Shown here: positions 1 through 64,000 of the stretch, piece by piece
How the letters are laid out: each line of letters begins with the position of its first letter
How positions within the stretch are numbered: position 1 is the stretch's first letter
NCBI GenBank assembly: GCA_018435605.1
Contig: JAHDNF010000004.1
Location: 184,542-248,541 of the forward strand
DNA length: 64,000 bases
From: a bacterium
Lineage (GTDB): Bacteria; Auribacterota; Auribacteria; Auribacterales; Auribacteraceae
Direction of reading: 5' to 3'
Translations under genes and position numbers: made by a program
The notes under the pieces: model-generated
What the model was told of the DNA's origin: nothing
The model's input: only the letters and a program-made list of their open reading frames with translations
Database searches by the model: none

Positions 1-103
1 TACATCGCTAAGCACATCTCAGAATGACCGTATAATAATTAAAGCCGCCATTTCGTATACATCTACCCCTCAATTACAGACATCGGATCACACTAATTTC
101 GGA

Positions 104-3100
104 GTGGCTATAAACGAAATGCCAGATTTTGATATCTGGAATAATGCAGTTTTTGCCGATTACCCAGGGTACCCGCAAGGATTGAAAATTATTTCCGACA
201 ACAATAATGTCCTTCACGCAACGTATTATGTATACTATGCCAGAAATGTAAGCACTCCGCCCGGCGTTTATTATTCGCAGTCCTCTGACGCAGGTGCAAA
301 TTGGACGCCAACTCATCTTACACCGGATAGTTCCACCTATAACAGCGGTTATACAAGCACATGGCCGCGCCGGCCGTCTATCTCGAAATACGGCGATGTA
401 ATAGCAATAGCATGGGTGGAAGATTCGGTAATGGGCACCGAAGGTTTTGAGGATAAAAGAATATACCTGCAGATAAACGACAATAACGGGAATCCGTCTG
501 ACTGGTTGACGTCAAACATACAGGTCAGCGGATCGTCATCCATATATAGCAATGTAATTGTGCATGTCGACTCCACTAGCAATGTACATGTTATATGGGA
601 AGCCTCAAATTCCGGCGTATCTTCTATAGAATACGCCAAGTACACTTATAACAGCGGATCAGGCCAATGGACAACAACCGGCATGGAAACTGTATCGACC
701 GGTGCGTCAACCGATTACGTATTGCGTACTCCGTCGGTAACAACATCTGCTTACGGTGTTCACGCTATATGGGGCGAATACAAAAAAGAAATTATACAAT
801 TAGGCTCGGAAGAAACATTGTTTTTGGAAAACTTTAATAGTTATCCTACCAGTAACTGGGCAGGATGGGGAGCCAATGGCGGTGTTTATAGTTACACAGA
901 AGGTTCCAATACATATATAAGGATGATCAAAGATTCTTCTTCGGCACGGTGCGGCCTTTATCAAAAAGCTAATTGGAGTCCTTCTAAAGATCTTACGGGA
1001 GCAACTATTTCCATTGATATACGAACAAATCTAGGTTCATCCGTTTCAAACTCTGTTACAGCGGAAATTGTCGCTAAGCCGATTAACGGGGGAAACTATT
1101 CGACATTCAGTCTGCCTATTGGATCACTTTTAACTTTACCCGCATCATTATCAGGCTGGCAAACACTTAACTTTGATGCTGAAGACTTGACAGATATAGA
1201 AGGAACTTATGTATTGCCTGATCTTACCGATGTAATACAGGTTAAGATTCGTATCGAGTACACAGGCGCAGTTAATATCGATTTGGATAATTTTACGGCA
1301 GTAGGTTTTACTGATTCAACAACAATACCGCCTGAGATGCGTATTGTTTCTAGCACGCGAACAACATCGTGGCAGTCTGAGCAGGAAGTATACACTGATA
1401 CATACGAAAACGAACAATTGTTATCCGGTGCTCCGGGCAACCATGTGAATTATCCCGTTTATTTTCCGAAAATAACCGCCATGGGTGATTATACTTATGC
1501 CGTATGGCAGTTTACCACCGTAGGAACACCCGGCGACGACGGACTCGAACAATTTTCGGAAATAAAATATTCCAAACGAGATGTGTCTTCGTTGTCAAAC
1601 GATTGGGATACAGCGTCTACCATATCCTCTAGCGGATATGCACCCGCTATTTCCGTATGGAATAATTCTGGTACGCCTGCGGTACAGGTTGTATACGCCA
1701 ATAATTTTTCGGAGTATGTATCTGAAAATGCCTATACAGGCAATCTTTTGTACGTGGAAAGTGAAAACCACGGCGCAACTTGGTCGACTGCCGAAGGCAT
1801 TGCTTCAGGTAGCGGTTTGGCCAGCGGTATACGAAGGCCGTATCTAAACATCAGATGGGGCGGTCAAAATGGATTTCGCGCGGCTCATTTTCTATCGTAT
1901 CCTTTCATCTTTTCTGATGAAAACGGAATCTCTACATTAAACTGGATAAACGGCGGTGTAGATGTAGACAAGCCGGAAGAATATTATATGGTTCGCGGAG
2001 TGACTTTGCTTGATCCACCTAACCCGCCTTTTGCCAATATTACCTTGAACGAAGACGAAGAATTTATAGGGTTTACGATATCATGGAACCCGCCGGATAT
2101 AGTCTTTGCGCCAACAGGTTACAAGTTACGTCGTATTGCAAATAACAACACAGCGTCGCCGTATGAGCTCAATTCCGGCAATCCGATACACGCTATTGTA
2201 TATTTCGATGACGATAACATCTTAGCCGATACCCATTACCGCTATGAATTAGCTTATGTGATAGACGGATTAGCTTCACCGTGGTCGAGTTTGTCAAACG
2301 CAGTCAAACCTGATACGGTTTTGCTTATAGACGACTTCGAGTTAGATGCATCGCCACAAACCTATACCGGAATAGAATACACCATGTTTAACCCATATAT
2401 AACCGGTTCTATAACCGATGAAACTACCGAAGGGTTTGCCCCGGCATCTGGCGATAATTTTTATAAAATTGTATACGACGACAATGACGGGACAGCACCA
2501 GGGTCCTTTGTTTCTTTGGTATTTCCGACTGCCATGAATTTCACAGGTTACGGTAGCATCAAGTTTAATATATTGGCTCCGGTAGGAGCGCTTGAACGGG
2601 ATGTCGTAGTACAATTTGTGGAAGAAGATACCGGAGAAGTCTTTCAAATAGGCACTTCTATAACTCTTTCCGCTGACGGTCAATGGGATACATATTATCT
2701 GTTCTTCGATCAGGTCTCTTTGGAAGTAAACGGAATACCCGGCGCTATGCTTGATCTTGATAAAATAAAAAAGATTAATTTTGTAACTTGGTTTCCCGGA
2801 AGCACAACATATTATATTGACGACATAACCCTTATTCCAACTACATCAAGCAATATAATTTTATATTTAAGTCCAAAAAACCTCACGGCAGACCCTATTT
2901 ATGATTCCGGCGAAGAAAAAAGGCATGTGATGAATCAGCTTAATACCCCTGTTTACGTGTATTACGGAAACATGGATGCCCTCTGGCAATTAAGAATTTA
3001 TACCTCGTCCGTAGTTAAAAACAGAAATGCACAAGAACATATTATAAAAAGAGACGGATTGATCCGATACGATAATGCTACCGATACGGTATACCCGGAA

Positions 3101-3655
3101 TACACTATACGATTGAAAGTTTGGTGCGAAAATTTCGGCCCTCCGGGCTTTTTCAAATCGGACGGCACTATCAATGATCCGGTATACAAGATTTTAGGTT
3201 ATCCTCCTGTAACCAACGATTATTTCTTCAAAGGATATGATTTTGATAATGACGGCGATATTTCAGGTTATTATAACAGAGAACTAAATACGTATGTTGA
3301 AGGAAACAACCCGGGGCAATTCCCGTTCGACCTTGACGGCGATGGTTTTGCACAGGGAGACGACTTTTTTACCGAATCAGACAGGGATAGAATCGGTGAA
3401 GAACCGGTCTGGCTGTTCGTTCCTGTTATGAAACATCCTACAGAACCAATGGACTCCGACGCGATAGTCATGGATCCCGAAGACCCTGCAACATGGCGTA
3501 TACTTTCCGACTGGGATAAAGGATCAGGAGGACATCAGCTAGGGCTGTATTTCGCTGTTTTTATCAGCGAAGAATATATCTTAAATACCACTGATCCGGA
3601 CATTTTATACGGCGAATATACCAACGTGGTCATAGTAGACGTCACATATAACTAA
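104..3655 (+). CDS. Large (1183 aa) BNR/Asp-box repeat protein with C-terminal dockerin-like / thrombospondin-type-3-like calcium-binding repeats; no recognisable N-terminal signal peptide
   Basis: Asp-box motifs S-x-D-x-G-x-x-W (SQSSDAGANWT, ESENHGATWS, SGSGQWTT). C-terminal D-x-D-x-DG repeats (YDFDNDGDISGYY, FDLDGDGFAQGDDFF). The ORF opens after a TAA at 35-37; the first start codon is GTG at 104 (ATG at 119). A TATAAT-like hexamer lies at 32-37. Confidence 0.55.
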   Translation: MAINEMPDFDIWNNAVFADYPGYPQGLKIISDNNNVLHATYYVYYARNVSTPPGVYYSQSSDAGANWTPTHLTPDSSTYNSGYTSTWPRRPSISKYGDVIAIAWVEDSVMGTEGFEDKRIYLQINDNNGNPSDWLTSNIQVSGSSSIYSNVIVHVDSTSNVHVIWEASNSGVSSIEYAKYTYNSGSGQWTTTGMETVSTGASTDYVLRTPSVTTSAYGVHAIWGEYKKEIIQLGSEETLFLENFNSYPTSNWAGWGANGGVYSYTEGSNTYIRMIKDSSSARCGLYQKANWSPSKDLTGATISIDIRTNLGSSVSNSVTAEIVAKPINGGNYSTFSLPIGSLLTLPASLSGWQTLNFDAEDLTDIEGTYVLPDLTDVIQVKIRIEYTGAVNIDLDNFTAVGFTDSTTIPPEMRIVSSTRTTSWQSEQEVYTDTYENEQLLSGAPGNHVNYPVYFPKITAMGDYTYAVWQFTTVGTPGDDGLEQFSEIKYSKRDVSSLSNDWDTASTISSSGYAPAISVWNNSGTPAVQVVYANNFSEYVSENAYTGNLLYVESENHGATWSTAEGIASGSGLASGIRRPYLNIRWGGQNGFRAAHFLSYPFIFSDENGISTLNWINGGVDVDKPEEYYMVRGVTLLDPPNPPFANITLNEDEEFIGFTISWNPPDIVFAPTGYKLRRIANNNTASPYELNSGNPIHAIVYFDDDNILADTHYRYELAYVIDGLASPWSSLSNAVKPDTVLLIDDFELDASPQTYTGIEYTMFNPYITGSITDETTEGFAPASGDNFYKIVYDDNDGTAPGSFVSLVFPTAMNFTGYGSIKFNILAPVGALERDVVVQFVEEDTGEVFQIGTSITLSADGQWDTYYLFFDQVSLEVNGIPGAMLDLDKIKKINFVTWFPGSTTYYIDDITLIPTTSSNIILYLSPKNLTADPIYDSGEEKRHVMNQLNTPVYVYYGNMDALWQLRIYTSSVVKNRNAQEHIIKRDGLIRYDNATDTVYPEYTIRLKVWCENFGPPGFFKSDGTINDPVYKILGYPPVTNDYFFKGYDFDNDGDISGYYNRELNTYVEGNNPGQFPFDLDGDGFAQGDDFFTESDRDRIGEEPVWLFVPVMKHPTEPMDSDAIVMDPEDPATWRILSDWDKGSGGHQLGLYFAVFISEEYILNTTDPDILYGEYTNVVIVDVTYN

Positions 3656-3854
3656 CCTTTCTTTCGATTTCGATTGCCGACCAATTTTTCAGTATCCATC
3701 TAATTCATTGTCAGGTATCGTTTATGCTGTTGTTTGTTATACAGTCGGCAACGTTCGGAATTGATTCACATCACTGACATTCGCCGGCGTGTCCTGACTA
3801 TTACAGATTCAATTAAGTTGTGCTGAGGTCTTACAATATGTTACACTAAAAAGA

Positions 3855-3891
3855 AAAGGCGCCCAAACATTATCGGGCGCCTTATCTTTTT
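3855..3891 (+). terminator. Rho-independent terminator downstream of the 104..3655 gene (GC stem GGCGCCC/GGGCGCC followed by a T-run); possibly bidirectional
   Basis: AAAAGGCGCCCaaacattatcGGGCGCCTTATCTTTTT; an A-run precedes the stem and a T-run follows it. Confidence 0.6.
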
Positions 3892-3941
3892 AAGATACCA
3901 TACTAATACATACCCATGTAATCCTACTTCTGCTTGCAATA

Positions 3942-3977
3942 GAAAAAAACATCTACCGGCTAAGCCGGTGGATGTTT
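3942..3977 (-). terminator. Rho-independent terminator for the minus-strand gene 3998..4489
   Basis: Inverted repeat AAACATCTACCGGC-taa-GCCGGTGGATGTTT (one G-U wobble). It is followed, in the minus direction, by a run of 7 T (plus-strand A7 at 3943-3949). Confidence 0.55.
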
Positions 3978-3997
3978 ACTAATATGGCCTTTTATTA

Positions 3998-4489
3998 CTA
4001 AAACTCTCTTGATGCACAGTTCAACGAAGAAGAACGGAATTCTATTTTCTTAATATTCAACTTGTCTTTCAATAGTTCATAGAATACCGTGCAGAACCAT
4101 TCGCAAGTAGAGGGGCCTTTGCTTACAGATATTCTGCTTTCAGGATACGATTTTACCAGCTCATGATTGAGAGCTTTTGCAGGCTTACCAAATCTATTTG
4201 TTGTACCCTTCATTCCTGTCTTCTCATATCCTTGCAAAACTAACTCAAGCAAGGGGTCTCCTTCTTGAAAAATCGTTCCATGCATGAAGTTATCGGCTAC
4301 TTCCCATGCTAATTTTTGTGCCTCTTTTACTGGGTAGGCATAATTGTGTTTATTTAAGTCCCCCTCAATTTCGATCGTTAGCAATCCCGAGTGTCCATGA
4401 AGATAGCTTGCCTCTCCTTGATAATTCATAAACCTGTGTGCATACTGGAAGTCAAGTTTTACGATTGATCTGTACTTTTCGTTTGACAT
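3998..4489 (-). CDS. 6-pyruvoyl-tetrahydropterin synthase family protein (PTPS/QueD-like)
   Basis: KLDFQYAHRF...ASYLHGHSGLLTIEIEG matches the PTPS/QueD zinc-binding H-x-H and AHR motifs. At 163 aa it is longer than the canonical ~120-aa QueD. Confidence 0.55.
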   Translation of the reverse strand: MSNEKYRSIVKLDFQYAHRFMNYQGEASYLHGHSGLLTIEIEGDLNKHNYAYPVKEAQKLAWEVADNFMHGTIFQEGDPLLELVLQGYEKTGMKGTTNRFGKPAKALNHELVKSYPESRISVSKGPSTCEWFCTVFYELLKDKLNIKKIEFRSSSLNCASREF

Positions 4490-4604
4490 GATATCTTACT
4501 CCTTTTGGTTGATATGCATATTTTGATATTATTTACTACATGCCGCTAATCACTCTTTATTTTTTCAATAAATCACCTCCTTTAATTTGCGTTAGCTACT
4601 AAAT

Positions 4605-4620
4605 CGTAATCATTACTACT
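4605..4620. promoter_or_regulatory. Fur-family-box-like palindrome (CGTAATCATTACTA) in the upstream region of the PTPS-like gene
   Basis: 7-1-7 inverted repeat sharing the 13-nt core GTAATCATTACTA with the box at 5087-5101. Resembles the B. subtilis Fur/PerR 7-1-7 box architecture. Confidence 0.4.
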
Positions 4621-4635
4621 AAATAGGCAAAAAAA

Positions 4636-5073
4636 TTATTTTCCCTTACACCTTGAACAGATGCCTTCCAATACTACCCTCTTATTGATAATGACTCCTT
4701 GTCTCTGCACAGCCTCCGGTACGGCGATATCATTATAAGCATCATTTTCGAAATCGTAAATGGTATAACACTTAATACATCTAAAATGATGATGATGACG
4801 CAAGTTGGGCTCAAAACGTTTTTGCTCACCCGTTCCTTCCACTAGATTAACTAGGCCTAGTTCAGTAAATGACAACAACGTTCGGTAAACGGTATCAAAA
4901 GAAATATTCGATAAGGTCTTTCGCACACGTTTGTATATAGCGTCAGCAGTGGGATGATCCGTTGCCTTAACTAGCTCATCAAATATGACCGATCGTTGCG
5001 GGGTAATCTTAAGCCCCCTCTCGGCACACTTGTCATAAAACATTTTTTTTAGGTCTTCATTATTAATTTTCAT
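4636..5073 (-). CDS. fur: Fur-family metalloregulator (Fur/PerR/Zur class; subfamily not resolvable)
   Basis: N-terminal winged-helix region (LKITPQRSVIFDEL) and C-terminal HHHHFRCIKC plus CSRC metal-site motifs typical of the Fur family. Confidence 0.8.
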   Translation of the reverse strand: MKINNEDLKKMFYDKCAERGLKITPQRSVIFDELVKATDHPTADAIYKRVRKTLSNISFDTVYRTLLSFTELGLVNLVEGTGEQKRFEPNLRHHHHFRCIKCYTIYDFENDAYNDIAVPEAVQRQGVIINKRVVLEGICSRCKGK

Positions 5074-5086
5074 AAGACCACTATAT

Positions 5087-5101
5087 AGTAATCATTACTA
5101 T
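5087..5101. promoter_or_regulatory. Perfect 7-1-7 palindrome TAGTAATcATTACTA in the divergent fur / nuoE-like promoter region (putative Fur-family operator, autoregulatory)
   Basis: TAGTAAT-C-ATTACTA lies 14 nt upstream of the fur start codon. The second copy at 4605-4620 has one mismatch. Confidence 0.45.
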
Positions 5102-5263
5102 TTGTAAATAATAATTTTTTATCCATCAGCAAAATTATGCTAAATTGATTGATCGTTCTGCCGATCTATGTTAATATTTATAATCCTTCTATGGCATCTT
5201 ATGTAACATACTTATATCCAAGGATTTACCCTAAAGAAACTTACACGAAGGGAGCGGACTGTT

Positions 5264-5794
5264 ATGAACGACCCAAAATGTTCGGGGTGCGCATGTACAC
5301 TATCCGAAGAAGAAATCACAAAACGATTGGACGATATAATTGAAGAATATCGTGACAAACCGGGCGGCTTGATTCCCGCTCTGCAGATCGTGCAAAGCCT
5401 GCTGGGTTATTTGCCGGATAAAGTCATACGGTACTTGAGCAACGGATTTCATAAATCATACAGCGAAGTTGCAGGAATAGTGAGTTTCTATTCGTTTTTT
5501 TCTACTACTCCCCGCGGTAAATACATTATTAGGGTTTGTCTTGGAACAGCATGCTATGTACGCGGCGGAAAACAGATACTGGAAAACTTAAAGCAGGAAC
5601 TTGGTATCGATGTCGGCGAAACTACGGAAGATAGAATGTTTACCCTTTCCATAGCAAGATGCTTCGGCGCATGCGGCCTTGCTCCGGTAATAACTATTAA
5701 TGACGATATCCATCAGCGCGTCAAAGGCGCGAAAGTCAGGGATATCCTCAAATATTACCGCGAAAAGGATTCTCAGGGAAAGGAGATGAATTGA
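5264..5794 (+). CDS. NuoE-like thioredoxin-fold [2Fe-2S] subunit (HydC/HndA-like) of a multimeric [FeFe]-hydrogenase
   Basis: CLGTACYVRGG ... CFGACGLAPV cysteine pattern of the NuoE/24-kDa family. Translationally coupled to the next gene (stop at 5792-5794, next ATG at 5796). Confidence 0.8.
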   Translation: MNDPKCSGCACTLSEEEITKRLDDIIEEYRDKPGGLIPALQIVQSLLGYLPDKVIRYLSNGFHKSYSEVAGIVSFYSFFSTTPRGKYIIRVCLGTACYVRGGKQILENLKQELGIDVGETTEDRMFTLSIARCFGACGLAPVITINDDIHQRVKGAKVRDILKYYREKDSQGKEMN

Positions 5795-5795
5795 T

Positions 5796-8700
5796 ATGGC
5801 ACACCGATTTCAATCTATCAGCGATTTTAACTCATTTAAAAATAAACTTCAGTCCACTGAACGGAGAAAAACGCGCATTATGGTCTGCGCCGGAGGCGGA
5901 TGCCTCGCTTCAGGCTCGCTCGATGTAAGCGCGGCGTTCCGCAAAGAAATATTAAACCAGAAAATCGGCGATCAGGCGACTGTCATAGAAACCGGCTGTC
6001 AGGGTTTGTGCGCCGCGGGGCCTGTGGTGACTATTGAGCCGGACGGCATATTTTATGAGAATGTAAAGCCGCAGGATGTGCCTGAAATCGTCAAAGATCA
6101 TATAATGAACGGCAAAGTAGTACAAAGGCTTGTACATAAAGATAACCTAACAGGCGCCCCCATACCTAAAATGCAGGATATCCCCTTTTTTAAAAAACAG
6201 GAAAAGATAGTACTGCGCAACTGCGGAACTATCGATCCTTTGGATATAGAACAATATATCAATAAAGAAGGGTATGCCGGATTAGCCGGCGTACTCGACG
6301 AGATGTCATCCGATCAAATAATCGACACTGTAATAAAATCAGGGTTGCGCGGACGCGGAGGCGCAGGGTTTCTGACCGGCAAGAAATGGAGTTTCGCTCA
6401 AAAAACAGCAGGCGATGTCAAATATGTTCTGTGCAATGCCGACGAAGGCGACCCGGGCGCGTTTATGGATAGAAGTATTCTCGAAGGCGACCCGCACAGT
6501 GTTATAGAAGGCATGGCTATAGCAGGATACGCCATAGGCGCGAATCAGGGTTACGTATACGTCAGAGCTGAATATCCTCTTGCTGTGGAACGTCTTAACC
6601 ATGCAATTATGCAGGCTAGGCAATATGGATTGCTTGGCGACAAAATTCTAGGCACTAATTTTTCTTTTGATCTGGAAATCAGGATGGGGTCCGGCGCTTT
6701 CGTATGCGGCGAAGAAACCGCATTGATCGCGTCTATCGAAGGAAACCGCGGCGAACCGCGGCCAAGGCCTCCGTTTCCGGCGGACAAAGGGTTGTGGAAT
6801 AAACCAAGCCTTCTTAATAACGTAGAAACATTCGCCAATATTCCGGTTATTTTTTCAAAAGGTGCAGACTGGTTCGCCTCTTTTGGCACTGAAAAAAGCA
6901 AAGGCACCAAAGTGTTCGCTCTGGCGGGCGCGGTTAACAATACCGGACTGGTTGAAATTCCCATCGGAACCACTTTAGGAGACCTGATTTACGATATCGG
7001 AGCCGGCATGACGTCCGGTGCGGATTTCAAAGCCGCCCAGATCGGCGGACCCTCCGGAGGATGTGTACCAAAAGAATACCTCAACGTGCCTCTGGATTAC
7101 GAATCGCTCAACGAACTGGGTGCAATCATGGGTTCCGGCGGTTTAATCATTATGGATGACAATACATGCATGGTAGACGTTGCCCGTTACTTTCTCGAAT
7201 TCGTTCAGGAAGAATCATGCGGGAAATGTACTCCGTGCAGAGTCGGAACCAAACGTATGCTGGAAATTCTTACGCGGATTTGCGATGGTCACGGAACTAC
7301 GGACGACCTTTGCATGCTTAACGATCTCGGTGTCATGATCAAAGATACATCACTTTGCGGACTTGGACAAACAGCTCCGAACCCTGTATTGTCCACCATG
7401 AAACATTTTTTTGAAGAATACATCATGCATATTCGCGACAAATATTGCGCCGCCAGCATATGCCCGGCTCTTGTGCGGGCTTCTTGCCAAAATGCTTGTC
7501 CGGCAAATGTGGATATACCGGGTTTCGTATCGTTGATCGGAGAAAAACGGTATGCGGAAGCGCTAAAACTTCATCGCGAACGAAATCCGTTCGCATCTGT
7601 CTGCGCTCGTGTATGTTTTCATACCTGTGAGGATAAATGCAGGCGTTCTACAGTAGACGAACCGGTTTCTATAAGAGGACTCAAACGGTTCATGGTCGAA
7701 CAGGAAGTAACTGTTCAGCTACCGGAATTTCGGGAAAACTCAGCTAACGAAAAACGGAAAATCGCTATTATCGGAGCAGGCCCGGCAGGCTTGTCGTGCG
7801 CGTATTTTCTGGCTCGACTCGGTTACCGTCCGACAATTTTCGAATCGGAACACCGTCCGGGAGGCATGCTTGTGCAAACCATTCCGGCATACAGGCTACC
7901 GCGCGAAGAACTCGCCCGCGAAATCCGCATGATCGAGAATATGGGAGTGTCCATTGAAACCGGCATGCGGCTTGGCGAGAATATATCGTTGAAACAATTA
8001 CGCGATGACGGCTACGACGCTGTTTTCATCGCTGTCGGCGCGCCAAACGGTATGCGTCTTAATGTCAGAGGCGAAGACGCCGACGGCGTATTCGACGCTA
8101 TAGAATACCTGCGCCAATACAACATCCGAGGATCCGTTCCTGTAAAAAAACGTGTCGTTATCATTGGCGGCGGAAATGCCGCCATAGATGCGTCACGCAC
8201 TGCGTTACGGCTCGGCGCAGATCAGGTTACTGTCATGTACCGCAGAACACGAGGCCAGATGCCTGCGTATGCTGAAGAAGTCGTATGCGCCGAAGAAGAA
8301 GGCGTCAAATTCGAATTCCTTGTCGCCCCTACGGAAATAGTCGTGGAAAACGGTCAGGTATCAGGCATCAAATACCGTTACATGACACTCGGAGAGTTCG
8401 ACCGTTCCGGAAGAAGACGCCCGCAGGATATGGGCACGGAAGATTTTTTTATGGAATGCGATCAGGTAATTTCCGCAATCGGACAGTATATGGATCCGAA
8501 AGAAATGTTTACCGATATCAACATCAAACTGACCAGAAATAATCTGATAGAGGCGAATCCGGTAACCGGACAAACATCGGTCGATTGGATTTTTTCCGGC
8601 GGCGACAGCGTTACCGGCGCATCATCAGTGGTGCAGGCAGTAGCCGGCGGCGAACGAGCGGCTATCGGAATCGATATGTTTTTAACCGGTGCAAACCATG

Positions 8701-8912
8701 CTTTTTGGAGAAAAGAAAAAGCGGTTGACACATTCTTCGATCCAGATGCCGATATTGTAGATTGCAAACGAGCCGCCATGCGCCTTGTGCCGGTCATCAA
8801 ACGCAAAAACAACTTCAATGAAGTTGAACTTCCATGGACGGAAGGCGATGCTGTTCGTGAAGCAAAACGTTGTCTGCGTTGCGATTACGGTAAGACTACT
8901 GTGGAAAAATAA
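5796..8912 (+). CDS. NuoF-like FMN/NADH-binding [4Fe-4S] subunit fused to a GltD/NfnB-like FAD/NAD(P)H oxidoreductase domain (1038 aa)
   Basis: N-terminal 2Fe-2S region (VCAGGGCLASGS, CQGLCAAG). NuoF core (GLRGRGGAGF, ESCGKCTPCR). Extra Cys clusters (CPALVRASCQNACP, CARVCFHTCEDKC). Then IAIIGAGPAGLSCAYFLA and VVIIGGGNAAIDASRTA dinucleotide-binding motifs, as in glutamate synthase small chain, SfrB and FdhB. Confidence 0.8.
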   Translation: MAHRFQSISDFNSFKNKLQSTERRKTRIMVCAGGGCLASGSLDVSAAFRKEILNQKIGDQATVIETGCQGLCAAGPVVTIEPDGIFYENVKPQDVPEIVKDHIMNGKVVQRLVHKDNLTGAPIPKMQDIPFFKKQEKIVLRNCGTIDPLDIEQYINKEGYAGLAGVLDEMSSDQIIDTVIKSGLRGRGGAGFLTGKKWSFAQKTAGDVKYVLCNADEGDPGAFMDRSILEGDPHSVIEGMAIAGYAIGANQGYVYVRAEYPLAVERLNHAIMQARQYGLLGDKILGTNFSFDLEIRMGSGAFVCGEETALIASIEGNRGEPRPRPPFPADKGLWNKPSLLNNVETFANIPVIFSKGADWFASFGTEKSKGTKVFALAGAVNNTGLVEIPIGTTLGDLIYDIGAGMTSGADFKAAQIGGPSGGCVPKEYLNVPLDYESLNELGAIMGSGGLIIMDDNTCMVDVARYFLEFVQEESCGKCTPCRVGTKRMLEILTRICDGHGTTDDLCMLNDLGVMIKDTSLCGLGQTAPNPVLSTMKHFFEEYIMHIRDKYCAASICPALVRASCQNACPANVDIPGFVSLIGEKRYAEALKLHRERNPFASVCARVCFHTCEDKCRRSTVDEPVSIRGLKRFMVEQEVTVQLPEFRENSANEKRKIAIIGAGPAGLSCAYFLARLGYRPTIFESEHRPGGMLVQTIPAYRLPREELAREIRMIENMGVSIETGMRLGENISLKQLRDDGYDAVFIAVGAPNGMRLNVRGEDADGVFDAIEYLRQYNIRGSVPVKKRVVIIGGGNAAIDASRTALRLGADQVTVMYRRTRGQMPAYAEEVVCAEEEGVKFEFLVAPTEIVVENGQVSGIKYRYMTLGEFDRSGRRRPQDMGTEDFFMECDQVISAIGQYMDPKEMFTDINIKLTRNNLIEANPVTGQTSVDWIFSGGDSVTGASSVVQAVAGGERAAIGIDMFLTGANHAFWRKEKAVDTFFDPDADIVDCKRAAMRLVPVIKRKNNFNEVELPWTEGDAVREAKRCLRCDYGKTTVEK

Positions 8913-8938
8913 TCCTGATTAACATAGGAGATGAAATT

Positions 8939-10708
8939 ATGCCGAATGTAACGATCAACGGCGTAGATGTGTCGGTTCCAAATGGAACTACCATCCTTGC
9001 CGCCGCTAAAAATGCCGGTTTTGAAATACCCACCTTATGCGCTCTTGAAGATTTACACGCGGTAGGCGCGTGCCGTATATGCGTTGTCGAAGTGGAAGGA
9101 GCAAAAACACCGGTTCCTTCATGCGTTACTCCGGTCAGCGACGGGATGAAAGTATACACCAATACCCAGCGTGTACGCCAATACCGCCGCATGATGGTTG
9201 AACTCTTGCTGTCTGAACACGACGGAGTATGCCAAACATGCAACAGGTTTGCAGACTGCGAATTGCGAAAACTGGCTAACGAACTTAGCATACTTGATGT
9301 CAGGTTTACAGGCGATAAAAAATCACGAAAAATCGATAAAAGCACACCCGGTTTGATGCGCGACAACTCGAAATGTATTCTTTGCCGAAGATGCGTCACC
9401 ATGTGTAACCGGATTCAGGGCGTAGCCGCTTTGTTTCCGCAAAACAGAGGTTTCGAAACATCCATAGGACCGGCATTCTCTACAGACCTTCAGAACGTTT
9501 TTTGCGTGCAGTGCGGACAATGTGCGGCATTATGTCCGGTAGGAGCCATATCGGAAAATAATCACATCAGCGAGGTATGGGCCGCTCTTGATAACCCTGA
9601 TAAATTCGTCGTGGTCGAAACCGCTCCGGCAATACGCGCTTCTATCGGCGAATGTTTCGGGTACGACACCGGCACAGCTGTAACCGGAAAAATGGTAGCA
9701 GCGCTCAGACGGCTAGGCTTTGACGCGGTATTCGATACAAATTTTGCCGCCGATTTGACCATTATGGAAGAAGGAACCGAATTCCTTACACGCCTTAAAG
9801 CAGTTTTCAAAGATAAAAAAGACGCCCCGTTACCGCAGTTTACCAGTTGCTGTCCGGCATGGATCCGTTATGCGGAACATAATTACCCTGAATTATTGCC
9901 CAATATATCTTCGTGCAAATCGCCTCAGCAGATGTTCGGCGCGGTTGCAAAGACATATTACGCAAAAAAACTCGGTAAAAAAGCCGATGATATTGTCGTT
10001 ATATCGGTCATGCCTTGTATAGCAAAAAAATCGGAGGCAATCCGTCCCGAAATGAACGACAGCGGTGTACAGGACGTCGATTACGTGCTGACTACCCGCG
10101 AACTCGGATTGATGATTAAAGAATCGGGCATCGTATTCGAAAATTTACCTGAGGAATACGCAGACGCCCCTATGGGTAAAGGAAGCGGTGCGGCGGATAT
10201 TTTCGCCAATACCGGCGGCGTCATGGAAGCGGCGCTTCGTACGGCGTATGAGATTATCACCGGAAAGTCATTGCCCTTCGAAGATTTGCACATCAAACCC
10301 ATAGAAGGTTTGATAGGAATTAAACGGGCGGAATTCACAATAAAAGGAACCCTTCCGGAATGGTCTTTTCTTGAAGGAGTTACATTGAAAGTAGCGGTTA
10401 CTCATGGGCTTGGGCAGGCGAGAAAATTTGTCGATGCCCTGAAAGCGGGCCAAGAAGAATGTCATTTCATTGAAGTGATGACTTGCCCCGGAGGGTGTAT
10501 CGGAGGAGGCGGACAACCAAGGTTTACTACAGATGAAGTGCGTAATCAGCGTATGAATGTCATTTTCAAAGAGGATGAAGGGAAAAAAGTACGCAAATCA
10601 CACGAAAACCCTGAAGTCATGCGCTTATATGAAGAATTTCTCGGCGCACCTTTAAGTGAAATGTCTCATAAATTACTTCATACTAAGTATAAACCTTCTA
10701 ACAAATAA
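8939..10708 (+). CDS. hydA: [FeFe]-hydrogenase catalytic subunit HydA (N-terminal 2Fe-2S + 4Fe-4S ferredoxin domains + H-cluster domain)
   Basis: H-cluster motifs L1 FTSCCPAW, L2 MPCIAKKSE, L3 EVMTCPGGCIGGGGQP. N-terminal plant-type ferredoxin (GACRICVVEVEG). CILCRRCVTMCN and CVQCGQCAALCP 4Fe-4S motifs. Confidence 0.9.
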   Translation: MPNVTINGVDVSVPNGTTILAAAKNAGFEIPTLCALEDLHAVGACRICVVEVEGAKTPVPSCVTPVSDGMKVYTNTQRVRQYRRMMVELLLSEHDGVCQTCNRFADCELRKLANELSILDVRFTGDKKSRKIDKSTPGLMRDNSKCILCRRCVTMCNRIQGVAALFPQNRGFETSIGPAFSTDLQNVFCVQCGQCAALCPVGAISENNHISEVWAALDNPDKFVVVETAPAIRASIGECFGYDTGTAVTGKMVAALRRLGFDAVFDTNFAADLTIMEEGTEFLTRLKAVFKDKKDAPLPQFTSCCPAWIRYAEHNYPELLPNISSCKSPQQMFGAVAKTYYAKKLGKKADDIVVISVMPCIAKKSEAIRPEMNDSGVQDVDYVLTTRELGLMIKESGIVFENLPEEYADAPMGKGSGAADIFANTGGVMEAALRTAYEIITGKSLPFEDLHIKPIEGLIGIKRAEFTIKGTLPEWSFLEGVTLKVAVTHGLGQARKFVDALKAGQEECHFIEVMTCPGGCIGGGGQPRFTTDEVRNQRMNVIFKEDEGKKVRKSHENPEVMRLYEEFLGAPLSEMSHKLLHTKYKPSNK

Positions 10709-10730
10709 TTTAGTTCGCACAATTATATTC

Positions 10731-10772
10731 AAAGGCCTGACGAGCTTAATTGCCTGTCAGGCCTTTTCGCAT
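10731..10772 (+). terminator. Rho-independent terminator after hydA
   Basis: AAAGGCCTGAC-gagcttaattgcct-GTCAGGCCTTTT stem-loop followed by TTTTCGC. Confidence 0.5.
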
Positions 10773-10961
10773 CTAAAATATCTTGTAAAATTTTCTCTAT
10801 TGATGGAGAATACAAATGTCAAGATGGAAACGCCGAACCAGTTTCGATGCATTATTTTTTAAGAGTTAACTGAGTAGCGGTTTTACGGTAAGCGTGAAAC
10901 AGCCTATTAAGAATTTCTCAATGAAATTTTAAGCGATAAATCGGATAACTTTCACGGAGGG

Positions 10962-11690
10962 TTGCACATGAAATCCAAACTTTTAATGTTTACTTTTTTT
11001 ATTACGGCTATAACTGTCTTCGGAAATTATACCGTTTGTTCAGGAGCCGGTATCTTTGAAAAATTAGGATTGTTCAGGTCTACGAGTTTGAGCGATACTA
11101 AAATCGCCGGAGGACTTAAAGACGCCCTGAAAGTGGCTGTGGATAACGCTGTAAAACTTACAGGAAAAGAAAACGGTTTTTTAAAAAACGAAGCCATTAA
11201 AATTCTGCTACCCGAAAAAATCCAGCTGGTTGAAAAAGGATTACGGGTTATCGGCGCCGGTCCTGCTATCGACGAGTTCGTACTTAGCATGAACAGAGCC
11301 GCAGAACATGCTGTCCCACAAGCAGAATCCATATTCATCGACGCCATCATGAAATTGACCTTTGATGATGTCATGGGTATATATAAAGGCAGTGAAACCG
11401 CGGCAACCGATTATTTCAAACGAACCACCCATGATAATCTTGTTGAAGCGTTTTTACCTGCCGCACGCACGACTATGGACAAATATTCGGTTACACAACA
11501 GTATAATTCTCTGCTAGACCGGTATAAAAAGATTCCTCTCTCGCAAAACGTGCCTGTTCCGGAAATAGACCGGTACGTTGTGGAAAAAACCATTGACGGA
11601 TTGTTTTATGTAATGGCTCAACAGGAACGAAAAATACGCACCGATCCTTCAGCGCGCGTAACAGATTTGCTCAAGGAAATTTTTAAATAA
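10962..11690 (+). CDS. Secreted DUF4197-like protein (signal peptide; function unknown)
   Basis: N-terminal signal peptide (KLLMFTFFITAITVFG). GGLKDALKVAVDNAVKLTGKENGF region recalled as typical of DUF4197 periplasmic proteins. ~240 aa. Confidence 0.4.
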   Translation: MHMKSKLLMFTFFITAITVFGNYTVCSGAGIFEKLGLFRSTSLSDTKIAGGLKDALKVAVDNAVKLTGKENGFLKNEAIKILLPEKIQLVEKGLRVIGAGPAIDEFVLSMNRAAEHAVPQAESIFIDAIMKLTFDDVMGIYKGSETAATDYFKRTTHDNLVEAFLPAARTTMDKYSVTQQYNSLLDRYKKIPLSQNVPVPEIDRYVVEKTIDGLFYVMAQQERKIRTDPSARVTDLLKEIFK

Positions 11691-11750
11691 CAAGTTGGTT
11701 TGACGCTAAAAATGGCGAAGAAATTTCTTCTTACACCTGATGGAGATAAA

Positions 11751-12068
11751 ATGGCTTGGATATACTTGCTGATAGCCGGCTTGATGGAAATATCATGGGC
11801 GGTCGCGCTAAAACTTAGCGACGGTTTCACCCGACCGGTCGTATCAATATTCACTATTGTTTTGCTGGTTTTGAGCTTTATTTTTCTGTCGTTCGCATTG
11901 AAAACCATCGCTGTCGGTACCGGTTATGCCGTGTGGACAGGCATAGGAGCTGTCGGTACCGCAATAATAGGCATGCTGGTACTTGGCGAACCGGCATCTT
12001 TTATAAAAATATTCTGTATTTCTCTTATTGTAGCGGGAATAATAGGCATAAATCTATTTTCGCGGTAG
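11751..12068 (+). CDS. sugE: SMR-family small multidrug/guanidinium exporter SugE (Gdx)
   Basis: MAWIYLLIAGLMEISWAVALK...YAVWTGIGAVGTAIIGMLVLGE is near-identical in pattern to SugE/Gdx. GGAGA RBS 4-5 nt upstream of the ATG at 11751. The ORF-track N-terminal extension from 11700 was rejected. Confidence 0.8.
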   Translation: MAWIYLLIAGLMEISWAVALKLSDGFTRPVVSIFTIVLLVLSFIFLSFALKTIAVGTGYAVWTGIGAVGTAIIGMLVLGEPASFIKIFCISLIVAGIIGINLFSR

Positions 12069-12160
12069 CAATAATTCCGAACTGAAAATTTTTATTGCTT
12101 AATATTTTGACCTGTGTTTACAATAACCGTAAGACAAAAAATACGCTTATTATCAAATGA

Positions 12161-13486
12161 GTGGTTAATATGATTCAACATTCCAATCGGTATCAAGCAT
12201 TCCTTCTAATCGCGTTAATTTTTGCCATCGTTGGAAACAAATGTTCCTTTTCATCGGAACCCAATGAAAGCTCGACACAACTTACCGGACAATCAACACT
12301 CGGGTATTATCTAAAATATGCGTCTCTAAACAATCCGGCAATTGAAGCGTCGTACAACCGCTGGCAGGCAATGTTGGAAAAGATTCCTCAAGTGAAATCC
12401 TTGCCCGACCCGCGGTTTAGTTATGGGTATTATTTTCAGGAAATTGAAACCCGCGTCGGCCCACAACGCAACAGGTTCAGCGTTTCCCAGATGATCCCAT
12501 GGCTTTTTAAGCTGGATTTACAAGGAAAAATTGCACTACGGGATGCCCTTATCGCCCAATGCCAGTACGACACATTGAAACTTGCTTTATATGCCAAGGT
12601 GAAGACTATCTTTTTTAAGTATGCTTATCTTGGCCGTGAAATTGCCATTTTGAACGATATGGTATTTTTGCTAGATCAAATAGAGTCGGTAACTTTGACG
12701 CGATACAAATCCGGAACGACATCTTATGCCGATGTGCTTAAAACTCAAATAGAAATCTCAAAACTAAAAGACCGCCTTGAGTCGGCTCGGCAAATGCGCC
12801 AACCGCTAATGACGGAGTTTAACTCTTTACTCAACCGTCCGGCTAACATTGAGATAACATTCCCTGACGATATACCTGACAAACACAAAGATTTTACTGA
12901 TGAAGAATTGTTTCAGGCTTTGCGCGAATTCAACCCGCAACTGGCGGCTGTTTCAGTATCTATTGAGAAACGGAAAGATATGCGGAATTTGGCAAAACAG
13001 GAGTTTTTCCCCGATGTAACTATCGGACTCGATTATGTCCAAACCGATAACTCTATTTTTCATAATGTTCGCGACGACGGAAAAGACGCGGTAATCGGTA
13101 TGGTTTCGGTCAATGTACCGATCTGGTGGAACAAGTATTCCGCGGGTATTCGCGAAGCTGAAAAAAATTCTACCGCAGTTCAACATGATTTTGCGGAAAC
13201 TCAAAATAATCTGACAACCGCTCTCAAATCAGCTCTATATGAATTCCATGACGCTGGGCGTAAAATGAATCTTTACAATCAAGAACTTATTCCAAAAGCC
13301 GAACAAACTCTGTCCACTGTCCGTCAGGCATATACAGCCGGATCGGCGGATTTTTTTGATCTTATCGACTCGTATAGAACTCTGCTGGATTTCAGGCTGG
13401 CATACGAAAAAGAATTTTCCCGCAAATTTAAAAGTCTTGCTCAGATCGAAATGCTTTCCGCGACAGATTTAATGGAATACGACTGA
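12161..13486 (+). CDS. Outer-membrane efflux factor (TolC/CusC/CzcC family) of heavy-metal RND system
   Basis: Signal peptide, then a lipobox-like ...VGNKCSF. Paired OEP-family repeat regions (SYADVLKTQIEISKLKDRLESARQ). Operon context with MFP and HME-RND pump. Start is GTG 12161 or ATG 12170. Confidence 0.7.
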   Translation: MVNMIQHSNRYQAFLLIALIFAIVGNKCSFSSEPNESSTQLTGQSTLGYYLKYASLNNPAIEASYNRWQAMLEKIPQVKSLPDPRFSYGYYFQEIETRVGPQRNRFSVSQMIPWLFKLDLQGKIALRDALIAQCQYDTLKLALYAKVKTIFFKYAYLGREIAILNDMVFLLDQIESVTLTRYKSGTTSYADVLKTQIEISKLKDRLESARQMRQPLMTEFNSLLNRPANIEITFPDDIPDKHKDFTDEELFQALREFNPQLAAVSVSIEKRKDMRNLAKQEFFPDVTIGLDYVQTDNSIFHNVRDDGKDAVIGMVSVNVPIWWNKYSAGIREAEKNSTAVQHDFAETQNNLTTALKSALYEFHDAGRKMNLYNQELIPKAEQTLSTVRQAYTAGSADFFDLIDSYRTLLDFRLAYEKEFSRKFKSLAQIEMLSATDLMEYD

Positions 13487-13577
13487 TATTTTGATCTTTT
13501 AAATCAAAAATTGAATCTTAACTATAATATATTTCATAAATATCTCTCATCAACCTACAACTGGAAAGGTCTGCACA

Positions 13578-15530
13578 ATGAGCGATGCGCGAAAGAAAAT
13601 AGCGGTTGTTTTTATCGTGATACTGTCTGCCTTATTCGGTTTTTATGTAAGAAGTTTTTTCACCCGTTCTCATCCGGAAGCAATAACGAATATTGGAGAA
13701 CCGGTATCGGCACAAGTTTGGACGTGTTCAATGCATCCGCAAATCCGTCAGCCTGAAAAGGGTCTATGCCCTATTTGCGCTATGGAATTGATTCCTGTTG
13801 TAGCCGACACAGGAACGCATACAGGCGAATGGCAATTGAAATTATCTGAAAACGCCATAAAACGGGCTCAGGTCGAAACCGCTACAGTTGAACGAAAATT
13901 CGTGACTAAAAAAATCAGGATGGTCGGCAAAGTAGCCTACGACGAAACACAGCTCGCTTATATTACCGCGTGGGTACCGGGCAGAATAGATAAGCTGTAT
14001 GTGGACTACACAGGCATACCTGTAAAAACCGGCGACCACATGGCCGACCTTTACAGCCCTGAGTTGATCAGCGCGCAGGAAGAGTTGATTCAAGCTGTAA
14101 AAACCAGCGGTCAATCGGAAGGCATGCCGGTTATCAAAGATATTGCAAACAAGACCATTATGGCTGTCAGAGAAAAATTGAGGCTCTGGGGATTGACCGA
14201 CGAACAGATTCAACAGATCGAACAAAAGGACAAACCTTCCACGCATATAACAATTTCTTCTCCTTTGAGCGGAATAGTGATTCATAAAAATGCCTTTGAG
14301 GGAATGTACGTACAAACCGGCACAAAAATATACACTGTAGCCGACCTTACGCATCTCTGGGTTAAACTCGATGCGTACGAATCTGATCTCGTATGGCTTC
14401 GATACGGACAGGATGTTATATTTTATACTGAAGCATACACGGGCGAACAATTCGAAGGAAAAATCGTTTTCATCGATCCGGTAATCGATTCTAAAACCCG
14501 TACAGTTAAAGTGCGCGTCAACGTGGATAATTCCGCAGGTAAATTGAAACCCGACATGTTCGTGCGCGCGGTTGTAAAATCAACACTGGCTGAGGATGAC
14601 AAAATTGTCAGCGGCAAATTCGCAGGCAAGTGGATCAGCCCCATGCATCCTGAGATAGTCAAAGATCATCCCGGCACTTGTGACGTCTGCGGTATGCCGC
14701 TTGTCAGCGCAGAGTCGCTAGGGTTTGTATCCGATGCCGATGCAGGGGCATTGCCGCCCTTGGTGATACCCCATACCGCGCCGTTGATTACCGGACAGCG
14801 GGCGGTTGTATATGTGGCTGTTTCCGAAGAAGAAGGATTGTTTGAAGGCAGAGAAATACTGCTTGGCGCACGCGCCGACGACCACTATATTGTGCGGGAA
14901 GGTTTGTCAGAAGGCGAACAGGTGGTTGTAAGAGGCGTATTCAAGATTGATTCGGCAATACAAATTCAGGCAAAAAAAAGCATGATGAATATGCAGGACA
15001 GCGCTCATCACAGCGCAACCGGTTACGAGGATGCGTGTCACACCGAAAAACGTCCGGTTTTTCCGGAAAAATTTTTGGAGTCTATAACGCCGGTATATAC
15101 GGCGTATTTCTCTATACAAACTTTTTTAAGCAAAGATAACTTGGAGTCCGCCATAAAAGAATCGCGCAAACTGATTGACGCCGTTAACGCGGTTGACAAA
15201 ACTAATCTTGATCCCCAAGAGCTTATCATTTGGAACAAGTATAGTTCGCAATTGATCTCTATCGGTGAAAAAATTGTTTCGAGCAACTTGTTACAGTCAG
15301 TCAGAGAACAATTCCAGCCGCTTAGCGACATAGTTACAGGTCTTGTGAAGGAAATCGGTTTTGCCGATTTTGAAAATATATATATGATGCAATGCCCTAT
15401 GGCATTTGATAATAAAGGCGCAGGATGGCTTCAGCGTGAGGCTGAGATCGCTAACCCGTATTTCGGAGCCGCCATGTTTCGATGCGGCGAGCAGAAAACT
15501 GTATTCAAACATTCGGCGCAGTCCCGTTAA
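13578..15530 (+). CDS. CusB/CzcB-like periplasmic adaptor (MFP) with two N-terminal CxxC heavy-metal-binding modules and a long C-terminal extension (DUF3347-like)
   Basis: WTCSMHPQIRQPEKGLCPICAMEL and WISPMHPEIVKDHPGTCDVCGMPL motifs. HlyD-like beta-barrel/lipoyl regions. ~200-aa C-terminal Cys/His-containing tail. Confidence 0.75.
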   Translation: MSDARKKIAVVFIVILSALFGFYVRSFFTRSHPEAITNIGEPVSAQVWTCSMHPQIRQPEKGLCPICAMELIPVVADTGTHTGEWQLKLSENAIKRAQVETATVERKFVTKKIRMVGKVAYDETQLAYITAWVPGRIDKLYVDYTGIPVKTGDHMADLYSPELISAQEELIQAVKTSGQSEGMPVIKDIANKTIMAVREKLRLWGLTDEQIQQIEQKDKPSTHITISSPLSGIVIHKNAFEGMYVQTGTKIYTVADLTHLWVKLDAYESDLVWLRYGQDVIFYTEAYTGEQFEGKIVFIDPVIDSKTRTVKVRVNVDNSAGKLKPDMFVRAVVKSTLAEDDKIVSGKFAGKWISPMHPEIVKDHPGTCDVCGMPLVSAESLGFVSDADAGALPPLVIPHTAPLITGQRAVVYVAVSEEEGLFEGREILLGARADDHYIVREGLSEGEQVVVRGVFKIDSAIQIQAKKSMMNMQDSAHHSATGYEDACHTEKRPVFPEKFLESITPVYTAYFSIQTFLSKDNLESAIKESRKLIDAVNAVDKTNLDPQELIIWNKYSSQLISIGEKIVSSNLLQSVREQFQPLSDIVTGLVKEIGFADFENIYMMQCPMAFDNKGAGWLQREAEIANPYFGAAMFRCGEQKTVFKHSAQSR

Positions 15531-15541
15531 CGGAGTTTGAT

Positions 15542-18500
15542 ATGACAGAAAAAAACAATGCACAAAGCGCCTCTATAATTGACGGACTCATAAAATTCTG
15601 CCTTGAAAAGAAGGTAATTGTTTTTCTGGTTACCCTCCTGTTTATCGCATGGGGAATTCTGGTTGCTCCATTTGACTGGCACATACCAGGCATCCAGCGC
15701 GACCCTGTGCCGGTCGACGCAATACCTGATATCGGAGAAAACCAGCAGATTGTCTTCACGCAGTGGCCGGGTCGATCTCCTCAGGATATCGAAGATCAGA
15801 TCACCTACCCTCTTACCGTGAACCTGCTCGGAATACCATCGATCAAAACTATCCGCAGTTATTCTATGTTCGGTTTTTCCATGATTTATGTGATATTCGA
15901 GGAATCCGCCGGTTTTTACTGGTCAAGATCACGTATTCTTGAGAAACTCAACAGCCTGCCCACTTCCGTGTTACCGGATAACGTAACTCCTATGCTTGGA
16001 CCCGATGCTACCGCGCTCGGTCAGGTATTTTGGTATACTCTTGAAGGACAAGATAAAGACGGTAATCCGGCCGGAGGATGGGAACTTCAGGAACTTCGCA
16101 CCATACAGGACTGGTATGTGCGCTATGCCCTGTCGGCGGCTGAGGGAGTTAGCGAAGTCGCGTCGGTAGGAGGTTTTGTAAAAGAGTATCAAATAGATAT
16201 CGACCCTGACGCAATGCGTGTATACGATGTAACCCTCGATCATCTTATCAGAGCAGTGAAAAACGCCAATCTCGATGTCGGAGCGCGTACCATAGAAGTC
16301 AACAACGTGGAATACGTTATAAGAGGCGTCGGATTTGTAAAGAACATTGCCGATTTGGAAAATTCGGTTGTCGCGGTACGCGATAACATACCGGTTTACC
16401 TGAAAAATGTGGCTCATGTAACATTAGGCCCCGCTCTTCGCAGAGGCGTGCTTGACAAAGAAGGAGCCGAAGCGGTAGGCGGTGTCGTGGTGGCGCGTTA
16501 TGGAGCTAACCCGCTTGAAACAATCCGAAATGTCAAAAAAAGAATTGAAGAGATATCCCCCGGCCTTCCTGCGAAAACACTTGCAGACGGAACTCAAAGC
16601 AAGGTATCTATCGTTCCGTTTTACGACCGCACAGGTTTGATCTACGAAACCCTAGGCACTCTCAATACCGCTTTGATTCTGCAGATAATTGTAACCGTGC
16701 TGGTTATATTGGTTATGCTGATGCATCTTAAAAGTTCTATAATGATATCCGGGCTATTGCCGCTGGCCGTGTTGATGTGTTTTATCGCCATGAAACTATT
16801 CGGAGTTGACGCAAACATAGTCGCATTATCCGGTATCGCCATAGCGATCGGCACTATGGTGGATATGGGCATTGTCATATGCGAGAATATCATTCAACAT
16901 CTTAAAGCCGAGCCTGACGAAGATAGCAAACAGGTTATTTTCCGGGCATCCTCCGAGGTTGCAGGCGCGGTACTGACAGCTATAGCCACTACGATTATCG
17001 GTTTTTTACCGGTTTTTGCTCTCGAGGCGGCTGAAGGAAAATTATTCAAGCCGTTGGCTTTTACAAAAATATTCGCGCTTTTCGCATCGTTGATTGTAGC
17101 GATCTGCATTATACCGCCTGTAGCTCACGTTATCCTTGCAAAGCGAAAAAAAAGCATTCTTTTGAGCACGACAGTTTATATCCTGCTACTTACCGCCGGC
17201 GGGCATGTTTTTCTTTCTTATTCGAGATTGATAGGCGCGGTTGTCATTGCGGTAACCGCGTATCATCTGCTCCTTAAATTTTTGCCTGACAGGTGGATTC
17301 CTTCGGCAAAACGTTTTTCTCCGTTTGTCATGCCTATTGCTGTGGCGCTACTGCTGACCGACTACTGGTTGCCGCTGGGGCCGGCGGCAGGTTTTATATG
17401 GAATCTGTTTTTTATTTTGGGAATTGTGGGCGGGTTGCTCGGCATATTTTATCTCTTTCATAAGTTCTATAGCGACATGTTAAAATGGTGCCTGGATCAC
17501 AAAACCTTGTTTTTGTCGATCCCAATCCTAATTATGCTGGTAGCCTCCAATATATGGATGGGGTTTGATACCATCTTCGGATGGATTCCAGACAGCGTCA
17601 AGCGCACTCCGGTAATCTCGGCGTTGTGGCATGCATTTCCGGGGTTGGGAAAAGAATTTATGCCGCCTTTAGACGAAGGCTCGTTCCTGTTTATGCCCAC
17701 CACAATGCCCCACGCATCTATCGGCGAAGTATACGACGTATTGCGAAAACAAGATATGGCTATGTATACCATTCCTGAGATTGACACTGTCGTAGGTAAG
17801 CTCGGACGCGCAGAAACACCGCTAGACCCAGCGCCCATATCAATGATAGAAACAATTATTCATTACAAACCGGAATTTATTGTGGATAAATCTGGCAGAC
17901 GGCTGACATTCAAATATGAATCGAATAAAAATGATTTGTTCCGCGATGAAAACGGCGTAGCCCTCCTTGCCCCTGACGGAGAACCGTATATCGTGCGCGG
18001 CAAATTTACCCGTAGCAGTGACGGGAAACTGATCCCCGATCCGTCAGGAATTCCGTTTAGATTGTGGCGTCCGGCGTTAGACCCTTCCCTGAACCAAGAC
18101 CGTGAATACTGGAAAGGTATAAACAGCCCATCCGATATATGGGATACCATTGTCCAAACAGTCGATATCCCCGGAACGACATCTGCCCCCAAACTTCAGC
18201 CTATTTCCGCGCGTATAGTGATGTTGCAAAGCGGCATGCGCGCGCCTATGGGAGTAAAAGTCAAAGGTCCCGATCTGGAAAGTATCGAAAAAGTGGGCAT
18301 TGAAATAGAAAAATTTCTAAAAGAAGTGCCGTCTGTCAATCCTCCGACGGTCAATGCCGACCGTATAATCGGCAAACCGTATCTTGAGATAAACATAGAC
18401 CGAAACGCAATCGCACGATACGGAATACAAATCGCCGCTGTCCAACAGGTTATCGAGGTAGCTATCGGAGGTAAACCTCTCACCGCCTCGGTTGAGGGCA

Positions 18501-19426
18501 GAGAACGGTATCCGATACGCCTTAGGTACATGCGTGAATTGCGCGATTCTATTGAATCACTGGAACGAATCCTTGTGCCCGCGCCGGACGGCGCTCAGAT
18601 ACCGCTAATCCAACTTGCAGATATACAATATACACAAGGTCCACAGATGATAAAAAGTGAGGATACGTTTCTTATAGGATACGTAACCTTTGATAAAAAA
18701 GATCAATTCGCCGAGGTCGACGTAGTCCGGCAGGCACAGGAATACCTTCAGAAAAAAATACAGACGGGCGAGTTTGTTGTTCCTCCAGGGGTAAGTTATG
18801 TTTTTGCAGGAAGCTATGAGAATCAAGTGCGCTCGGAGCGGAAACTCCGAGTACTTGTGCCTGTTGCTCTGCTGATGATATTCATTATTTTATATTTGCA
18901 ATTCGGATCGCTTATAACCAGCTCTCTAGTTTTTAGCGGCATATTCGTTGCATGGGCAGGCGGTTTTATCGTGTTATGGCTGTACAGCCAACCGTGGTTT
19001 ATGGATGTATCTTTGTTCGGCATCAACTTACGTGAATTATTTCAGGTTCATCAGATCAATTTAAGCGTCGCGGTTTGGGTGGGGTTTCTGGCATTGTTCG
19101 GCATTGCATCCGACGACGGAGTTGTAATGGCGACATATCTTACGGAATCGTTTCGATCTAAACAGACCTCATCAGTACGGCAAATACGCGACGCCGCTAT
19201 CGAAGCAGGTAACCGGCGCGTCAGGCCATGCCTTATGACTACTGCAACAACCATTCTTGCGCTACTTCCTGTGCTGACATCTCGCGGACGAGGATCGGAT
19301 ATTATGGTGCCGATGGCTATACCTGTATTCGGCGGGATGCTATTTGAACTGATAACCATGTTTGTCGTACCGGTACTGTACTGCGCGTGGCAGGAACGCC
19401 GGTTCAAGACTATCAAATCTTCCTGA
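15542..19426 (+). CDS. cusA: Heavy-metal efflux RND pump (CusA/CzcA family), unusually long (~1294 aa) with extra hydrophobic segments and a ~140-aa periplasmic insertion
   Basis: Conserved HME-RND blocks (VPLTEFDM start region, FGFSMIYVIFEE, GIAIAIGTMVDMGIVICENI, ASDDGVVMATYL). ACGGAG RBS before the ATG at 15542. The ORF-track start at 15482 overlaps cusB and was rejected. Confidence 0.85.
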   Translation: MTEKNNAQSASIIDGLIKFCLEKKVIVFLVTLLFIAWGILVAPFDWHIPGIQRDPVPVDAIPDIGENQQIVFTQWPGRSPQDIEDQITYPLTVNLLGIPSIKTIRSYSMFGFSMIYVIFEESAGFYWSRSRILEKLNSLPTSVLPDNVTPMLGPDATALGQVFWYTLEGQDKDGNPAGGWELQELRTIQDWYVRYALSAAEGVSEVASVGGFVKEYQIDIDPDAMRVYDVTLDHLIRAVKNANLDVGARTIEVNNVEYVIRGVGFVKNIADLENSVVAVRDNIPVYLKNVAHVTLGPALRRGVLDKEGAEAVGGVVVARYGANPLETIRNVKKRIEEISPGLPAKTLADGTQSKVSIVPFYDRTGLIYETLGTLNTALILQIIVTVLVILVMLMHLKSSIMISGLLPLAVLMCFIAMKLFGVDANIVALSGIAIAIGTMVDMGIVICENIIQHLKAEPDEDSKQVIFRASSEVAGAVLTAIATTIIGFLPVFALEAAEGKLFKPLAFTKIFALFASLIVAICIIPPVAHVILAKRKKSILLSTTVYILLLTAGGHVFLSYSRLIGAVVIAVTAYHLLLKFLPDRWIPSAKRFSPFVMPIAVALLLTDYWLPLGPAAGFIWNLFFILGIVGGLLGIFYLFHKFYSDMLKWCLDHKTLFLSIPILIMLVASNIWMGFDTIFGWIPDSVKRTPVISALWHAFPGLGKEFMPPLDEGSFLFMPTTMPHASIGEVYDVLRKQDMAMYTIPEIDTVVGKLGRAETPLDPAPISMIETIIHYKPEFIVDKSGRRLTFKYESNKNDLFRDENGVALLAPDGEPYIVRGKFTRSSDGKLIPDPSGIPFRLWRPALDPSLNQDREYWKGINSPSDIWDTIVQTVDIPGTTSAPKLQPISARIVMLQSGMRAPMGVKVKGPDLESIEKVGIEIEKFLKEVPSVNPPTVNADRIIGKPYLEINIDRNAIARYGIQIAAVQQVIEVAIGGKPLTASVEGRERYPIRLRYMRELRDSIESLERILVPAPDGAQIPLIQLADIQYTQGPQMIKSEDTFLIGYVTFDKKDQFAEVDVVRQAQEYLQKKIQTGEFVVPPGVSYVFAGSYENQVRSERKLRVLVPVALLMIFIILYLQFGSLITSSLVFSGIFVAWAGGFIVLWLYSQPWFMDVSLFGINLRELFQVHQINLSVAVWVGFLALFGIASDDGVVMATYLTESFRSKQTSSVRQIRDAAIEAGNRRVRPCLMTTATTILALLPVLTSRGRGSDIMVPMAIPVFGGMLFELITMFVVPVLYCAWQERRFKTIKSS

Positions 19427-19583
19427 TTATTCCTAAATCGACCCGCATTATATTATACAAGAATGCTTGTTCCTTGCTTGTAGGTTTATTGGATTCGCTC
19501 GCGAAAAATCTTACTCAAACAAATATTGAAAATACCGATATTACAATTGAAAACAAACCGCAAATAATTTTGAGAGTGAGCGT

Positions 19584-20744
19584 ATGATCAATCCTTTTCA
19601 ATCAAAACAGATAACTTGTCCTGTCTGTTTGGAAATAAGCGAGATCTCTGTATTGATCAGTGAAGTGTTCGGTAAATATTTTCCGGTTACACATGAAAAA
19701 GATCAATACGTCAGCCAATGGAAATGGACTGACGAACAGTGGCAACATATCAATCCGTATTTATATTCTATAGTAATGTGCCCGAAATGCTATTACAGCA
19801 ATTTTATAGATTCTTTTACCGATAAGCAAAAAAGCACAACTAAACGCCAAATGCGATATCTCAAGGAAAAATTAAACGAAATATCAGGATTTGAGAAAGA
19901 TTTAATACGGAAAATAGCCGAAGTGTTCCTAGCAAGCCAAACCGACCACAGCCACGAAACCGCTGTGATGGGTATGATACTTACCATTTTTTATCAGCGT
20001 ATGATCATGGAACGCAAAGATTTTGCAATAAGCTACACTTTACCGGGAAGGCTGTATTTACGGCTGTCATGGTTATATAGAGAACAATTCGCCAATGGGC
20101 AGAAAGACGAAAACAACCAGTGCGCAGTTACCCCTATCGTATCCGATATGCTCGATACACTGCGCAACTTTCACAGCCTGAACAAACAGATAGAAACCCA
20201 GATAAAAACAATGAACGAAGAAAGCAGTGAACAGGTTTATACTATCGTACTATTTCTGGAAGAAGCTACAAAACGACTGGCAGAAAAAACGGAAGAAATC
20301 CTATCCCATATAGATTCCGCCCGCGGGCAAGCAGGCGATGAACGATCGGCCATTATAAAAAAATCTTATACATTATGGAACTGGCTACCAAAAAATGAAG
20401 CTCAAGCCGTCGCAATGGCGGCGGATTGTTTTGTACAAGCCGCCAACAATGATTATGAAATCAGCGAAAAAGGAGCATGCAAAATTCTTGAGCTTGCGGC
20501 ATACCTGTATGCAAAGATAGGCAACAAAGAAGGATCAAACAACTGCCTTCGCCAAATAATCAACCTATGCTACAACCAGCGAATGAATTTGATGAAAAAA
20601 CTACAAAAAAACACATCCATAGCCCAAAAATCGGATATCGAGCTGGAAGTAAAAAGGCTCAATACATATATCGAAGATATAACTTATCAGTACAAATACG
20701 AAGAAAACCAGCAATCCGACAATTTCCCGTCCGCGGACGCTTAA
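19584..20744 (+). CDS. DUF2225-like zinc-ribbon protein with alpha-helical (TPR-like) C-terminal region
   Basis: N-terminal paired CxxC (CPVCLEISEISVL ... YSIVMCPKCYYSNF), resembling the DUF2225 family signature. AT-rich gene with lower GC than its neighbours. Confidence 0.4.
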   Translation: MINPFQSKQITCPVCLEISEISVLISEVFGKYFPVTHEKDQYVSQWKWTDEQWQHINPYLYSIVMCPKCYYSNFIDSFTDKQKSTTKRQMRYLKEKLNEISGFEKDLIRKIAEVFLASQTDHSHETAVMGMILTIFYQRMIMERKDFAISYTLPGRLYLRLSWLYREQFANGQKDENNQCAVTPIVSDMLDTLRNFHSLNKQIETQIKTMNEESSEQVYTIVLFLEEATKRLAEKTEEILSHIDSARGQAGDERSAIIKKSYTLWNWLPKNEAQAVAMAADCFVQAANNDYEISEKGACKILELAAYLYAKIGNKEGSNNCLRQIINLCYNQRMNLMKKLQKNTSIAQKSDIELEVKRLNTYIEDITYQYKYEENQQSDNFPSADA

Positions 20745-20886
20745 TACAATACATCAGTAATGGAATAATTTCCGCTCAATAATATATTTTTAACACAATT
20801 CGAAATATTTTCATTCAGGCGTAAACAATATATAATAAAGATACCCTACCATAATGACAAACTAGGAAAAATTTCGCTAAAACGGT

Positions 20887-21582
20887 TTGTCATTTATGGG
20901 CTTGCAAAATAACGAAGTAATATTCAAATCAACTCAATACCAAGTAACTGTGCGGATATTCAAATTTCGCACACCTATTCCTTTTGTGAAAAGAAAAATC
21001 CGATACCTTGTCGGTTATACTATAAAAGACGGTGTGAAATATTTCGACGATGCCGTTCGGATTGTCTTTAAAAGTTCATGGCTAGACCCTTTTCAGATTA
21101 TATTCACAAGCGGGCATGTGTTTCTTACACGTCAGGCCTTAAAAAAATTCGGTTTTAATAAGGCTGACCGCGCTGTTTGCATTGCATCCAACATGAAAGC
21201 CGATTCGCGGGAACATTTCTATAAACATCAGCATTATCTGCCTCACACCCGTGATAAATCGGAAGATTTTCTCAAAATGTGCCTTTACATGGCGGTTCAC
21301 TCCGATCATCCGCTATTTTGGCTTGGAAAAGGCATGCATACATTGCAAGACAGATTTTCGCATTTCGAACAAAACGCAACTTTGAAAGATCACATGCCGT
21401 TCGGCAAAGACCCAGATAATCCGGCAAAACATCCCTATAAGTACTGGCAGGCATACAAACATTCCGTCGAATATGTCAGAGAATTCTTGGAGAAAAAGCA
21501 ATGTTTGTCAATAAACATATTTGATTTTGTCAAAGATACTATACCGCAATCGGTTGAGATTCCTTCAAAAAACATCGCCTGA
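20887..21582 (+). CDS. Hypothetical protein with His-rich metal-site-like motif (possible zinc-dependent phospholipase C / S1-P1 nuclease-like fold)
   Basis: HQHYLPH...AVHSDHPLFWLGKGMHTLQDRFSHFEQ (H-x3-D-x3-H) is reminiscent of the GEAMHYFGDxxxPxH motif of zinc PLCs. Assignment is weak. Confidence 0.3.
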   Translation: MSFMGLQNNEVIFKSTQYQVTVRIFKFRTPIPFVKRKIRYLVGYTIKDGVKYFDDAVRIVFKSSWLDPFQIIFTSGHVFLTRQALKKFGFNKADRAVCIASNMKADSREHFYKHQHYLPHTRDKSEDFLKMCLYMAVHSDHPLFWLGKGMHTLQDRFSHFEQNATLKDHMPFGKDPDNPAKHPYKYWQAYKHSVEYVREFLEKKQCLSINIFDFVKDTIPQSVEIPSKNIA

Positions 21583-21703
21583 TCATGCTCTCTTATAGAT
21601 TTTCACTGCTAATATTCTAACGTCTATTTTGAATTTTATTGATTACGCGCATAACCTGCTATAAACAGCTATCTTCAAAATAATTTATTATTTTATCAAA
21701 ATA

Positions 21704-21721
21704 TTGTGAAAAAAATCACAA
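21704..21721. promoter_or_regulatory. Rex operator (TTGTGAAaaaaATCACAA) upstream of rex-hydCBA
   Basis: 17/18 match to the Rex consensus TTGTGAA-N4-TTCACAA, with perfect TTGTGA/TCACAA arms. It lies immediately upstream of a sigma70-like promoter and of the rex gene. Confidence 0.7.
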
Positions 21722-21727
21722 TGGATA

Positions 21728-21756
21728 TTGACAAAGCATAATTCATGGGTTATATT
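21728..21756 (+). promoter_or_regulatory. Sigma-70-like promoter (TTGACA-17nt-TATATT) for the rex operon
   Basis: TTGACA at 21728-21733, 17-nt spacer, TATATT at 21751-21756. Implies a ~210-nt leader before rex. Confidence 0.35.
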
Positions 21757-21976
21757 AAAGAAAAATATATCGATATAAATTTATCGATAAACTTTTCTCG
21801 AAAAGTGCCGATCTTATGTATACAAACAACTCGCACTCTAGAGAAAATCCGGAATTTTAAAAAAACATAAGCTGGCGAACCAATCTAAAAGGATTGCCGC
21901 CTGATTTCCAGAAACATTGAATTTTAAATATTAAAGATAAACACAATCTCAGTAGTTCCGCACAAGGAGAAACTAT

Positions 21977-22621
21977 ATGAACGACCTGAAAATCAGATGC
22001 ACTCCGGAACCAACGCTACGCCGTCTGCCATTGTATTTGGGGTTTTTAAAAGGAATCTCGGATAGAGGCAGAAATATTTCGTGTACCCAGATAGCAAATG
22101 AATTCGGTTTTGATCCGACACAGGTGCGTAAAGATATCGCTCAGACAGGTATTGTAGGAACGGCTAGAATAGGTTATGACACCAAAGACCTGATTTTGCA
22201 AATAGAAACCTTTCTCGGCTGGAACAAAAAACATGAAGCGTTTCTTGCCGGAGCTGGAAACCTCGGAACCGCACTGCTCAAATACAATCTTTTCAAAGAT
22301 GAATACGGACTGGATATCGTTGCGGTTTTTGAGAACGACAAAGCAAAACAAGGAACTCATATTGCGGGCAGGAAGGTACTTCCGGTTGACAAGATTACCG
22401 ATCTGGCTCGCAGGATGCATGTCCCTATCGGAGTTATCGCGATACCGCCCGAAGCGGCACAGAGTGTCGCCGACCGCATGATAGAAGGCGGCATCATCGG
22501 AATATGGAACTTTTGTCCTGTTGCCCTGAAAGTCCCTGAAGGAATAATTGTCGAGAACGCAAGGCTGTCAACCAGTCTTGCCGTATTGACAGGAAAATTG
22601 CATAACTTGCTTAACGCTTAA
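21977..22621 (+). CDS. rex: Redox-sensing transcriptional repressor Rex
   Basis: LRRLPLYLGFL winged-helix region and the Rossmann NADH-binding GAGNLGTAL motif, as in B. subtilis and Thermoanaerobacter Rex. Confidence 0.85.
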   Translation: MNDLKIRCTPEPTLRRLPLYLGFLKGISDRGRNISCTQIANEFGFDPTQVRKDIAQTGIVGTARIGYDTKDLILQIETFLGWNKKHEAFLAGAGNLGTALLKYNLFKDEYGLDIVAVFENDKAKQGTHIAGRKVLPVDKITDLARRMHVPIGVIAIPPEAAQSVADRMIEGGIIGIWNFCPVALKVPEGIIVENARLSTSLAVLTGKLHNLLNA

Positions 22622-22639
22622 AAATAAGGAGGATCTCTC

Positions 22640-23134
22640 ATGCCGCTGAGGAAATTCGAGAAAGTATGCGAAATAATTAACACGTATAACAAAGACAAAT
22701 CAAAACTTATTCCCATCTTGCAGGATGTGCAAAGGGAATACAGATACCTGCCGGAAGAAATTATGGCGTACATCGCCACTTCGCTGGATATACCGCCTGC
22801 AAAGGTATTTGGGGTAGCGTCGTTTTACGCCCATTTTGCTTTGGAGCCGAGAGGCAAACATATTATAAGGTTGTGTTGCGGAACCGCCTGTCATGTTAAA
22901 GGTTCGCTAGGACTGCTCGAAGCGTTGCGAAAACGCCTGAACCTTACCGCCGAAAAACACACTACGGACGATATGCTGTTCACCATCGAAACCGTTTCAT
23001 GTCTTGGGGCGTGCGGTTTGGCGCCGGTCATGGTTATAAATGAAGATGTATACGGACAAGTCACACCGGTTATGGCGGTAAACTTAGTGGAAAAAATTAT
23101 GATAGAGGAGAACGGCAATGAAACAGGCGCTTAA
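22640..23134 (+). CDS. hydC: HydC (NuoE-like [2Fe-2S] subunit) of trimeric bifurcating-type [FeFe]-hydrogenase
   Basis: CCGTACHVKGS ... CLGACGLAPV NuoE-family cysteine motifs. AAGGAGG RBS. Confidence 0.85.
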   Translation: MPLRKFEKVCEIINTYNKDKSKLIPILQDVQREYRYLPEEIMAYIATSLDIPPAKVFGVASFYAHFALEPRGKHIIRLCCGTACHVKGSLGLLEALRKRLNLTAEKHTTDDMLFTIETVSCLGACGLAPVMVINEDVYGQVTPVMAVNLVEKIMIEENGNETGA

Positions 23135-25022
23135 TAATATGTTCGACGATATTTACAAACCGCTTGACGAACCGTGCGCGGGTAAAATTGTAATCTGTAC
23201 CGGCACCGGTTGTGTTGCTAGCGGTTCTCTCAAAGTATTGCAGGCGTTTACTGAAGAGATAAGAAAAGCAGGGTTTGACGTCGCTCAAACCTTGCCGGAA
23301 GCAAAAGAATCAACCCGCCCCGATTCAACAGTCAGATTGTCCAAGAGCGGATGTCAGGGGTTTTGTCAGATGGGGCCGCTGGTAACCGTGCTTCCAGAAA
23401 ATATTCTTTATACAAAAGTAAAACCTGAAGACGTGGCGGAAATTGTAACGGAAACACTCTTGAACAAACGGGTAATAGAACGACTGCTCTATAAAGACCC
23501 GGTAACCAAAGAACCGTGTCAAGGACAAAATGAGATTGTTTTCTATAAACGCCAGTCCCGATTCGTGTTGAAAATGTGCGGCGAACTTGACCCGGAAAGT
23601 ATAGACGAATATATTGAACGCGGAGGCTATGACGCCGCCAAAAAAGCCTATTCCGATATGACGCCCGAACAGATTTGCAAAATGATTCTCGAATCAGGGC
23701 TTCGCGGCAGAGGCGGAGGCGGGTTCCCGACCGGACGAAAATGGGAGCTGACCCGTATTCAACCCGGCGATAAGAAGTATGTTATATGCAACGGCGACGA
23801 AGGCGATCCCGGAGCATTCATGGACCGCAGTGTCATGGAAGGAAATCCACACAGCGTGATCGAAGGAATCATGATAGCCGCCCGAGCTGTCGGAGCCGAC
23901 GAGGCGTATATATACGTAAGGATGGAATACCCGCTGGCGGTAAAACGTCTTCGCAAAGCTGTCGAAGCCGCAGAATCCAAGGGTGTTTTAGGTAAAAACG
24001 TTTTAGGATCAGGCAGACAACTTATATGCCACGTAATGGAAGGCGCCGGAGCTTTTGTCTGCGGAGAAGAAACCGCGCTCATATCGTCTATCGAAGGCAA
24101 ACGAGGTATGCCGTCTCCAAAACCGCCGTTTCCCGCCCAAAAGGGTCTGAACGGCAAACCGACTGTCATAAATAACGTGGAAACACTGGCTACAATACCG
24201 TTGATCGTAAATCTCGGCGTCGAAAAATTCCGGAAAATCGGCAACGAAAAGTCGCCCGGAACCAAAACTTTTGCCTTAAGCGGCCACGTGGCCAACACAG
24301 GATTGATCGAGGTGCCCTTAGGCATAACATTGCGGGAAATTATCTATGATATCGGCGGCGGAGTAACCGATAAACACGGCACTATAACCAACGACGGTTT
24401 CAAGATAGTCCAGATCGGCGGCCCTTCCGGCGGGTGTCTGACAGAACAGCACCTTGAACTGTCCCTCGATTTCGATTCGCTCAGGGAAATCGGAGCTATG
24501 ATCGGTTCCGGCGGACTGGTTTTAATGAACAAAAACACTTGTATGGTGAGCGTTGCGCATTACTTCATGCAGTTTACCCAGAATGAATCGTGCGGAAAAT
24601 GCGTGCTGTGCAGAGAAGGTACAAAGCAGATGTTGTACCTGCTTGAAGACATTATGAACGGTCAGGCAACTGCCCAGACATTGGAATTGCTAGAACAACT
24701 CGCCAGAGTCGTACAGAAAGGATCATTGTGCGGATTGGGTAAAACCGCGCCTAACCCTGTATTGTCGACATTGCGTTATTTCAGGGACGAATACGAAGCG
24801 CATGTGTTCGGCAAACGATGTCCGGCAGGCCAGTGTAAAGCTCTGCTTGTACCTGAAATCGATCCTGAAAAATGTAAAGGATGTACGCTATGCGCCAGAA
24901 AATGCCCTGTTGAAGCCATTACCGGCGAACGCGGCAAACCGCATACTATCGATCCTGAAAAATGTATAAAATGCGGCGCATGCGCGGCCGCGTGTAAATT
25001 CTTAGCTGTAACGGGGGTGTAA
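23118..25022 (+). CDS. hydB: HydB (NuoF-like FMN/NADH subunit with N-terminal 2Fe-2S and C-terminal 2x[4Fe-4S] ferredoxin domain)
   Basis: ICTGTGCVASGS, GLRGRGGGGF, ESCGKCVLCREG, CKGCTLCARKCP, CIKCGACAAACK. Overlaps hydC by 17 nt. Confidence 0.85.
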   Translation: MKQALNNMFDDIYKPLDEPCAGKIVICTGTGCVASGSLKVLQAFTEEIRKAGFDVAQTLPEAKESTRPDSTVRLSKSGCQGFCQMGPLVTVLPENILYTKVKPEDVAEIVTETLLNKRVIERLLYKDPVTKEPCQGQNEIVFYKRQSRFVLKMCGELDPESIDEYIERGGYDAAKKAYSDMTPEQICKMILESGLRGRGGGGFPTGRKWELTRIQPGDKKYVICNGDEGDPGAFMDRSVMEGNPHSVIEGIMIAARAVGADEAYIYVRMEYPLAVKRLRKAVEAAESKGVLGKNVLGSGRQLICHVMEGAGAFVCGEETALISSIEGKRGMPSPKPPFPAQKGLNGKPTVINNVETLATIPLIVNLGVEKFRKIGNEKSPGTKTFALSGHVANTGLIEVPLGITLREIIYDIGGGVTDKHGTITNDGFKIVQIGGPSGGCLTEQHLELSLDFDSLREIGAMIGSGGLVLMNKNTCMVSVAHYFMQFTQNESCGKCVLCREGTKQMLYLLEDIMNGQATAQTLELLEQLARVVQKGSLCGLGKTAPNPVLSTLRYFRDEYEAHVFGKRCPAGQCKALLVPEIDPEKCKGCTLCARKCPVEAITGERGKPHTIDPEKCIKCGACAAACKFLAVTGV

Positions 25023-25023
25023 C

Positions 25024-27033
25024 ATGAACAAAAAAGCCTTTATATATGTGGATGGAATTAAAGCTCCTATCAACGGTGAACGGAACCTGCTCGAAGTTAT
25101 AAGAAAAGCGAACATAGATATACCGACGTTCTGTTACCATTCCGAATTGAGCGTTTACGGCGCATGCAGAATGTGCATGGTCGATGTGGAAGGGCAGGGA
25201 TTGATGGCATCGTGTTCCGTTGCCCCTCAACCGGATATGAAAGTCAAAACCAATACGGCGGAGATACGGGAACTGCGTAAAATAGCGGTGGAACTCCTGC
25301 TTGCCAACCACGAGAAAAGTTGCCCGACCTGTAAACGAAGCGCTACTTGTAAACTGCAGGATTTAGGCAGAAAACTAGGTATTGACAAAGTTCGCTTTAA
25401 ACCGATCAACAAACAACAACCGCTCGAAGACGCATCCCAAGTACTGGTTCGCGACCCTAACAAATGTATACTATGCGGTGACTGTGTCCGCATGTGCGCC
25501 GAGGTTCAGGGAATTGGCGCAATTGATTTTGCCTATAGGGGACACGACGTGGCGGTATTACCGGCATTCGGCAAAAGTCTTGATAAAGTGGAATGTGTGT
25601 TCTGCGGACAGTGCGCTCGCGTATGCCCGACCGGAGCTTTGACCGCAAAGTCACACGTCCAAGAAGTCTGGAAAGCGCTCGACGATAAAAATAAAAAAGT
25701 GGTAGTTCAAATTGCGCCGGCAGTACGTGTAGCAATAGGCGAAATGTTCGGTAAAGAACCGGGAACCGTCAGTACCGGACAGATAGTCTCAGCATTAAAA
25801 ATACTCGGTTTTGACAGGGTCTACGATACGTGTTTTGCCGCAGACCTTACCGTTATCGAGGAAGGTAGCGAATTCATACGGCGTGTAACGCAAGACGGCG
25901 CTCTGCCTCAGTTTACATCGTGTTGCCCGGGATGGGTGAAATTTGTCGAACAATATTATCCGGAGTATCTTGATAATTTGTCCACATGCCGCTCTCCCCA
26001 ACAGATGTTCGGCTCGCTGGCTAAAAAAATATTGCCTGACGATTTGAATGTCGCGCCGAAAGATTTGGTTGTGGTATCTATCATGCCGTGTACAGCCAAA
26101 AAATTCGAAGCGGCAAGACCGGAATTTCTACGGGACGAAATACCTGACGTGGATTATGTCTTAACCACACAGGAACTGGGACAAATGATCGAATCTAGCG
26201 GCATCAATTTCGTCAATCTGCAACCGGAATCGCTCGATTTACCGTTAGGATTCAAAACCGGCGCAGGGGTCATTTTCGGCAACACCGGAGGAGTCAGTGA
26301 AGCAGTCCTGCGGTTTTTGAATGAAAAACTTACAGGCAACACACAAGATAACTTCGAGTTTACTGAGGTACGTGGAACAGAGGGAATCCGTGAAGCCCAA
26401 GTTACTTTCGACGGCAAAACATACAGTCTGGCAGTCGTGCACGGACTGGGCAACGCTCGTAAACTGATAGAAAATATAAAAAACGGATCATGCCGCTATG
26501 ACCTTATCGAAGTCATGTCTTGCCCGGGCGGTTGTATAGGCGGGGCAGGCCAGCCGATTTCCTTCGATTCCGATACCAGAGAAAAACGTACAAAGGCTCT
26601 GTATGAAGCGGATAAAATGCTTCAGCTACATAAATCGCAGGAAAATCCATATATTAAAAAATGTTACGATACACATTTGGGCGAAGTCGGCGGCGCTGTA
26701 GCCCATCATCTTTTGCATACCCATTACAAGAGCAGAAAACGCATACACGACGCTGACCTGTCGCTCATGGCGTCCAAAGAAGCCCAACAACTGGAAATCA
26801 GAGTCTGCGTAGGAACCAGCTGTTATCTGCGCGGTTCACAGGATTTGTTACACGCGCTACTTTGCGATATCCATCACAGCGATCTAAAAGACAAGGTGGA
26901 CGTCAAGGCTACATTCTGCTTTGAAAAATGCTCGCAGGGGCCGGTTGTGCGAATCGGCGACAAACTGGTTACTTCAGCTACATTAGAAAAAGTCAAAGAG
27001 GAAATCGAATCGCAGTTGCGTAAACGACAATAA
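25024..27033 (+). CDS. hydA: HydA catalytic [FeFe]-hydrogenase with a fused C-terminal NuoE-like thioredoxin-fold [2Fe-2S] domain (Thermotoga HydA-like architecture)
   Basis: L1 FTSCCPGW, L2 MPCTAKKFE, L3 EVMSCPGGCIGGAGQP. C-terminal ~100 aa with CVGTSCYLRGS ... CFEKCSQGP. Confidence 0.9.
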   Translation: MNKKAFIYVDGIKAPINGERNLLEVIRKANIDIPTFCYHSELSVYGACRMCMVDVEGQGLMASCSVAPQPDMKVKTNTAEIRELRKIAVELLLANHEKSCPTCKRSATCKLQDLGRKLGIDKVRFKPINKQQPLEDASQVLVRDPNKCILCGDCVRMCAEVQGIGAIDFAYRGHDVAVLPAFGKSLDKVECVFCGQCARVCPTGALTAKSHVQEVWKALDDKNKKVVVQIAPAVRVAIGEMFGKEPGTVSTGQIVSALKILGFDRVYDTCFAADLTVIEEGSEFIRRVTQDGALPQFTSCCPGWVKFVEQYYPEYLDNLSTCRSPQQMFGSLAKKILPDDLNVAPKDLVVVSIMPCTAKKFEAARPEFLRDEIPDVDYVLTTQELGQMIESSGINFVNLQPESLDLPLGFKTGAGVIFGNTGGVSEAVLRFLNEKLTGNTQDNFEFTEVRGTEGIREAQVTFDGKTYSLAVVHGLGNARKLIENIKNGSCRYDLIEVMSCPGGCIGGAGQPISFDSDTREKRTKALYEADKMLQLHKSQENPYIKKCYDTHLGEVGGAVAHHLLHTHYKSRKRIHDADLSLMASKEAQQLEIRVCVGTSCYLRGSQDLLHALLCDIHHSDLKDKVDVKATFCFEKCSQGPVVRIGDKLVTSATLEKVKEEIESQLRKRQ

Positions 27034-27047
27034 CCGGAGGCATACCG

Positions 27048-28778
27048 ATGAATAACAGCCAGCCCAATCAGATCGTATATACCAACAACGCCCGGTGCAG
27101 AGATTGTTACCGGTGTATACGGGTATGTCCGGTCAAGGCAATTCAGATAAAAAACGGCCAGGCTTTCGTTGACCCGCAGAGGTGTATTGTATGCGGAACA
27201 TGCATCAGGGAATGCCCGCAAGGCGCTAAGACTTATAGGCACGACATAGAACAAGCCGCCACACTGGCGGCGCAACGCACTGTCGCAGTAAGCATAGCGC
27301 CGTCTTATGCCGCTGTTTTTCCCGACTGGCAACGCAAAAGGCTGGCTTCCGCTTTGAGAAAGCTGGGGTTTGATTATATTGCCGAAACGGCGATAGGCGC
27401 GTACCTGTCCGCGAAAAAAACAGTAGAATACACCTCAGCCAAGTGCGATATGCCGCATATTTGCACAGCTTGTCCTGCGGTGGTCAATTACGTCGAAAAA
27501 TATAACGACAATTACATTAATCTGCTTGTTCCGGCTGTATCGCCCATGGTCGCTCACGCTAAATTTTTAAAAGAAAAATACGGGAAAAATACAGCAGTAG
27601 TTTTTATAGGGCCGTGCGTGGCAAAAAAAGCCGAAGCGCAACGCGACGAGTATTCATCGCTAATCGATTGCGTATTAACCTTTGAGGAACTGTTTATATG
27701 GTTTGAACAGGCGGGCATCAATCTTAAAACATGCGAAGAAAGCGATTTCGACGACTATCCTCCCGCTGAGGCGCGATATTATTCTATAGAAGGAGGATGG
27801 CTGAAAACCGCCGGTTGCGGCAGTGACCGCTTTGACTCCATGTACCTGTGCGTAAGCGGATTTGAGTCGGTAGAAGAATCACTGAAAACCGTTGCCGAAC
27901 TGGAAAAACCGTGTATAGTCGAACCGCTGTTCTGCCCGCACGGATGCATCAACGGACCGGGAATTCATACTCAAGGCAACCTGTTTACCCGGCGCACAGC
28001 AATTATAGAACACGCCGGAGAAAATAAACCGGAGCGTATAAATAAAACTCCGGAAACTCAAGCCGATTTGACAACATCGTTTATAAAACGGTCTTCGGAT
28101 ATTCTCAAAAATGTTTCCCAAGATAAAGTCAGGGAAGTACTTGAAAAGACCGGTAAACTAAACGAGGCCGATCAACTCAACTGCGGCGCATGCGGATATC
28201 CGACATGCCGACAGCAGGCTATAGCCGTTGTGCAGGGCATGGCTGAAATAGATATGTGTATACCTTTCATGCGCCGCCTTGCCGAACAACGGTCAGACCG
28301 GATAATAGAAACCAGCCCGAACGGCATGGTCATTGTAGACGAGGACTTGCGCATCCTTACCATGAATCCGGCATTCAGGAAAATGTTCCTGTGCTCGGAA
28401 AATATTTTCGGCAAAAATATTTCACGGCTCATGGACCCTGAACATTTCATAAAAGTTATCTCAGGCAAAGAAGAAACAGTTACCGCCGTGGTATATCATC
28501 AACGATACGGCCTTATTTGCCATCAGGTGTTTTATATGCTCAAAGACGAACGCCAGATTGTGGGCATCTTTCTTGACATCACCAAAAGCCATACCGATCA
28601 TAAGCGCCTCGAAGAACTTAAAGCAAAAACCATTTTGCAGGCTCGGGAACTGTATGAACATCAAATCGGAATGGCAAGCGAATTTGCCAGATTTCTCGGC
28701 GAGTATACAGCCAAAGGGGAAAAACTGATCGATAACCTCATGCAGTTGAACGATAACCCGCAAGAGGGCGTAGATTGA
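27048..28778 (+). CDS. hydS: Sensory-type [FeFe]-hydrogenase (HydS/HfsB-like, group C): 2x[4Fe-4S] N-term, modified H-cluster domain, Cx2Cx4Cx16C cluster, C-terminal PAS domain
   Basis: CRDCYRCIRVCP and CIVCGTCIRECP. L1 is altered to CTACPAV (canonical TSCCPxW). L2 GPCVAKKAE. L3 EPLFCPHGCINGPG. Also CGACGYPTC-x16-C, and a PAS-like C-terminus (IIETSPNGMVIVDEDLRILTMNPAFRKMF). Confidence 0.75.
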   Translation: MNNSQPNQIVYTNNARCRDCYRCIRVCPVKAIQIKNGQAFVDPQRCIVCGTCIRECPQGAKTYRHDIEQAATLAAQRTVAVSIAPSYAAVFPDWQRKRLASALRKLGFDYIAETAIGAYLSAKKTVEYTSAKCDMPHICTACPAVVNYVEKYNDNYINLLVPAVSPMVAHAKFLKEKYGKNTAVVFIGPCVAKKAEAQRDEYSSLIDCVLTFEELFIWFEQAGINLKTCEESDFDDYPPAEARYYSIEGGWLKTAGCGSDRFDSMYLCVSGFESVEESLKTVAELEKPCIVEPLFCPHGCINGPGIHTQGNLFTRRTAIIEHAGENKPERINKTPETQADLTTSFIKRSSDILKNVSQDKVREVLEKTGKLNEADQLNCGACGYPTCRQQAIAVVQGMAEIDMCIPFMRRLAEQRSDRIIETSPNGMVIVDEDLRILTMNPAFRKMFLCSENIFGKNISRLMDPEHFIKVISGKEETVTAVVYHQRYGLICHQVFYMLKDERQIVGIFLDITKSHTDHKRLEELKAKTILQARELYEHQIGMASEFARFLGEYTAKGEKLIDNLMQLNDNPQEGVD

Positions 28779-29932
28779 TCATGATGAAAAACTCTTTTGT
28801 CGATATCTACTATAAACAATCTTCAAAAAGACCCGGCGACCCGTGCGGCGATGTGGTTGTATATAAGCGGGACGCCTACCACACCACAATTCTGCTGGTC
28901 GACGGCATCGGTTCGGGTATCAAAGCTCATATTGCCGCAACAATGAACTCGGCTCGTATCATGCAAATGCTTGCGGACGGGTTTTCTGTTCGCGACGTTT
29001 TTTCCCATATGGTAAAAACCATGAACGAATGGCGCAACTACGACAAACCGTTTTCAGCATTCACCCTTACACGCATTATGCACGACGGCACAGCAACAAT
29101 GCTCTCATACGAGGCTCCGGTACCGTTACTGCTAGGCGCTCGCGAAGCGTATGTGCTTCCCGCACAAACGTTGACTATCGGTGAAGCATTGGTCAGCGAA
29201 ATAGATTATCACCTAAGGCACGGCGAGGGCGTCGTACTGGTTTCAGACGGTATAACCCAAGCAGGAATAGGCAACGGACTTCCCAGAGGCTGGACTATCG
29301 AAGGCGTCAACGGATTTGTCAACCGCCTTGTTTCCCGCTCAACACCAACGGAAGATATCCCAGATCAAATTATTCAAGAGGCTTTTGTGATTGACGGATC
29401 TACATTCAACGACGATTGTACTGTAATAGCCGCCCCGTTTCGACACGGGCATGTGGTTACCATATTAACCGGACCTCCCGAATCACCCGCCGACGATGAA
29501 AAATCAATCGCAATGTTTCTTGAAAACAAAGGCACTAAAATCGTATGCGGGTCAACAACCGCTAATATTGTCGCAAGACACCTCAATACCGAGGTGCGGG
29601 TAGAGCATAACCGCAGGAATACAGGGACACCTCCGCAATATTTCATTGACGGGATCGATCTGGTAACAGAAGGAGCGATTACCCTTAATCAACTGCATAA
29701 TATCCTCGACGAAGATTTGCTCAACACAGCCGAACGAAGCGCTGTTTTCGATCTGTGGCAACAAATAATGGAATCCGACCGGATTCAGTTCATGGTAGGA
29801 AAAAAAATCAACTCTGCCAGCGACGATATAATATGGCGCAAACAAGGTATTTTACCGCGTATCCGCATTGTCAACCTGCTGGCAAAAAAACTCGAATCCA
29901 TGGGCAAACTGGTTACCATAACCTACGTATAA
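28775..29932 (+). CDS. PP2C-family (SpoIIE/RsbU-like) serine phosphatase with an uncharacterised C-terminal domain, translationally coupled to hydS
   Basis: GDVVVY...TTILLVDGIGSGIKAHIAA and VVLVSDGITQAG match PPM/SpoIIE metal-binding motifs. ATGA overlap with the hydS stop. Confidence 0.6.
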   Translation: MIMMKNSFVDIYYKQSSKRPGDPCGDVVVYKRDAYHTTILLVDGIGSGIKAHIAATMNSARIMQMLADGFSVRDVFSHMVKTMNEWRNYDKPFSAFTLTRIMHDGTATMLSYEAPVPLLLGAREAYVLPAQTLTIGEALVSEIDYHLRHGEGVVLVSDGITQAGIGNGLPRGWTIEGVNGFVNRLVSRSTPTEDIPDQIIQEAFVIDGSTFNDDCTVIAAPFRHGHVVTILTGPPESPADDEKSIAMFLENKGTKIVCGSTTANIVARHLNTEVRVEHNRRNTGTPPQYFIDGIDLVTEGAITLNQLHNILDEDLLNTAERSAVFDLWQQIMESDRIQFMVGKKINSASDDIIWRKQGILPRIRIVNLLAKKLESMGKLVTITYV

Positions 29933-30184
29933 TACTTGCTGTAGCCTAAATGAATTAAGCCTGCATCGAACTGCTAACTTCCAATCCTTTTATCTTTTCA
30001 GAATTTTATCAAACAATAACTGGTACGGATTTTGTATAATCAAGGTATTTGAATTTATTGTTTTACGGGGAAAGACGGTTTGTGTAATTTTTACACACTA
30101 TGACGACGATTTATTTCATAAATACAACACTAAAGAGACATCTGTTACCAACGGATAATCCGAATCATGACAGGAGGAACACCC

Positions 30185-30796
30185 ATGAGCGAAAGACCGC
30201 CATTTTTTAAACGCAAATACATTGTGAACAAAGAATTACAGTTCCACATATCTATTGTCATGATTATGGAAATTCTTCTCATGGCAATTGTTATGAGTAC
30301 AATTATCGTATGCCTGAACAATTACTATCAAGAGATATTTCAGTATATCGCAGGTACTACCGAGTTGCAGACTCCATTGCGGGAAATAAATAAACCGATA
30401 TGGCTGTTTATGCTGGGTAGTGTAAGTTTTAGTGTGTTTGTTTTTGCTCTGGTAGGTATTTTTTTGTCTCACAAAATCGCCGGCCCTTTATACCGCATGA
30501 AACGTATAATGATTGATATCGGTAAAGGAAAATTGCCCCGTGAAATACGGTTTCGCAAAGGCGACCATATGCATGACATGGCTGACGCCCTAAATGAAAT
30601 GGTGCTTGGATTGCAAAACCGCGACAAAACGACTCTTGAGGCTATAAATAAAATAGAACGCATTGTTAACGAGTTAGCCAAAGCACTTGCCGATTCAAAT
30701 CAGACTAAAAAACGCGATGAGTCCATTCAGCAACATCTTGGAGAATTGAATAGACTGATTGAAACGGAAAAAATCAAACACCCGGAAATAGCGTAA
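30185..30796 (+). CDS. Small membrane protein with two TM helices and a HAMP domain, no output domain
   Basis: Two hydrophobic segments, then IAGPLYRMKRIMIDIGKGKLPREIRFRKGDHMHDMADALNEMVLGL (HAMP pattern). AGGAGG RBS before the ATG at 30185. Confidence 0.5.
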   Translation: MSERPPFFKRKYIVNKELQFHISIVMIMEILLMAIVMSTIIVCLNNYYQEIFQYIAGTTELQTPLREINKPIWLFMLGSVSFSVFVFALVGIFLSHKIAGPLYRMKRIMIDIGKGKLPREIRFRKGDHMHDMADALNEMVLGLQNRDKTTLEAINKIERIVNELAKALADSNQTKKRDESIQQHLGELNRLIETEKIKHPEIA

Positions 30797-30807
30797 GGAG
30801 TTGATCC

Positions 30808-32502
30808 GTGAAAATTTCACCGCATCGTGAACTGAAGTCTAACAATATCGGATTCACTTTGCTTGAGCTGGTTGTAGTGGTAGCTGTATTAATGGTTGTT
30901 CTCTCAATTATAATCGCCGCTTCGCGTGAACTCAAGTATCATTCCAATCTTGCGTTTTGTATGAATAATCTGCGGCAGATTTCCCTTGCAATGGTAACCT
31001 ATCATAACGATCATAACGACTATCCGTACGGCTTGCCTTACGATACTTTGAGCAACCAATTGAGCAGATATTTATCCAGCGACAAGATATTTGTCTGCCC
31101 GCAGGATGATTACGAATCCGTAGACAGTTACAGCCAATTTTATTGTTATCCCGGTCAAGATGCTGATGGTAGCAAATATGTTGTGGGATGCCCTCGCCAT
31201 AAACGCGGCAGTCTGTGCGCCGCGGTTTTGGGTTTTCAGACGGCTTACATGACAAAATCGGCTAAAGTGACGGTGGATAATGTGGCTATTCGCACAGGTT
31301 GCGCTACTTCTGGCACAATGAATCTGGAAGACGGAACTACGATCAGTTCGAACGACATAGAGATGCACCTCGTGCAGTCGTTTCGCATGGCGGACGGATC
31401 TCTGTATACTATAATTCGCGTTCCTGAAGGAGAAACAGGTTCTTTGACTGTCAACGCTACCGAAGGAACGCAACTGGAGATTGTTACTCCTTCGCTTATA
31501 GCGGCTATTCGCGGAACTGCGTTTACAGTCGAGGTACAGTATGATAACGATTTACCTCTATCCAGTATATATGTTCATGACGGAATGGTTGAAGTACAAC
31601 CCATAAACGGTTTGCGCAGGGTTGATAACGAATTCGTAGCGGCAGGCAAACGGGGCATGCACCTACGCCCCGGTGAATCGGTACAGATATATACTGAACC
31701 TCAGAAAATAAATATATCTGCGCTCAATACCAGAGTTGAAGCTTTGCAGGCTAAAATCCGCCGCGGTCTTGCGAGCGGAAAAGATATGAACCCTGAAATA
31801 GGTATGATCAAATGGCTAATGTCTTTCAGCAGTACTCCGGTATCTTTGGATTTTCCATCCGCAAAACCGGTCTATGATTTTTCCGGATCATATAATTCGG
31901 TAGCCGAAGCGCGGCAAGGGGCAATGAATGCGGTTCAAGGCATAAACAACGAAATGGATAATACAAGAACGGCTAAAAACTTCATTAAAAATATTGCCAA
32001 CGAAGCGGAAAAAACATTAGGCGCTATTGTCAGGGATGCTGACACGTCGCAGAAACAATTAAATAAAGTGGTGGATGATTTATCCAAAAATAAACTCAGC
32101 AAAGCTATGGAATCCGCTCAAGCCGCTCAGGATGCCGCTATCGCCGCAGAACAGAAGGCTATTTTGATCAATCAACAGCTTCAGGCCGCTCAGCAAGCTA
32201 AGATAAATGCTGATAATGCCGTGGCCAGAGCGCAAGAATTAGCCGGCCATGCGGAAACCGCCGCTAACCAAGCCGCGGTGCTCGCTCAAGGCAACCCAAC
32301 TGAAACCGGAAACGCACAACAGGCTAGAGTCTTAGCGGAAAAAGCTGTGAATGAAGTCCAAAAAGCTATACAGGAAGCGAATCAGTCGGCTATAGATTTA
32401 TATAACATAATGCAGGCGCTACAAACTGCCAATGAAACCGCGGGATCCGCACGGTCATCGGCAAATCAGGCAAATCAACTGATCAGTCAGCACGGCAATT
32501 GA
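30808..32502 (+). CDS. Prepilin-type N-terminal cleavage/methylation-domain protein (DUF1559-like N-terminal region) with a long C-terminal Ala/Gln-rich coiled coil
   Basis: Class-III signal N-IGFTLLELVVVVAVLMVV (G-1, F+1, E+5). CMNNLRQISLAMVTYHNDH resembles the CxNNLKQIGLA..YH block of PVC-type DUF1559/H-X9-DG proteins. C-terminus has QAAQDAAIAAEQKAILINQQLQAAQQAK... repeats. GTG start with AAGGAG RBS. Confidence 0.5.
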   Translation: MKISPHRELKSNNIGFTLLELVVVVAVLMVVLSIIIAASRELKYHSNLAFCMNNLRQISLAMVTYHNDHNDYPYGLPYDTLSNQLSRYLSSDKIFVCPQDDYESVDSYSQFYCYPGQDADGSKYVVGCPRHKRGSLCAAVLGFQTAYMTKSAKVTVDNVAIRTGCATSGTMNLEDGTTISSNDIEMHLVQSFRMADGSLYTIIRVPEGETGSLTVNATEGTQLEIVTPSLIAAIRGTAFTVEVQYDNDLPLSSIYVHDGMVEVQPINGLRRVDNEFVAAGKRGMHLRPGESVQIYTEPQKINISALNTRVEALQAKIRRGLASGKDMNPEIGMIKWLMSFSSTPVSLDFPSAKPVYDFSGSYNSVAEARQGAMNAVQGINNEMDNTRTAKNFIKNIANEAEKTLGAIVRDADTSQKQLNKVVDDLSKNKLSKAMESAQAAQDAAIAAEQKAILINQQLQAAQQAKINADNAVARAQELAGHAETAANQAAVLAQGNPTETGNAQQARVLAEKAVNEVQKAIQEANQSAIDLYNIMQALQTANETAGSARSSANQANQLISQHGN

Positions 32503-32540
32503 TGTACGCATAACGCCTTCGAGATAAAATATTTATCTCA

Positions 32541-34232
32541 TCATTCGGAAGTGTTACGCTGAATTTTCGCCCATGTATCTTTCAAAGAAACGGCTCTATT
32601 GAATACGAGTTTGCCGTTTTTTGAGTCCGGATCAATAGTAAAATACCCGTGCCGCAGAAATTGCAGGCTAGTTCTCGCAGGCATTTCCATTAAACCCGGT
32701 TCTACCTTGCTGTCCGCAATTATTTCCAGAGAATTCGGGTTGAGGTTAGACAAAAAGTCCTTGCCTTCCTCTGCGTCTTCAGGATTCGGCTTGTTGAACA
32801 GATTCTCGTATATGCGCACTTCCGCGTCAACTGCATGGTCAACGGATACCCAATGGAGAGTTCCTTTGACTTTTCTTCCGTCTTGGGACCATCCGCCTTT
32901 GGTTGCCGGATCATAAGAACATAACAATTCCACAGGCTGTCCGCTGGAATCTTTGAGGACTTCATCACAGGTAATATAATATGCGTGCTTCAAGCGAACC
33001 TCAGCGCCAGGCGACAAACGGAAATACTTTTTAGGCGGGTTTTCCATGAAGTCGTCCTGCTCGATATAAATTACCCGCGAAAATGGAATCATACGCACAC
33101 CCATTGACTCGTCTTCAGGATTGTTTAGAGCTTCAAGTTGCTCAACTTTTCCTTCAGGATAATTTGTGATGGTAACTTTCAAAGGACGCAAAACAGCCAT
33201 AGCGCGCGGCGCTCGTTTATTCAAGTCTTCACGCAAACAATATTCAAGAAGCGCAAGATCAACTGTGCTTTCGCTCTTGCCCACACCGATCATTTCGCAG
33301 AATGTTCTGATCGCTTCAGGGGTATATCCGCGCCTGCGCAATCCGGCAATAGTAGGCATTCGAGGGTCATCCCATCCACTGACAATATTTTCTTTGACCA
33401 ACCGCAAGAGCTTGCGTTTGCTCATTACAGTATATGTCAGATTAAGACGGGCAAACTCAATTTGCTGTGGATGAAATACGTTGAGTTTTTCCAGAAACCA
33501 GTCGTATAAGGGACGGTGATCTTCAAATTCCAATGTACAAATGGAATGGGTTATTTTCTCAATGGAGTCTTCAAGCCCGTGCGCAAAATCGTACATCGGA
33601 TAAATGCACCATTTATCACCTGTACGGTGATGCGATGCTTTTAAAATACGGTATACGGCAGGATCTCGCATATTTATATTGGGAGATGCCATATCTATTT
33701 TTGCGCGAAGGATGCATTCGCCTTCCTCAAAATCCCCGTTTTTCATTTTCTCGAATAACGCAAGGTTTTCTTCTATTGTCCTGTCTCGATAGGGACTAGG
33801 CTTACCCGGCTGGGTTAGAGTACCGCGGTACTCTCGTATCTGATCTGCGGTAAGGTGATCCACGTAAGCCAAACCGTCTTTAATAAGCTGTAGCGCCGCC
33901 TGATAGAACTGTTCGAAATAATCGGAGGCAAAATACAGCCGGTCTTCCCAATCAAAACCCAGCCACCGCACGTCTTCTTTTATGGATTCGACATATTCGA
34001 GTTCTTCTTTAACAGGGTTGGTGTCGTCAAACCGCAGATTACACAACCCGTTGAATTCTTTGGCAATACCGAAATTAAGGCATATCGATTTTGCGTGGCC
34101 TATATGCAAATAACCATTCGGTTCGGGTGGGAACCGGGTATGTACTCTTGAGCCGTTTTTATTATCTTCCAGATCTTTTTTTATTATTTCTTTGATAAAG
34201 TGGGAAACCGGCTGAGTTTTTTCCTCTGACAT
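32541..34232 (-). CDS. glnS: Glutaminyl-tRNA synthetase
   Basis: HIGH motif ([13 protein letters not shown]) and KMSKS-like VMSKRK. Size 563 aa. Confidence 0.9.
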
Positions 34233-34372
34233 ATCTGTGCTCCTGTTATCGGTTGAGTGCTTTAAAATCAGAATTTACTTGATCTGCGAATATAATTTAC
34301 CCGCAAAAACAACCTAAAATCAACCATGAAAATTTAGATAATTTAACATTCAACAAAATATTTCACCATAAA

Positions 34373-36199
34373 CTAATTGAGAGTAAGGAACTTATTTTTC
34401 GCCTTAATCTGACGGGCGATATCGGAAATATTTTTGCGGATATACGTAACTTTATGAGCAGGCCCGTTTTCGTTTTCTGTCATCAAACCGTGCTCGACTA
34501 TTTCAACAAACTCATTTATTTTCGATTCCTGTAATGGATACGGATGCTCCGCCCAGAATTTAAGGTGTTCCATCTCGTACCTGCCCATCTTTTCAGAACC
34601 GTCAGCCGGACACAAAGGACGGGGGTTAACAGCCAACTGATAACCTTTAAGCGCCATAATCAGCGGCTGGTAATTGTGTTCCACATACAAACGGGCAAAC
34701 AGGTATTCCACCACAGTGGTTTTGTGCTGTCGTTCCCTATCCTGACAATGTATATTTTCAAGACTGAACCTCACGAAACCGTATTCATCTACGATTTCAC
34801 GGTTAAAAATGCGCTTTTCTCGCAAAATCTGATGCGTATCATACCCCAAATCACCGCCAAGCAACAATAAACAGATTAAATGATCTATATCGTTCTGGCG
34901 CGTAAACTGTACCTTCTCAGCCGCCTGAATGGATATATGCAAGCTGTGCGGACGAATACCGGTAAACCTAGTCGCTTCATTTATCAAGCGGTCTAAAATC
35001 CATGGATCAAGAGTTACCGGCTTCGACAAATCCTCGAAAATTTTACTGCGTCCGAACGCATACTCCAAAAAACCGAATGAACGTTCTTTGAGAGGATCAG
35101 GAAAATGATGGTCGTCTATGTGTCCGCCAATTTTCCACATCCTGCCGGTAAAATCGAAATCATGAAAGTAATGAAAATAGTTGTATACAGAATCAAACGG
35201 GCGCTCTTTTTCAACGGCAAACCGTCCGCCGGTACTGAATTCCACCTCCGCACCCAGAGGAATCACACCGGGATGGCGGTTTTTCTTAACCCACTCGACT
35301 TTCCGCTCTATCGATTCTTTATCATATATGGTATCCGCTATTTTTATTGCTTTATGCGCATAATCGACGTATTCCCATGAATCATTGAACGTATCCGCCT
35401 TATATTGTTTCATCAGCTGTGCAACCTCGTCCGAGCGCTCATTTACAACTGTAAGAGCGATCATTATCGAGATGGTATATGCGTAAAACTCGTGTTCCAC
35501 CTTAACCCGTCCGGTAAAATCGAATCTGATACGATCTTCTATCTGATTGAATATCATGTGTTTAACCGCAAACGATATATAGTTGTCGGCATACGCCAGT
35601 ATCGCAGGGTTGTTGCGGATAGGTTTAAGGGTAGGCAACTCCTTCTTTGCAAGATTTTTTGACAAATATTCCAGCGAAAGATTGCGGTGTTCTATGTGAG
35701 AACGCACCAGATCCTCGAAATCGGATCCAAGTAGCTCTTTCTTTATCCGCTGATATTCCGACGCCTTAAGAACATCCTGATCTTTTAAAGAATCCTGCAT
35801 CATCAGCTCGTTGACTTTGCTTGCGACATATTTTTCAATACGGTCTTCTATGTCGGTACCGGGTAAAAAATATTTTTTAATGGATTTAACATTGCCGATA
35901 TACACTTCGCATTCAACAGGACGAGTATTGCCTTCGGTATAAACCTTAACCGTGCGCCGCCAGTACAAATCGCCTTCAGCTTCGTACTTATCCATTTTAA
36001 GCATTGACTCGGCATCGACGTCATACAAAATATAACCGTCGACAAATTCGCCGAAATACGGAATAATAAACGGAAAGCAGGCTCTGGAAGTTACTTTACG
36101 ATAGTTTTTAAGGACAGCTTTTTCACTGCGGAACGTGTGGGACGTGACTATTTTTTGATTTTGTTCGCTGATTAACGTACCATATACAAATAAATTCAT
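34373..36199 (-). CDS. Fusion protein: N-terminal gamma-glutamyl cyclotransferase-like (GGCT/AIG2) domain plus ~480-aa uncharacterised C-terminal domain
   Basis: MNLFVYGTLISEQ... YGTL motif and ~110-aa GGCT-like region. The remainder has no motif I recognise. Confidence 0.45.
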   Translation of the reverse strand: MNLFVYGTLISEQNQKIVTSHTFRSEKAVLKNYRKVTSRACFPFIIPYFGEFVDGYILYDVDAESMLKMDKYEAEGDLYWRRTVKVYTEGNTRPVECEVYIGNVKSIKKYFLPGTDIEDRIEKYVASKVNELMMQDSLKDQDVLKASEYQRIKKELLGSDFEDLVRSHIEHRNLSLEYLSKNLAKKELPTLKPIRNNPAILAYADNYISFAVKHMIFNQIEDRIRFDFTGRVKVEHEFYAYTISIMIALTVVNERSDEVAQLMKQYKADTFNDSWEYVDYAHKAIKIADTIYDKESIERKVEWVKKNRHPGVIPLGAEVEFSTGGRFAVEKERPFDSVYNYFHYFHDFDFTGRMWKIGGHIDDHHFPDPLKERSFGFLEYAFGRSKIFEDLSKPVTLDPWILDRLINEATRFTGIRPHSLHISIQAAEKVQFTRQNDIDHLICLLLLGGDLGYDTHQILREKRIFNREIVDEYGFVRFSLENIHCQDRERQHKTTVVEYLFARLYVEHNYQPLIMALKGYQLAVNPRPLCPADGSEKMGRYEMEHLKFWAEHPYPLQESKINEFVEIVEHGLMTENENGPAHKVTYIRKNISDIARQIKAKNKFLTLN

Positions 36200-36255
36200 A
36201 TTGCCGATCTTGCTTACCCCAGCCGGAAAAATTTTTAAGAGCTTTTATTTGGTTA

Positions 36256-36771
36256 TCAGTATTTTATTATCGAATAAAGAGGATATGGATTAAGGGTCTT
36301 ACGGCCTTTGAGAAACTCCAGTTCCACTACGACAGCAATATCAACCAACTCCGCCCCCTGCGACGCTACCAATTCGGCACAAGCGCGCAATGTCCCTCCT
36401 GTAGCAATCAAATCGTCTACCAACAGGACACGGTCGTTCTTTTTTACTGCATCCACATGCATTTCTATAATGTCGGTACCGTATTCCAGATCATAGGTTT
36501 TCTGAATTGTTTTATACGGCAATTTACCCTTTTTACGAATCGGTATAAACCCGGCCTTCAACTGCACCGCCAACGCCGCTCCGATAATAAACCCGCGCGA
36601 TTCTATTCCCACCACATAATCAATCTTACTTTGCTTGTACTGCTCAAATAAAATACGGTTTACCTCCGCAAAAGTCTGAGGATTTTTAAGCAGTGGCGTA
36701 ATATCCTTAAAAACAATGCCTTTTTTAGGAAAATCTTTTATGTCTCGAATATATTTAGTCAAGACAGACAT
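36256..36771 (-). CDS. apt: Adenine phosphoribosyltransferase
   Basis: KDITPLL, VGIESRGFIIGAALA, LLVDDLIATGGTLRA PRPP-binding motif. Confidence 0.85.
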   Translation of the reverse strand: MSVLTKYIRDIKDFPKKGIVFKDITPLLKNPQTFAEVNRILFEQYKQSKIDYVVGIESRGFIIGAALAVQLKAGFIPIRKKGKLPYKTIQKTYDLEYGTDIIEMHVDAVKKNDRVLLVDDLIATGGTLRACAELVASQGAELVDIAVVVELEFLKGRKTLNPYPLYSIIKY

Positions 36772-36816
36772 GATAGCAAATCTCCTGTAAATGGTGGGTT
36801 AGGTTTGCGGTTGCGG

Positions 36817-37653
36817 TTAGACGGAATAGTCGTCATACTCAAGGTCATATTCACGCAGATAAGTTCGAAGTTTTTTTATGGCGCCTTTCGATAACTGGCG
36901 GATTCGCTCTCTTGTTACACCGATGATATCACTTATTTCATCAAGCGTTTTTCGGGTTTCATCGAAAAGCCCGAACCGGTGTATCAGTATTTTCTGCTCG
37001 CGTTCGTTAAGCAAACTGAGCAATTGCAACAGATCGTCTTTAAGCATATCGGAGCACAACGCCTGCAAAGGGGTCATCGCTTCAGGGTCTTCAAGCATCT
37101 GTATCAACTCCGTAACCTCATCTTCGTGTATAGAGCTGTACAGAGAACTGGGTTTTTGCAGGAGTTCCTGAATTTCCACAATAGTTTTGAGCGACTCACC
37201 GGTTTTTTCGGCTATTTCCGCGTTTGTAGGTTGCCTCCCATACTGCGTATTCAATTTATCGATGGCTTTTCGCACCACAGCCATCTTCTCAATCATATAA
37301 ACAGGTATGCGAATAATTTTACCCTGATTTGCCAGCGCGCGGACAATTGACTGCCGTATCCACCATGACGCATAAGTGCTGAGCCTGCATTCCTTAGAAA
37401 GATCGAATTTCTCTACCGCTTTCATCAAACCGAGGTTACCTTCCTCGACTAGATCAAGGAAAGGTAACCCCAAGTTGGAATATTTTTTCGCTATACTGAC
37501 TACCAGTCTCAAATTCGACCGGATCAGTTTCCGATAAGCGTCGACATCGCCTTCCTTTGCCAACCGGGCAAGCTCACACTCGTCTTCCCGATTAAGCAGT
37601 GGAATTTCGCCGATATCTCTCAGATAGATTTGCACCGAGTTTCGCGAAGTCAT
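36817..37653 (-). CDS. Sigma-70 family RNA polymerase sigma factor (group 2/RpoS-like by size, 278 aa)
   Basis: Region 2 (LVEEGNLGLMKAVEKFD, TYASWWIRQSI) and region 4.2 (IGVTRERIRQLSKGAIKKLR). No RpoH box. Confidence 0.8.
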   Translation of the reverse strand: MTSRNSVQIYLRDIGEIPLLNREDECELARLAKEGDVDAYRKLIRSNLRLVVSIAKKYSNLGLPFLDLVEEGNLGLMKAVEKFDLSKECRLSTYASWWIRQSIVRALANQGKIIRIPVYMIEKMAVVRKAIDKLNTQYGRQPTNAEIAEKTGESLKTIVEIQELLQKPSSLYSSIHEDEVTELIQMLEDPEAMTPLQALCSDMLKDDLLQLLSLLNEREQKILIHRFGLFDETRKTLDEISDIIGVTRERIRQLSKGAIKKLRTYLREYDLEYDDYSV

Positions 37654-37813
37654 GCTTCAACCTATAGTCCAGAGTCATTTTCTGCAAAAAAAGACAGTTA
37701 AACAAGATGTATCAGTTCAGTACTATACTATACTAATACTATTTTTTCAAATGTTTGTACACTTCTTTTTTCGGAAAAATATTTTTTTACTCCAGTGCAA
37801 AGTTTATTTTTTA

Positions 37814-40480
37814 TTATTTTTTACTGTCTATAGCCGCATGCGCCGCCGCCAAACGGGCGATCGGAACACGGTACGGCGAACAACTTACATAGTTAAGTCC
37901 GGTTTTATGACAGAAATCCACCGACCTCGGATCACCGCCATGCTCTCCGCAAATACCAACCTTCAATTTCGGATTTGTCTGACGACCAAGTTTAACGCCC
38001 ATTTCCACGAGTTTTCCTACACCGTTTTTATCAAGCGTCTGGAACGGGTCGTCTTCCAAAATACGCTTCTCGACATAATCCGGTAAAAATACTCCGGCGT
38101 CATCACGGCTGAACCCGAATGTCATCTGAGTCAAATCGTTGGTTCCGAAACTGAAAAACTCGGCTTCCGCGGCAATCTCGTCCGCCAGCAACGCCGCGCG
38201 CGGTATTTCTATCATAGTACCGATTGTATAATCCAGATCAACACCGCACTCGGAAATAACTTTTTTCGCTACGGCAAGTATCTCTTCTTTAAGCATTTTC
38301 AGTTCTTTAACGTCTCCGATCAACGGTATCATTATTTCCGGAAGAACCTTAACTTGTTTCTCTTTTTTGATTTCGCATGCCGCTTCAATGATCGCGCGTG
38401 CCTGCATGCGGGCTATTTCCGGATAGGTAATGGCAAGACGGCATCCGCGATGGCCAAGCATCGGATTGAGCTCTTTGAGGCTCTCTATCTTCGATTCGAG
38501 TTTTTCAACAGATACGCCCATGTCCGTAGCAAGTTCCTCAATAGCTTTTTTCTCATGAGGCAGAAATTCATGCAACGGCGGATCAAGCAACCTGATGGTT
38601 ACCGGCAGACCGTTCATTGCCTCGAAGATACCTTTGAAATCCGCTTTCTGCATAGGCAAAAGTTTTGCAAGAGCCTTTTCCCTGCCGGCTACATCTGAAG
38701 AAAGAATCATTTCACGCATTGCCTTGATACGGTCGCCCTCGAAAAACATGTGTTCCGTACGGCACAATCCGATTCCTTCAGCTCCGAATTTACGGGCGAC
38801 AGCGGCATCGTTCGGAGTATCCGCATTAGTTCTGACTCCGAGTGTACGCAGTTCGTCCGCCCATTTCATGATGATTTCGAAATCACCGCCCAAATCAGGG
38901 GTAATGCGTTTCACTTCACCATTAAACACTTCGCCGGTCGAACCGTCTAAAGATATAATATCGCCTTCTTTTATAAGCACATCGCCTACAGTGAAGGTCT
39001 TAGATTTATAATTGATCGATACGTCGCCGCAACCCGCAACGCAACATTTGCCCATGCCGCGGGCAACGACAGCCGCATGCGATGTCATACCGCCGCGGGC
39101 AGTCAAAATTCCCTGCGCTACATTCATACCGCCGATATCTTCCGGCGATGTCTCGACGCGCACTAGAATAACTTTCTCGCCCAATTCAGCCCACTCTTCC
39201 GCATCATGAGCATTGAAAACAACTTTGCCTACCGCCGCGCCCGGAGATGCCGGCAGTCCTTTTGCCAACACTTTGTGAGTGGCTTTGTCTTTTACGTCAA
39301 AGGTAGGATGCAATAGCTGATCGAGCTGTGAAGGCGCCACACGTTTTACAGCCGTAGTTTTATTGATGGCTCCTTCGTTAACCATATCCACAGCTATTTT
39401 TAAAGCGGCCGCCGCAGTACGTTTTCCGTTACGTGTCTGAAGCATATACAGTACGTTGTTCTGTATAGTGAACTCTATGTCCTGCATATCTTTATAATGA
39501 TTTTCCAGCCTTTTGTACACATCTACCAACTGCTGGTATACTTCAGGCATCAGTTCTTCCAGACTAATCAGGTTCTCATCGGTCTTTCTATCCTTGCGAA
39601 GCGGATGAGGGGTTCTTATACCAGCAACAACATCCTCGCCCTGAGCGTTCTGCAAAAATTCCCCGTAGAATATTTTCTCGCCGGTCGACGGGTCTCGGGT
39701 AAAAGCAACGCCGGTTGCGCAGTCTTCGCCCATGTTGCCGTAAACCATTGCCTGAACGTTTACAGCTGTGCCCCAGTCGGACGGAATATTGTTCAGTTTA
39801 CGATATCTGATGGCACGATCATTTTCCCACGAGTTGAACACAGCCTTGATGGCTCCCCACAACTGTTCCATAGGATCGGTCGGAAAATCTTTGCCGGTAT
39901 ATTCTTTCACCTTGGCTTTAAATACTGGTATAAGTGATTTCAGATCGTCCGCGGTAAGATCGTTATCAGCTTTTACACCCTTTTCTTTCTTTTTCTCTTC
40001 AAGAATATGCTCAAGCAATTCCGAATCCATGTCCATAACAACATTAGAATACATCTGAATGAACCGGCGGTAGCTATCCCATCCAAACCGAGGATTGCCG
40101 GTTTTCTCGATAAATCCGGCAACGATTTCATCGTTTATGCCGAGATTAAGCACTGTGTCCATCATTCCGGGCATAGATACACGCGCACCGGAACGAACCG
40201 ACACCAGCAACGGGTTATTCCTGTCGTTGAATTTCATACCCATGGCTTTTTCGAGTTTCTTCAAGTTTTCTTCAACCTGATCTTCAAGCCCTTCAGGTAA
40301 TTTCTGTCCGTTTTTGTAGTAATACACGCATGATTCTGTTGTAATTGTAAAACCGGCAGGAACAGGAATACCCAGATTGGTCATTTCGGCAAGATTAGCA
40401 CCTTTGCCGCCAAGCAAATTCTTCATATCGGCAGAACCTTCCGAACTGCCGCTACCAAAAAAGTACACATATTTAGTCAT
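37814..40480 (-). CDS. ppdK: Pyruvate, phosphate dikinase
   Basis: N-terminal [10 protein letters not shown], catalytic His region [20 protein letters not shown]-terminal PEP-utilising TIM barrel. 888 aa. Confidence 0.9.
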
Positions 40481-40782
40481 TGTTCACAAACTCCTTCTTT
40501 TTCGTTTCGCTACACTCTATTTTCAATTGGCATTGCTCACTATAAAAATATTTTAAATTTGCAAGAGTAAAATTGAGGCTCAAGGTTACCATAAGAGATT
40601 TTCTTTTACAATATTTTTTCAAAAAAAACAGAATCCCGATTCTCATAATTTTATATAACATGCTGTTATATCTTCATTATTAGTAATCGGTTAAAAAATC
40701 AAAAAATATCCTTTCAGAACTATAGAGAAGATATTGTCAAATGTTGTTCACCGGAAAATAATTTACCCGTTATTTTTATACA

Positions 40783-40822
40783 CGACAAAGCGGAGCCGGG
40801 GTTACCGGCTCCGCTTTGTCGT
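40783..40822 (-). terminator. Strong GC-rich hairpin downstream of dnaK-1 (18-bp perfect stem); weak U-tract
   Basis: ACGACAAAGCGGAGCCGG-ggtta-CCGGCTCCGCTTTGTCGT. The flanking T-run is modest on both strands. Confidence 0.45.
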
Positions 40823-40839
40823 GTATTTATGATCTATAA

Positions 40840-42774
40840 TCACTTCACTTCTTCATAGTCTGCGTCAATATAATCGTCGCTGTGACCTGCAGGCTCGTTT
40901 TCAGTTTTCTGAGATGTTTGCTCTGCTCCGGCGGTATGGGTTTGATACGCTCCCGCAGACGCTCCCTGTTGCGTGCCTGCCCTCTTGTAAAGTTTAGTAG
41001 ATACTTCCTGCCATGTTTGCTGAAGCGCGTTCATAGCAGGTTCGATCGCCGATGAATTACGCTCTTTGACCGCTTTTTCGAGGTCGTTTTTTAGTGATTC
41101 AAGTTTAGATCGGTCGGCAGGATCGATCTTATCACCGTTTTCTCTGAGCAGTTTATCCGTCTCGAAAGTCAATTGTTCCGCGCGGTTGATTTTATCCACG
41201 GTTTCTCGTTGCTGTTTATCTTCATGAGCGTACTGCTCTGCTTCTTTAACCATCCGGTCGATATCTGTTTTACTAAGTCCGCTTGACGCTTCGATACGGA
41301 TGGATTGTTCTTTTCCTGTGGCTTTATCTTTGGCGGATACATGCAGTATACCGTTTGCGTCAATATCAAACGTGACTTCGATCTGCGGTATTCCACGCGG
41401 CGCGGGCGGGATATCGGTCAACTGAAACCGCCCGATAGATTTGTTATACGCGGCCATTTCTCTTTCGCCTTGCAAAACATGTATATCCACAGCGGTCTGA
41501 TTATCCGCGGCAGTCGAGAATACTTCCGATTTTTTTGTCGGTATCGTTGTGTTTCGCTCAATTAGTTTAGTAAACACTCCGCCCTTGGTTTCCACACCAA
41601 GCGACAGCGGTGTAACGTCGAGCAGTAAGACATCTTTGACCGCGCCGGACAACACACCGCCCTGAATACTCGCGCCAATGGCAACAACTTCGTCGGGGTT
41701 GACTCCTTTATGCGGTTCCTTGCCGAACAATTCTTTGACAATCTGCTGAACAGCAGGCATACGTGTCTGTCCGCCGACGAGTATCACTTCGTCAATATCG
41801 CTTGCCGACAATTTGGCGTCCTGCATAGCCTGAATACAAGGCTTCTTTGTACGTTCAAGCAAACCGGATACAAGCTGTTCGAGTTTCGAGCGTGTGAGAG
41901 TAATATTGAGATGTTTCGGGCCGCTGGAATCGGCAGTGACAAACGGCAGATTAATTTCCGTAGACATTGACGAAGACAGCTCGCATTTGGCTTTTTCAGC
42001 GGCTTCTTTGAGTCTCTGTAGCGCCATCTGGTCTTTGCGAAGGTCTATTCCGTTATCCTTCGTAAATTCTTCCGCAAGATAGTTGATTATAGCATCGTCG
42101 AAATTGTCGCCTCCCAGATGCGTATCTCCGTTGGTAGACAATACCTCGAAAACACCCTCTCCCAACTGTAATATGGAAATATCGAAAGTTCCTCCGCCAA
42201 GGTCGAAAACCGCTATTTTCTCGTCATTCTTCTTATCCAAGCCGTACGCCAGAGCGGCGGCAGTCGGTTCGTTAATGATTCGCAACACATCAAGACCGGC
42301 TATCGCGCCCGCTTCTTTTGTCGCCTGCCTCTGTGCGTCGTTGAAATACGCCGGAACGGTAATTACCGCCTGCGTTACTTTGCTACCCAGATAATCTTCG
42401 GCGGTTTGCTTCATTTTCTGCAAAATCATAGCGGATATTTCCTGCGGTGTGTAATGCTTGCCTTCCAGCTCTACGACCGCGTTACCGGCCTTGTCGGCTT
42501 TTACTTTATAGGAAACCGATTTCTCTTCTTCTTTAACTTCCGTATACTTCCTGCCCATAAACCGCTTTATGGACATTATAGTATTGCCGGCGTTGGTTAT
42601 TGCCTGCCGTTTAGCCACAGTTCCCACAAGCCGTTCGCCGTTTTTAGTAACCGCCACGACCGACGGGGTAGTGCGCCCTCCTTCAGCATTGGTTAGCACC
42701 ACAGGTTCTCCGCCTTCCATCACAGATACACATGAGTTGGTAGTACCCAAGTCTATTCCGATTACTTTACCCAT
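40840..42774 (-). CDS. dnaK: Chaperone DnaK (Hsp70), copy 1, not in a grpE/dnaJ operon
   Basis: [30 protein letters not shown] signatures. Confidence 0.9.
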
Positions 42775-42981
42775 AACTTTATATCCTCCTTTTAAAGTTT
42801 TATATATTTCGCGTTACAGGATTTAAACATCAATATAATACAATACAAGCGCCATGCCACATTTGGACATTGACGCATGTATCTATATAACTAATTTATA
42901 AAAAGAATGTTAGGCATTACGACAACAAGATTGAGGTAAAAATAAGCCGTGACAAACAGGCTCAAGAAAAAATAAGTTGTG

Positions 42982-45570
42982 TCAATTTGTTACAATAAAT
43001 AAAAACTGAGAGTCATTGAACGTAACTTCAACACGGTTTCCTTCCGCTATGCTACCTTCAAGCATGCGTATAGCCAGCGGATTCAAAATTTCGCGCTGGA
43101 TTGCACGTTTGAGCGGACGCGCTCCAAACAGCGGATCGTAAGCGATTTTAGCAAGATGATCCTTAGCGGCGCTACTTAGAGATATTTCGATTTTTTTATC
43201 TTCAAGCCGTTTGGCCAGATGATGAAGCTGGATATCGATAATATGCTTTATGTCATCCTGCGTAAGGTTGTTAAATACCACTATTTCGTCGATTCGGTTG
43301 AGAAATTCCGGCCTGAACTGTTTGCGTAGCAGTTCGAGCATCCTGTCATTGAGTTCCTGACGGGGACGGTTTGACAGATCATGCACAAGATGGCTTCCTA
43401 AGTTTGAAGTCATGATGAGCACCGCGTTCTTGAAATCGACAGTACGCCCTTTGTTATCGGTAAGACGCCCTTCGTCGAGAATCTGCAGAAAAATGTTGAA
43501 TACGTCATGATGAGCTTTTTCAATTTCATCAAACAACACCACTGTATACGGTTTGCGCCTAATCGCCTCTGTAAGTTGTCCGCCTTCCTCGTAACCCACA
43601 TATCCGGGCGGCGGCCCGACCAGCCGGGATACCGAATGCTTTTCCATATATTCGCTCATATCAATACGAATCATTGCTTTTTCATCGTCAAACATGAAAT
43701 AAGCCAGTGAACGCGCAAGTTCGGTTTTGCCGACTCCTGTAGGACCGAGAAAAATAAACGAGCCTATCGGGCGGTTAGGATCCTGAATATCCGCTCGAGC
43801 ACGCCGTATCGCGTCTGATACCAGCTCTACCGCTTCATCCTGCCCGACAACCCGTTCTTTAAGACGGCTTTCCATGGCGATAAGTTTCTGTATTTCACCT
43901 TCCAGCATACGCGAAACAGGAATACCTGTCCATTTTGAGACAATTTCCGCTATATCCTCCTCGTCTACTTCTTCTTTGAGCATGACGGATTCTTTTTGAA
44001 GCTGAGCGAGTTTCGCGTTGGCATCTTCAAGGTTTTTATTTAACTGCGCCCGTTTGCCATAGCGTATTTCCGCCACTTTCTCGTAGTTGCCTTCCCTCTC
44101 ATAACGCTGTTCTTCACTATTGAGCTGGTCGAGTTGTTCTTTGATAGACCGTATATGCTCAATAATTTCTTTTTCCTGTTGCCAGCGTGATTTTAGCAGA
44201 GCACTCTGTTCTTTTAGTTCCGCAAGTTCCTGTTCTATCTTCTGACGCCGTTCTTTTGAGGCGGCGTCTTTTTCTTTTTGCATTGCCTGACGTTCTATTT
44301 CCAACTGCATAATTCGCCGTTCTATTTCATCTATTTCGGTAGGCATGCTGTCAATTTCTATACGCAGTTTGGATGCGGCTTCGTCAATGAGGTCGATAGC
44401 TTTATCAGGCAAAAACCGGTCTGTAATGTATCTGTCTGACAATGATGCCGCCTGAATTATAGCTGTATCTGTGATGCGAACTCCGTGGTGAACTTCGTAT
44501 TTTTCTTTCAAACCACGCAAAATAGAAATCGTATCTTCAACCGACGGCGGCTCGACCATTACAGGCTGGAAACGGCGTTCCAGCGCGGCGTCTTTCTCAA
44601 TATATTTCCTGTATTCGTCAAGCGTTGTAGCTCCGATACAGCGCAGTTCGCCGCGCGCAAGAGCAGGTTTGAGCATATTTGACGCATCGACCGAACCTTC
44701 CGCAGAACCTGCTCCGACCAGCGTATGCAATTCATCGATAAATATGATTATTTTCCCGGAGGCTTCCTCTATCTCTTTAAGCACCGCTTTGAGACGGTCT
44801 TCAAATTCTCCGCGGTATTTTGCGCCGGCTACCATAGCTCCGATATCGAGAGCGATAAGCGATTTGCCGCGCAACCCTTCGGGTATGTCGCCGCTGACCA
44901 TCCTCTGAGCAAGGCCTTCCACAATAGCTGTTTTACCCACGCCCGGTTCGCCGATTAACACAGGATTGTTTTTTGTCCTGCGCGATAATACCTGCATGAG
45001 CCTGCGTATTTCGTCGTCCCTGCCTATTACAGGATCGAGTTTTCCTTGCCGCGCCAGCGCGTTCAAATCTCTGCCGAACCTCTCGATAGCCTGATATTTG
45101 CTTTCCGGATTCTGATCGGTTACCCGTTGAGAACCCCTGATGGTTTTCAAAACGGCAAGCAGGCTGTCATGAGTAATTTTGTATCCGGAAAACAGTTTGC
45201 CGGCCTCCGATTGCGATTCCTGCGACATCGCCAGAAGAATATGTTCTGTGCTGATGTATTCGTCTTTAAGTTTTTTAGCTTCTTTTTCAGCAGAGTCAAA
45301 AATTTTCTGCAGTTCCGACGACAGATACAAATTATTTGCCTGACCATATACCTTTGCCAGTTTGCCGAGTTCCTGCTGGCAGTCGCTGTCAACCCTTGCC
45401 GGTTGAATTTCCAGCTTCTGCAAGATCGGGGGTATCAATCCGTCTTCCTGTTCCAGCAACGCTTTTAGCAAATGCAGGGAAGATATTTCCTGATGATTGT
45501 TATCACGGGCGATACTTTGTGCGTCCTGTATGGCTTCCTGTGTTTTGACTGTCAGTTTGTCGTATCTCAT
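42982..45570 (-). CDS. clpB: ClpB disaggregase (AAA+; two NBDs with middle coiled-coil domain)
   Basis: [18 protein letters not shown]-domain, Walker A GEPGVGKT and GPTGVGKT, long M-domain. Start set at the MRYDKLT methionine; the ORF-track extension was rejected. Confidence 0.9.
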
Positions 45571-45589
45571 AGCTGTGGAACTCCTTTCA

Positions 45590-46426
45590 TTACCGCAAAG
45601 CATACAGGCGTTTGACACGATCCTCAGTAGACGGATGAGTACTGAACAACCGCGCCAGCGAACTGCTTCTAAATGGATTGACGATAAATAGATGGGAAGT
45701 TACATACGATCCCGATTGCAACGGATTATGTCGTACGCTCCGTTCAAGTTTTTCAAGAGCGCGAGCCAGTCCAACAGGCGATCCGGCAAGTTCAGCTCCG
45801 CCTTTGTCTGCGGCGAATTCGCGAGAACGTGAAACCGCCAGCTGTATGATTACAGCCGCAACAGGCGCAAGTATGGATAACACCAGCATGCCAAGAACAT
45901 TGTCGTTGCGGTTGCGCCCGCTTCCGAAAAACATCAACGAGTAACGCAACATGCTGGCTATAAGTGTAATAGCCCCTGCTATCGTAGCGGCTACAGTGCT
46001 AATAAGACTGTCGTGATGTTTTATGTGGCTCAACTCGTGCGCAAGCACACCTTTGAGCTCTTCTTCAGATAACAAATGGATTATTCCTTGCGTAACCGCC
46101 ACAGCGGCATGACTCGGATTTCGTCCGGTAGCAAACGCATTCGGCGTCGATTGAGGAAGTATGTACAATTTAGGCATAGGCATACCAGCCCGCTGTGTCA
46201 AATCCTCAACCATGCGATAAATTTCCGGCGCTTGGTTGCGCTCAAGCGGCTGGGCGCGGTACATTTTGAGAACAATGGTATCGCTCCACCAGTAACTTGC
46301 AAAATTGATAGCCATGGCTATGACGAAAAAGACAATCGCTCCCTGTGATCCTCCCACATATTGCCCCATAACTACCAACAATCCGGTCAATAACCCCAGT
46401 AAAAGCGTTGTTTTGATGGTGTTCAT
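45590..46426 (-). CDS. htpX: Zinc metalloprotease HtpX (M48 family)
   Basis: [10 protein letters not shown] HExxH motif with flanking TM helices. 19-nt gap to clpB suggests an htpX-clpB operon. Confidence 0.85.
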
Positions 46427-46641
46427 ATTGCATCCTCCTATTATAAATGGTGTTTTATCCTGTTTTTTGTATAATATATGATCACATTATATACCAGAAT
46501 GTTTGTTTTTAGGCATATAAATTTTAACTCGCTTTGCAACAAAAAGTTACAAGCATATCTATTTTTCGAGCTATATTTTTTGAGTCATGGTGCTATGCCA
46601 TTATGGCGCATTGCGTGACAATTATGATAACAGAACAGTTA

Positions 46642-48924
46642 TTACTGAATAATTTTAAGTACGATGAATGTCAGGTCGTCGTCAAGAGGCTGGTGTCCGA
46701 TGTATTCATGCAGATACCAAAACAATATGGAACTGATTTCCTGCGCGGATTTGTCTTTGTTTTCGCGAATCACCTGCTGAATTCTATGCATACCGAGAAA
46801 TTCTTTCTGATTGTTTGTCGCTTCGGTTAACCCGTCGGTGTAAAACAGATAGATATCGCCTTTTTGTAACGGTATAACTATTTCGCCGTAGTCCGTTTTT
46901 TCAAATAAACTCAGGAATAACCCGTCGGTAGTGATAGCTATAAACTCATCCTCTTGAGCGCAGTACCGCATTGAAGGATTATGACCGGCGCTGGTATAGT
47001 GAAGCATTCGTTCTCTTGTATTTACAATGGCGTAAAGCATTGAAACAAAATTATTTCGTGGAATGTTTTTGAAAAGGAATGCGTTGAGCGCTTGAACAAC
47101 TTCTTTGGTAGAAACGATGCCGATTGACGAAAGCTGTGCACAGGTCTTTACCAGCGTCATAATAAATGCCGCAGATACTCCGTGACCGGTAACGTCAGCG
47201 ACGATAAATCCGGTATTATCGGCATCAATGGAAATGTAATCGTAATAATCGCCGCCTATCATTTCCGCAGGGGTATACATTGACGCTACTTCAAAAACTT
47301 CGCTTTCAGGCGGTTCTTTGGGTAAAAGTTCCATCTGCATTTCCATAGCTATTTTCATATCAGCCTCCAGTTTAGTTTTCTGGATAGTCTGCTGATACAA
47401 AGTAGCGTTTTCGATAGCTACGGTGGCCATACTGGCAAGGGTTGTAAGAGCTACGATGTCGTCCGGACTGAAACTATCGCAAAAAAGTTTATTGATGACC
47501 ATCATCGTTCCTATAACACTGGTTGCCGTTTTGAACGGGATACAAGCAAGGGCGTTAATGTTTAGATTGCGATCTTTGAGAATATCGCGGTCGAGTTGCT
47601 CGTCTACTTCCTGCTGATTCAGAATAACTACTTCGCCGGACTCAAGCACTCTCTGGTAGATCGGTTTGCCTCCGTTATCCTTGAAACGGATAGCCTTGAT
47701 TACCTCAAATCCGAGACCGAACTCGATTTTTTTTGAAATCTCGCCGTTTTCCAGCAGTAAAGCGGCGCCCACTTCCGCTCCAATAGAATTGATGATCATG
47801 TCGACCAGTGTCGCCAGCAGGCGGTTGGGGTCATGGATGGTGGTGAGAAGTTTGCCTGCTTCGTAAAACTTATGAAGTTGAACTGTGCGGTCTTCTATTT
47901 TTCTGTCCAGTTCGGCGTTGGAATGGATGATTTGGTTCTGTATTTCTTCCAGCTCTGCGCTTAGTTTTATTATCTTTCCGGTCATTCGAATATTATCGAT
48001 TATAGTGGTCAGCAAATCGTTGAGCGAGATAATCAAATCCTGCTCAAATGCTGAAAACGGTTCTCCGGTTTTCCGGCTAACTATCAAAGCGCCTATATAG
48101 TTGTTCTTTGAATAGAGCTTTTTTATAATTACCGTTTCGCGCGAAGGTTCGTCCTGTTCAACCGCATTTCCCGCATGCTTGTGACAGAAAAACGACAGTT
48201 TCAGCTTAGAGTAGTTGAATTCACAGGTTTTTTGAACGCTACACATGATATGTTCGATAAACACATCATCCGCATTGGATGTTCTGTCTATAAGCAGTTC
48301 TTTTGAGTCTGCCATATATATGGCCAGTATATCATAAGGTATTGTAGCCCCGAGTAGCTTGAATATCTGTTCTATAAGCTCGTCAGGATTTTCGATATTG
48401 TTGGCGTGTTTGTTGATGAGATTAATAACGTTTTTCTCAAGCAGTTTGTATTCTAGTATTCTGCTGATACGCTTGAGAATATCAATTTCCGACAATCGTT
48501 TTCCGTCGCGATATGCCGGAGACAACTGGGGGTTGCGTTTTTGAACCTGCTCATGGATAATTGACAACAGGGCGAACTGGTCGATATCCCTGCTTATTAC
48601 TTCATCGATCTCAAATTGGCTTTCCGTGCGGTGTGAATGGGAATTGTTTTCAGGTTCAATCCAAAGAAGCCTGATATGGCGTGTCGCGGAATCGAACTTT
48701 AAAATCCTGCAGGTTTCCTCGCCGGTAAGCTGGGGCAATTGCGGGTCAATAATTACAATATCCGGCCAATGCGAATAAATACACCTCAGTACATCTATGC
48801 CGTCATGAGCTATAACTACATCGTAACCGAATAGATTCAAGTTATGCCTGTAGCGCTTGATCAGTTTTTCATCCGTCATAGCGATCAAAATTTTAGATTT
48901 TTTGATCTCTGGTAAACAGCTCAA
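46642..48924 (-). CDS. Response-regulator receiver - GAF - PP2C (SpoIIE/RsbU-like) phosphatase
   Basis: N-terminal REC-like domain (ILIAMTDE ... IVIIDPQLP), central GAF-like regions, C-terminal GGDYYDYI ... ADVTGHGVSAAF ... FYTDGLTEA PPM motifs. Confidence 0.7.
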   Translation of the reverse strand: MSCLPEIKKSKILIAMTDEKLIKRYRHNLNLFGYDVVIAHDGIDVLRCIYSHWPDIVIIDPQLPQLTGEETCRILKFDSATRHIRLLWIEPENNSHSHRTESQFEIDEVISRDIDQFALLSIIHEQVQKRNPQLSPAYRDGKRLSEIDILKRISRILEYKLLEKNVINLINKHANNIENPDELIEQIFKLLGATIPYDILAIYMADSKELLIDRTSNADDVFIEHIMCSVQKTCEFNYSKLKLSFFCHKHAGNAVEQDEPSRETVIIKKLYSKNNYIGALIVSRKTGEPFSAFEQDLIISLNDLLTTIIDNIRMTGKIIKLSAELEEIQNQIIHSNAELDRKIEDRTVQLHKFYEAGKLLTTIHDPNRLLATLVDMIINSIGAEVGAALLLENGEISKKIEFGLGFEVIKAIRFKDNGGKPIYQRVLESGEVVILNQQEVDEQLDRDILKDRNLNINALACIPFKTATSVIGTMMVINKLFCDSFSPDDIVALTTLASMATVAIENATLYQQTIQKTKLEADMKIAMEMQMELLPKEPPESEVFEVASMYTPAEMIGGDYYDYISIDADNTGFIVADVTGHGVSAAFIMTLVKTCAQLSSIGIVSTKEVVQALNAFLFKNIPRNNFVSMLYAIVNTRERMLHYTSAGHNPSMRYCAQEDEFIAITTDGLFLSLFEKTDYGEIVIPLQKGDIYLFYTDGLTEATNNQKEFLGMHRIQQVIRENKDKSAQEISSILFWYLHEYIGHQPLDDDLTFIVLKIIQ

Positions 48925-48930
48925 ATCATC

Positions 48931-49476
48931 TTACTCCTTCAAAGTTGCATAACTCTTAAACGCGCTGTGATTTTGCTTATGTACGTCCTTGCATATATCC
49001 AAATCGTTCTCGATCGATTCAAGCGAACACAATATTTCCTCCAATAGATTTTGAAGGCGGTCTATAATCTGAGTGTGTTCCACAGATGTCTGCATATTTT
49101 CCGCATGCTGAGCGTCGACGGTCTGCAATAACGACGACTTTCGTATCTGTTCACTGATAATATGCAGGCTGTTGCGCATTCCGGCAGACGTTTTTTCCGC
49201 ATCGTGTTTGATATGATCCGGAATAAACCGGCAGGTATACCGCCAGCTTATTTCAAATATAATAAACATCTCGACGCCGACCGTTAAAACGTGTACCCAT
49301 ATAGCATCCGTAAAAGTAGCCAGCAATGTGTGCAACTCGACAAATATGGTTACCATCAGGCTTACAGCCACCACATTGACGACTGTCAACACGAACTCAG
49401 GCCTAAAAGGCGTATGTCGTTTCATATTATCCTGCTCATTTAATTTCGAATCTTGCGAACCCTTTGTCAGGGGCAT
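48931..49476 (-). CDS. Hypothetical small membrane/coiled-coil protein upstream of the RR-PP2C gene
   Basis: One or two hydrophobic helices (FVLTVVNVVAVSLMVTIFV, IWVHVLTVGVEMFIIF) and a C-terminal helical region. No recognisable motifs. Confidence 0.3.
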   Translation of the reverse strand: MPLTKGSQDSKLNEQDNMKRHTPFRPEFVLTVVNVVAVSLMVTIFVELHTLLATFTDAIWVHVLTVGVEMFIIFEISWRYTCRFIPDHIKHDAEKTSAGMRNSLHIISEQIRKSSLLQTVDAQHAENMQTSVEHTQIIDRLQNLLEEILCSLESIENDLDICKDVHKQNHSAFKSYATLKE

Positions 49477-49846
49477 ATATCATCCAATTCCCAAAAGATA
49501 ATTCGGTTATTTCGGTGGATTTCTTTAGATAAAACATGAATGCCAATGACTTATTCCCAAAACAAATTTATTAAAATCAAATAAGTTTTCTTAGAATTAA
49601 CACACGGTTATTTGCATAAACGGAAAAAGCATGGTAAAATTCTTGTAATAACCTGTGAATGCTTTCAGAAAATAAATATCTTTTCACAAAAAAGGTGTGA
49701 CAATGAAAGTGTGTAATCTATTTGCATACCGTATCTTGTGCTTTGTAGTATTTGCGGTTTTTATTTATACGCCGGCTTTTTCAGCATACTACTTTATAGA
49801 TAATACACTGAACATAACTTAAAATATTTCTGCTGATCAAATAATT

Positions 49847-50075
49847 GTGGGGTATTTCGGAACAGGCGTCGTAAACCAATCGGGATATACCGTTTCCACA
49901 ATTACCGATGGACAGATGCGAATCGGTGAGGAGACTGGATCCACAGGGACATATAACTTACACGGCGGAACAATTGATATCAGAGGTCATGAGGTAATGA
50001 GGTCATCGGATTCCACGGTACCGGAAATTTTTATCAAACCGGCGGCACATTGAATATCAATAAAAGTATGCTTGC
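49847..50075 (+). pseudogene. Frameshifted remnant of a protein with PATR-like (autotransporter-associated beta-strand) repeats
   Basis: Frame 1 gives GTYNLHGGTIDIRG. It then shifts to frame 2 giving GTGNFYQTGGTLNINKSMLA*. Both resemble the G-x-G-x-x-x-L-x-GGTL repeat. No intact long ORF. Confidence 0.25.
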
Positions 50076-50135
50076 CTGAATAATTCAGGCTAATTTGGAG
50101 TTTATGTAAAAAAGTTTAACAGTGCGGAGTAATCT

Positions 50136-51056
50136 ATGAAAAAATCTATCCTTGTATTTTTGTTGGTATTTTATACTTATAACGTATACGGATCAGTCTT
50201 TTACACAAACAATCGAAATGATGCCAGAGTATTAAAAGTAGACACTACAACAGGTGTTGTCTCAGTATTTCTTGATGGAGCTGTGGACGGTTTGATGAAT
50301 AATTCGGTTGGTCTGGCTTTAAGCAATGATAATAGCATATTGTACGTTACCGCCAGCAACGGCAAAATTTTTCAATATGATACCTCCACAGGCATTGGAA
50401 CCGAACTGGTATCCGGCCTTACACTGCCTCACGCCATAGCTTTTGATCAAACAGGTTACGTATATGTGAGCCATCCGGTCACAAAGACAATAGCGAAGAT
50501 CAGCCCTGACGGGACATCTGTAACGACATTCATTTCAGGAGGATATTTAACAGAACCGGCAGGATTGTTATTCGATAATTACGGTAACTTATACGTTGCC
50601 AACGGAACCGGCGGCAATATCCTCAAGTATGATTCCAACGGCACATATATAGATACGTTTGCCTCTACAGGATTGCTAAGACCCGGCATATTGTATCTAG
50701 ACCAAGATGACAATCTATACGTGGCAGATCGTTTAGCCAGAAAAGTTAACAAATATGATTTGTCAGGAAACCTGCTTTTGCAGATTACAACCGGATTACA
50801 TGATCCGCTCGGTATGGGACATGACTCGGAAGGAAATCTGTATGTCGCGGACAGGACAAACAACTATATTGCCATATTTGATCCATACGGCGTTTTTATA
50901 GGAACAGTGACCGATCCTTTGTTCAAAGCGCCGGGATTTATAGTTTTTGAGAATTCGTTTTCCAACGACATCATACCTGAACCGCTTACATGTATTTCTA
51001 TGGGAACCGGTTTGATGTTTATCGCACGTAGATTGGTAAGACAAAAGCTGTTTTGA
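50136..51056 (+). CDS. NHL-repeat beta-propeller protein with PEP-CTERM sorting signal
   Basis: Signal peptide. Repeated NLYVAD/YVYVSHP NHL-like blades. C-terminus IIPEPLTCISMGTGLMFIARRLVRQKLF (PEP motif + TM + basic tail). Confidence 0.7.
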   Translation: MKKSILVFLLVFYTYNVYGSVFYTNNRNDARVLKVDTTTGVVSVFLDGAVDGLMNNSVGLALSNDNSILYVTASNGKIFQYDTSTGIGTELVSGLTLPHAIAFDQTGYVYVSHPVTKTIAKISPDGTSVTTFISGGYLTEPAGLLFDNYGNLYVANGTGGNILKYDSNGTYIDTFASTGLLRPGILYLDQDDNLYVADRLARKVNKYDLSGNLLLQITTGLHDPLGMGHDSEGNLYVADRTNNYIAIFDPYGVFIGTVTDPLFKAPGFIVFENSFSNDIIPEPLTCISMGTGLMFIARRLVRQKLF

Positions 51057-51137
51057 TTCGTACATAATTTAAAACAGTATGATTTATTGCGCTAAGCTAA
51101 ATTGACTATATAAACTTAACTTATGAGGTCTGCTTAA

Positions 51138-51908
51138 ATGAAAAATATTATTTCGTCTACACTATCGGCACTGCTTATATTTACTGTTTCAACGTTGTTC
51201 GGAGCAACCGTTACGTTTGAGGATCATTTTACAGACTCTGCCCTGCCTGCATGGCAATCACACACAACCAATGTTACAAGTTGGCAGGAAACCGTTGCCG
51301 GAAGTTCGCTTACTATATCCGGTATAACCCAAACCCCCGGAACTCCTGCAGGCCAATATGCCATGGTAACATATAAACATTATATAGGATATAACATGAC
51401 CGATTTTCATCTCAGGTGGGATATCTCGTGGACACAGGCTAACAATTCCTATGTTCAAGACATACAAATAAATTTAGGTCAATTGAAGATCGCCTTTGCC
51501 ATCGGCGATGTTTTTACAACTTCAAGGCCGTATCTGCTGTATATGCTCAATAATATTTGGTATAGCGGAGCTTCTATGCCATATAGCGGTTCAGGCTACG
51601 TCGATATTATCTATGAGACAAATCAGAATCTGACAATAAAATGGAATGATTCGACTGTCCTGTATTCCGGTTCTTATTCTCCTGTTTCTAACGACTTAAC
51701 CAGCATATCAATGATTTTTGCAAAATATATTGTCAGCGGCGGGCAATTTGGAACTCTTTCCACAGACCGCATTTTCTTCGAGGGTAACGGAACTCCTTTG
51801 CACTCCGAACCGCCGGTTGATCCGGAACAACCGGCTGTTCCTGAACCATTATCCATATTTTTACTTATATGTTCCGTTATAAGTTTAAAGATTTTTAAGC
51901 GTAAGTAG
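51138..51908 (+). CDS. Secreted protein with PEP-CTERM sorting signal
   Basis: Signal peptide. C-terminus AVPEPLSIFLLICSVISLKIFKRK. Confidence 0.6.
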   Translation: MKNIISSTLSALLIFTVSTLFGATVTFEDHFTDSALPAWQSHTTNVTSWQETVAGSSLTISGITQTPGTPAGQYAMVTYKHYIGYNMTDFHLRWDISWTQANNSYVQDIQINLGQLKIAFAIGDVFTTSRPYLLYMLNNIWYSGASMPYSGSGYVDIIYETNQNLTIKWNDSTVLYSGSYSPVSNDLTSISMIFAKYIVSGGQFGTLSTDRIFFEGNGTPLHSEPPVDPEQPAVPEPLSIFLLICSVISLKIFKRK

Positions 51909-52146
51909 GGGCTACTGCGCACATCTTTCAGAAGCTAGTTATCCTCGCTCGAACTGAAAGAGACCAACCTAAAAATACTACTTTTGCCAACAATTTTCTC
52001 AATTAATCTCTATTATAAGACGATACTTATGTATAAATAGATATTTATTTTCCCATAACGTTTCCTGCGAAGTAATATGCTGTAAGGGCAATTACGTTTT
52101 TTATTCTGCGATGGGAACCGATGGATTCATACTCAAAGAGGTTATT

Positions 52147-52407
52147 ATGCACAGAGAAAAATCCGATAAAAATACATGCCATACAGAACCGGTTATAGAT
52201 CTTTGCGGCAAGGTGTGCCCGTACCCTGTAGTAGAAGTAATCAGCCGGATCGAATCGATGAAACCCGGCGAACATTGCACTTTTTACGTTGACGATCCGC
52301 TTGCGATAAAATCTATACCCGAAGAACTTGAGGAATTCGAAGATATCATTTTACAAGTCAGCCCGAAAGGGCGCTTCTGGCAAATTAACGTATCGATAAA
52401 ACTTTAA
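52147..52407 (+). CDS. TusA/YedF-like sulfurtransferase-fold protein (CPxP motif)
   Basis: DLCGKVCPYPVV matches the TusA/SirA CPxP active-site motif. GAGG RBS before the ATG at 52147. Confidence 0.7.
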   Translation: MHREKSDKNTCHTEPVIDLCGKVCPYPVVEVISRIESMKPGEHCTFYVDDPLAIKSIPEELEEFEDIILQVSPKGRFWQINVSIKL

Positions 52408-52425
52408 TAAAAGGTTGACGGATTT

Positions 52426-52878
52426 ATGAAAAAATTATTGTACAGACCCCTTATCATGGTCGCCGGTTTCGCTTTGCTTAATGTGATCATGTATCTGACA
52501 ATTCACAAATTCTGGATAGGCGGTAGCAGTTTTCTGCCGATGGTGGGCAAACTGGGACCCGGCAACAAACTCATTTTTGCCTTTATAGTTAACATGGGGG
52601 TTATTGTCGGGTCATTCGTCGGCGCGTTTACCAGCGGCGAGTTTCGTTTTCGCCTGCCGCGCACGGAGAGCATCGCGCGGGGAATACTGGGCGGCATACT
52701 GATCGGTATAGGCATAACGCTTGCGCCCGGCACATGCACGACGGCGTTCGTTATCGGACTACCTATGCTGTCCATATCGTCGGTACTGTCAATTGCCGGT
52801 ATGTTTGCGGGCGGTTTTATAATGTATTCCATGACTATGGGAAAATGTTCCGTTAAACAAAAAAAGGAGATTATATAA
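52426..52878 (+). CDS. YeeE/YedE-family (DUF395) sulfur/selenium-compound transporter, N-terminal half
   Basis: Polytopic membrane protein with GILGGILIGIGITLAPGTC motif. TAATG overlap couples it to the next ORF. Confidence 0.6.
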   Translation: MKKLLYRPLIMVAGFALLNVIMYLTIHKFWIGGSSFLPMVGKLGPGNKLIFAFIVNMGVIVGSFVGAFTSGEFRFRLPRTESIARGILGGILIGIGITLAPGTCTTAFVIGLPMLSISSVLSIAGMFAGGFIMYSMTMGKCSVKQKKEII

Positions 52879-53435
52879 TGCCTGTCTCTCTTTTAATAGC
52901 CGGTTTTTTGTTTGGAATCGGATTCGGATACTTCGTGCAACGGGCTGGGCTATGCTTTGCACACGGTCTGGGTGAAATATTCACAGGACGCGGACAACGT
53001 ATTATACGGATGTTTTTGGTAATCTTCATTATATCGAGCATAGGGTTTATGGTATCCGGATACGTCAACCCTGAACTGGGTCTCAAGGCTATCGGGGAAC
53101 TGCGAGGTTACGGATTCTGGAATCTGATGTCCGGCGCTATCTTCGGAGCGGGTATCCTTCTTAACGGAGGATGCATACTTGGCACGTTGCGTCAGATCGG
53201 CGAAGGCAATATGTTGTTCTCTGTCATCCTGTTGTCGTTCATCCCCGGCATGGCGCTGGTTGTTTATGTACTGGATCCACTGCTGAAAAAAGGCTACAAC
53301 GTTCATAATATTCTTCTTGTTGATCTTATCCCTGTAGCGGCGCCGGTGATAACCGGGGTACTGGCGGTTGCTTCGATTATCTGGTTGATTATATTGGTCG
53401 GACAACAAAACGGCCGTAATAAACGGAATAATTAG
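52878..53435 (+). CDS. YeeE/YedE-family transporter, C-terminal half
   Basis: FGIGFGYFVQRAGLCFA and IFGAGILLNGGCILG repeats of the YeeE/YedE family. Confidence 0.6.
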   Translation: MPVSLLIAGFLFGIGFGYFVQRAGLCFAHGLGEIFTGRGQRIIRMFLVIFIISSIGFMVSGYVNPELGLKAIGELRGYGFWNLMSGAIFGAGILLNGGCILGTLRQIGEGNMLFSVILLSFIPGMALVVYVLDPLLKKGYNVHNILLVDLIPVAAPVITGVLAVASIIWLIILVGQQNGRNKRNN

Positions 53436-53439
53436 TTTT

Positions 53440-55893
53440 ATGGATAAAAGAAAATCTTCACATATCGAAAGCGCGTCTTCCATTCTTGAGAAACGCAATA
53501 AGGCGTTCAGAATACTTTATAACACTGTTATAGAAGTTACCCAAGCTCAGGACGACAATATATTTACCATTCTGACGCGCAATCTGCGCGAACTTTCGCA
53601 GGCCACAACTACTGCAATAGCAGTGGTTGACCGTAATTCCATGTCGATCGCACTTAAATCTGTAACCCATGATGGTGAGGATATTGTAATTGACGCTCAC
53701 CTACCCGCTCACACGGCATACATAACCCCTGAAATACTGAAAATTTTTTCGCAGGCGCTCATCCATGAGGTTAAAGAGAATGAAATCAACCTTGCTACAT
53801 TGTTTCCCGGCTCCTGTCTTGCGGATATGGTGCTCTCCTCCGATTCGGTCATTTATAATACGACGTGCATGCGCAATGAGGACGTATTCGCATTCGGACT
53901 GATTCATTTCAGCGATAACCGGCATATAAAAATGAAGGATATGGCCGATACGTATCTTGGCCTTGCGAGCGTAATTATACAGCGGGCTATGGCAGTGAGG
54001 GAATTAAATGTATCAAAACAGTGGTTTAAAAATCTCCTTGATTGTTCTCCTGTGGGTATTATGGTAGTCGACCAGAACCGCAAGATTGTTGAAGTCAACA
54101 ATGCCGCCATTCAAATGGTCGCCGGTTCAAAAGAAAGTATCACCGGCAAATCCTGCAAGGAACTAATCTGTAACGACAAAAGCGAAAGATGCCCTATTTT
54201 TGACGACGGGAAAACAATCAATCAGGATGAACGACTTATCAAACATACCTGCGGACGCAAAGTTCCGATTCTCAAAAACGCTATACCTGTCGAAATAGAT
54301 AATAAGAAGTACATTATAGAAACAATTGTCGATATCAGCGAACGCAAAAAAGTTGAAGAAGAACTTAAAAAAAGCGAAGAGACATTCAAATCTATTTTCG
54401 AAGTGGCCAACGATGCTATTTTTATACACAGAATACCGGACGGCAGAATCTTGAACGTAAATCAGAAAGCACTGGAAATGCTCGGATATACGAAAGAAGA
54501 AACTCTCAATATGTCGGTAGGTGAAATCAGCTCCAACGAAACGCCTTACACCGACACCGAAGCGCTGGCTTATATTGCTAATGCCATGAAATCACCCCAG
54601 TTGTTCGAATGGAAATTACGCCGTAAAAACGGCGACGTTTTTTACACGGAAGTCAACCTTAACAAGGTGTCCATTCTTGGCGAGGATCGTATTATGGCGA
54701 TCATTCGCGATATAAGCGAACGGCGCAAAATGGAAGAAGAACTGCTCAAAATCCGTAAACTGGAATCGGTTGGCGTTTTGGCAGGCGGAATAGCGCACGA
54801 TTTCAACAATCTTCTGACAGTGATCATCGGAAATATATCCGTAGCGCAGATGGACATCGACCCGCGAGACGAAAGCATGATGTCGCTTCTCGATAACGCC
54901 GCCAAAGCCGCTCTCCGCGCCAAAGATCTAAGCGGCCAGCTACTGACATTCTCAAAAGGCGGCACGCCGGTTAAAAAAGCTACCTCAATCCAAAATATGG
55001 TAATGGAATCGGTCAATTTCATGCTCAAAGGCTCTAATGTTAAATGTGTATTTTCCATTCCCGACCGATTATTTCAGGTTGAGATAGACGAAGGACAGAT
55101 AAGTCAAGTTATATACAATCTTGTTCTCAACGCCGTTCAAGCGATGCCCGCAGGCGGCACACTGCGCGTTTCATGCGAAAACAGTTTATTACCAGTCGAC
55201 TACACAGGACCTTCGCGCAAACTGTCGGAATGCGTGAAAATCAGCGTCGCCGACGAAGGCATAGGCATACCGGAATCAATTATCGGCAAAATATTCGACC
55301 CGTATTTCACCACCAAGGATAAAGATTCGGTAAAAGGCACGGGACTCGGATTATCAACCTGCTATTCTATCGTCAAAAAACACGGCGGTATGATCGAAGT
55401 AAAATCTAAAGTCAATGAAGGGTCTGTATTCAATGTATATCTTCCTGCGTCAACAACTGAAAATGTGAACGACACTCCAGTGCAGGAAGTAAAAATAGTA
55501 AGGGGCGCCGGACGGGTGCTGGTTATGGACGATGAACCTATGGTTCGATCCATCATGGGCGATATTCTAAAACGACTGGGCTATGAGACCGCGTTCGCCA
55601 GCAACGGCTCAGAAGCTATGGAAATGTACAACGAAGCCTACCATAATGATGTTCCTTTCGATGTAGTCATTATGGACCTTACCATTCCCGGAGGTATGGG
55701 AGGCAAAGACACCATGGAAAAATTATACAGGCAGTACCCGAACGTCAAAGCCATAGTATCCAGCGGTTACTCAAACGACCCTGTGATGTCCGACTACAAA
55801 CTCTACGGATTCAAGGGAGTAGTTAAAAAACCGGTCAGAATTAACGAATTGAGCGCAATGTTATACAGCGTTATGCATTCTTCGGACAGATAA
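53440..55893 (+). CDS. Hybrid sensor histidine kinase (GAF/PAS sensor domains - HisKA - HATPase_c - REC)
   Basis: H-box GGIAHDFNNLLTVIIGN. ATPase G-boxes (ADEGIGIP, GTGLGLS). C-terminal receiver (VLVMDDEPMV ... VVIMDLTIPGG). Confidence 0.8.
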   Translation: MDKRKSSHIESASSILEKRNKAFRILYNTVIEVTQAQDDNIFTILTRNLRELSQATTTAIAVVDRNSMSIALKSVTHDGEDIVIDAHLPAHTAYITPEILKIFSQALIHEVKENEINLATLFPGSCLADMVLSSDSVIYNTTCMRNEDVFAFGLIHFSDNRHIKMKDMADTYLGLASVIIQRAMAVRELNVSKQWFKNLLDCSPVGIMVVDQNRKIVEVNNAAIQMVAGSKESITGKSCKELICNDKSERCPIFDDGKTINQDERLIKHTCGRKVPILKNAIPVEIDNKKYIIETIVDISERKKVEEELKKSEETFKSIFEVANDAIFIHRIPDGRILNVNQKALEMLGYTKEETLNMSVGEISSNETPYTDTEALAYIANAMKSPQLFEWKLRRKNGDVFYTEVNLNKVSILGEDRIMAIIRDISERRKMEEELLKIRKLESVGVLAGGIAHDFNNLLTVIIGNISVAQMDIDPRDESMMSLLDNAAKAALRAKDLSGQLLTFSKGGTPVKKATSIQNMVMESVNFMLKGSNVKCVFSIPDRLFQVEIDEGQISQVIYNLVLNAVQAMPAGGTLRVSCENSLLPVDYTGPSRKLSECVKISVADEGIGIPESIIGKIFDPYFTTKDKDSVKGTGLGLSTCYSIVKKHGGMIEVKSKVNEGSVFNVYLPASTTENVNDTPVQEVKIVRGAGRVLVMDDEPMVRSIMGDILKRLGYETAFASNGSEAMEMYNEAYHNDVPFDVVIMDLTIPGGMGGKDTMEKLYRQYPNVKAIVSSGYSNDPVMSDYKLYGFKGVVKKPVRINELSAMLYSVMHSSDR

Positions 55894-55942
55894 ACCCGTA
55901 ACCGGTTAATCTGTCCAAATTCAGCCTGCTCGCCAATAATAA

Positions 55943-56074
55943 TTAAGATTTTCTCACCCGCCGCAGTACAAGACCACCCACACTCAACAGAACAAGTCCT
56001 ATGCTCGCCGGTTCAGGAATGACGACATCATCCGGCAATTCACTGTTCGACAACTCGCTGTCCATGATAAGCAT
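55943..56074 (-). CDS. Candidate 43-aa stand-alone PEP-CTERM mini-protein (below the ORF-track cutoff); alternatively the surviving tail of a decayed PEP-CTERM gene
   Basis: Hand translation of the minus strand gives MLIMDSELSNSELPDDVVIPEPASIGLVLLSVGGLVLRRVRKS*. This has PEP + hydrophobic helix + RRVRK. An in-frame stop lies 4 codons upstream of the ATG. Confidence 0.3.
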   Translation of the reverse strand: MLIMDSELSNSELPDDVVIPEPASIGLVLLSVGGLVLRRVRKS

Positions 56075-56399
56075 AACCCCTGCAGATCACGAAACAATAT
56101 TTCTGTAAATTCTGTTATAAAGGTTGACGTTGTTTAACAGATCGACATTGAGATAGTTTTTTTCGGTAGTCCTTTTGTCATGGATTTTCACAAAAATCAC
56201 CGTTAGTCACTACCTTTTTTTGTTAAAATCGATTTCTCTTGACATCACCGCTTGTTCATATAAAAATAGACAGTTACTACAGCCGGATTGGCAATATAAA
56301 TAACCTGCTGATATAGATAGGATAACTATCATGGTTGTTTATATAGCATGAATAACGGTAGGTAATAATCGGCACAGACAGTAGATTTTAAGGTGTCCC

Positions 56400-56936
56400 A
56401 TGAATAGAATCGAATTGGCATGGATGAAAGATAAGGCGGTAATCAGGGTTGTGGGAAAAGGAAGTTTTCTCAACAGCCGCAACTTCAAAGAAGCTGTCAT
56501 TGCATTGCTGGCAAGATCTGATAAAACGATCGTAATCGATTTCGCCGACTGTAGCGGCATGGACAGCACGTTTATCGGAGTTCTAACCGGCATAACGCTA
56601 AGAGAATTGAAAAAAAGCGACAAACAAATGCTACTAGCCAATCTGGGCAAATGCAACAGGGAGTTGCTGGAAACTCTGGGAGTAATCCGGTTTTTCAATG
56701 TGATGAAAAACGACTGTACATTCGATGCCGAATTCAAATCGGTTGCCGATACCCCCGAAGACCCCGACGGAGCCATAGAACAAATAAAACATATCCTCGA
56801 AGCTCACGATAACCTGATCAAAGCCAACGAGGAAAACATCGACCGATTCAAGCTGGTTAAACAAACGCTCGAACAGGAGCTCGCCCAAAAAATAGATGAA
56901 AAAAAACAACGCAACGGCAAGAAAAATCAACAATAA
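56400..56936 (+). CDS. STAS-domain protein (anti-sigma-factor antagonist / SpoIIAA-like) with C-terminal coiled-coil extension
   Basis: VIDFADCSGMDSTFIGVLTGI resembles the SpoIIAA/RsbV phosphorylatable-Ser region. ~100-aa STAS core plus a Lys/Glu-rich tail. Confidence 0.55.
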   Translation: MNRIELAWMKDKAVIRVVGKGSFLNSRNFKEAVIALLARSDKTIVIDFADCSGMDSTFIGVLTGITLRELKKSDKQMLLANLGKCNRELLETLGVIRFFNVMKNDCTFDAEFKSVADTPEDPDGAIEQIKHILEAHDNLIKANEENIDRFKLVKQTLEQELAQKIDEKKQRNGKKNQQ

Positions 56937-57056
56937 TTGCCGGATATCTTCTTTCCCCAGTTGCCAAAACGGGTGAAAGGTTGCCCTAAAAGGGAGGAAT
57001 AACATATCGTCACCTCTATTTTACTGTCTTTCAGCGTATTACTTCTTATTTTCACG

Positions 57057-58433
57057 TTGCGCCTCATTCAACGATGCCGCGACCTTGAGATTTTGCAACG
57101 CTCACTGATCGAAGAACGCAATATCATGGTCGATTTCCTTCGCGAAATAGGTAGCGCTTTTTCCGACTCACTGCAAATCGACGACCTGCTCACCATCGTT
57201 TTGCGAACAGCCAAAAGAATAACCGATGCCAACGCCGGCGTAATTTATCTGGTCGAAGACGACGGCAATATGTCCGCGCGGGTCATAGAAGGGCTGTTTC
57301 CGCCAATGGTGGAAGTAGGCTCCAACACGGAAACAAAATGGACTAGCAAACAAAAGTATATCCACGACATAATCAAATCGTATCCGGTTCACCGCGGAGA
57401 AGGAATACTCGGCAAGGTACTCGAAGATGGCCGGGCGGTATGCTTGGACAGCAAAGATATAAATACCAGCCAACTGATACCACGCTACAAATCCGATTTT
57501 TTACGCATCAAAAGCCTGATGGTAGTACCGCTAAAGCTGAAAAACAGGGTGCTGGGAGTCATGGCTGTAGTAAATAAACGATACCATGAAGTGTTCCGGC
57601 CGCAGGAACTGGCTTTGCTCGAATCGCTGGCCGAACAGGCGGCTGTGGCGTTGATAAACGCACGCCTGTCAATACAGCTGGCCGAACAAAAACAGTTGGA
57701 ATGGGAACTGCGCGTCGCTTCCGATATCCAAAATCTATTGATACCAAAAAAGATACCGCCTATACACGGCTATGAGTTGGCGGCAATCAGCCAGCCGGTT
57801 AGAAGCCTCGGTGGCGACTATTACGATATAGTTAAACTCGATTACGACCGATACGGAATAATCATCGCCGACGTGTCCGGCAAAGGTGTACCCGGAGCGA
57901 TCACCATAGCCATTTTCCGAAGCCTGTTTCGCAACTACGCCGTACGTTTCGAATCGCCGGCAAAAGTGCTGGTCGAAATCAACAACTGGCTCTACGGCGA
58001 AATGCAGGAAGATATGTTCATCACAGCCACATACGCAATCCTGTATCCAAAAGAAGGACGGCTCGTATGGAGCAGAGCCGGACATGAACCGATACTGTAC
58101 TATTCGAAAAAAGAAGAGGCAATTCACGCTTTTTCAGGAATGGGAGTCATGATGGGCATGACTTTCGGAAAAGATTTCGACTCGTTCCTCGAGGAAAACG
58201 AACTCTGCATCGGATCAGGCGACCTTATCACCCTATACACAGACGGTGTTATCGAAGCCCAAAACAAGGCAGGCTGTGAATTCGGTCGCGACAACCTATG
58301 TCAGGTCATTCGCGCAAACGCAGACAAAAAACCTCCTAAAGTACTGCAAAGCATCACATCTCAGGTTTCAAAGTTTTCAGGTTTGTCAAATTTTACCGAC
58401 GACATTACACTGCTGATACTCAAACGACTCTAA
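57057..58433 (+). CDS. GAF-domain PP2C (RsbU/SpoIIE-like) serine phosphatase
   Basis: GAF-like region, then GGDYYDIV ... ADVSGKGVPGAITIA ... LYTDGVIEAQN. Start uncertain (TTG 57057, or ATG 57126). A strong AGGGAGG RBS at 56991-56997 precedes an in-frame hydrophobic stretch. Confidence 0.65.
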   Translation: MRLIQRCRDLEILQRSLIEERNIMVDFLREIGSAFSDSLQIDDLLTIVLRTAKRITDANAGVIYLVEDDGNMSARVIEGLFPPMVEVGSNTETKWTSKQKYIHDIIKSYPVHRGEGILGKVLEDGRAVCLDSKDINTSQLIPRYKSDFLRIKSLMVVPLKLKNRVLGVMAVVNKRYHEVFRPQELALLESLAEQAAVALINARLSIQLAEQKQLEWELRVASDIQNLLIPKKIPPIHGYELAAISQPVRSLGGDYYDIVKLDYDRYGIIIADVSGKGVPGAITIAIFRSLFRNYAVRFESPAKVLVEINNWLYGEMQEDMFITATYAILYPKEGRLVWSRAGHEPILYYSKKEEAIHAFSGMGVMMGMTFGKDFDSFLEENELCIGSGDLITLYTDGVIEAQNKAGCEFGRDNLCQVIRANADKKPPKVLQSITSQVSKFSGLSNFTDDITLLILKRL

Positions 58434-58600
58434 CACCGCCTGCGCTACCGCCAAAGAAAATAAACCTCTGGAAAGAAAATGAGTCAAAGCGAAACGTGAA
58501 ATATATCTTGACAACAACTGCCATGATAATTAAATATAAATAGCTCGATTTTAGAAAATATTTTAATGGAACACTGTGTTTGTTTTGGAGGAAGCAGGGG

Positions 58601-59227
58601 ATGAAAAAAGACAGGAAACACGAACAACAACAAAATGCTCAAAACGACGAGAAGACTGTCGAACAGGAATTTGACGAAAACCAAGTCCGGCAAGAACCCC
58701 AGGATACCGATCAACAGGAAGAAACTCAAGATCAAGACGGTACTGCCGCTCCTGAAGACGAGAAGCAGAAAGATTATTTCGACCAGATGCTTCGCATTCA
58801 GGCCGAGTTCGATAATTACCGAAAACGGATTAACCGTGAACGCGACGAATTCCGCAAATACGCGGTAGAACAACTTCTTCTGGAACTTTTGCCTATAATA
58901 GACAATTTCAGACTCGCTTTGACTTCGCTCGAAGAACATGTTGTGCCGGAAAATCACAAGTTTTTCGAAGGAGTTGAGATGATATACCGTCAGTTATGCC
59001 GTACTCTGGAAAAAAACGGCGTACAGGCTATCGAAACTATTGGAAAACCGTTCGATCCGTGCTACCATAATGCACTGCAACAAATAGAAAGCTCGGATGT
59101 GCCGGAAAATCATGTGCTACATGAAGTAGCAAAAGGTTACATGATGCACGGCAAACTGCTTCGTCCGGCGGCGGTTGTGGTGGCTAAAGAACCCGCGTCC
59201 GACGGTTCGCAACAACAGCAGGATTAA
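58601..59227 (+). CDS. grpE: Nucleotide-exchange factor GrpE
   Basis: FDNYRKRINRE, LLPIIDNFRLAL, HEVAKGYMMHGKLLRPAAVVVAK. GGAGG RBS 9 nt before the ATG at 58601. Confidence 0.8.
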   Translation: MKKDRKHEQQQNAQNDEKTVEQEFDENQVRQEPQDTDQQEETQDQDGTAAPEDEKQKDYFDQMLRIQAEFDNYRKRINRERDEFRKYAVEQLLLELLPIIDNFRLALTSLEEHVVPENHKFFEGVEMIYRQLCRTLEKNGVQAIETIGKPFDPCYHNALQQIESSDVPENHVLHEVAKGYMMHGKLLRPAAVVVAKEPASDGSQQQQD

Positions 59228-59416
59228 AACAGGTATCAACAGACGGGTATTTATATACATCAAAAAAATCTCAGGACTTTTTATAATACAGTCCCCGTAA
59301 TTTCAATGGGTTAGACTATAAACGTATTATTTAGAGCCGCCGGCAAAAAGGTTTTTCAGATAACTTTAAAAATAAATTAATATCTTAAGCATACATTTAA
59401 ACGGAGGGGTTGCGAT

Positions 59417-61363
59417 ATGGCAAAAGGTAAAGTAATCGGTATCGATCTGGGAACTACCAACTCGTGCGTAGCCGTTATGGAAGGCGGTGAAGCTGTTGTT
59501 ATCCCAAATGCCGAAGGCGGGCGTACCACGCCGTCTGTAGTGGCGTTTACCAATACAGGCGAACGGTTGGTCGGGTTGACAGCCAAACGGCAGGCAGTCA
59601 CCAACTCGGATAACACCATTTTTTCCATAAAACGATTCATGGGACGCAGGTACGACGAAGTAAACGAAGAAATGAAACTCGTTCCCTATAAGGTTATAGA
59701 TAAAAACGGGCTGGTCGGCATATCCGTCCGAGATAAGGAATACACCCCGCCGGAAATATCGGCCATGACGCTCCAAAAAATGAAACAAACCGCCGAAGAT
59801 TATCTCGGAACTACCGTTACTCAGGCGGTAATTACCGTTCCCGCTTACTTCAACGACAGCCAGCGGCAGGCTACAAAAGACGCCGGCAAAATAGCGGGGC
59901 TTGAAGTATTGCGCATAATCAACGAACCGACTGCCGCGTCTCTGGCATACGGACTGGATAAGAAACACGACGAGAAAATCGCTGTTTACGATCTTGGCGG
60001 CGGTACGTTCGATATATCCATACTACAACTTGGCGACGGGGTATTCGAGGTGCTGTCAACCAATGGAGATACTCACCTAGGCGGCGATAACTTCGACCAA
60101 AAAATAATCGACTGGATGGCTGAAGAATTCAAAAAGGACAACGCAATAGATCTGCGCAAAGATAAAATGGCGCTCCAGCGTTTGAAAGAAGCCGCGGAAA
60201 AAGCCAAATGCGAACTTTCTACCACCATGCAGACCGAAATAAACCTGCCTTTCGTCACAGCTGACGCAAGCGGGCCTAAACATTTATCGCTTACATTGAG
60301 CCGAGCTAAACTGGAACAACTTGTAGCAGACCTCCTTGAACGAACAAAAAAACCATGCCAGCAGGCAATAGCCGACGCAAAACTATCGGCCGGCGATATT
60401 GACGAGGTTATCCTCGTAGGCGGACAAACACGAATGCCGGCTGTACAGGCAATAGTCAAACAAATATTCGGCAAGGACCCTCATAAAGGAGTCAATCCAG
60501 ACGAAGTTGTGGCTATAGGCGCGGCAATTCAGGGCGGCGTGCTTGCCGGTGAAGTCAAAGACGTTCTCCTGCTCGACGTTACACCGCTGTCGCTCGGTAT
60601 AGAAACTCTGGGCGGAGTGTTTACACGTCTGATCGAACGCAATACAACCATACCATGCCAGCGGAAACAAATTTTTTCGACCGCGGCGGACAATCAGCCG
60701 GCAGTGAGTATTCATGTCCTTCAGGGCGAACGCGATATGGCCGCTTATAACCGTACATTGGGGCGCTTTGACCTGACAGATATACCGCCAGCTCCGCGCG
60801 GCATTCCGCAAATCGAAGTCTGCTTCGATATCGACGCCAACGGCATTCTTCACGTTTCCGCGAAAGATATGGGAACGGGAAAAGAACAGAAAATCCGCAT
60901 AGAATCGTCAAGCGGGTTGTCCGAATCGGACATAGATAAAATGGTCAAAGAAGCCGAATCCCATTCTGAAGAAGACAAAAAACGAAGGGAACTGATCGAA
61001 ACTAAAAATCAAGCCGATACCCTCGCTTACAGCGTGGAAAAAACCTTAAAAGAACACGGCGATAAAATATCATCCGACGAAAAAAGCAAGGTTGAAGCCG
61101 CTCTGGCCGATTTACGAGAAGCGTTAAAATCCGACGATATGGATGCAATCAAAAAGGCAATGGAAAACCTCACGCAGGCATCGCATAAAATCAGTGAAAT
61201 GCTCTATCAGTCAGCCGCTAAAGAGGCTCAACAGCAACAAGGCGCGGCAGGCGGTAGCGGTGCGGCCAACGCCGGGAGCGCAAATGAATCCCCACGCGAT
61301 AAAAAAGAAGACGAAGGTGTAGTCGACGCCGATTACGAAGTAATGGACGACGACAAAAACTAA
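59417..61363 (+). CDS. dnaK: Chaperone DnaK (Hsp70), copy 2, in grpE-dnaK-dnaJ operon
   Basis: [30 protein letters not shown]. 648 aa. Confidence 0.9.
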
Positions 61364-61384
61364 TAAGCAGGAAGTTTCTCGATT

Positions 61385-62533
61385 ATGGCTAAACGCGATT
61401 ACTACGAAGTTCTGGGAGTGTCAAAAAACGCAACCGAAGACGAACTGAAAAAAGCGTACCGAAAATTGGCTTTGAAATATCATCCCGACCGCAACCCTGA
61501 CAACAAGGAAGCGGAAGAAAAATTCAAAGAAGCGGCCGAGGCATACGAAGTCCTGTCCACTACGGAAAAACGCAAACGATACGATCAGTTCGGACACGAA
61601 GGCGTCAGCTCTACATTCGGACAATCCGGATTTCAGTGGTCGGATTTCAGCCATTTTTCCGATGTGGAAGATATTTTCGGCGACCTGTTCGGCGGAGGCG
61701 GAATTTTCGGCGAGATCTTCGGAACAGGCCGCAGAGGAAGTAGTTCCCGCAGAGGAGTGCGCGGAAACGATTTGCAGTACAATATGGAAATATCTTTTGT
61801 GGAAGCCGCATCCGGATGTACCCGTGAGATATCTTTCAAAAAGAAATCCGTCTGCGAAACATGCAACGGCGAAGGCGTAAAACCCGGAACCAGCAAAGCA
61901 ACATGCCAGCAGTGCGGCGGAGCAGGCCAGATTCGTCTTTCTCAAGGGTTTTTCTCCATAAACCGTACCTGCGACCAGTGCGGAGGTACAGGTTCGGTAA
62001 TAAAAGATCCATGTCCAACCTGCAAAGGAAGCGGACGGGTTCTCAAAGATAAAAAACTGTCCATACATATTCCTGCCGGCATCGAAAACGGTTCCAAACT
62101 GAAATTGAGCAACGAGGGTGAAGACGGCGCATACGGCGGACCGCCGGGCAACCTTTATGTAGCTATACATGTTACTCCTCACCCGTTTTTCACAAGACAG
62201 GGCAATGATATTGTCTGCGAAGTTCCTATAAGTTTCCCGAAAGCGGCTCTGGGCGGTGAAGTTGAGGTGCCTACCCTTGACGGCAAGGTGAAACTCAAAA
62301 TACCGCCGGGCACTCAAAGCGAAAAAATATTCCGAGTGCGCGGCAAGGGAATACCAGATTTGCGCGGGTACGGAAAAGGCGACCTGAAAATAAAAATCGT
62401 GGTCGAAGTGCCCACAAAATTGACCGCCGAGCAAAAAGAACTGCTGGAAAAATTCGCGCAAATCAGCGGTGAGGATATTTATCCGATGATGCACTCGTTT
62501 TTCAATAAGGTGAAGCATATTTTCAAAGGTTGA
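61385..62533 (+). CDS. dnaJ: Co-chaperone DnaJ
   Basis: J-domain (DYYEVLGV ... KYHPDRN), G/F-rich linker, four CxxCxGxG zinc-finger repeats. Confidence 0.9.
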
Positions 62534-62542
62534 TACATTCAA

Positions 62543-63292
62543 TTGAGACAACGACGTTTTTTTTCTCCGGCCAAATGCTGGCAATCCGACCGCATTATCC
62601 TTGAAGGCGAACAGATCCATCATGTTTTCCACGTACTCCGTTTGCGCAAGGGAGACACTGCCGTATGTTTTGATGAAACAGGCCGATGCGCTCAAACGCG
62701 CATATTTCATATAGACAGCGTTAGCGGTATTTTAGAAATAGTCAGCCTCCTTCCTGCCAACCAATCATCCGGCGCGCGGTTGACGCTTGCACAGGCTGTT
62801 GTCAAATCTCAACGTATGGATATGATTATTCAGAAAACCGCGGAACTGGGCGTAGATTCCCTAATCCCTTTTTTCTCGCAAAATACAGTTGTCGAACTCG
62901 GCACGGAACGACAGGACACCAAACGGCAACGCTGGCGTAAAATCGCGGTCGAAAGCGCCAAACAGTGCGGCAGAAATACCGTTATGGAAATCGGCGAATT
63001 TGCGAGTGCGGACACGCTCGCTTGCGGGTTGAAATCCTATGACCTTGCTATTCTCGGATGCCCATGCGCTAAGCCCCTTGATATTTCCAGACTCATCGCT
63101 TCGGCTGATAATGTAATCGTAATCATAGGGCCTGAAGGCGGATTTACCGACCGTGAAATCTCAGCCTTTACGGTAGCTTCAAACTGCGTGCCGTGGCGGT
63201 TTTCCAATACGGTTTTGCGCGCGGAAACCGCGGCGTTAAGCGCGATAGCCATTATTCAATACGCTTTGATTACCTGCCGGCAGGATGTGTGA
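62543..63292 (+). CDS. rsmE: 16S rRNA (uracil1498-N3)-methyltransferase RsmE (SPOUT family)
   Basis: N-terminal PUA-like region (HHVFHVLRLRKGD) and C-terminal IIGPEGGFTDREI SPOUT motif. Confidence 0.7.
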   Translation: MRQRRFFSPAKCWQSDRIILEGEQIHHVFHVLRLRKGDTAVCFDETGRCAQTRIFHIDSVSGILEIVSLLPANQSSGARLTLAQAVVKSQRMDMIIQKTAELGVDSLIPFFSQNTVVELGTERQDTKRQRWRKIAVESAKQCGRNTVMEIGEFASADTLACGLKSYDLAILGCPCAKPLDISRLIASADNVIVIIGPEGGFTDREISAFTVASNCVPWRFSNTVLRAETAALSAIAIIQYALITCRQDV

Positions 63293-63296
63293 AACC

Positions 63297-64000
63297 ATGA
63301 GAACAACCTTTTGCGTATCCACTTACGGTTGCAAAGTCAATCAATATGAATCGCAGTTGATCAGAGAAGGGTTTATCGCCGCAGGTTGCGCGGAAACAAA
63401 TTCTACCGACGCCGATATCGTGGTAGTGAACACGTGTACGGTTACAGCTCAAAGCGACGGAAAAATCAGACAGGCTGTCCGGCGCATACGGCGTTCGAAT
63501 CAGAATAATACCATAATTATCACCGGTTGCGGAGCCAACCGGCATGCGGATTTGTTCGGAGACGATGAAAATATATATCTTGCTACGGGCAATTCATGGA
63601 AAGAACGCTATACGCAGTTACAGAGCGTAATATTGCGTGTCATGTCCGGCGACATACATCCATATAGTCCCGAAACAAATTTTTCCATACCGGAATCCAT
63701 AACCGGATTCGGCAGACACACACGCGCGTTCGTAAAGGCTCAAGACGGGTGCGACTCATTCTGTTCGTACTGCACAATTCCTTTGGTTAGAGGCAGGTCG
63801 GTCAGCAGAGACCTTGGAGAAGTGTGCGAAGAAGTGAACCGACTGCTCGAATCGGGTTACAAGGAAATCGTACTGACAGGAATACATCTCGGACAGTACC
63901 GCGACTCCAACCACAACAGGTTAGACGCATTACTGCGAGCATTAACCGGACTGCCGTACCGGTACAGACTGCGCCTGAGTTCCATAGAACCGCAGGATAT
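63297..64000 (+). CDS. MiaB/MtaB-family radical-SAM tRNA methylthiotransferase (3' end beyond window)
   Basis: TYGCKVNQYES N-terminal MTTase motif and CDSFCSYCTIP radical-SAM CxxxCxxC. Continues in frame to the end of the window. Confidence 0.7.
   Translation, partial: MRTTFCVSTYGCKVNQYESQLIREGFIAAGCAETNSTDADIVVVNTCTVTAQSDGKIRQAVRRIRRSNQNNTIIITGCGANRHADLFGDDENIYLATGNSWKERYTQLQSVILRVMSGDIHPYSPETNFSIPESITGFGRHTRAFVKAQDGCDSFCSYCTIPLVRGRSVSRDLGEVCEEVNRLLESGYKEIVLTGIHLGQYRDSNHNRLDALLRALTGLPYRYRLRLSSIEPQD

Follow-up and report, generated by a model that had tools for sequence, protein, structure and literature searches.

What controls the heat-shock chaperones in bacteria that have no HrcA? This repressor is reported to be missing from Verrucomicrobia, Lentisphaerae and Planctomycetes (PMC4989314), and chaperone regulation in Verrucomicrobiota, Lentisphaerae, Kiritimatiellia and candidate phyla such as Auribacterota, groups with abundant members in the gut, in soil and in water, is a gap that a pair of signalling genes described here may fill. 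The pair was found in a Candidatus Auribacterota MAG (PVC group), within a 64-kb stretch of DNA that was analysed as a whole and is called the window below. All on the + strand and in this order, the locus comprises the genes of a 178-aa long STAS protein (56400-56936; Pfam PF01740, E 2.8e-9) and a membrane-anchored GAF-PP2C Ser phosphatase of the SpoIIE family (57006-58433; PF07228, E 1.7e-43; GAF, E 6e-19), grpE (58601-59227, 208 aa from the ATG at 58601, in an ORF that opens with TTG at 58580; Pfam GrpE, E 3e-48), dnaK (59417-61363, 648 aa by gene call), dnaJ (61385-62533, 382 aa by gene call), rsmE for a 16S rRNA methyltransferase (62543-63292; Pfam PF04452, E 6e-44) and an mtaB-like radical-SAM methylthiotransferase gene (63297-64000, running past the window end; UPF0004 and Radical_SAM domains). 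The mtaB-like gene was called in L001/L002, where the grpE call was also made. The original prediction had placed the STAS and GAF-PP2C genes directly 5' of grpE-dnaK-dnaJ on the same strand and had taken them for a partner-switching pair; gene calls and Pfam bore out the former, and the protein features described next bore out the latter.

Judged from sequence and modelled fold, the two products are a genuine partner-switching-type pair. The AF2 model of the long STAS protein (pLDDT 90.4) matched SpoIIAA, TM1442 and RsbV best in Foldseek, over the core only, and a PDB profile alignment placed Ser56 at the phospho-Ser position of TM1442/SpoIIAA. The CxGMDSTF motif that contains Ser56 is invariant in the long STAS alignment, as is a second motif, HILEAH..L..N..F. 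The C-terminal residues 124-176 form a conserved helical hairpin of about 55 residues with invariant positions, for which Foldseek returned no counterpart among solved antagonist structures. The protein is a member of a large, functionally uncharacterised "long STAS" family of at least 1689 clusters at 50% identity (E<=1e-10).

The metal-binding motifs of the PP2C domain, read from the translation, are intact (GDYYD, DVSGKG, YTDG and DDIT). Gene callers started the phosphatase at the TTG at 57057 (57057-58433) and thereby lost an N-terminal TM helix, IVTSILLSFSVLLLIFTL, that is kept in all orthologues. Ahead of this conserved helix there is no ATG, GTG or TTG, and an in-frame TAA lies at 57000-57002. 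Comparison of five Auribacterota lineages revealed a Shine-Dalgarno sequence followed after 6-8 nt by ATA, ATC or ATT at this position in each of them, in the window GGGAGGA with a non-canonical ATC (56992-57008, + strand). Over 24 codons, the window and L009 differ by 14 synonymous and 2 nonsynonymous changes. The ATC at 57006 is probably the true start.

The absence of hrcA and CIRCE, claimed in the original prediction, held within the window. An HMM for the hrcA family (PF01628), built from control loci, matched none of the six-frame ORFs of the window and nothing in 91 related loci, while the same HMM detected hrcA in 64 of 80 unrelated grpE loci. These controls were diverse grpE loci drawn from a metagenome scan with GrpE, with no Auribacterota among them. 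The CIRCE element TTAGCACTC-N9-GAGTGCTAA had no match in the window at up to three mismatches, including at its three chaperone operons, and, across the 1.46 Mb of related loci, no grpE was preceded by one at up to four mismatches; the same scan recovered 26 sites in 24 of the 80 controls. Neither a long STAS nor a PP2C gene of this type occurred in any control locus (0/80). The STAS-PP2C pair occupies the slot where most other bacteria keep hrcA.

The predicted promoter elements of the operon are of the sigma70 type (TCTTGACA-N17-AT-rich), not the sigmaB type. One lies 5' of the STAS gene (56239-56267, + strand; TTGACA, 17-nt spacer, AAAAAT; 10/12 matches), and a tctcTTGAC(A/T)-N17-AT-rich hexamer arrangement also stands there in L004, L009 and L011; two inverted repeats were noted near this element. 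The other lies 5' of grpE (58508-58536, + strand; TTGACA, 17-nt spacer, TAAATA), and the PP2C-grpE spacer carries TTGACA-N17-AT-rich hexamer in all five Auribacterota lineages, 150-210 nt after the PP2C gene. Among the 5' regions of STAS, grpE, dnaK, htpX and the second dnaK, TCTTGACA was the sole k-mer shared by any, namely those of STAS and grpE. No terminator was predicted between PP2C and grpE. Since grpE has its own promoter-like element conserved in five lineages, independent transcription is likely here, and the chaperone genes of Auribacterota need not be co-transcribed with STAS-PP2C. In the relevant intergenic regions no match was obtained to sigma32 (CTTGAA-N13-17-CCCCAT), sigma54, sigmaB, HAIR or CtsR patterns, in agreement with the earlier view that a convincing sigma32 promoter is lacking. 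In an operator search neither the PP2C-grpE spacer nor that between grpE and dnaK yielded inverted repeats, and Rfam had no match anywhere in the 64-kb window. RNA thermometers were considered and rejected, as the 5' leaders of grpE, dnaK and STAS folded no better than shuffled sequences (z +0.8, +1.0 and -0.9).

The arrangement extends well beyond this genome. STAS-PP2C-grpE-dnaK-dnaJ-rsmE was kept in every other Auribacterota lineage sampled (n=4, L009-L012; L004/L005 repeat the L012 arrangement), with different genes 5' of it. Ten Verrucomicrobiota-type genomes, including that of the cultured Haloferula sargassicola (L045), carry STAS-PP2C-grpE-dnaJ-rsmE, dnaK being absent from the Verrucomicrobiota versions; PP2C and grpE overlap by 4 nt in two of these loci (L065 and L076) and are 39-54 nt apart in the others. 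Four Kiritimatiellia-type loci encode a long STAS, a short STAS and an RsbW-like kinase ahead of grpE-dnaJ, so that a kinase and a canonical anti-sigma antagonist stand between long STAS and grpE, and one of this type (L051) holds all four signalling genes. L023, L024, L051, L053 and L077 encode the RsbW-like kinase in their orthologous operons. The linkage reaches to Victivallales, where in L069 the STAS gene immediately precedes grpE. In nearly all linked loci rsmE follows dnaJ, and in nearly all of the 80 genomes with the pair, STAS and PP2C are adjacent. The recurrence of the block in distant PVC lineages with different flanks points to more than chance. In PVC-group bacteria the pair belongs as the 5' section to a conserved block, STAS-PP2C-grpE-(dnaK)-dnaJ-rsmE-mtaB, and, as far as comparative genomics can tell, a partner-switching-type module joined to the grpE-dnaJ operon is deeply conserved and sometimes translationally coupled. 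The gene neighbourhood shows a coupling of the pair to the DnaK system, but not its direction. No earlier description of STAS/PP2C joined to grpE/dnaK was found in the searchable literature, and neither chaperones nor sigma factors come up in the Auribacterota genome paper.

A second PP2C module lies on the - strand of the window, which contains three SpoIIE-type PP2C genes altogether. Its REC-GAF-PP2C phosphatase (46642-48924, 760 aa; Pfam), with orthologues at 49-72% identity, is preceded by a small hydrophobic/coiled-coil protein (48931-49476, 181 aa) without a match in Pfam or NCBIfam; L090 and L091 have an ORF of 147-173 aa in its place, and a small protein of this kind always comes ahead of the phosphatase gene. 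On the same strand follow htpX for an M48 protease (45590-46426; Pfam, E 9e-37), clpB (42982-45570, 862 aa by gene call) and a second dnaK paralogue (40840-42774, 644 aa), whose product is 72% identical to that of the operon dnaK. The original prediction had set this phosphatase immediately upstream of htpX-clpB-dnaK; order and strand agree, but the link is loose. Orientation and distance differ among four lineages, and a common operon was rejected in favour of a shared neighbourhood. The hybrid histidine kinase noted earlier between the two PP2C modules is present (53440-55893, + strand; PAS-PAS-HisKA-HATPase-REC by Pfam), 506 nt 5' of STAS. It was rejected as a conserved partner of the STAS protein, since it is not kept 5' of STAS in other Auribacterota. 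The sigma factor pointed out nearby (36817-37653, - strand, 278 aa) is the only one in the window, about 19 kb from the operon, and is group-2-like, resembling RpoS/RpoD rather than RpoH (NCBIfam 286 bits for RpoS, 260 for RpoD C-terminal and 168 for RpoH, all below cutoffs); it is a candidate output of the module.

The reading preferred here, to which about an even chance is given, is that the locus encodes the input side of a phospho-relay of the partner-switching type that tunes a chaperone/stress regulon including its own operon. Gene content, intact motifs, fold, deep conservation of linkage and the local absence of hrcA/CIRCE were observed. From these we infer the signal flow and chaperone transcription as its output. 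The phosphatase would be activated by a GAF ligand or by stress on the membrane or on protein folding, and would dephosphorylate STAS-P, with Ser56 as the putative site. The dephosphorylated STAS would then bind a partner, for which the operon-encoded RsbW-type kinase/anti-sigma factor is the candidate in the Kiritimatiellia type; in Auribacterota the partner may be encoded outside the window or may be a different protein. Finally, a sigma factor or another effector would become more or less active or stable, and the chaperone/stress regulon, own operon included, would be tuned. A search by tblastn and HMM found no RsbW-type kinase in the 64-kb window, which also has no second STAS, and there is no sigma gene in the operon. 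The idea that chaperones are wired to sigB-like partner switching stands in part: the pair is real, sits in the hrcA slot and is conserved in linkage, but an RsbW kinase is missing from the window and a sigmaB promoter and a sigma factor from the operon, and grpE has a sigma70-like promoter element of its own.

The rival that survives best, though it is rated clearly below the phospho-relay reading, regards the pair as co-expressed cargo, a general-stress signalling unit that is carried along in the chaperone operon so as to be induced with it and has its output elsewhere while the chaperones are controlled otherwise. One such output would be the stability or activity of an RpoS-like sigma factor, as for RssB/RssC of Pseudomonas or CrsR/CrsA of Shewanella. 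RssB and RssC jointly mediate RpoS degradation by ClpXP (PMC12923157, PMC12143880). In NCBIfam the long STAS scores best with RssC, over a match that takes in the C-terminal extension (E 4.5e-9), and the REC-GAF-PP2C protein with RssB_Pseudo (E 4e-24), but at 36 bits against a cutoff of 250 and 85 against 700 both are far under their cutoffs. The phosphatase next to STAS, moreover, is of the TM-GAF type without REC and reached 36 bits with the RssB model (cutoff 700). The RpoS-like sigma gene of the window speaks for the cargo explanation, and in L089 a PPDK-sigma-apt-GGACT block adjoins the REC-GAF-PP2C orthologue. So do the predicted promoter of grpE in Auribacterota and the many Akkermansiaceae, Luteolibacter and Pontiella genomes in which the pair stands away from grpE and can evidently work without that linkage. 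Mere co-expression, however, poorly explains why the exact position and overlapping codons are kept across phylum- and class-level lineages.

A bolder form of regulation, rather unlikely on present evidence, would make the module the primary regulator of the DnaK system in non-chlamydial PVC bacteria, from which HrcA is reportedly missing. The membrane-anchored phosphatase would sense membrane or proteotoxic stress, and no classical anti-sigma kinase would be involved, RNA polymerase/sigma or DnaK-GrpE-DnaJ being the direct target of the phospho-state of the hairpin STAS. Less probable still is a direct chaperone link, in which the hairpin binds DnaK, DnaJ or GrpE in a phosphorylation-dependent manner with no need of an anti-sigma kinase, and the STAS protein either takes part in the chaperone cycle, regulating it or assisting as a co-factor, or senses how much chaperone is available by being titrated, as sigma32 or HspR is with DnaK. 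The smallest conserved unit would fit this, being the long STAS immediately 5' of grpE with grpE-dnaJ alone (Victivallales L069), as would the invariant hairpin residues unmatched in solved antagonists, the translational coupling, which suggests a dosage co-ordinated with GrpE, and the lack of a kinase or sigma partner in the window. Against it, the conserved phospho-Ser implies a kinase somewhere, and STAS proteins are not known to act as co-chaperones. Adjacency without function, by inherited gene order or chance with hrcA/CIRCE or rpoH elsewhere running heat shock, is very improbable: the three PP2C genes mark such genes as common here, the view covers 64 kb of the genome and the promoter elements look ordinary, but the block is kept amid unrelated flanks with overlapping genes in some lineages, is in none of the 80 control loci (64 with hrcA), no chaperone operon of the window has CIRCE, and HrcA is reported missing from sister phyla (PMC4989314).

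The pair is a concrete candidate for the control or sensing of protein-folding stress, in an operon also carried by a cultured bacterium, H. sargassicola, and genomic context links the large long STAS family to protein homeostasis. If the bolder reading, with the module as primary regulator, is true, it would add a third heat-shock logic, based on a phospho-relay, beside the sigma32 and repressor (HrcA/HspR/CtsR) systems.

Compared with RsbV-RsbW-RsbU and SpoIIAA-SpoIIAB-SpoIIE of the Bacillus sigB and sigF systems, the locus shares a STAS antagonist with a phospho-Ser in DS(S/T) and a SpoIIE-family PP2C encoded beside it, and the Kiritimatiellia-type operons add the RsbW-like HATPase kinase and canonical antagonist. 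The Auribacterota operon differs in having no kinase or sigma gene, its antagonist in the additional hairpin, and its phosphatase in a TM anchor and GAF domain in place of a domain that binds RsbT or has multiple TM helices. The genes stand in a grpE-dnaJ operon with sigma70-like promoters, not in a sigma operon. The B. subtilis operon reads hrcA-grpE-dnaK-dnaJ-prmA-rsmE-mtaB. With such hrcA-CIRCE dnaK operons of Bacillus, Chlamydia and many others, the locus has in common the order grpE-dnaK-dnaJ-rsmE-mtaB and a regulatory-type gene 5' of it, whereas hrcA, CIRCE and prmA are absent and a phospho-signalling pair replaces the DNA-binding repressor. RssB (REC-PP2C) and RssC (STAS), described in Pseudomonadaceae as controlling RpoS proteolysis (PMC12923157), likewise form a two-gene unit without an adjoining kinase, and share with the locus a nearby RpoS-like sigma gene and the RssC match of the long STAS; the sub-equivalog scores, the TM-GAF architecture and the chaperone-operon context set the two apart. 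The chlamydial Rsb system (RsbU, RsbV1/V2, RsbW) also belongs to the PVC superphylum, has no dedicated alternative sigma factor in the cluster, and resembles the Kiritimatiellia-type operon in combining a membrane-anchored PP2C and two STAS antagonists with a single RsbW-type kinase (PMC4652624). In Chlamydiae, however, the dnaK and groE operons still have hrcA/CIRCE, and their rsb genes are scattered and not joined to grpE. The self-embedded regulation proposed for the locus would parallel hrcA, hspR and the sigB operon, where regulators lie inside the operons they control.

The STAS-PP2C pair in front of grpE belongs to a conserved linkage, and the data support a partner-switching-type module functionally coupled to GrpE/DnaJ(/DnaK) in PVC bacteria, in the slot of HrcA elsewhere. 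The ORF map and Pfam scans reproduced the gene list of the original prediction. On the forward strand, a 178-aa STAS protein (56400-56936; PF01740, E 2.8e-9) is followed by a GAF + SpoIIE/PP2C phosphatase (called at 57057-58433; SpoIIE E 1.7e-43, GAF E 6e-19), grpE (58601-59227), dnaK (59417-61363), dnaJ (61385-62533), rsmE (62543-63292), and a radical-SAM mtaB-like gene, incomplete at the window edge. The reverse strand carries a small ORF without family match (48931-49476), a REC-GAF-PP2C gene (46642-48924), htpX, clpB, a second dnaK (40840-42774), PPDK, and a 278-aa sigma factor (36817-37653). The two DnaK paralogues, one within the grpE operon and the other after htpX-clpB, are full-length and 72% identical, and the predicted hybrid histidine kinase between the two chaperone gene groups was found at 53440-55893. 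The RpoS-like label of the sigma factor also held, with NCBIfam scores of 286 bits for RpoS, 260 for RpoD, and 168 for RpoH, all under the family cutoffs; judged by its sequence, the protein is a group-2-type sigma and not sigma32.

Other clusters in the window are of separate note. A third SpoIIE-type PP2C (28775-29932) lies directly 3' of a HydS-like sensory [FeFe]-hydrogenase gene with a PAS domain (27048-28778), which is preceded by a Rex-like regulator and HydC/HydB/HydA-like bifurcating hydrogenase genes, so that 21977-29932 resembles a regulatory cassette for hydrogenase. Another [FeFe]-hydrogenase cluster (5264-10708) includes a fusion of a NuoF-like subunit with a GltD-like pyridine-nucleotide oxidoreductase domain (1038 aa), and a CusCBA-like heavy-metal RND efflux system (12161-19426) consists of an outer-membrane factor, an HlyD_D23/HMBD adaptor, and a 1314-aa AcrB-family pump.

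The proposed lack of hrcA, CIRCE, and a convincing sigma32 promoter was confirmed for the window. No CIRCE match appeared across the window with up to 3 mismatches allowed, while the same scan of 80 diverse control grpE loci from a metagenome scan returned 26 sites in 24 loci, about 1.1-1.4 kb upstream of grpE. An HrcA HMM, derived from control-locus ORFs lying between CIRCE and grpE (two confirmed as PF01628), matched in 64 of the 80 controls and nowhere in the window and 91 related loci (about 1.5 Mb altogether). Because these scans succeed in control loci, the negatives are meaningful. Neither this STAS nor this GAF-PP2C was carried by any of the 80 controls. HAIR, CtsR, sigma32, sigma54, and sigmaB patterns were lacking in the spacers 5' of STAS, PP2C, grpE, dnaK, htpX, and dnaK2 (the second dnaK), Rfam gave no match in the window, and the 5' leaders folded no better than shuffled sequence. 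HrcA has been reported absent from Verrucomicrobia, Lentisphaerae, and Planctomycetes (PMC4989314).

The STAS protein represents a distinct, large family (long STAS), which at E <= 1e-10 falls into 1689 clusters at 50% identity. The top 150 are about 160-190 aa long and nearly all span the whole profile. The core of the window protein aligns with TM1442, SpoIIAA, and RsbV, and Ser56 in the invariant CxGMDSTF motif falls on their phosphorylated serine. The AF2 model (pLDDT 90.4) comprises the STAS core and a C-terminal helical hairpin (residues 124-176) with invariant H136, L139, N146, F150, V153, and L157 in the alignment of homologues (A1); solved structures cover the core only, about 103 residues.

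In the phosphatase, the PP2C metal-binding motifs GDYYD, DVSGKG, YTDG, and DDIT are intact. The N-terminus in every lineage contains one hydrophobic helix, basic residues, and a coiled-coil-like linker, which marks the protein as a membrane-anchored cytoplasmic GAF-PP2C. The gene's apparent start is a non-canonical Ile codon: the window (56992-57060 region) has ATC, and four other Auribacterota lineages (L004, L009, L010, L011) have ATA or ATT. This codon is located 6-8 nt past a strong Shine-Dalgarno and immediately 3' of an in-frame stop. Reading from this putative start yields the conserved TM helix that gene callers trim away. Between the window and L009, this segment differs by 14 synonymous and 2 nonsynonymous codons, and the TTG start called in the window is CTC in L009. 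Verrucomicrobiota orthologues start with ATG.

The A1 profile, searched against one genome per GTDB species, matched in at least 570 species, which among the matches listed belong mainly to Verrucomicrobiota (Akkermansiaceae, Luteolibacter, Haloferula, Chthoniobacterales), Kiritimatiellia/Pontiella, Victivallales, Sumerlaeota, and Auribacterota, itself a phylum of the PVC group in the NCBI taxonomy. Synteny was examined in 80 genome loci by tblastn with measured gene spacing, and grpE linkage was found in 19, about ten of the others being too short to judge. Other Auribacterota (L009-L012) share STAS-PP2C-grpE-dnaK-dnaJ-rsmE with STAS proteins 60-78% identical and different 5' flanking genes in each, and L004/L005 repeat the L012 arrangement. 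Verrucomicrobiota-type loci (L026, L039, L041, L045 from cultured Haloferula sargassicola, L050, L051, L061, L065, L076, L081) follow STAS-PP2C-grpE-dnaJ-rsmE, with dnaK absent from the operon, PP2C-grpE gaps of 39-54 nt in L026, L045, and L050, and a 4-nt overlap in L065 and L076. In Kiritimatiellia-type loci (L023, L024, L053, L077), long STAS is followed in order by a canonical 125-aa antagonist, a 153-aa RsbW-like kinase, and grpE-dnaJ-rsmE; L051 has all four signalling genes 5' of grpE, and Victivallales L069 has long STAS immediately 5' of grpE-dnaJ. The pair also stands apart from grpE at many loci of Akkermansiaceae, Luteolibacter, and Pontiella, and long STAS is solo in Sumerlaeota and one Chthoniobacterales (L035, L078, L082), with unrelated neighbours in the two inspected, L078 and L082. 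The conservation is operon-type, and the unrelated flanks together with overlapping stop/start codons in some lineages argue for functional coupling.

Several neighbours of these genes were also recorded. A conserved 177-223 aa protein lies just 5' of long STAS in Verrucomicrobiota and Kiritimatiellia loci (L024 9409-9981, L065 9220-9891, L076 4093-4626) and is missing from the Auribacterota window; it ends ..S(F/Y)LW(E/N) in L065 and L076 and ..KSAAWR in L024, whose version has no Pfam match. In an Akkermansiaceae MAG (L015 12004-13259), a stretch of some 1.25 kb lacking any ORF >=90 aa separates STAS-PP2C from dnaK on its 3' side. The histidine kinase 5' of solo long STAS in the Chthoniobacterales MAG (L078 7916-10483) shares 45% identity with the C-terminal half of the window hybrid kinase, which may be coincidence.

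In each of the five Auribacterota lineages, the 150-211 nt between PP2C and grpE contain a TTGACA-N17-AT-rich hexamer element (58508-58536 in the window), and a tctcTTGAC(A/T)-N17 element (56239-56267) precedes STAS in four of the five. Of the upstream regions compared, those of STAS and grpE alone share TCTTGACA; the regions 5' of htpX, dnaK2, and dnaK lack it. TTGAC(A/C)-N17-type elements also occur just 5' of STAS in several verrucomicrobial operons. These elements look housekeeping-like. No terminator was predicted between PP2C and grpE in the window, thus the Auribacterota chaperone genes can probably be expressed by read-through as well as from a sigma70-type promoter of their own; verrucomicrobial grpE-dnaJ would have to be co-transcribed with the module. 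Inverted repeats flank the STAS element at 56180-56233 (17-nt arms just 5' of the -35) and 56291-56347 (15-nt arms in the leader), and the STAS leader fold showed no significant gain in stability over shuffles.

The second phosphatase gives weaker evidence than the STAS-grpE linkage. REC-GAF-PP2C orthologues (49-72% identical) adjoin htpX-clpB-dnaK2 and/or a PPDK-sigma-apt-GGACT block; the arrangement is divergent in L090, 5.5 kb apart in L091, and in L089 joined to PPDK-sigma with htpX missing. The shifting order marks a recurring neighbourhood, and an operon of REC-GAF-PP2C with htpX-clpB-dnaK2 was rejected. A small hydrophobic/coiled-coil ORF (147-181 aa) lies a few nucleotides 5' of the phosphatase gene in the window, L090 (8546-8989), and L091 (1273-1794); it has no family match, none was called 5' of the L089 orthologue, and it is likely a partner protein.

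The sigB-like chaperone control of the original prediction gains from the conserved STAS/PP2C-grpE coupling, but the 64-kb window encodes no RsbW-type kinase/anti-sigma partner and its promoters look housekeeping-like; only Kiritimatiellia-type genomes encode such a partner within the operon. Alternatively, the pair may be merely co-expressed with the chaperones and act on an RpoS-like sigma, as RssB/RssC do on RpoS (PMC12923157, PMC12143880). Pseudomonas RssC is the best NCBIfam match of long STAS (E 4.5e-9, far under cutoff), and the likeness reaches into the C-terminal region. Long STAS might also act on the chaperones directly. The absence of any functional link is a less likely alternative; conserved order amid unrelated flanks and gene overlaps in some lineages speak against chance.

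Partner-switching modules and dnaK operons are each well known. In the searchable literature, no prior description was found of their conserved fusion across a superphylum, nor of the long-STAS family, its hairpin, or hrcA-slot replacement. The STAS-PP2C-grpE linkage makes heat-shock control in PVC phyla experimentally approachable. In the most likely reading, the module would relay stress signals to adjust the chaperone regulon, with the membrane-anchored phosphatase as putative sensor and STAS-Ser56 as putative switch. This role is favoured by analogy with regulators such as hrcA, hspR, ctsR, and rsbV-rsbW-sigB, which are embedded in their own chaperone/stress operons.
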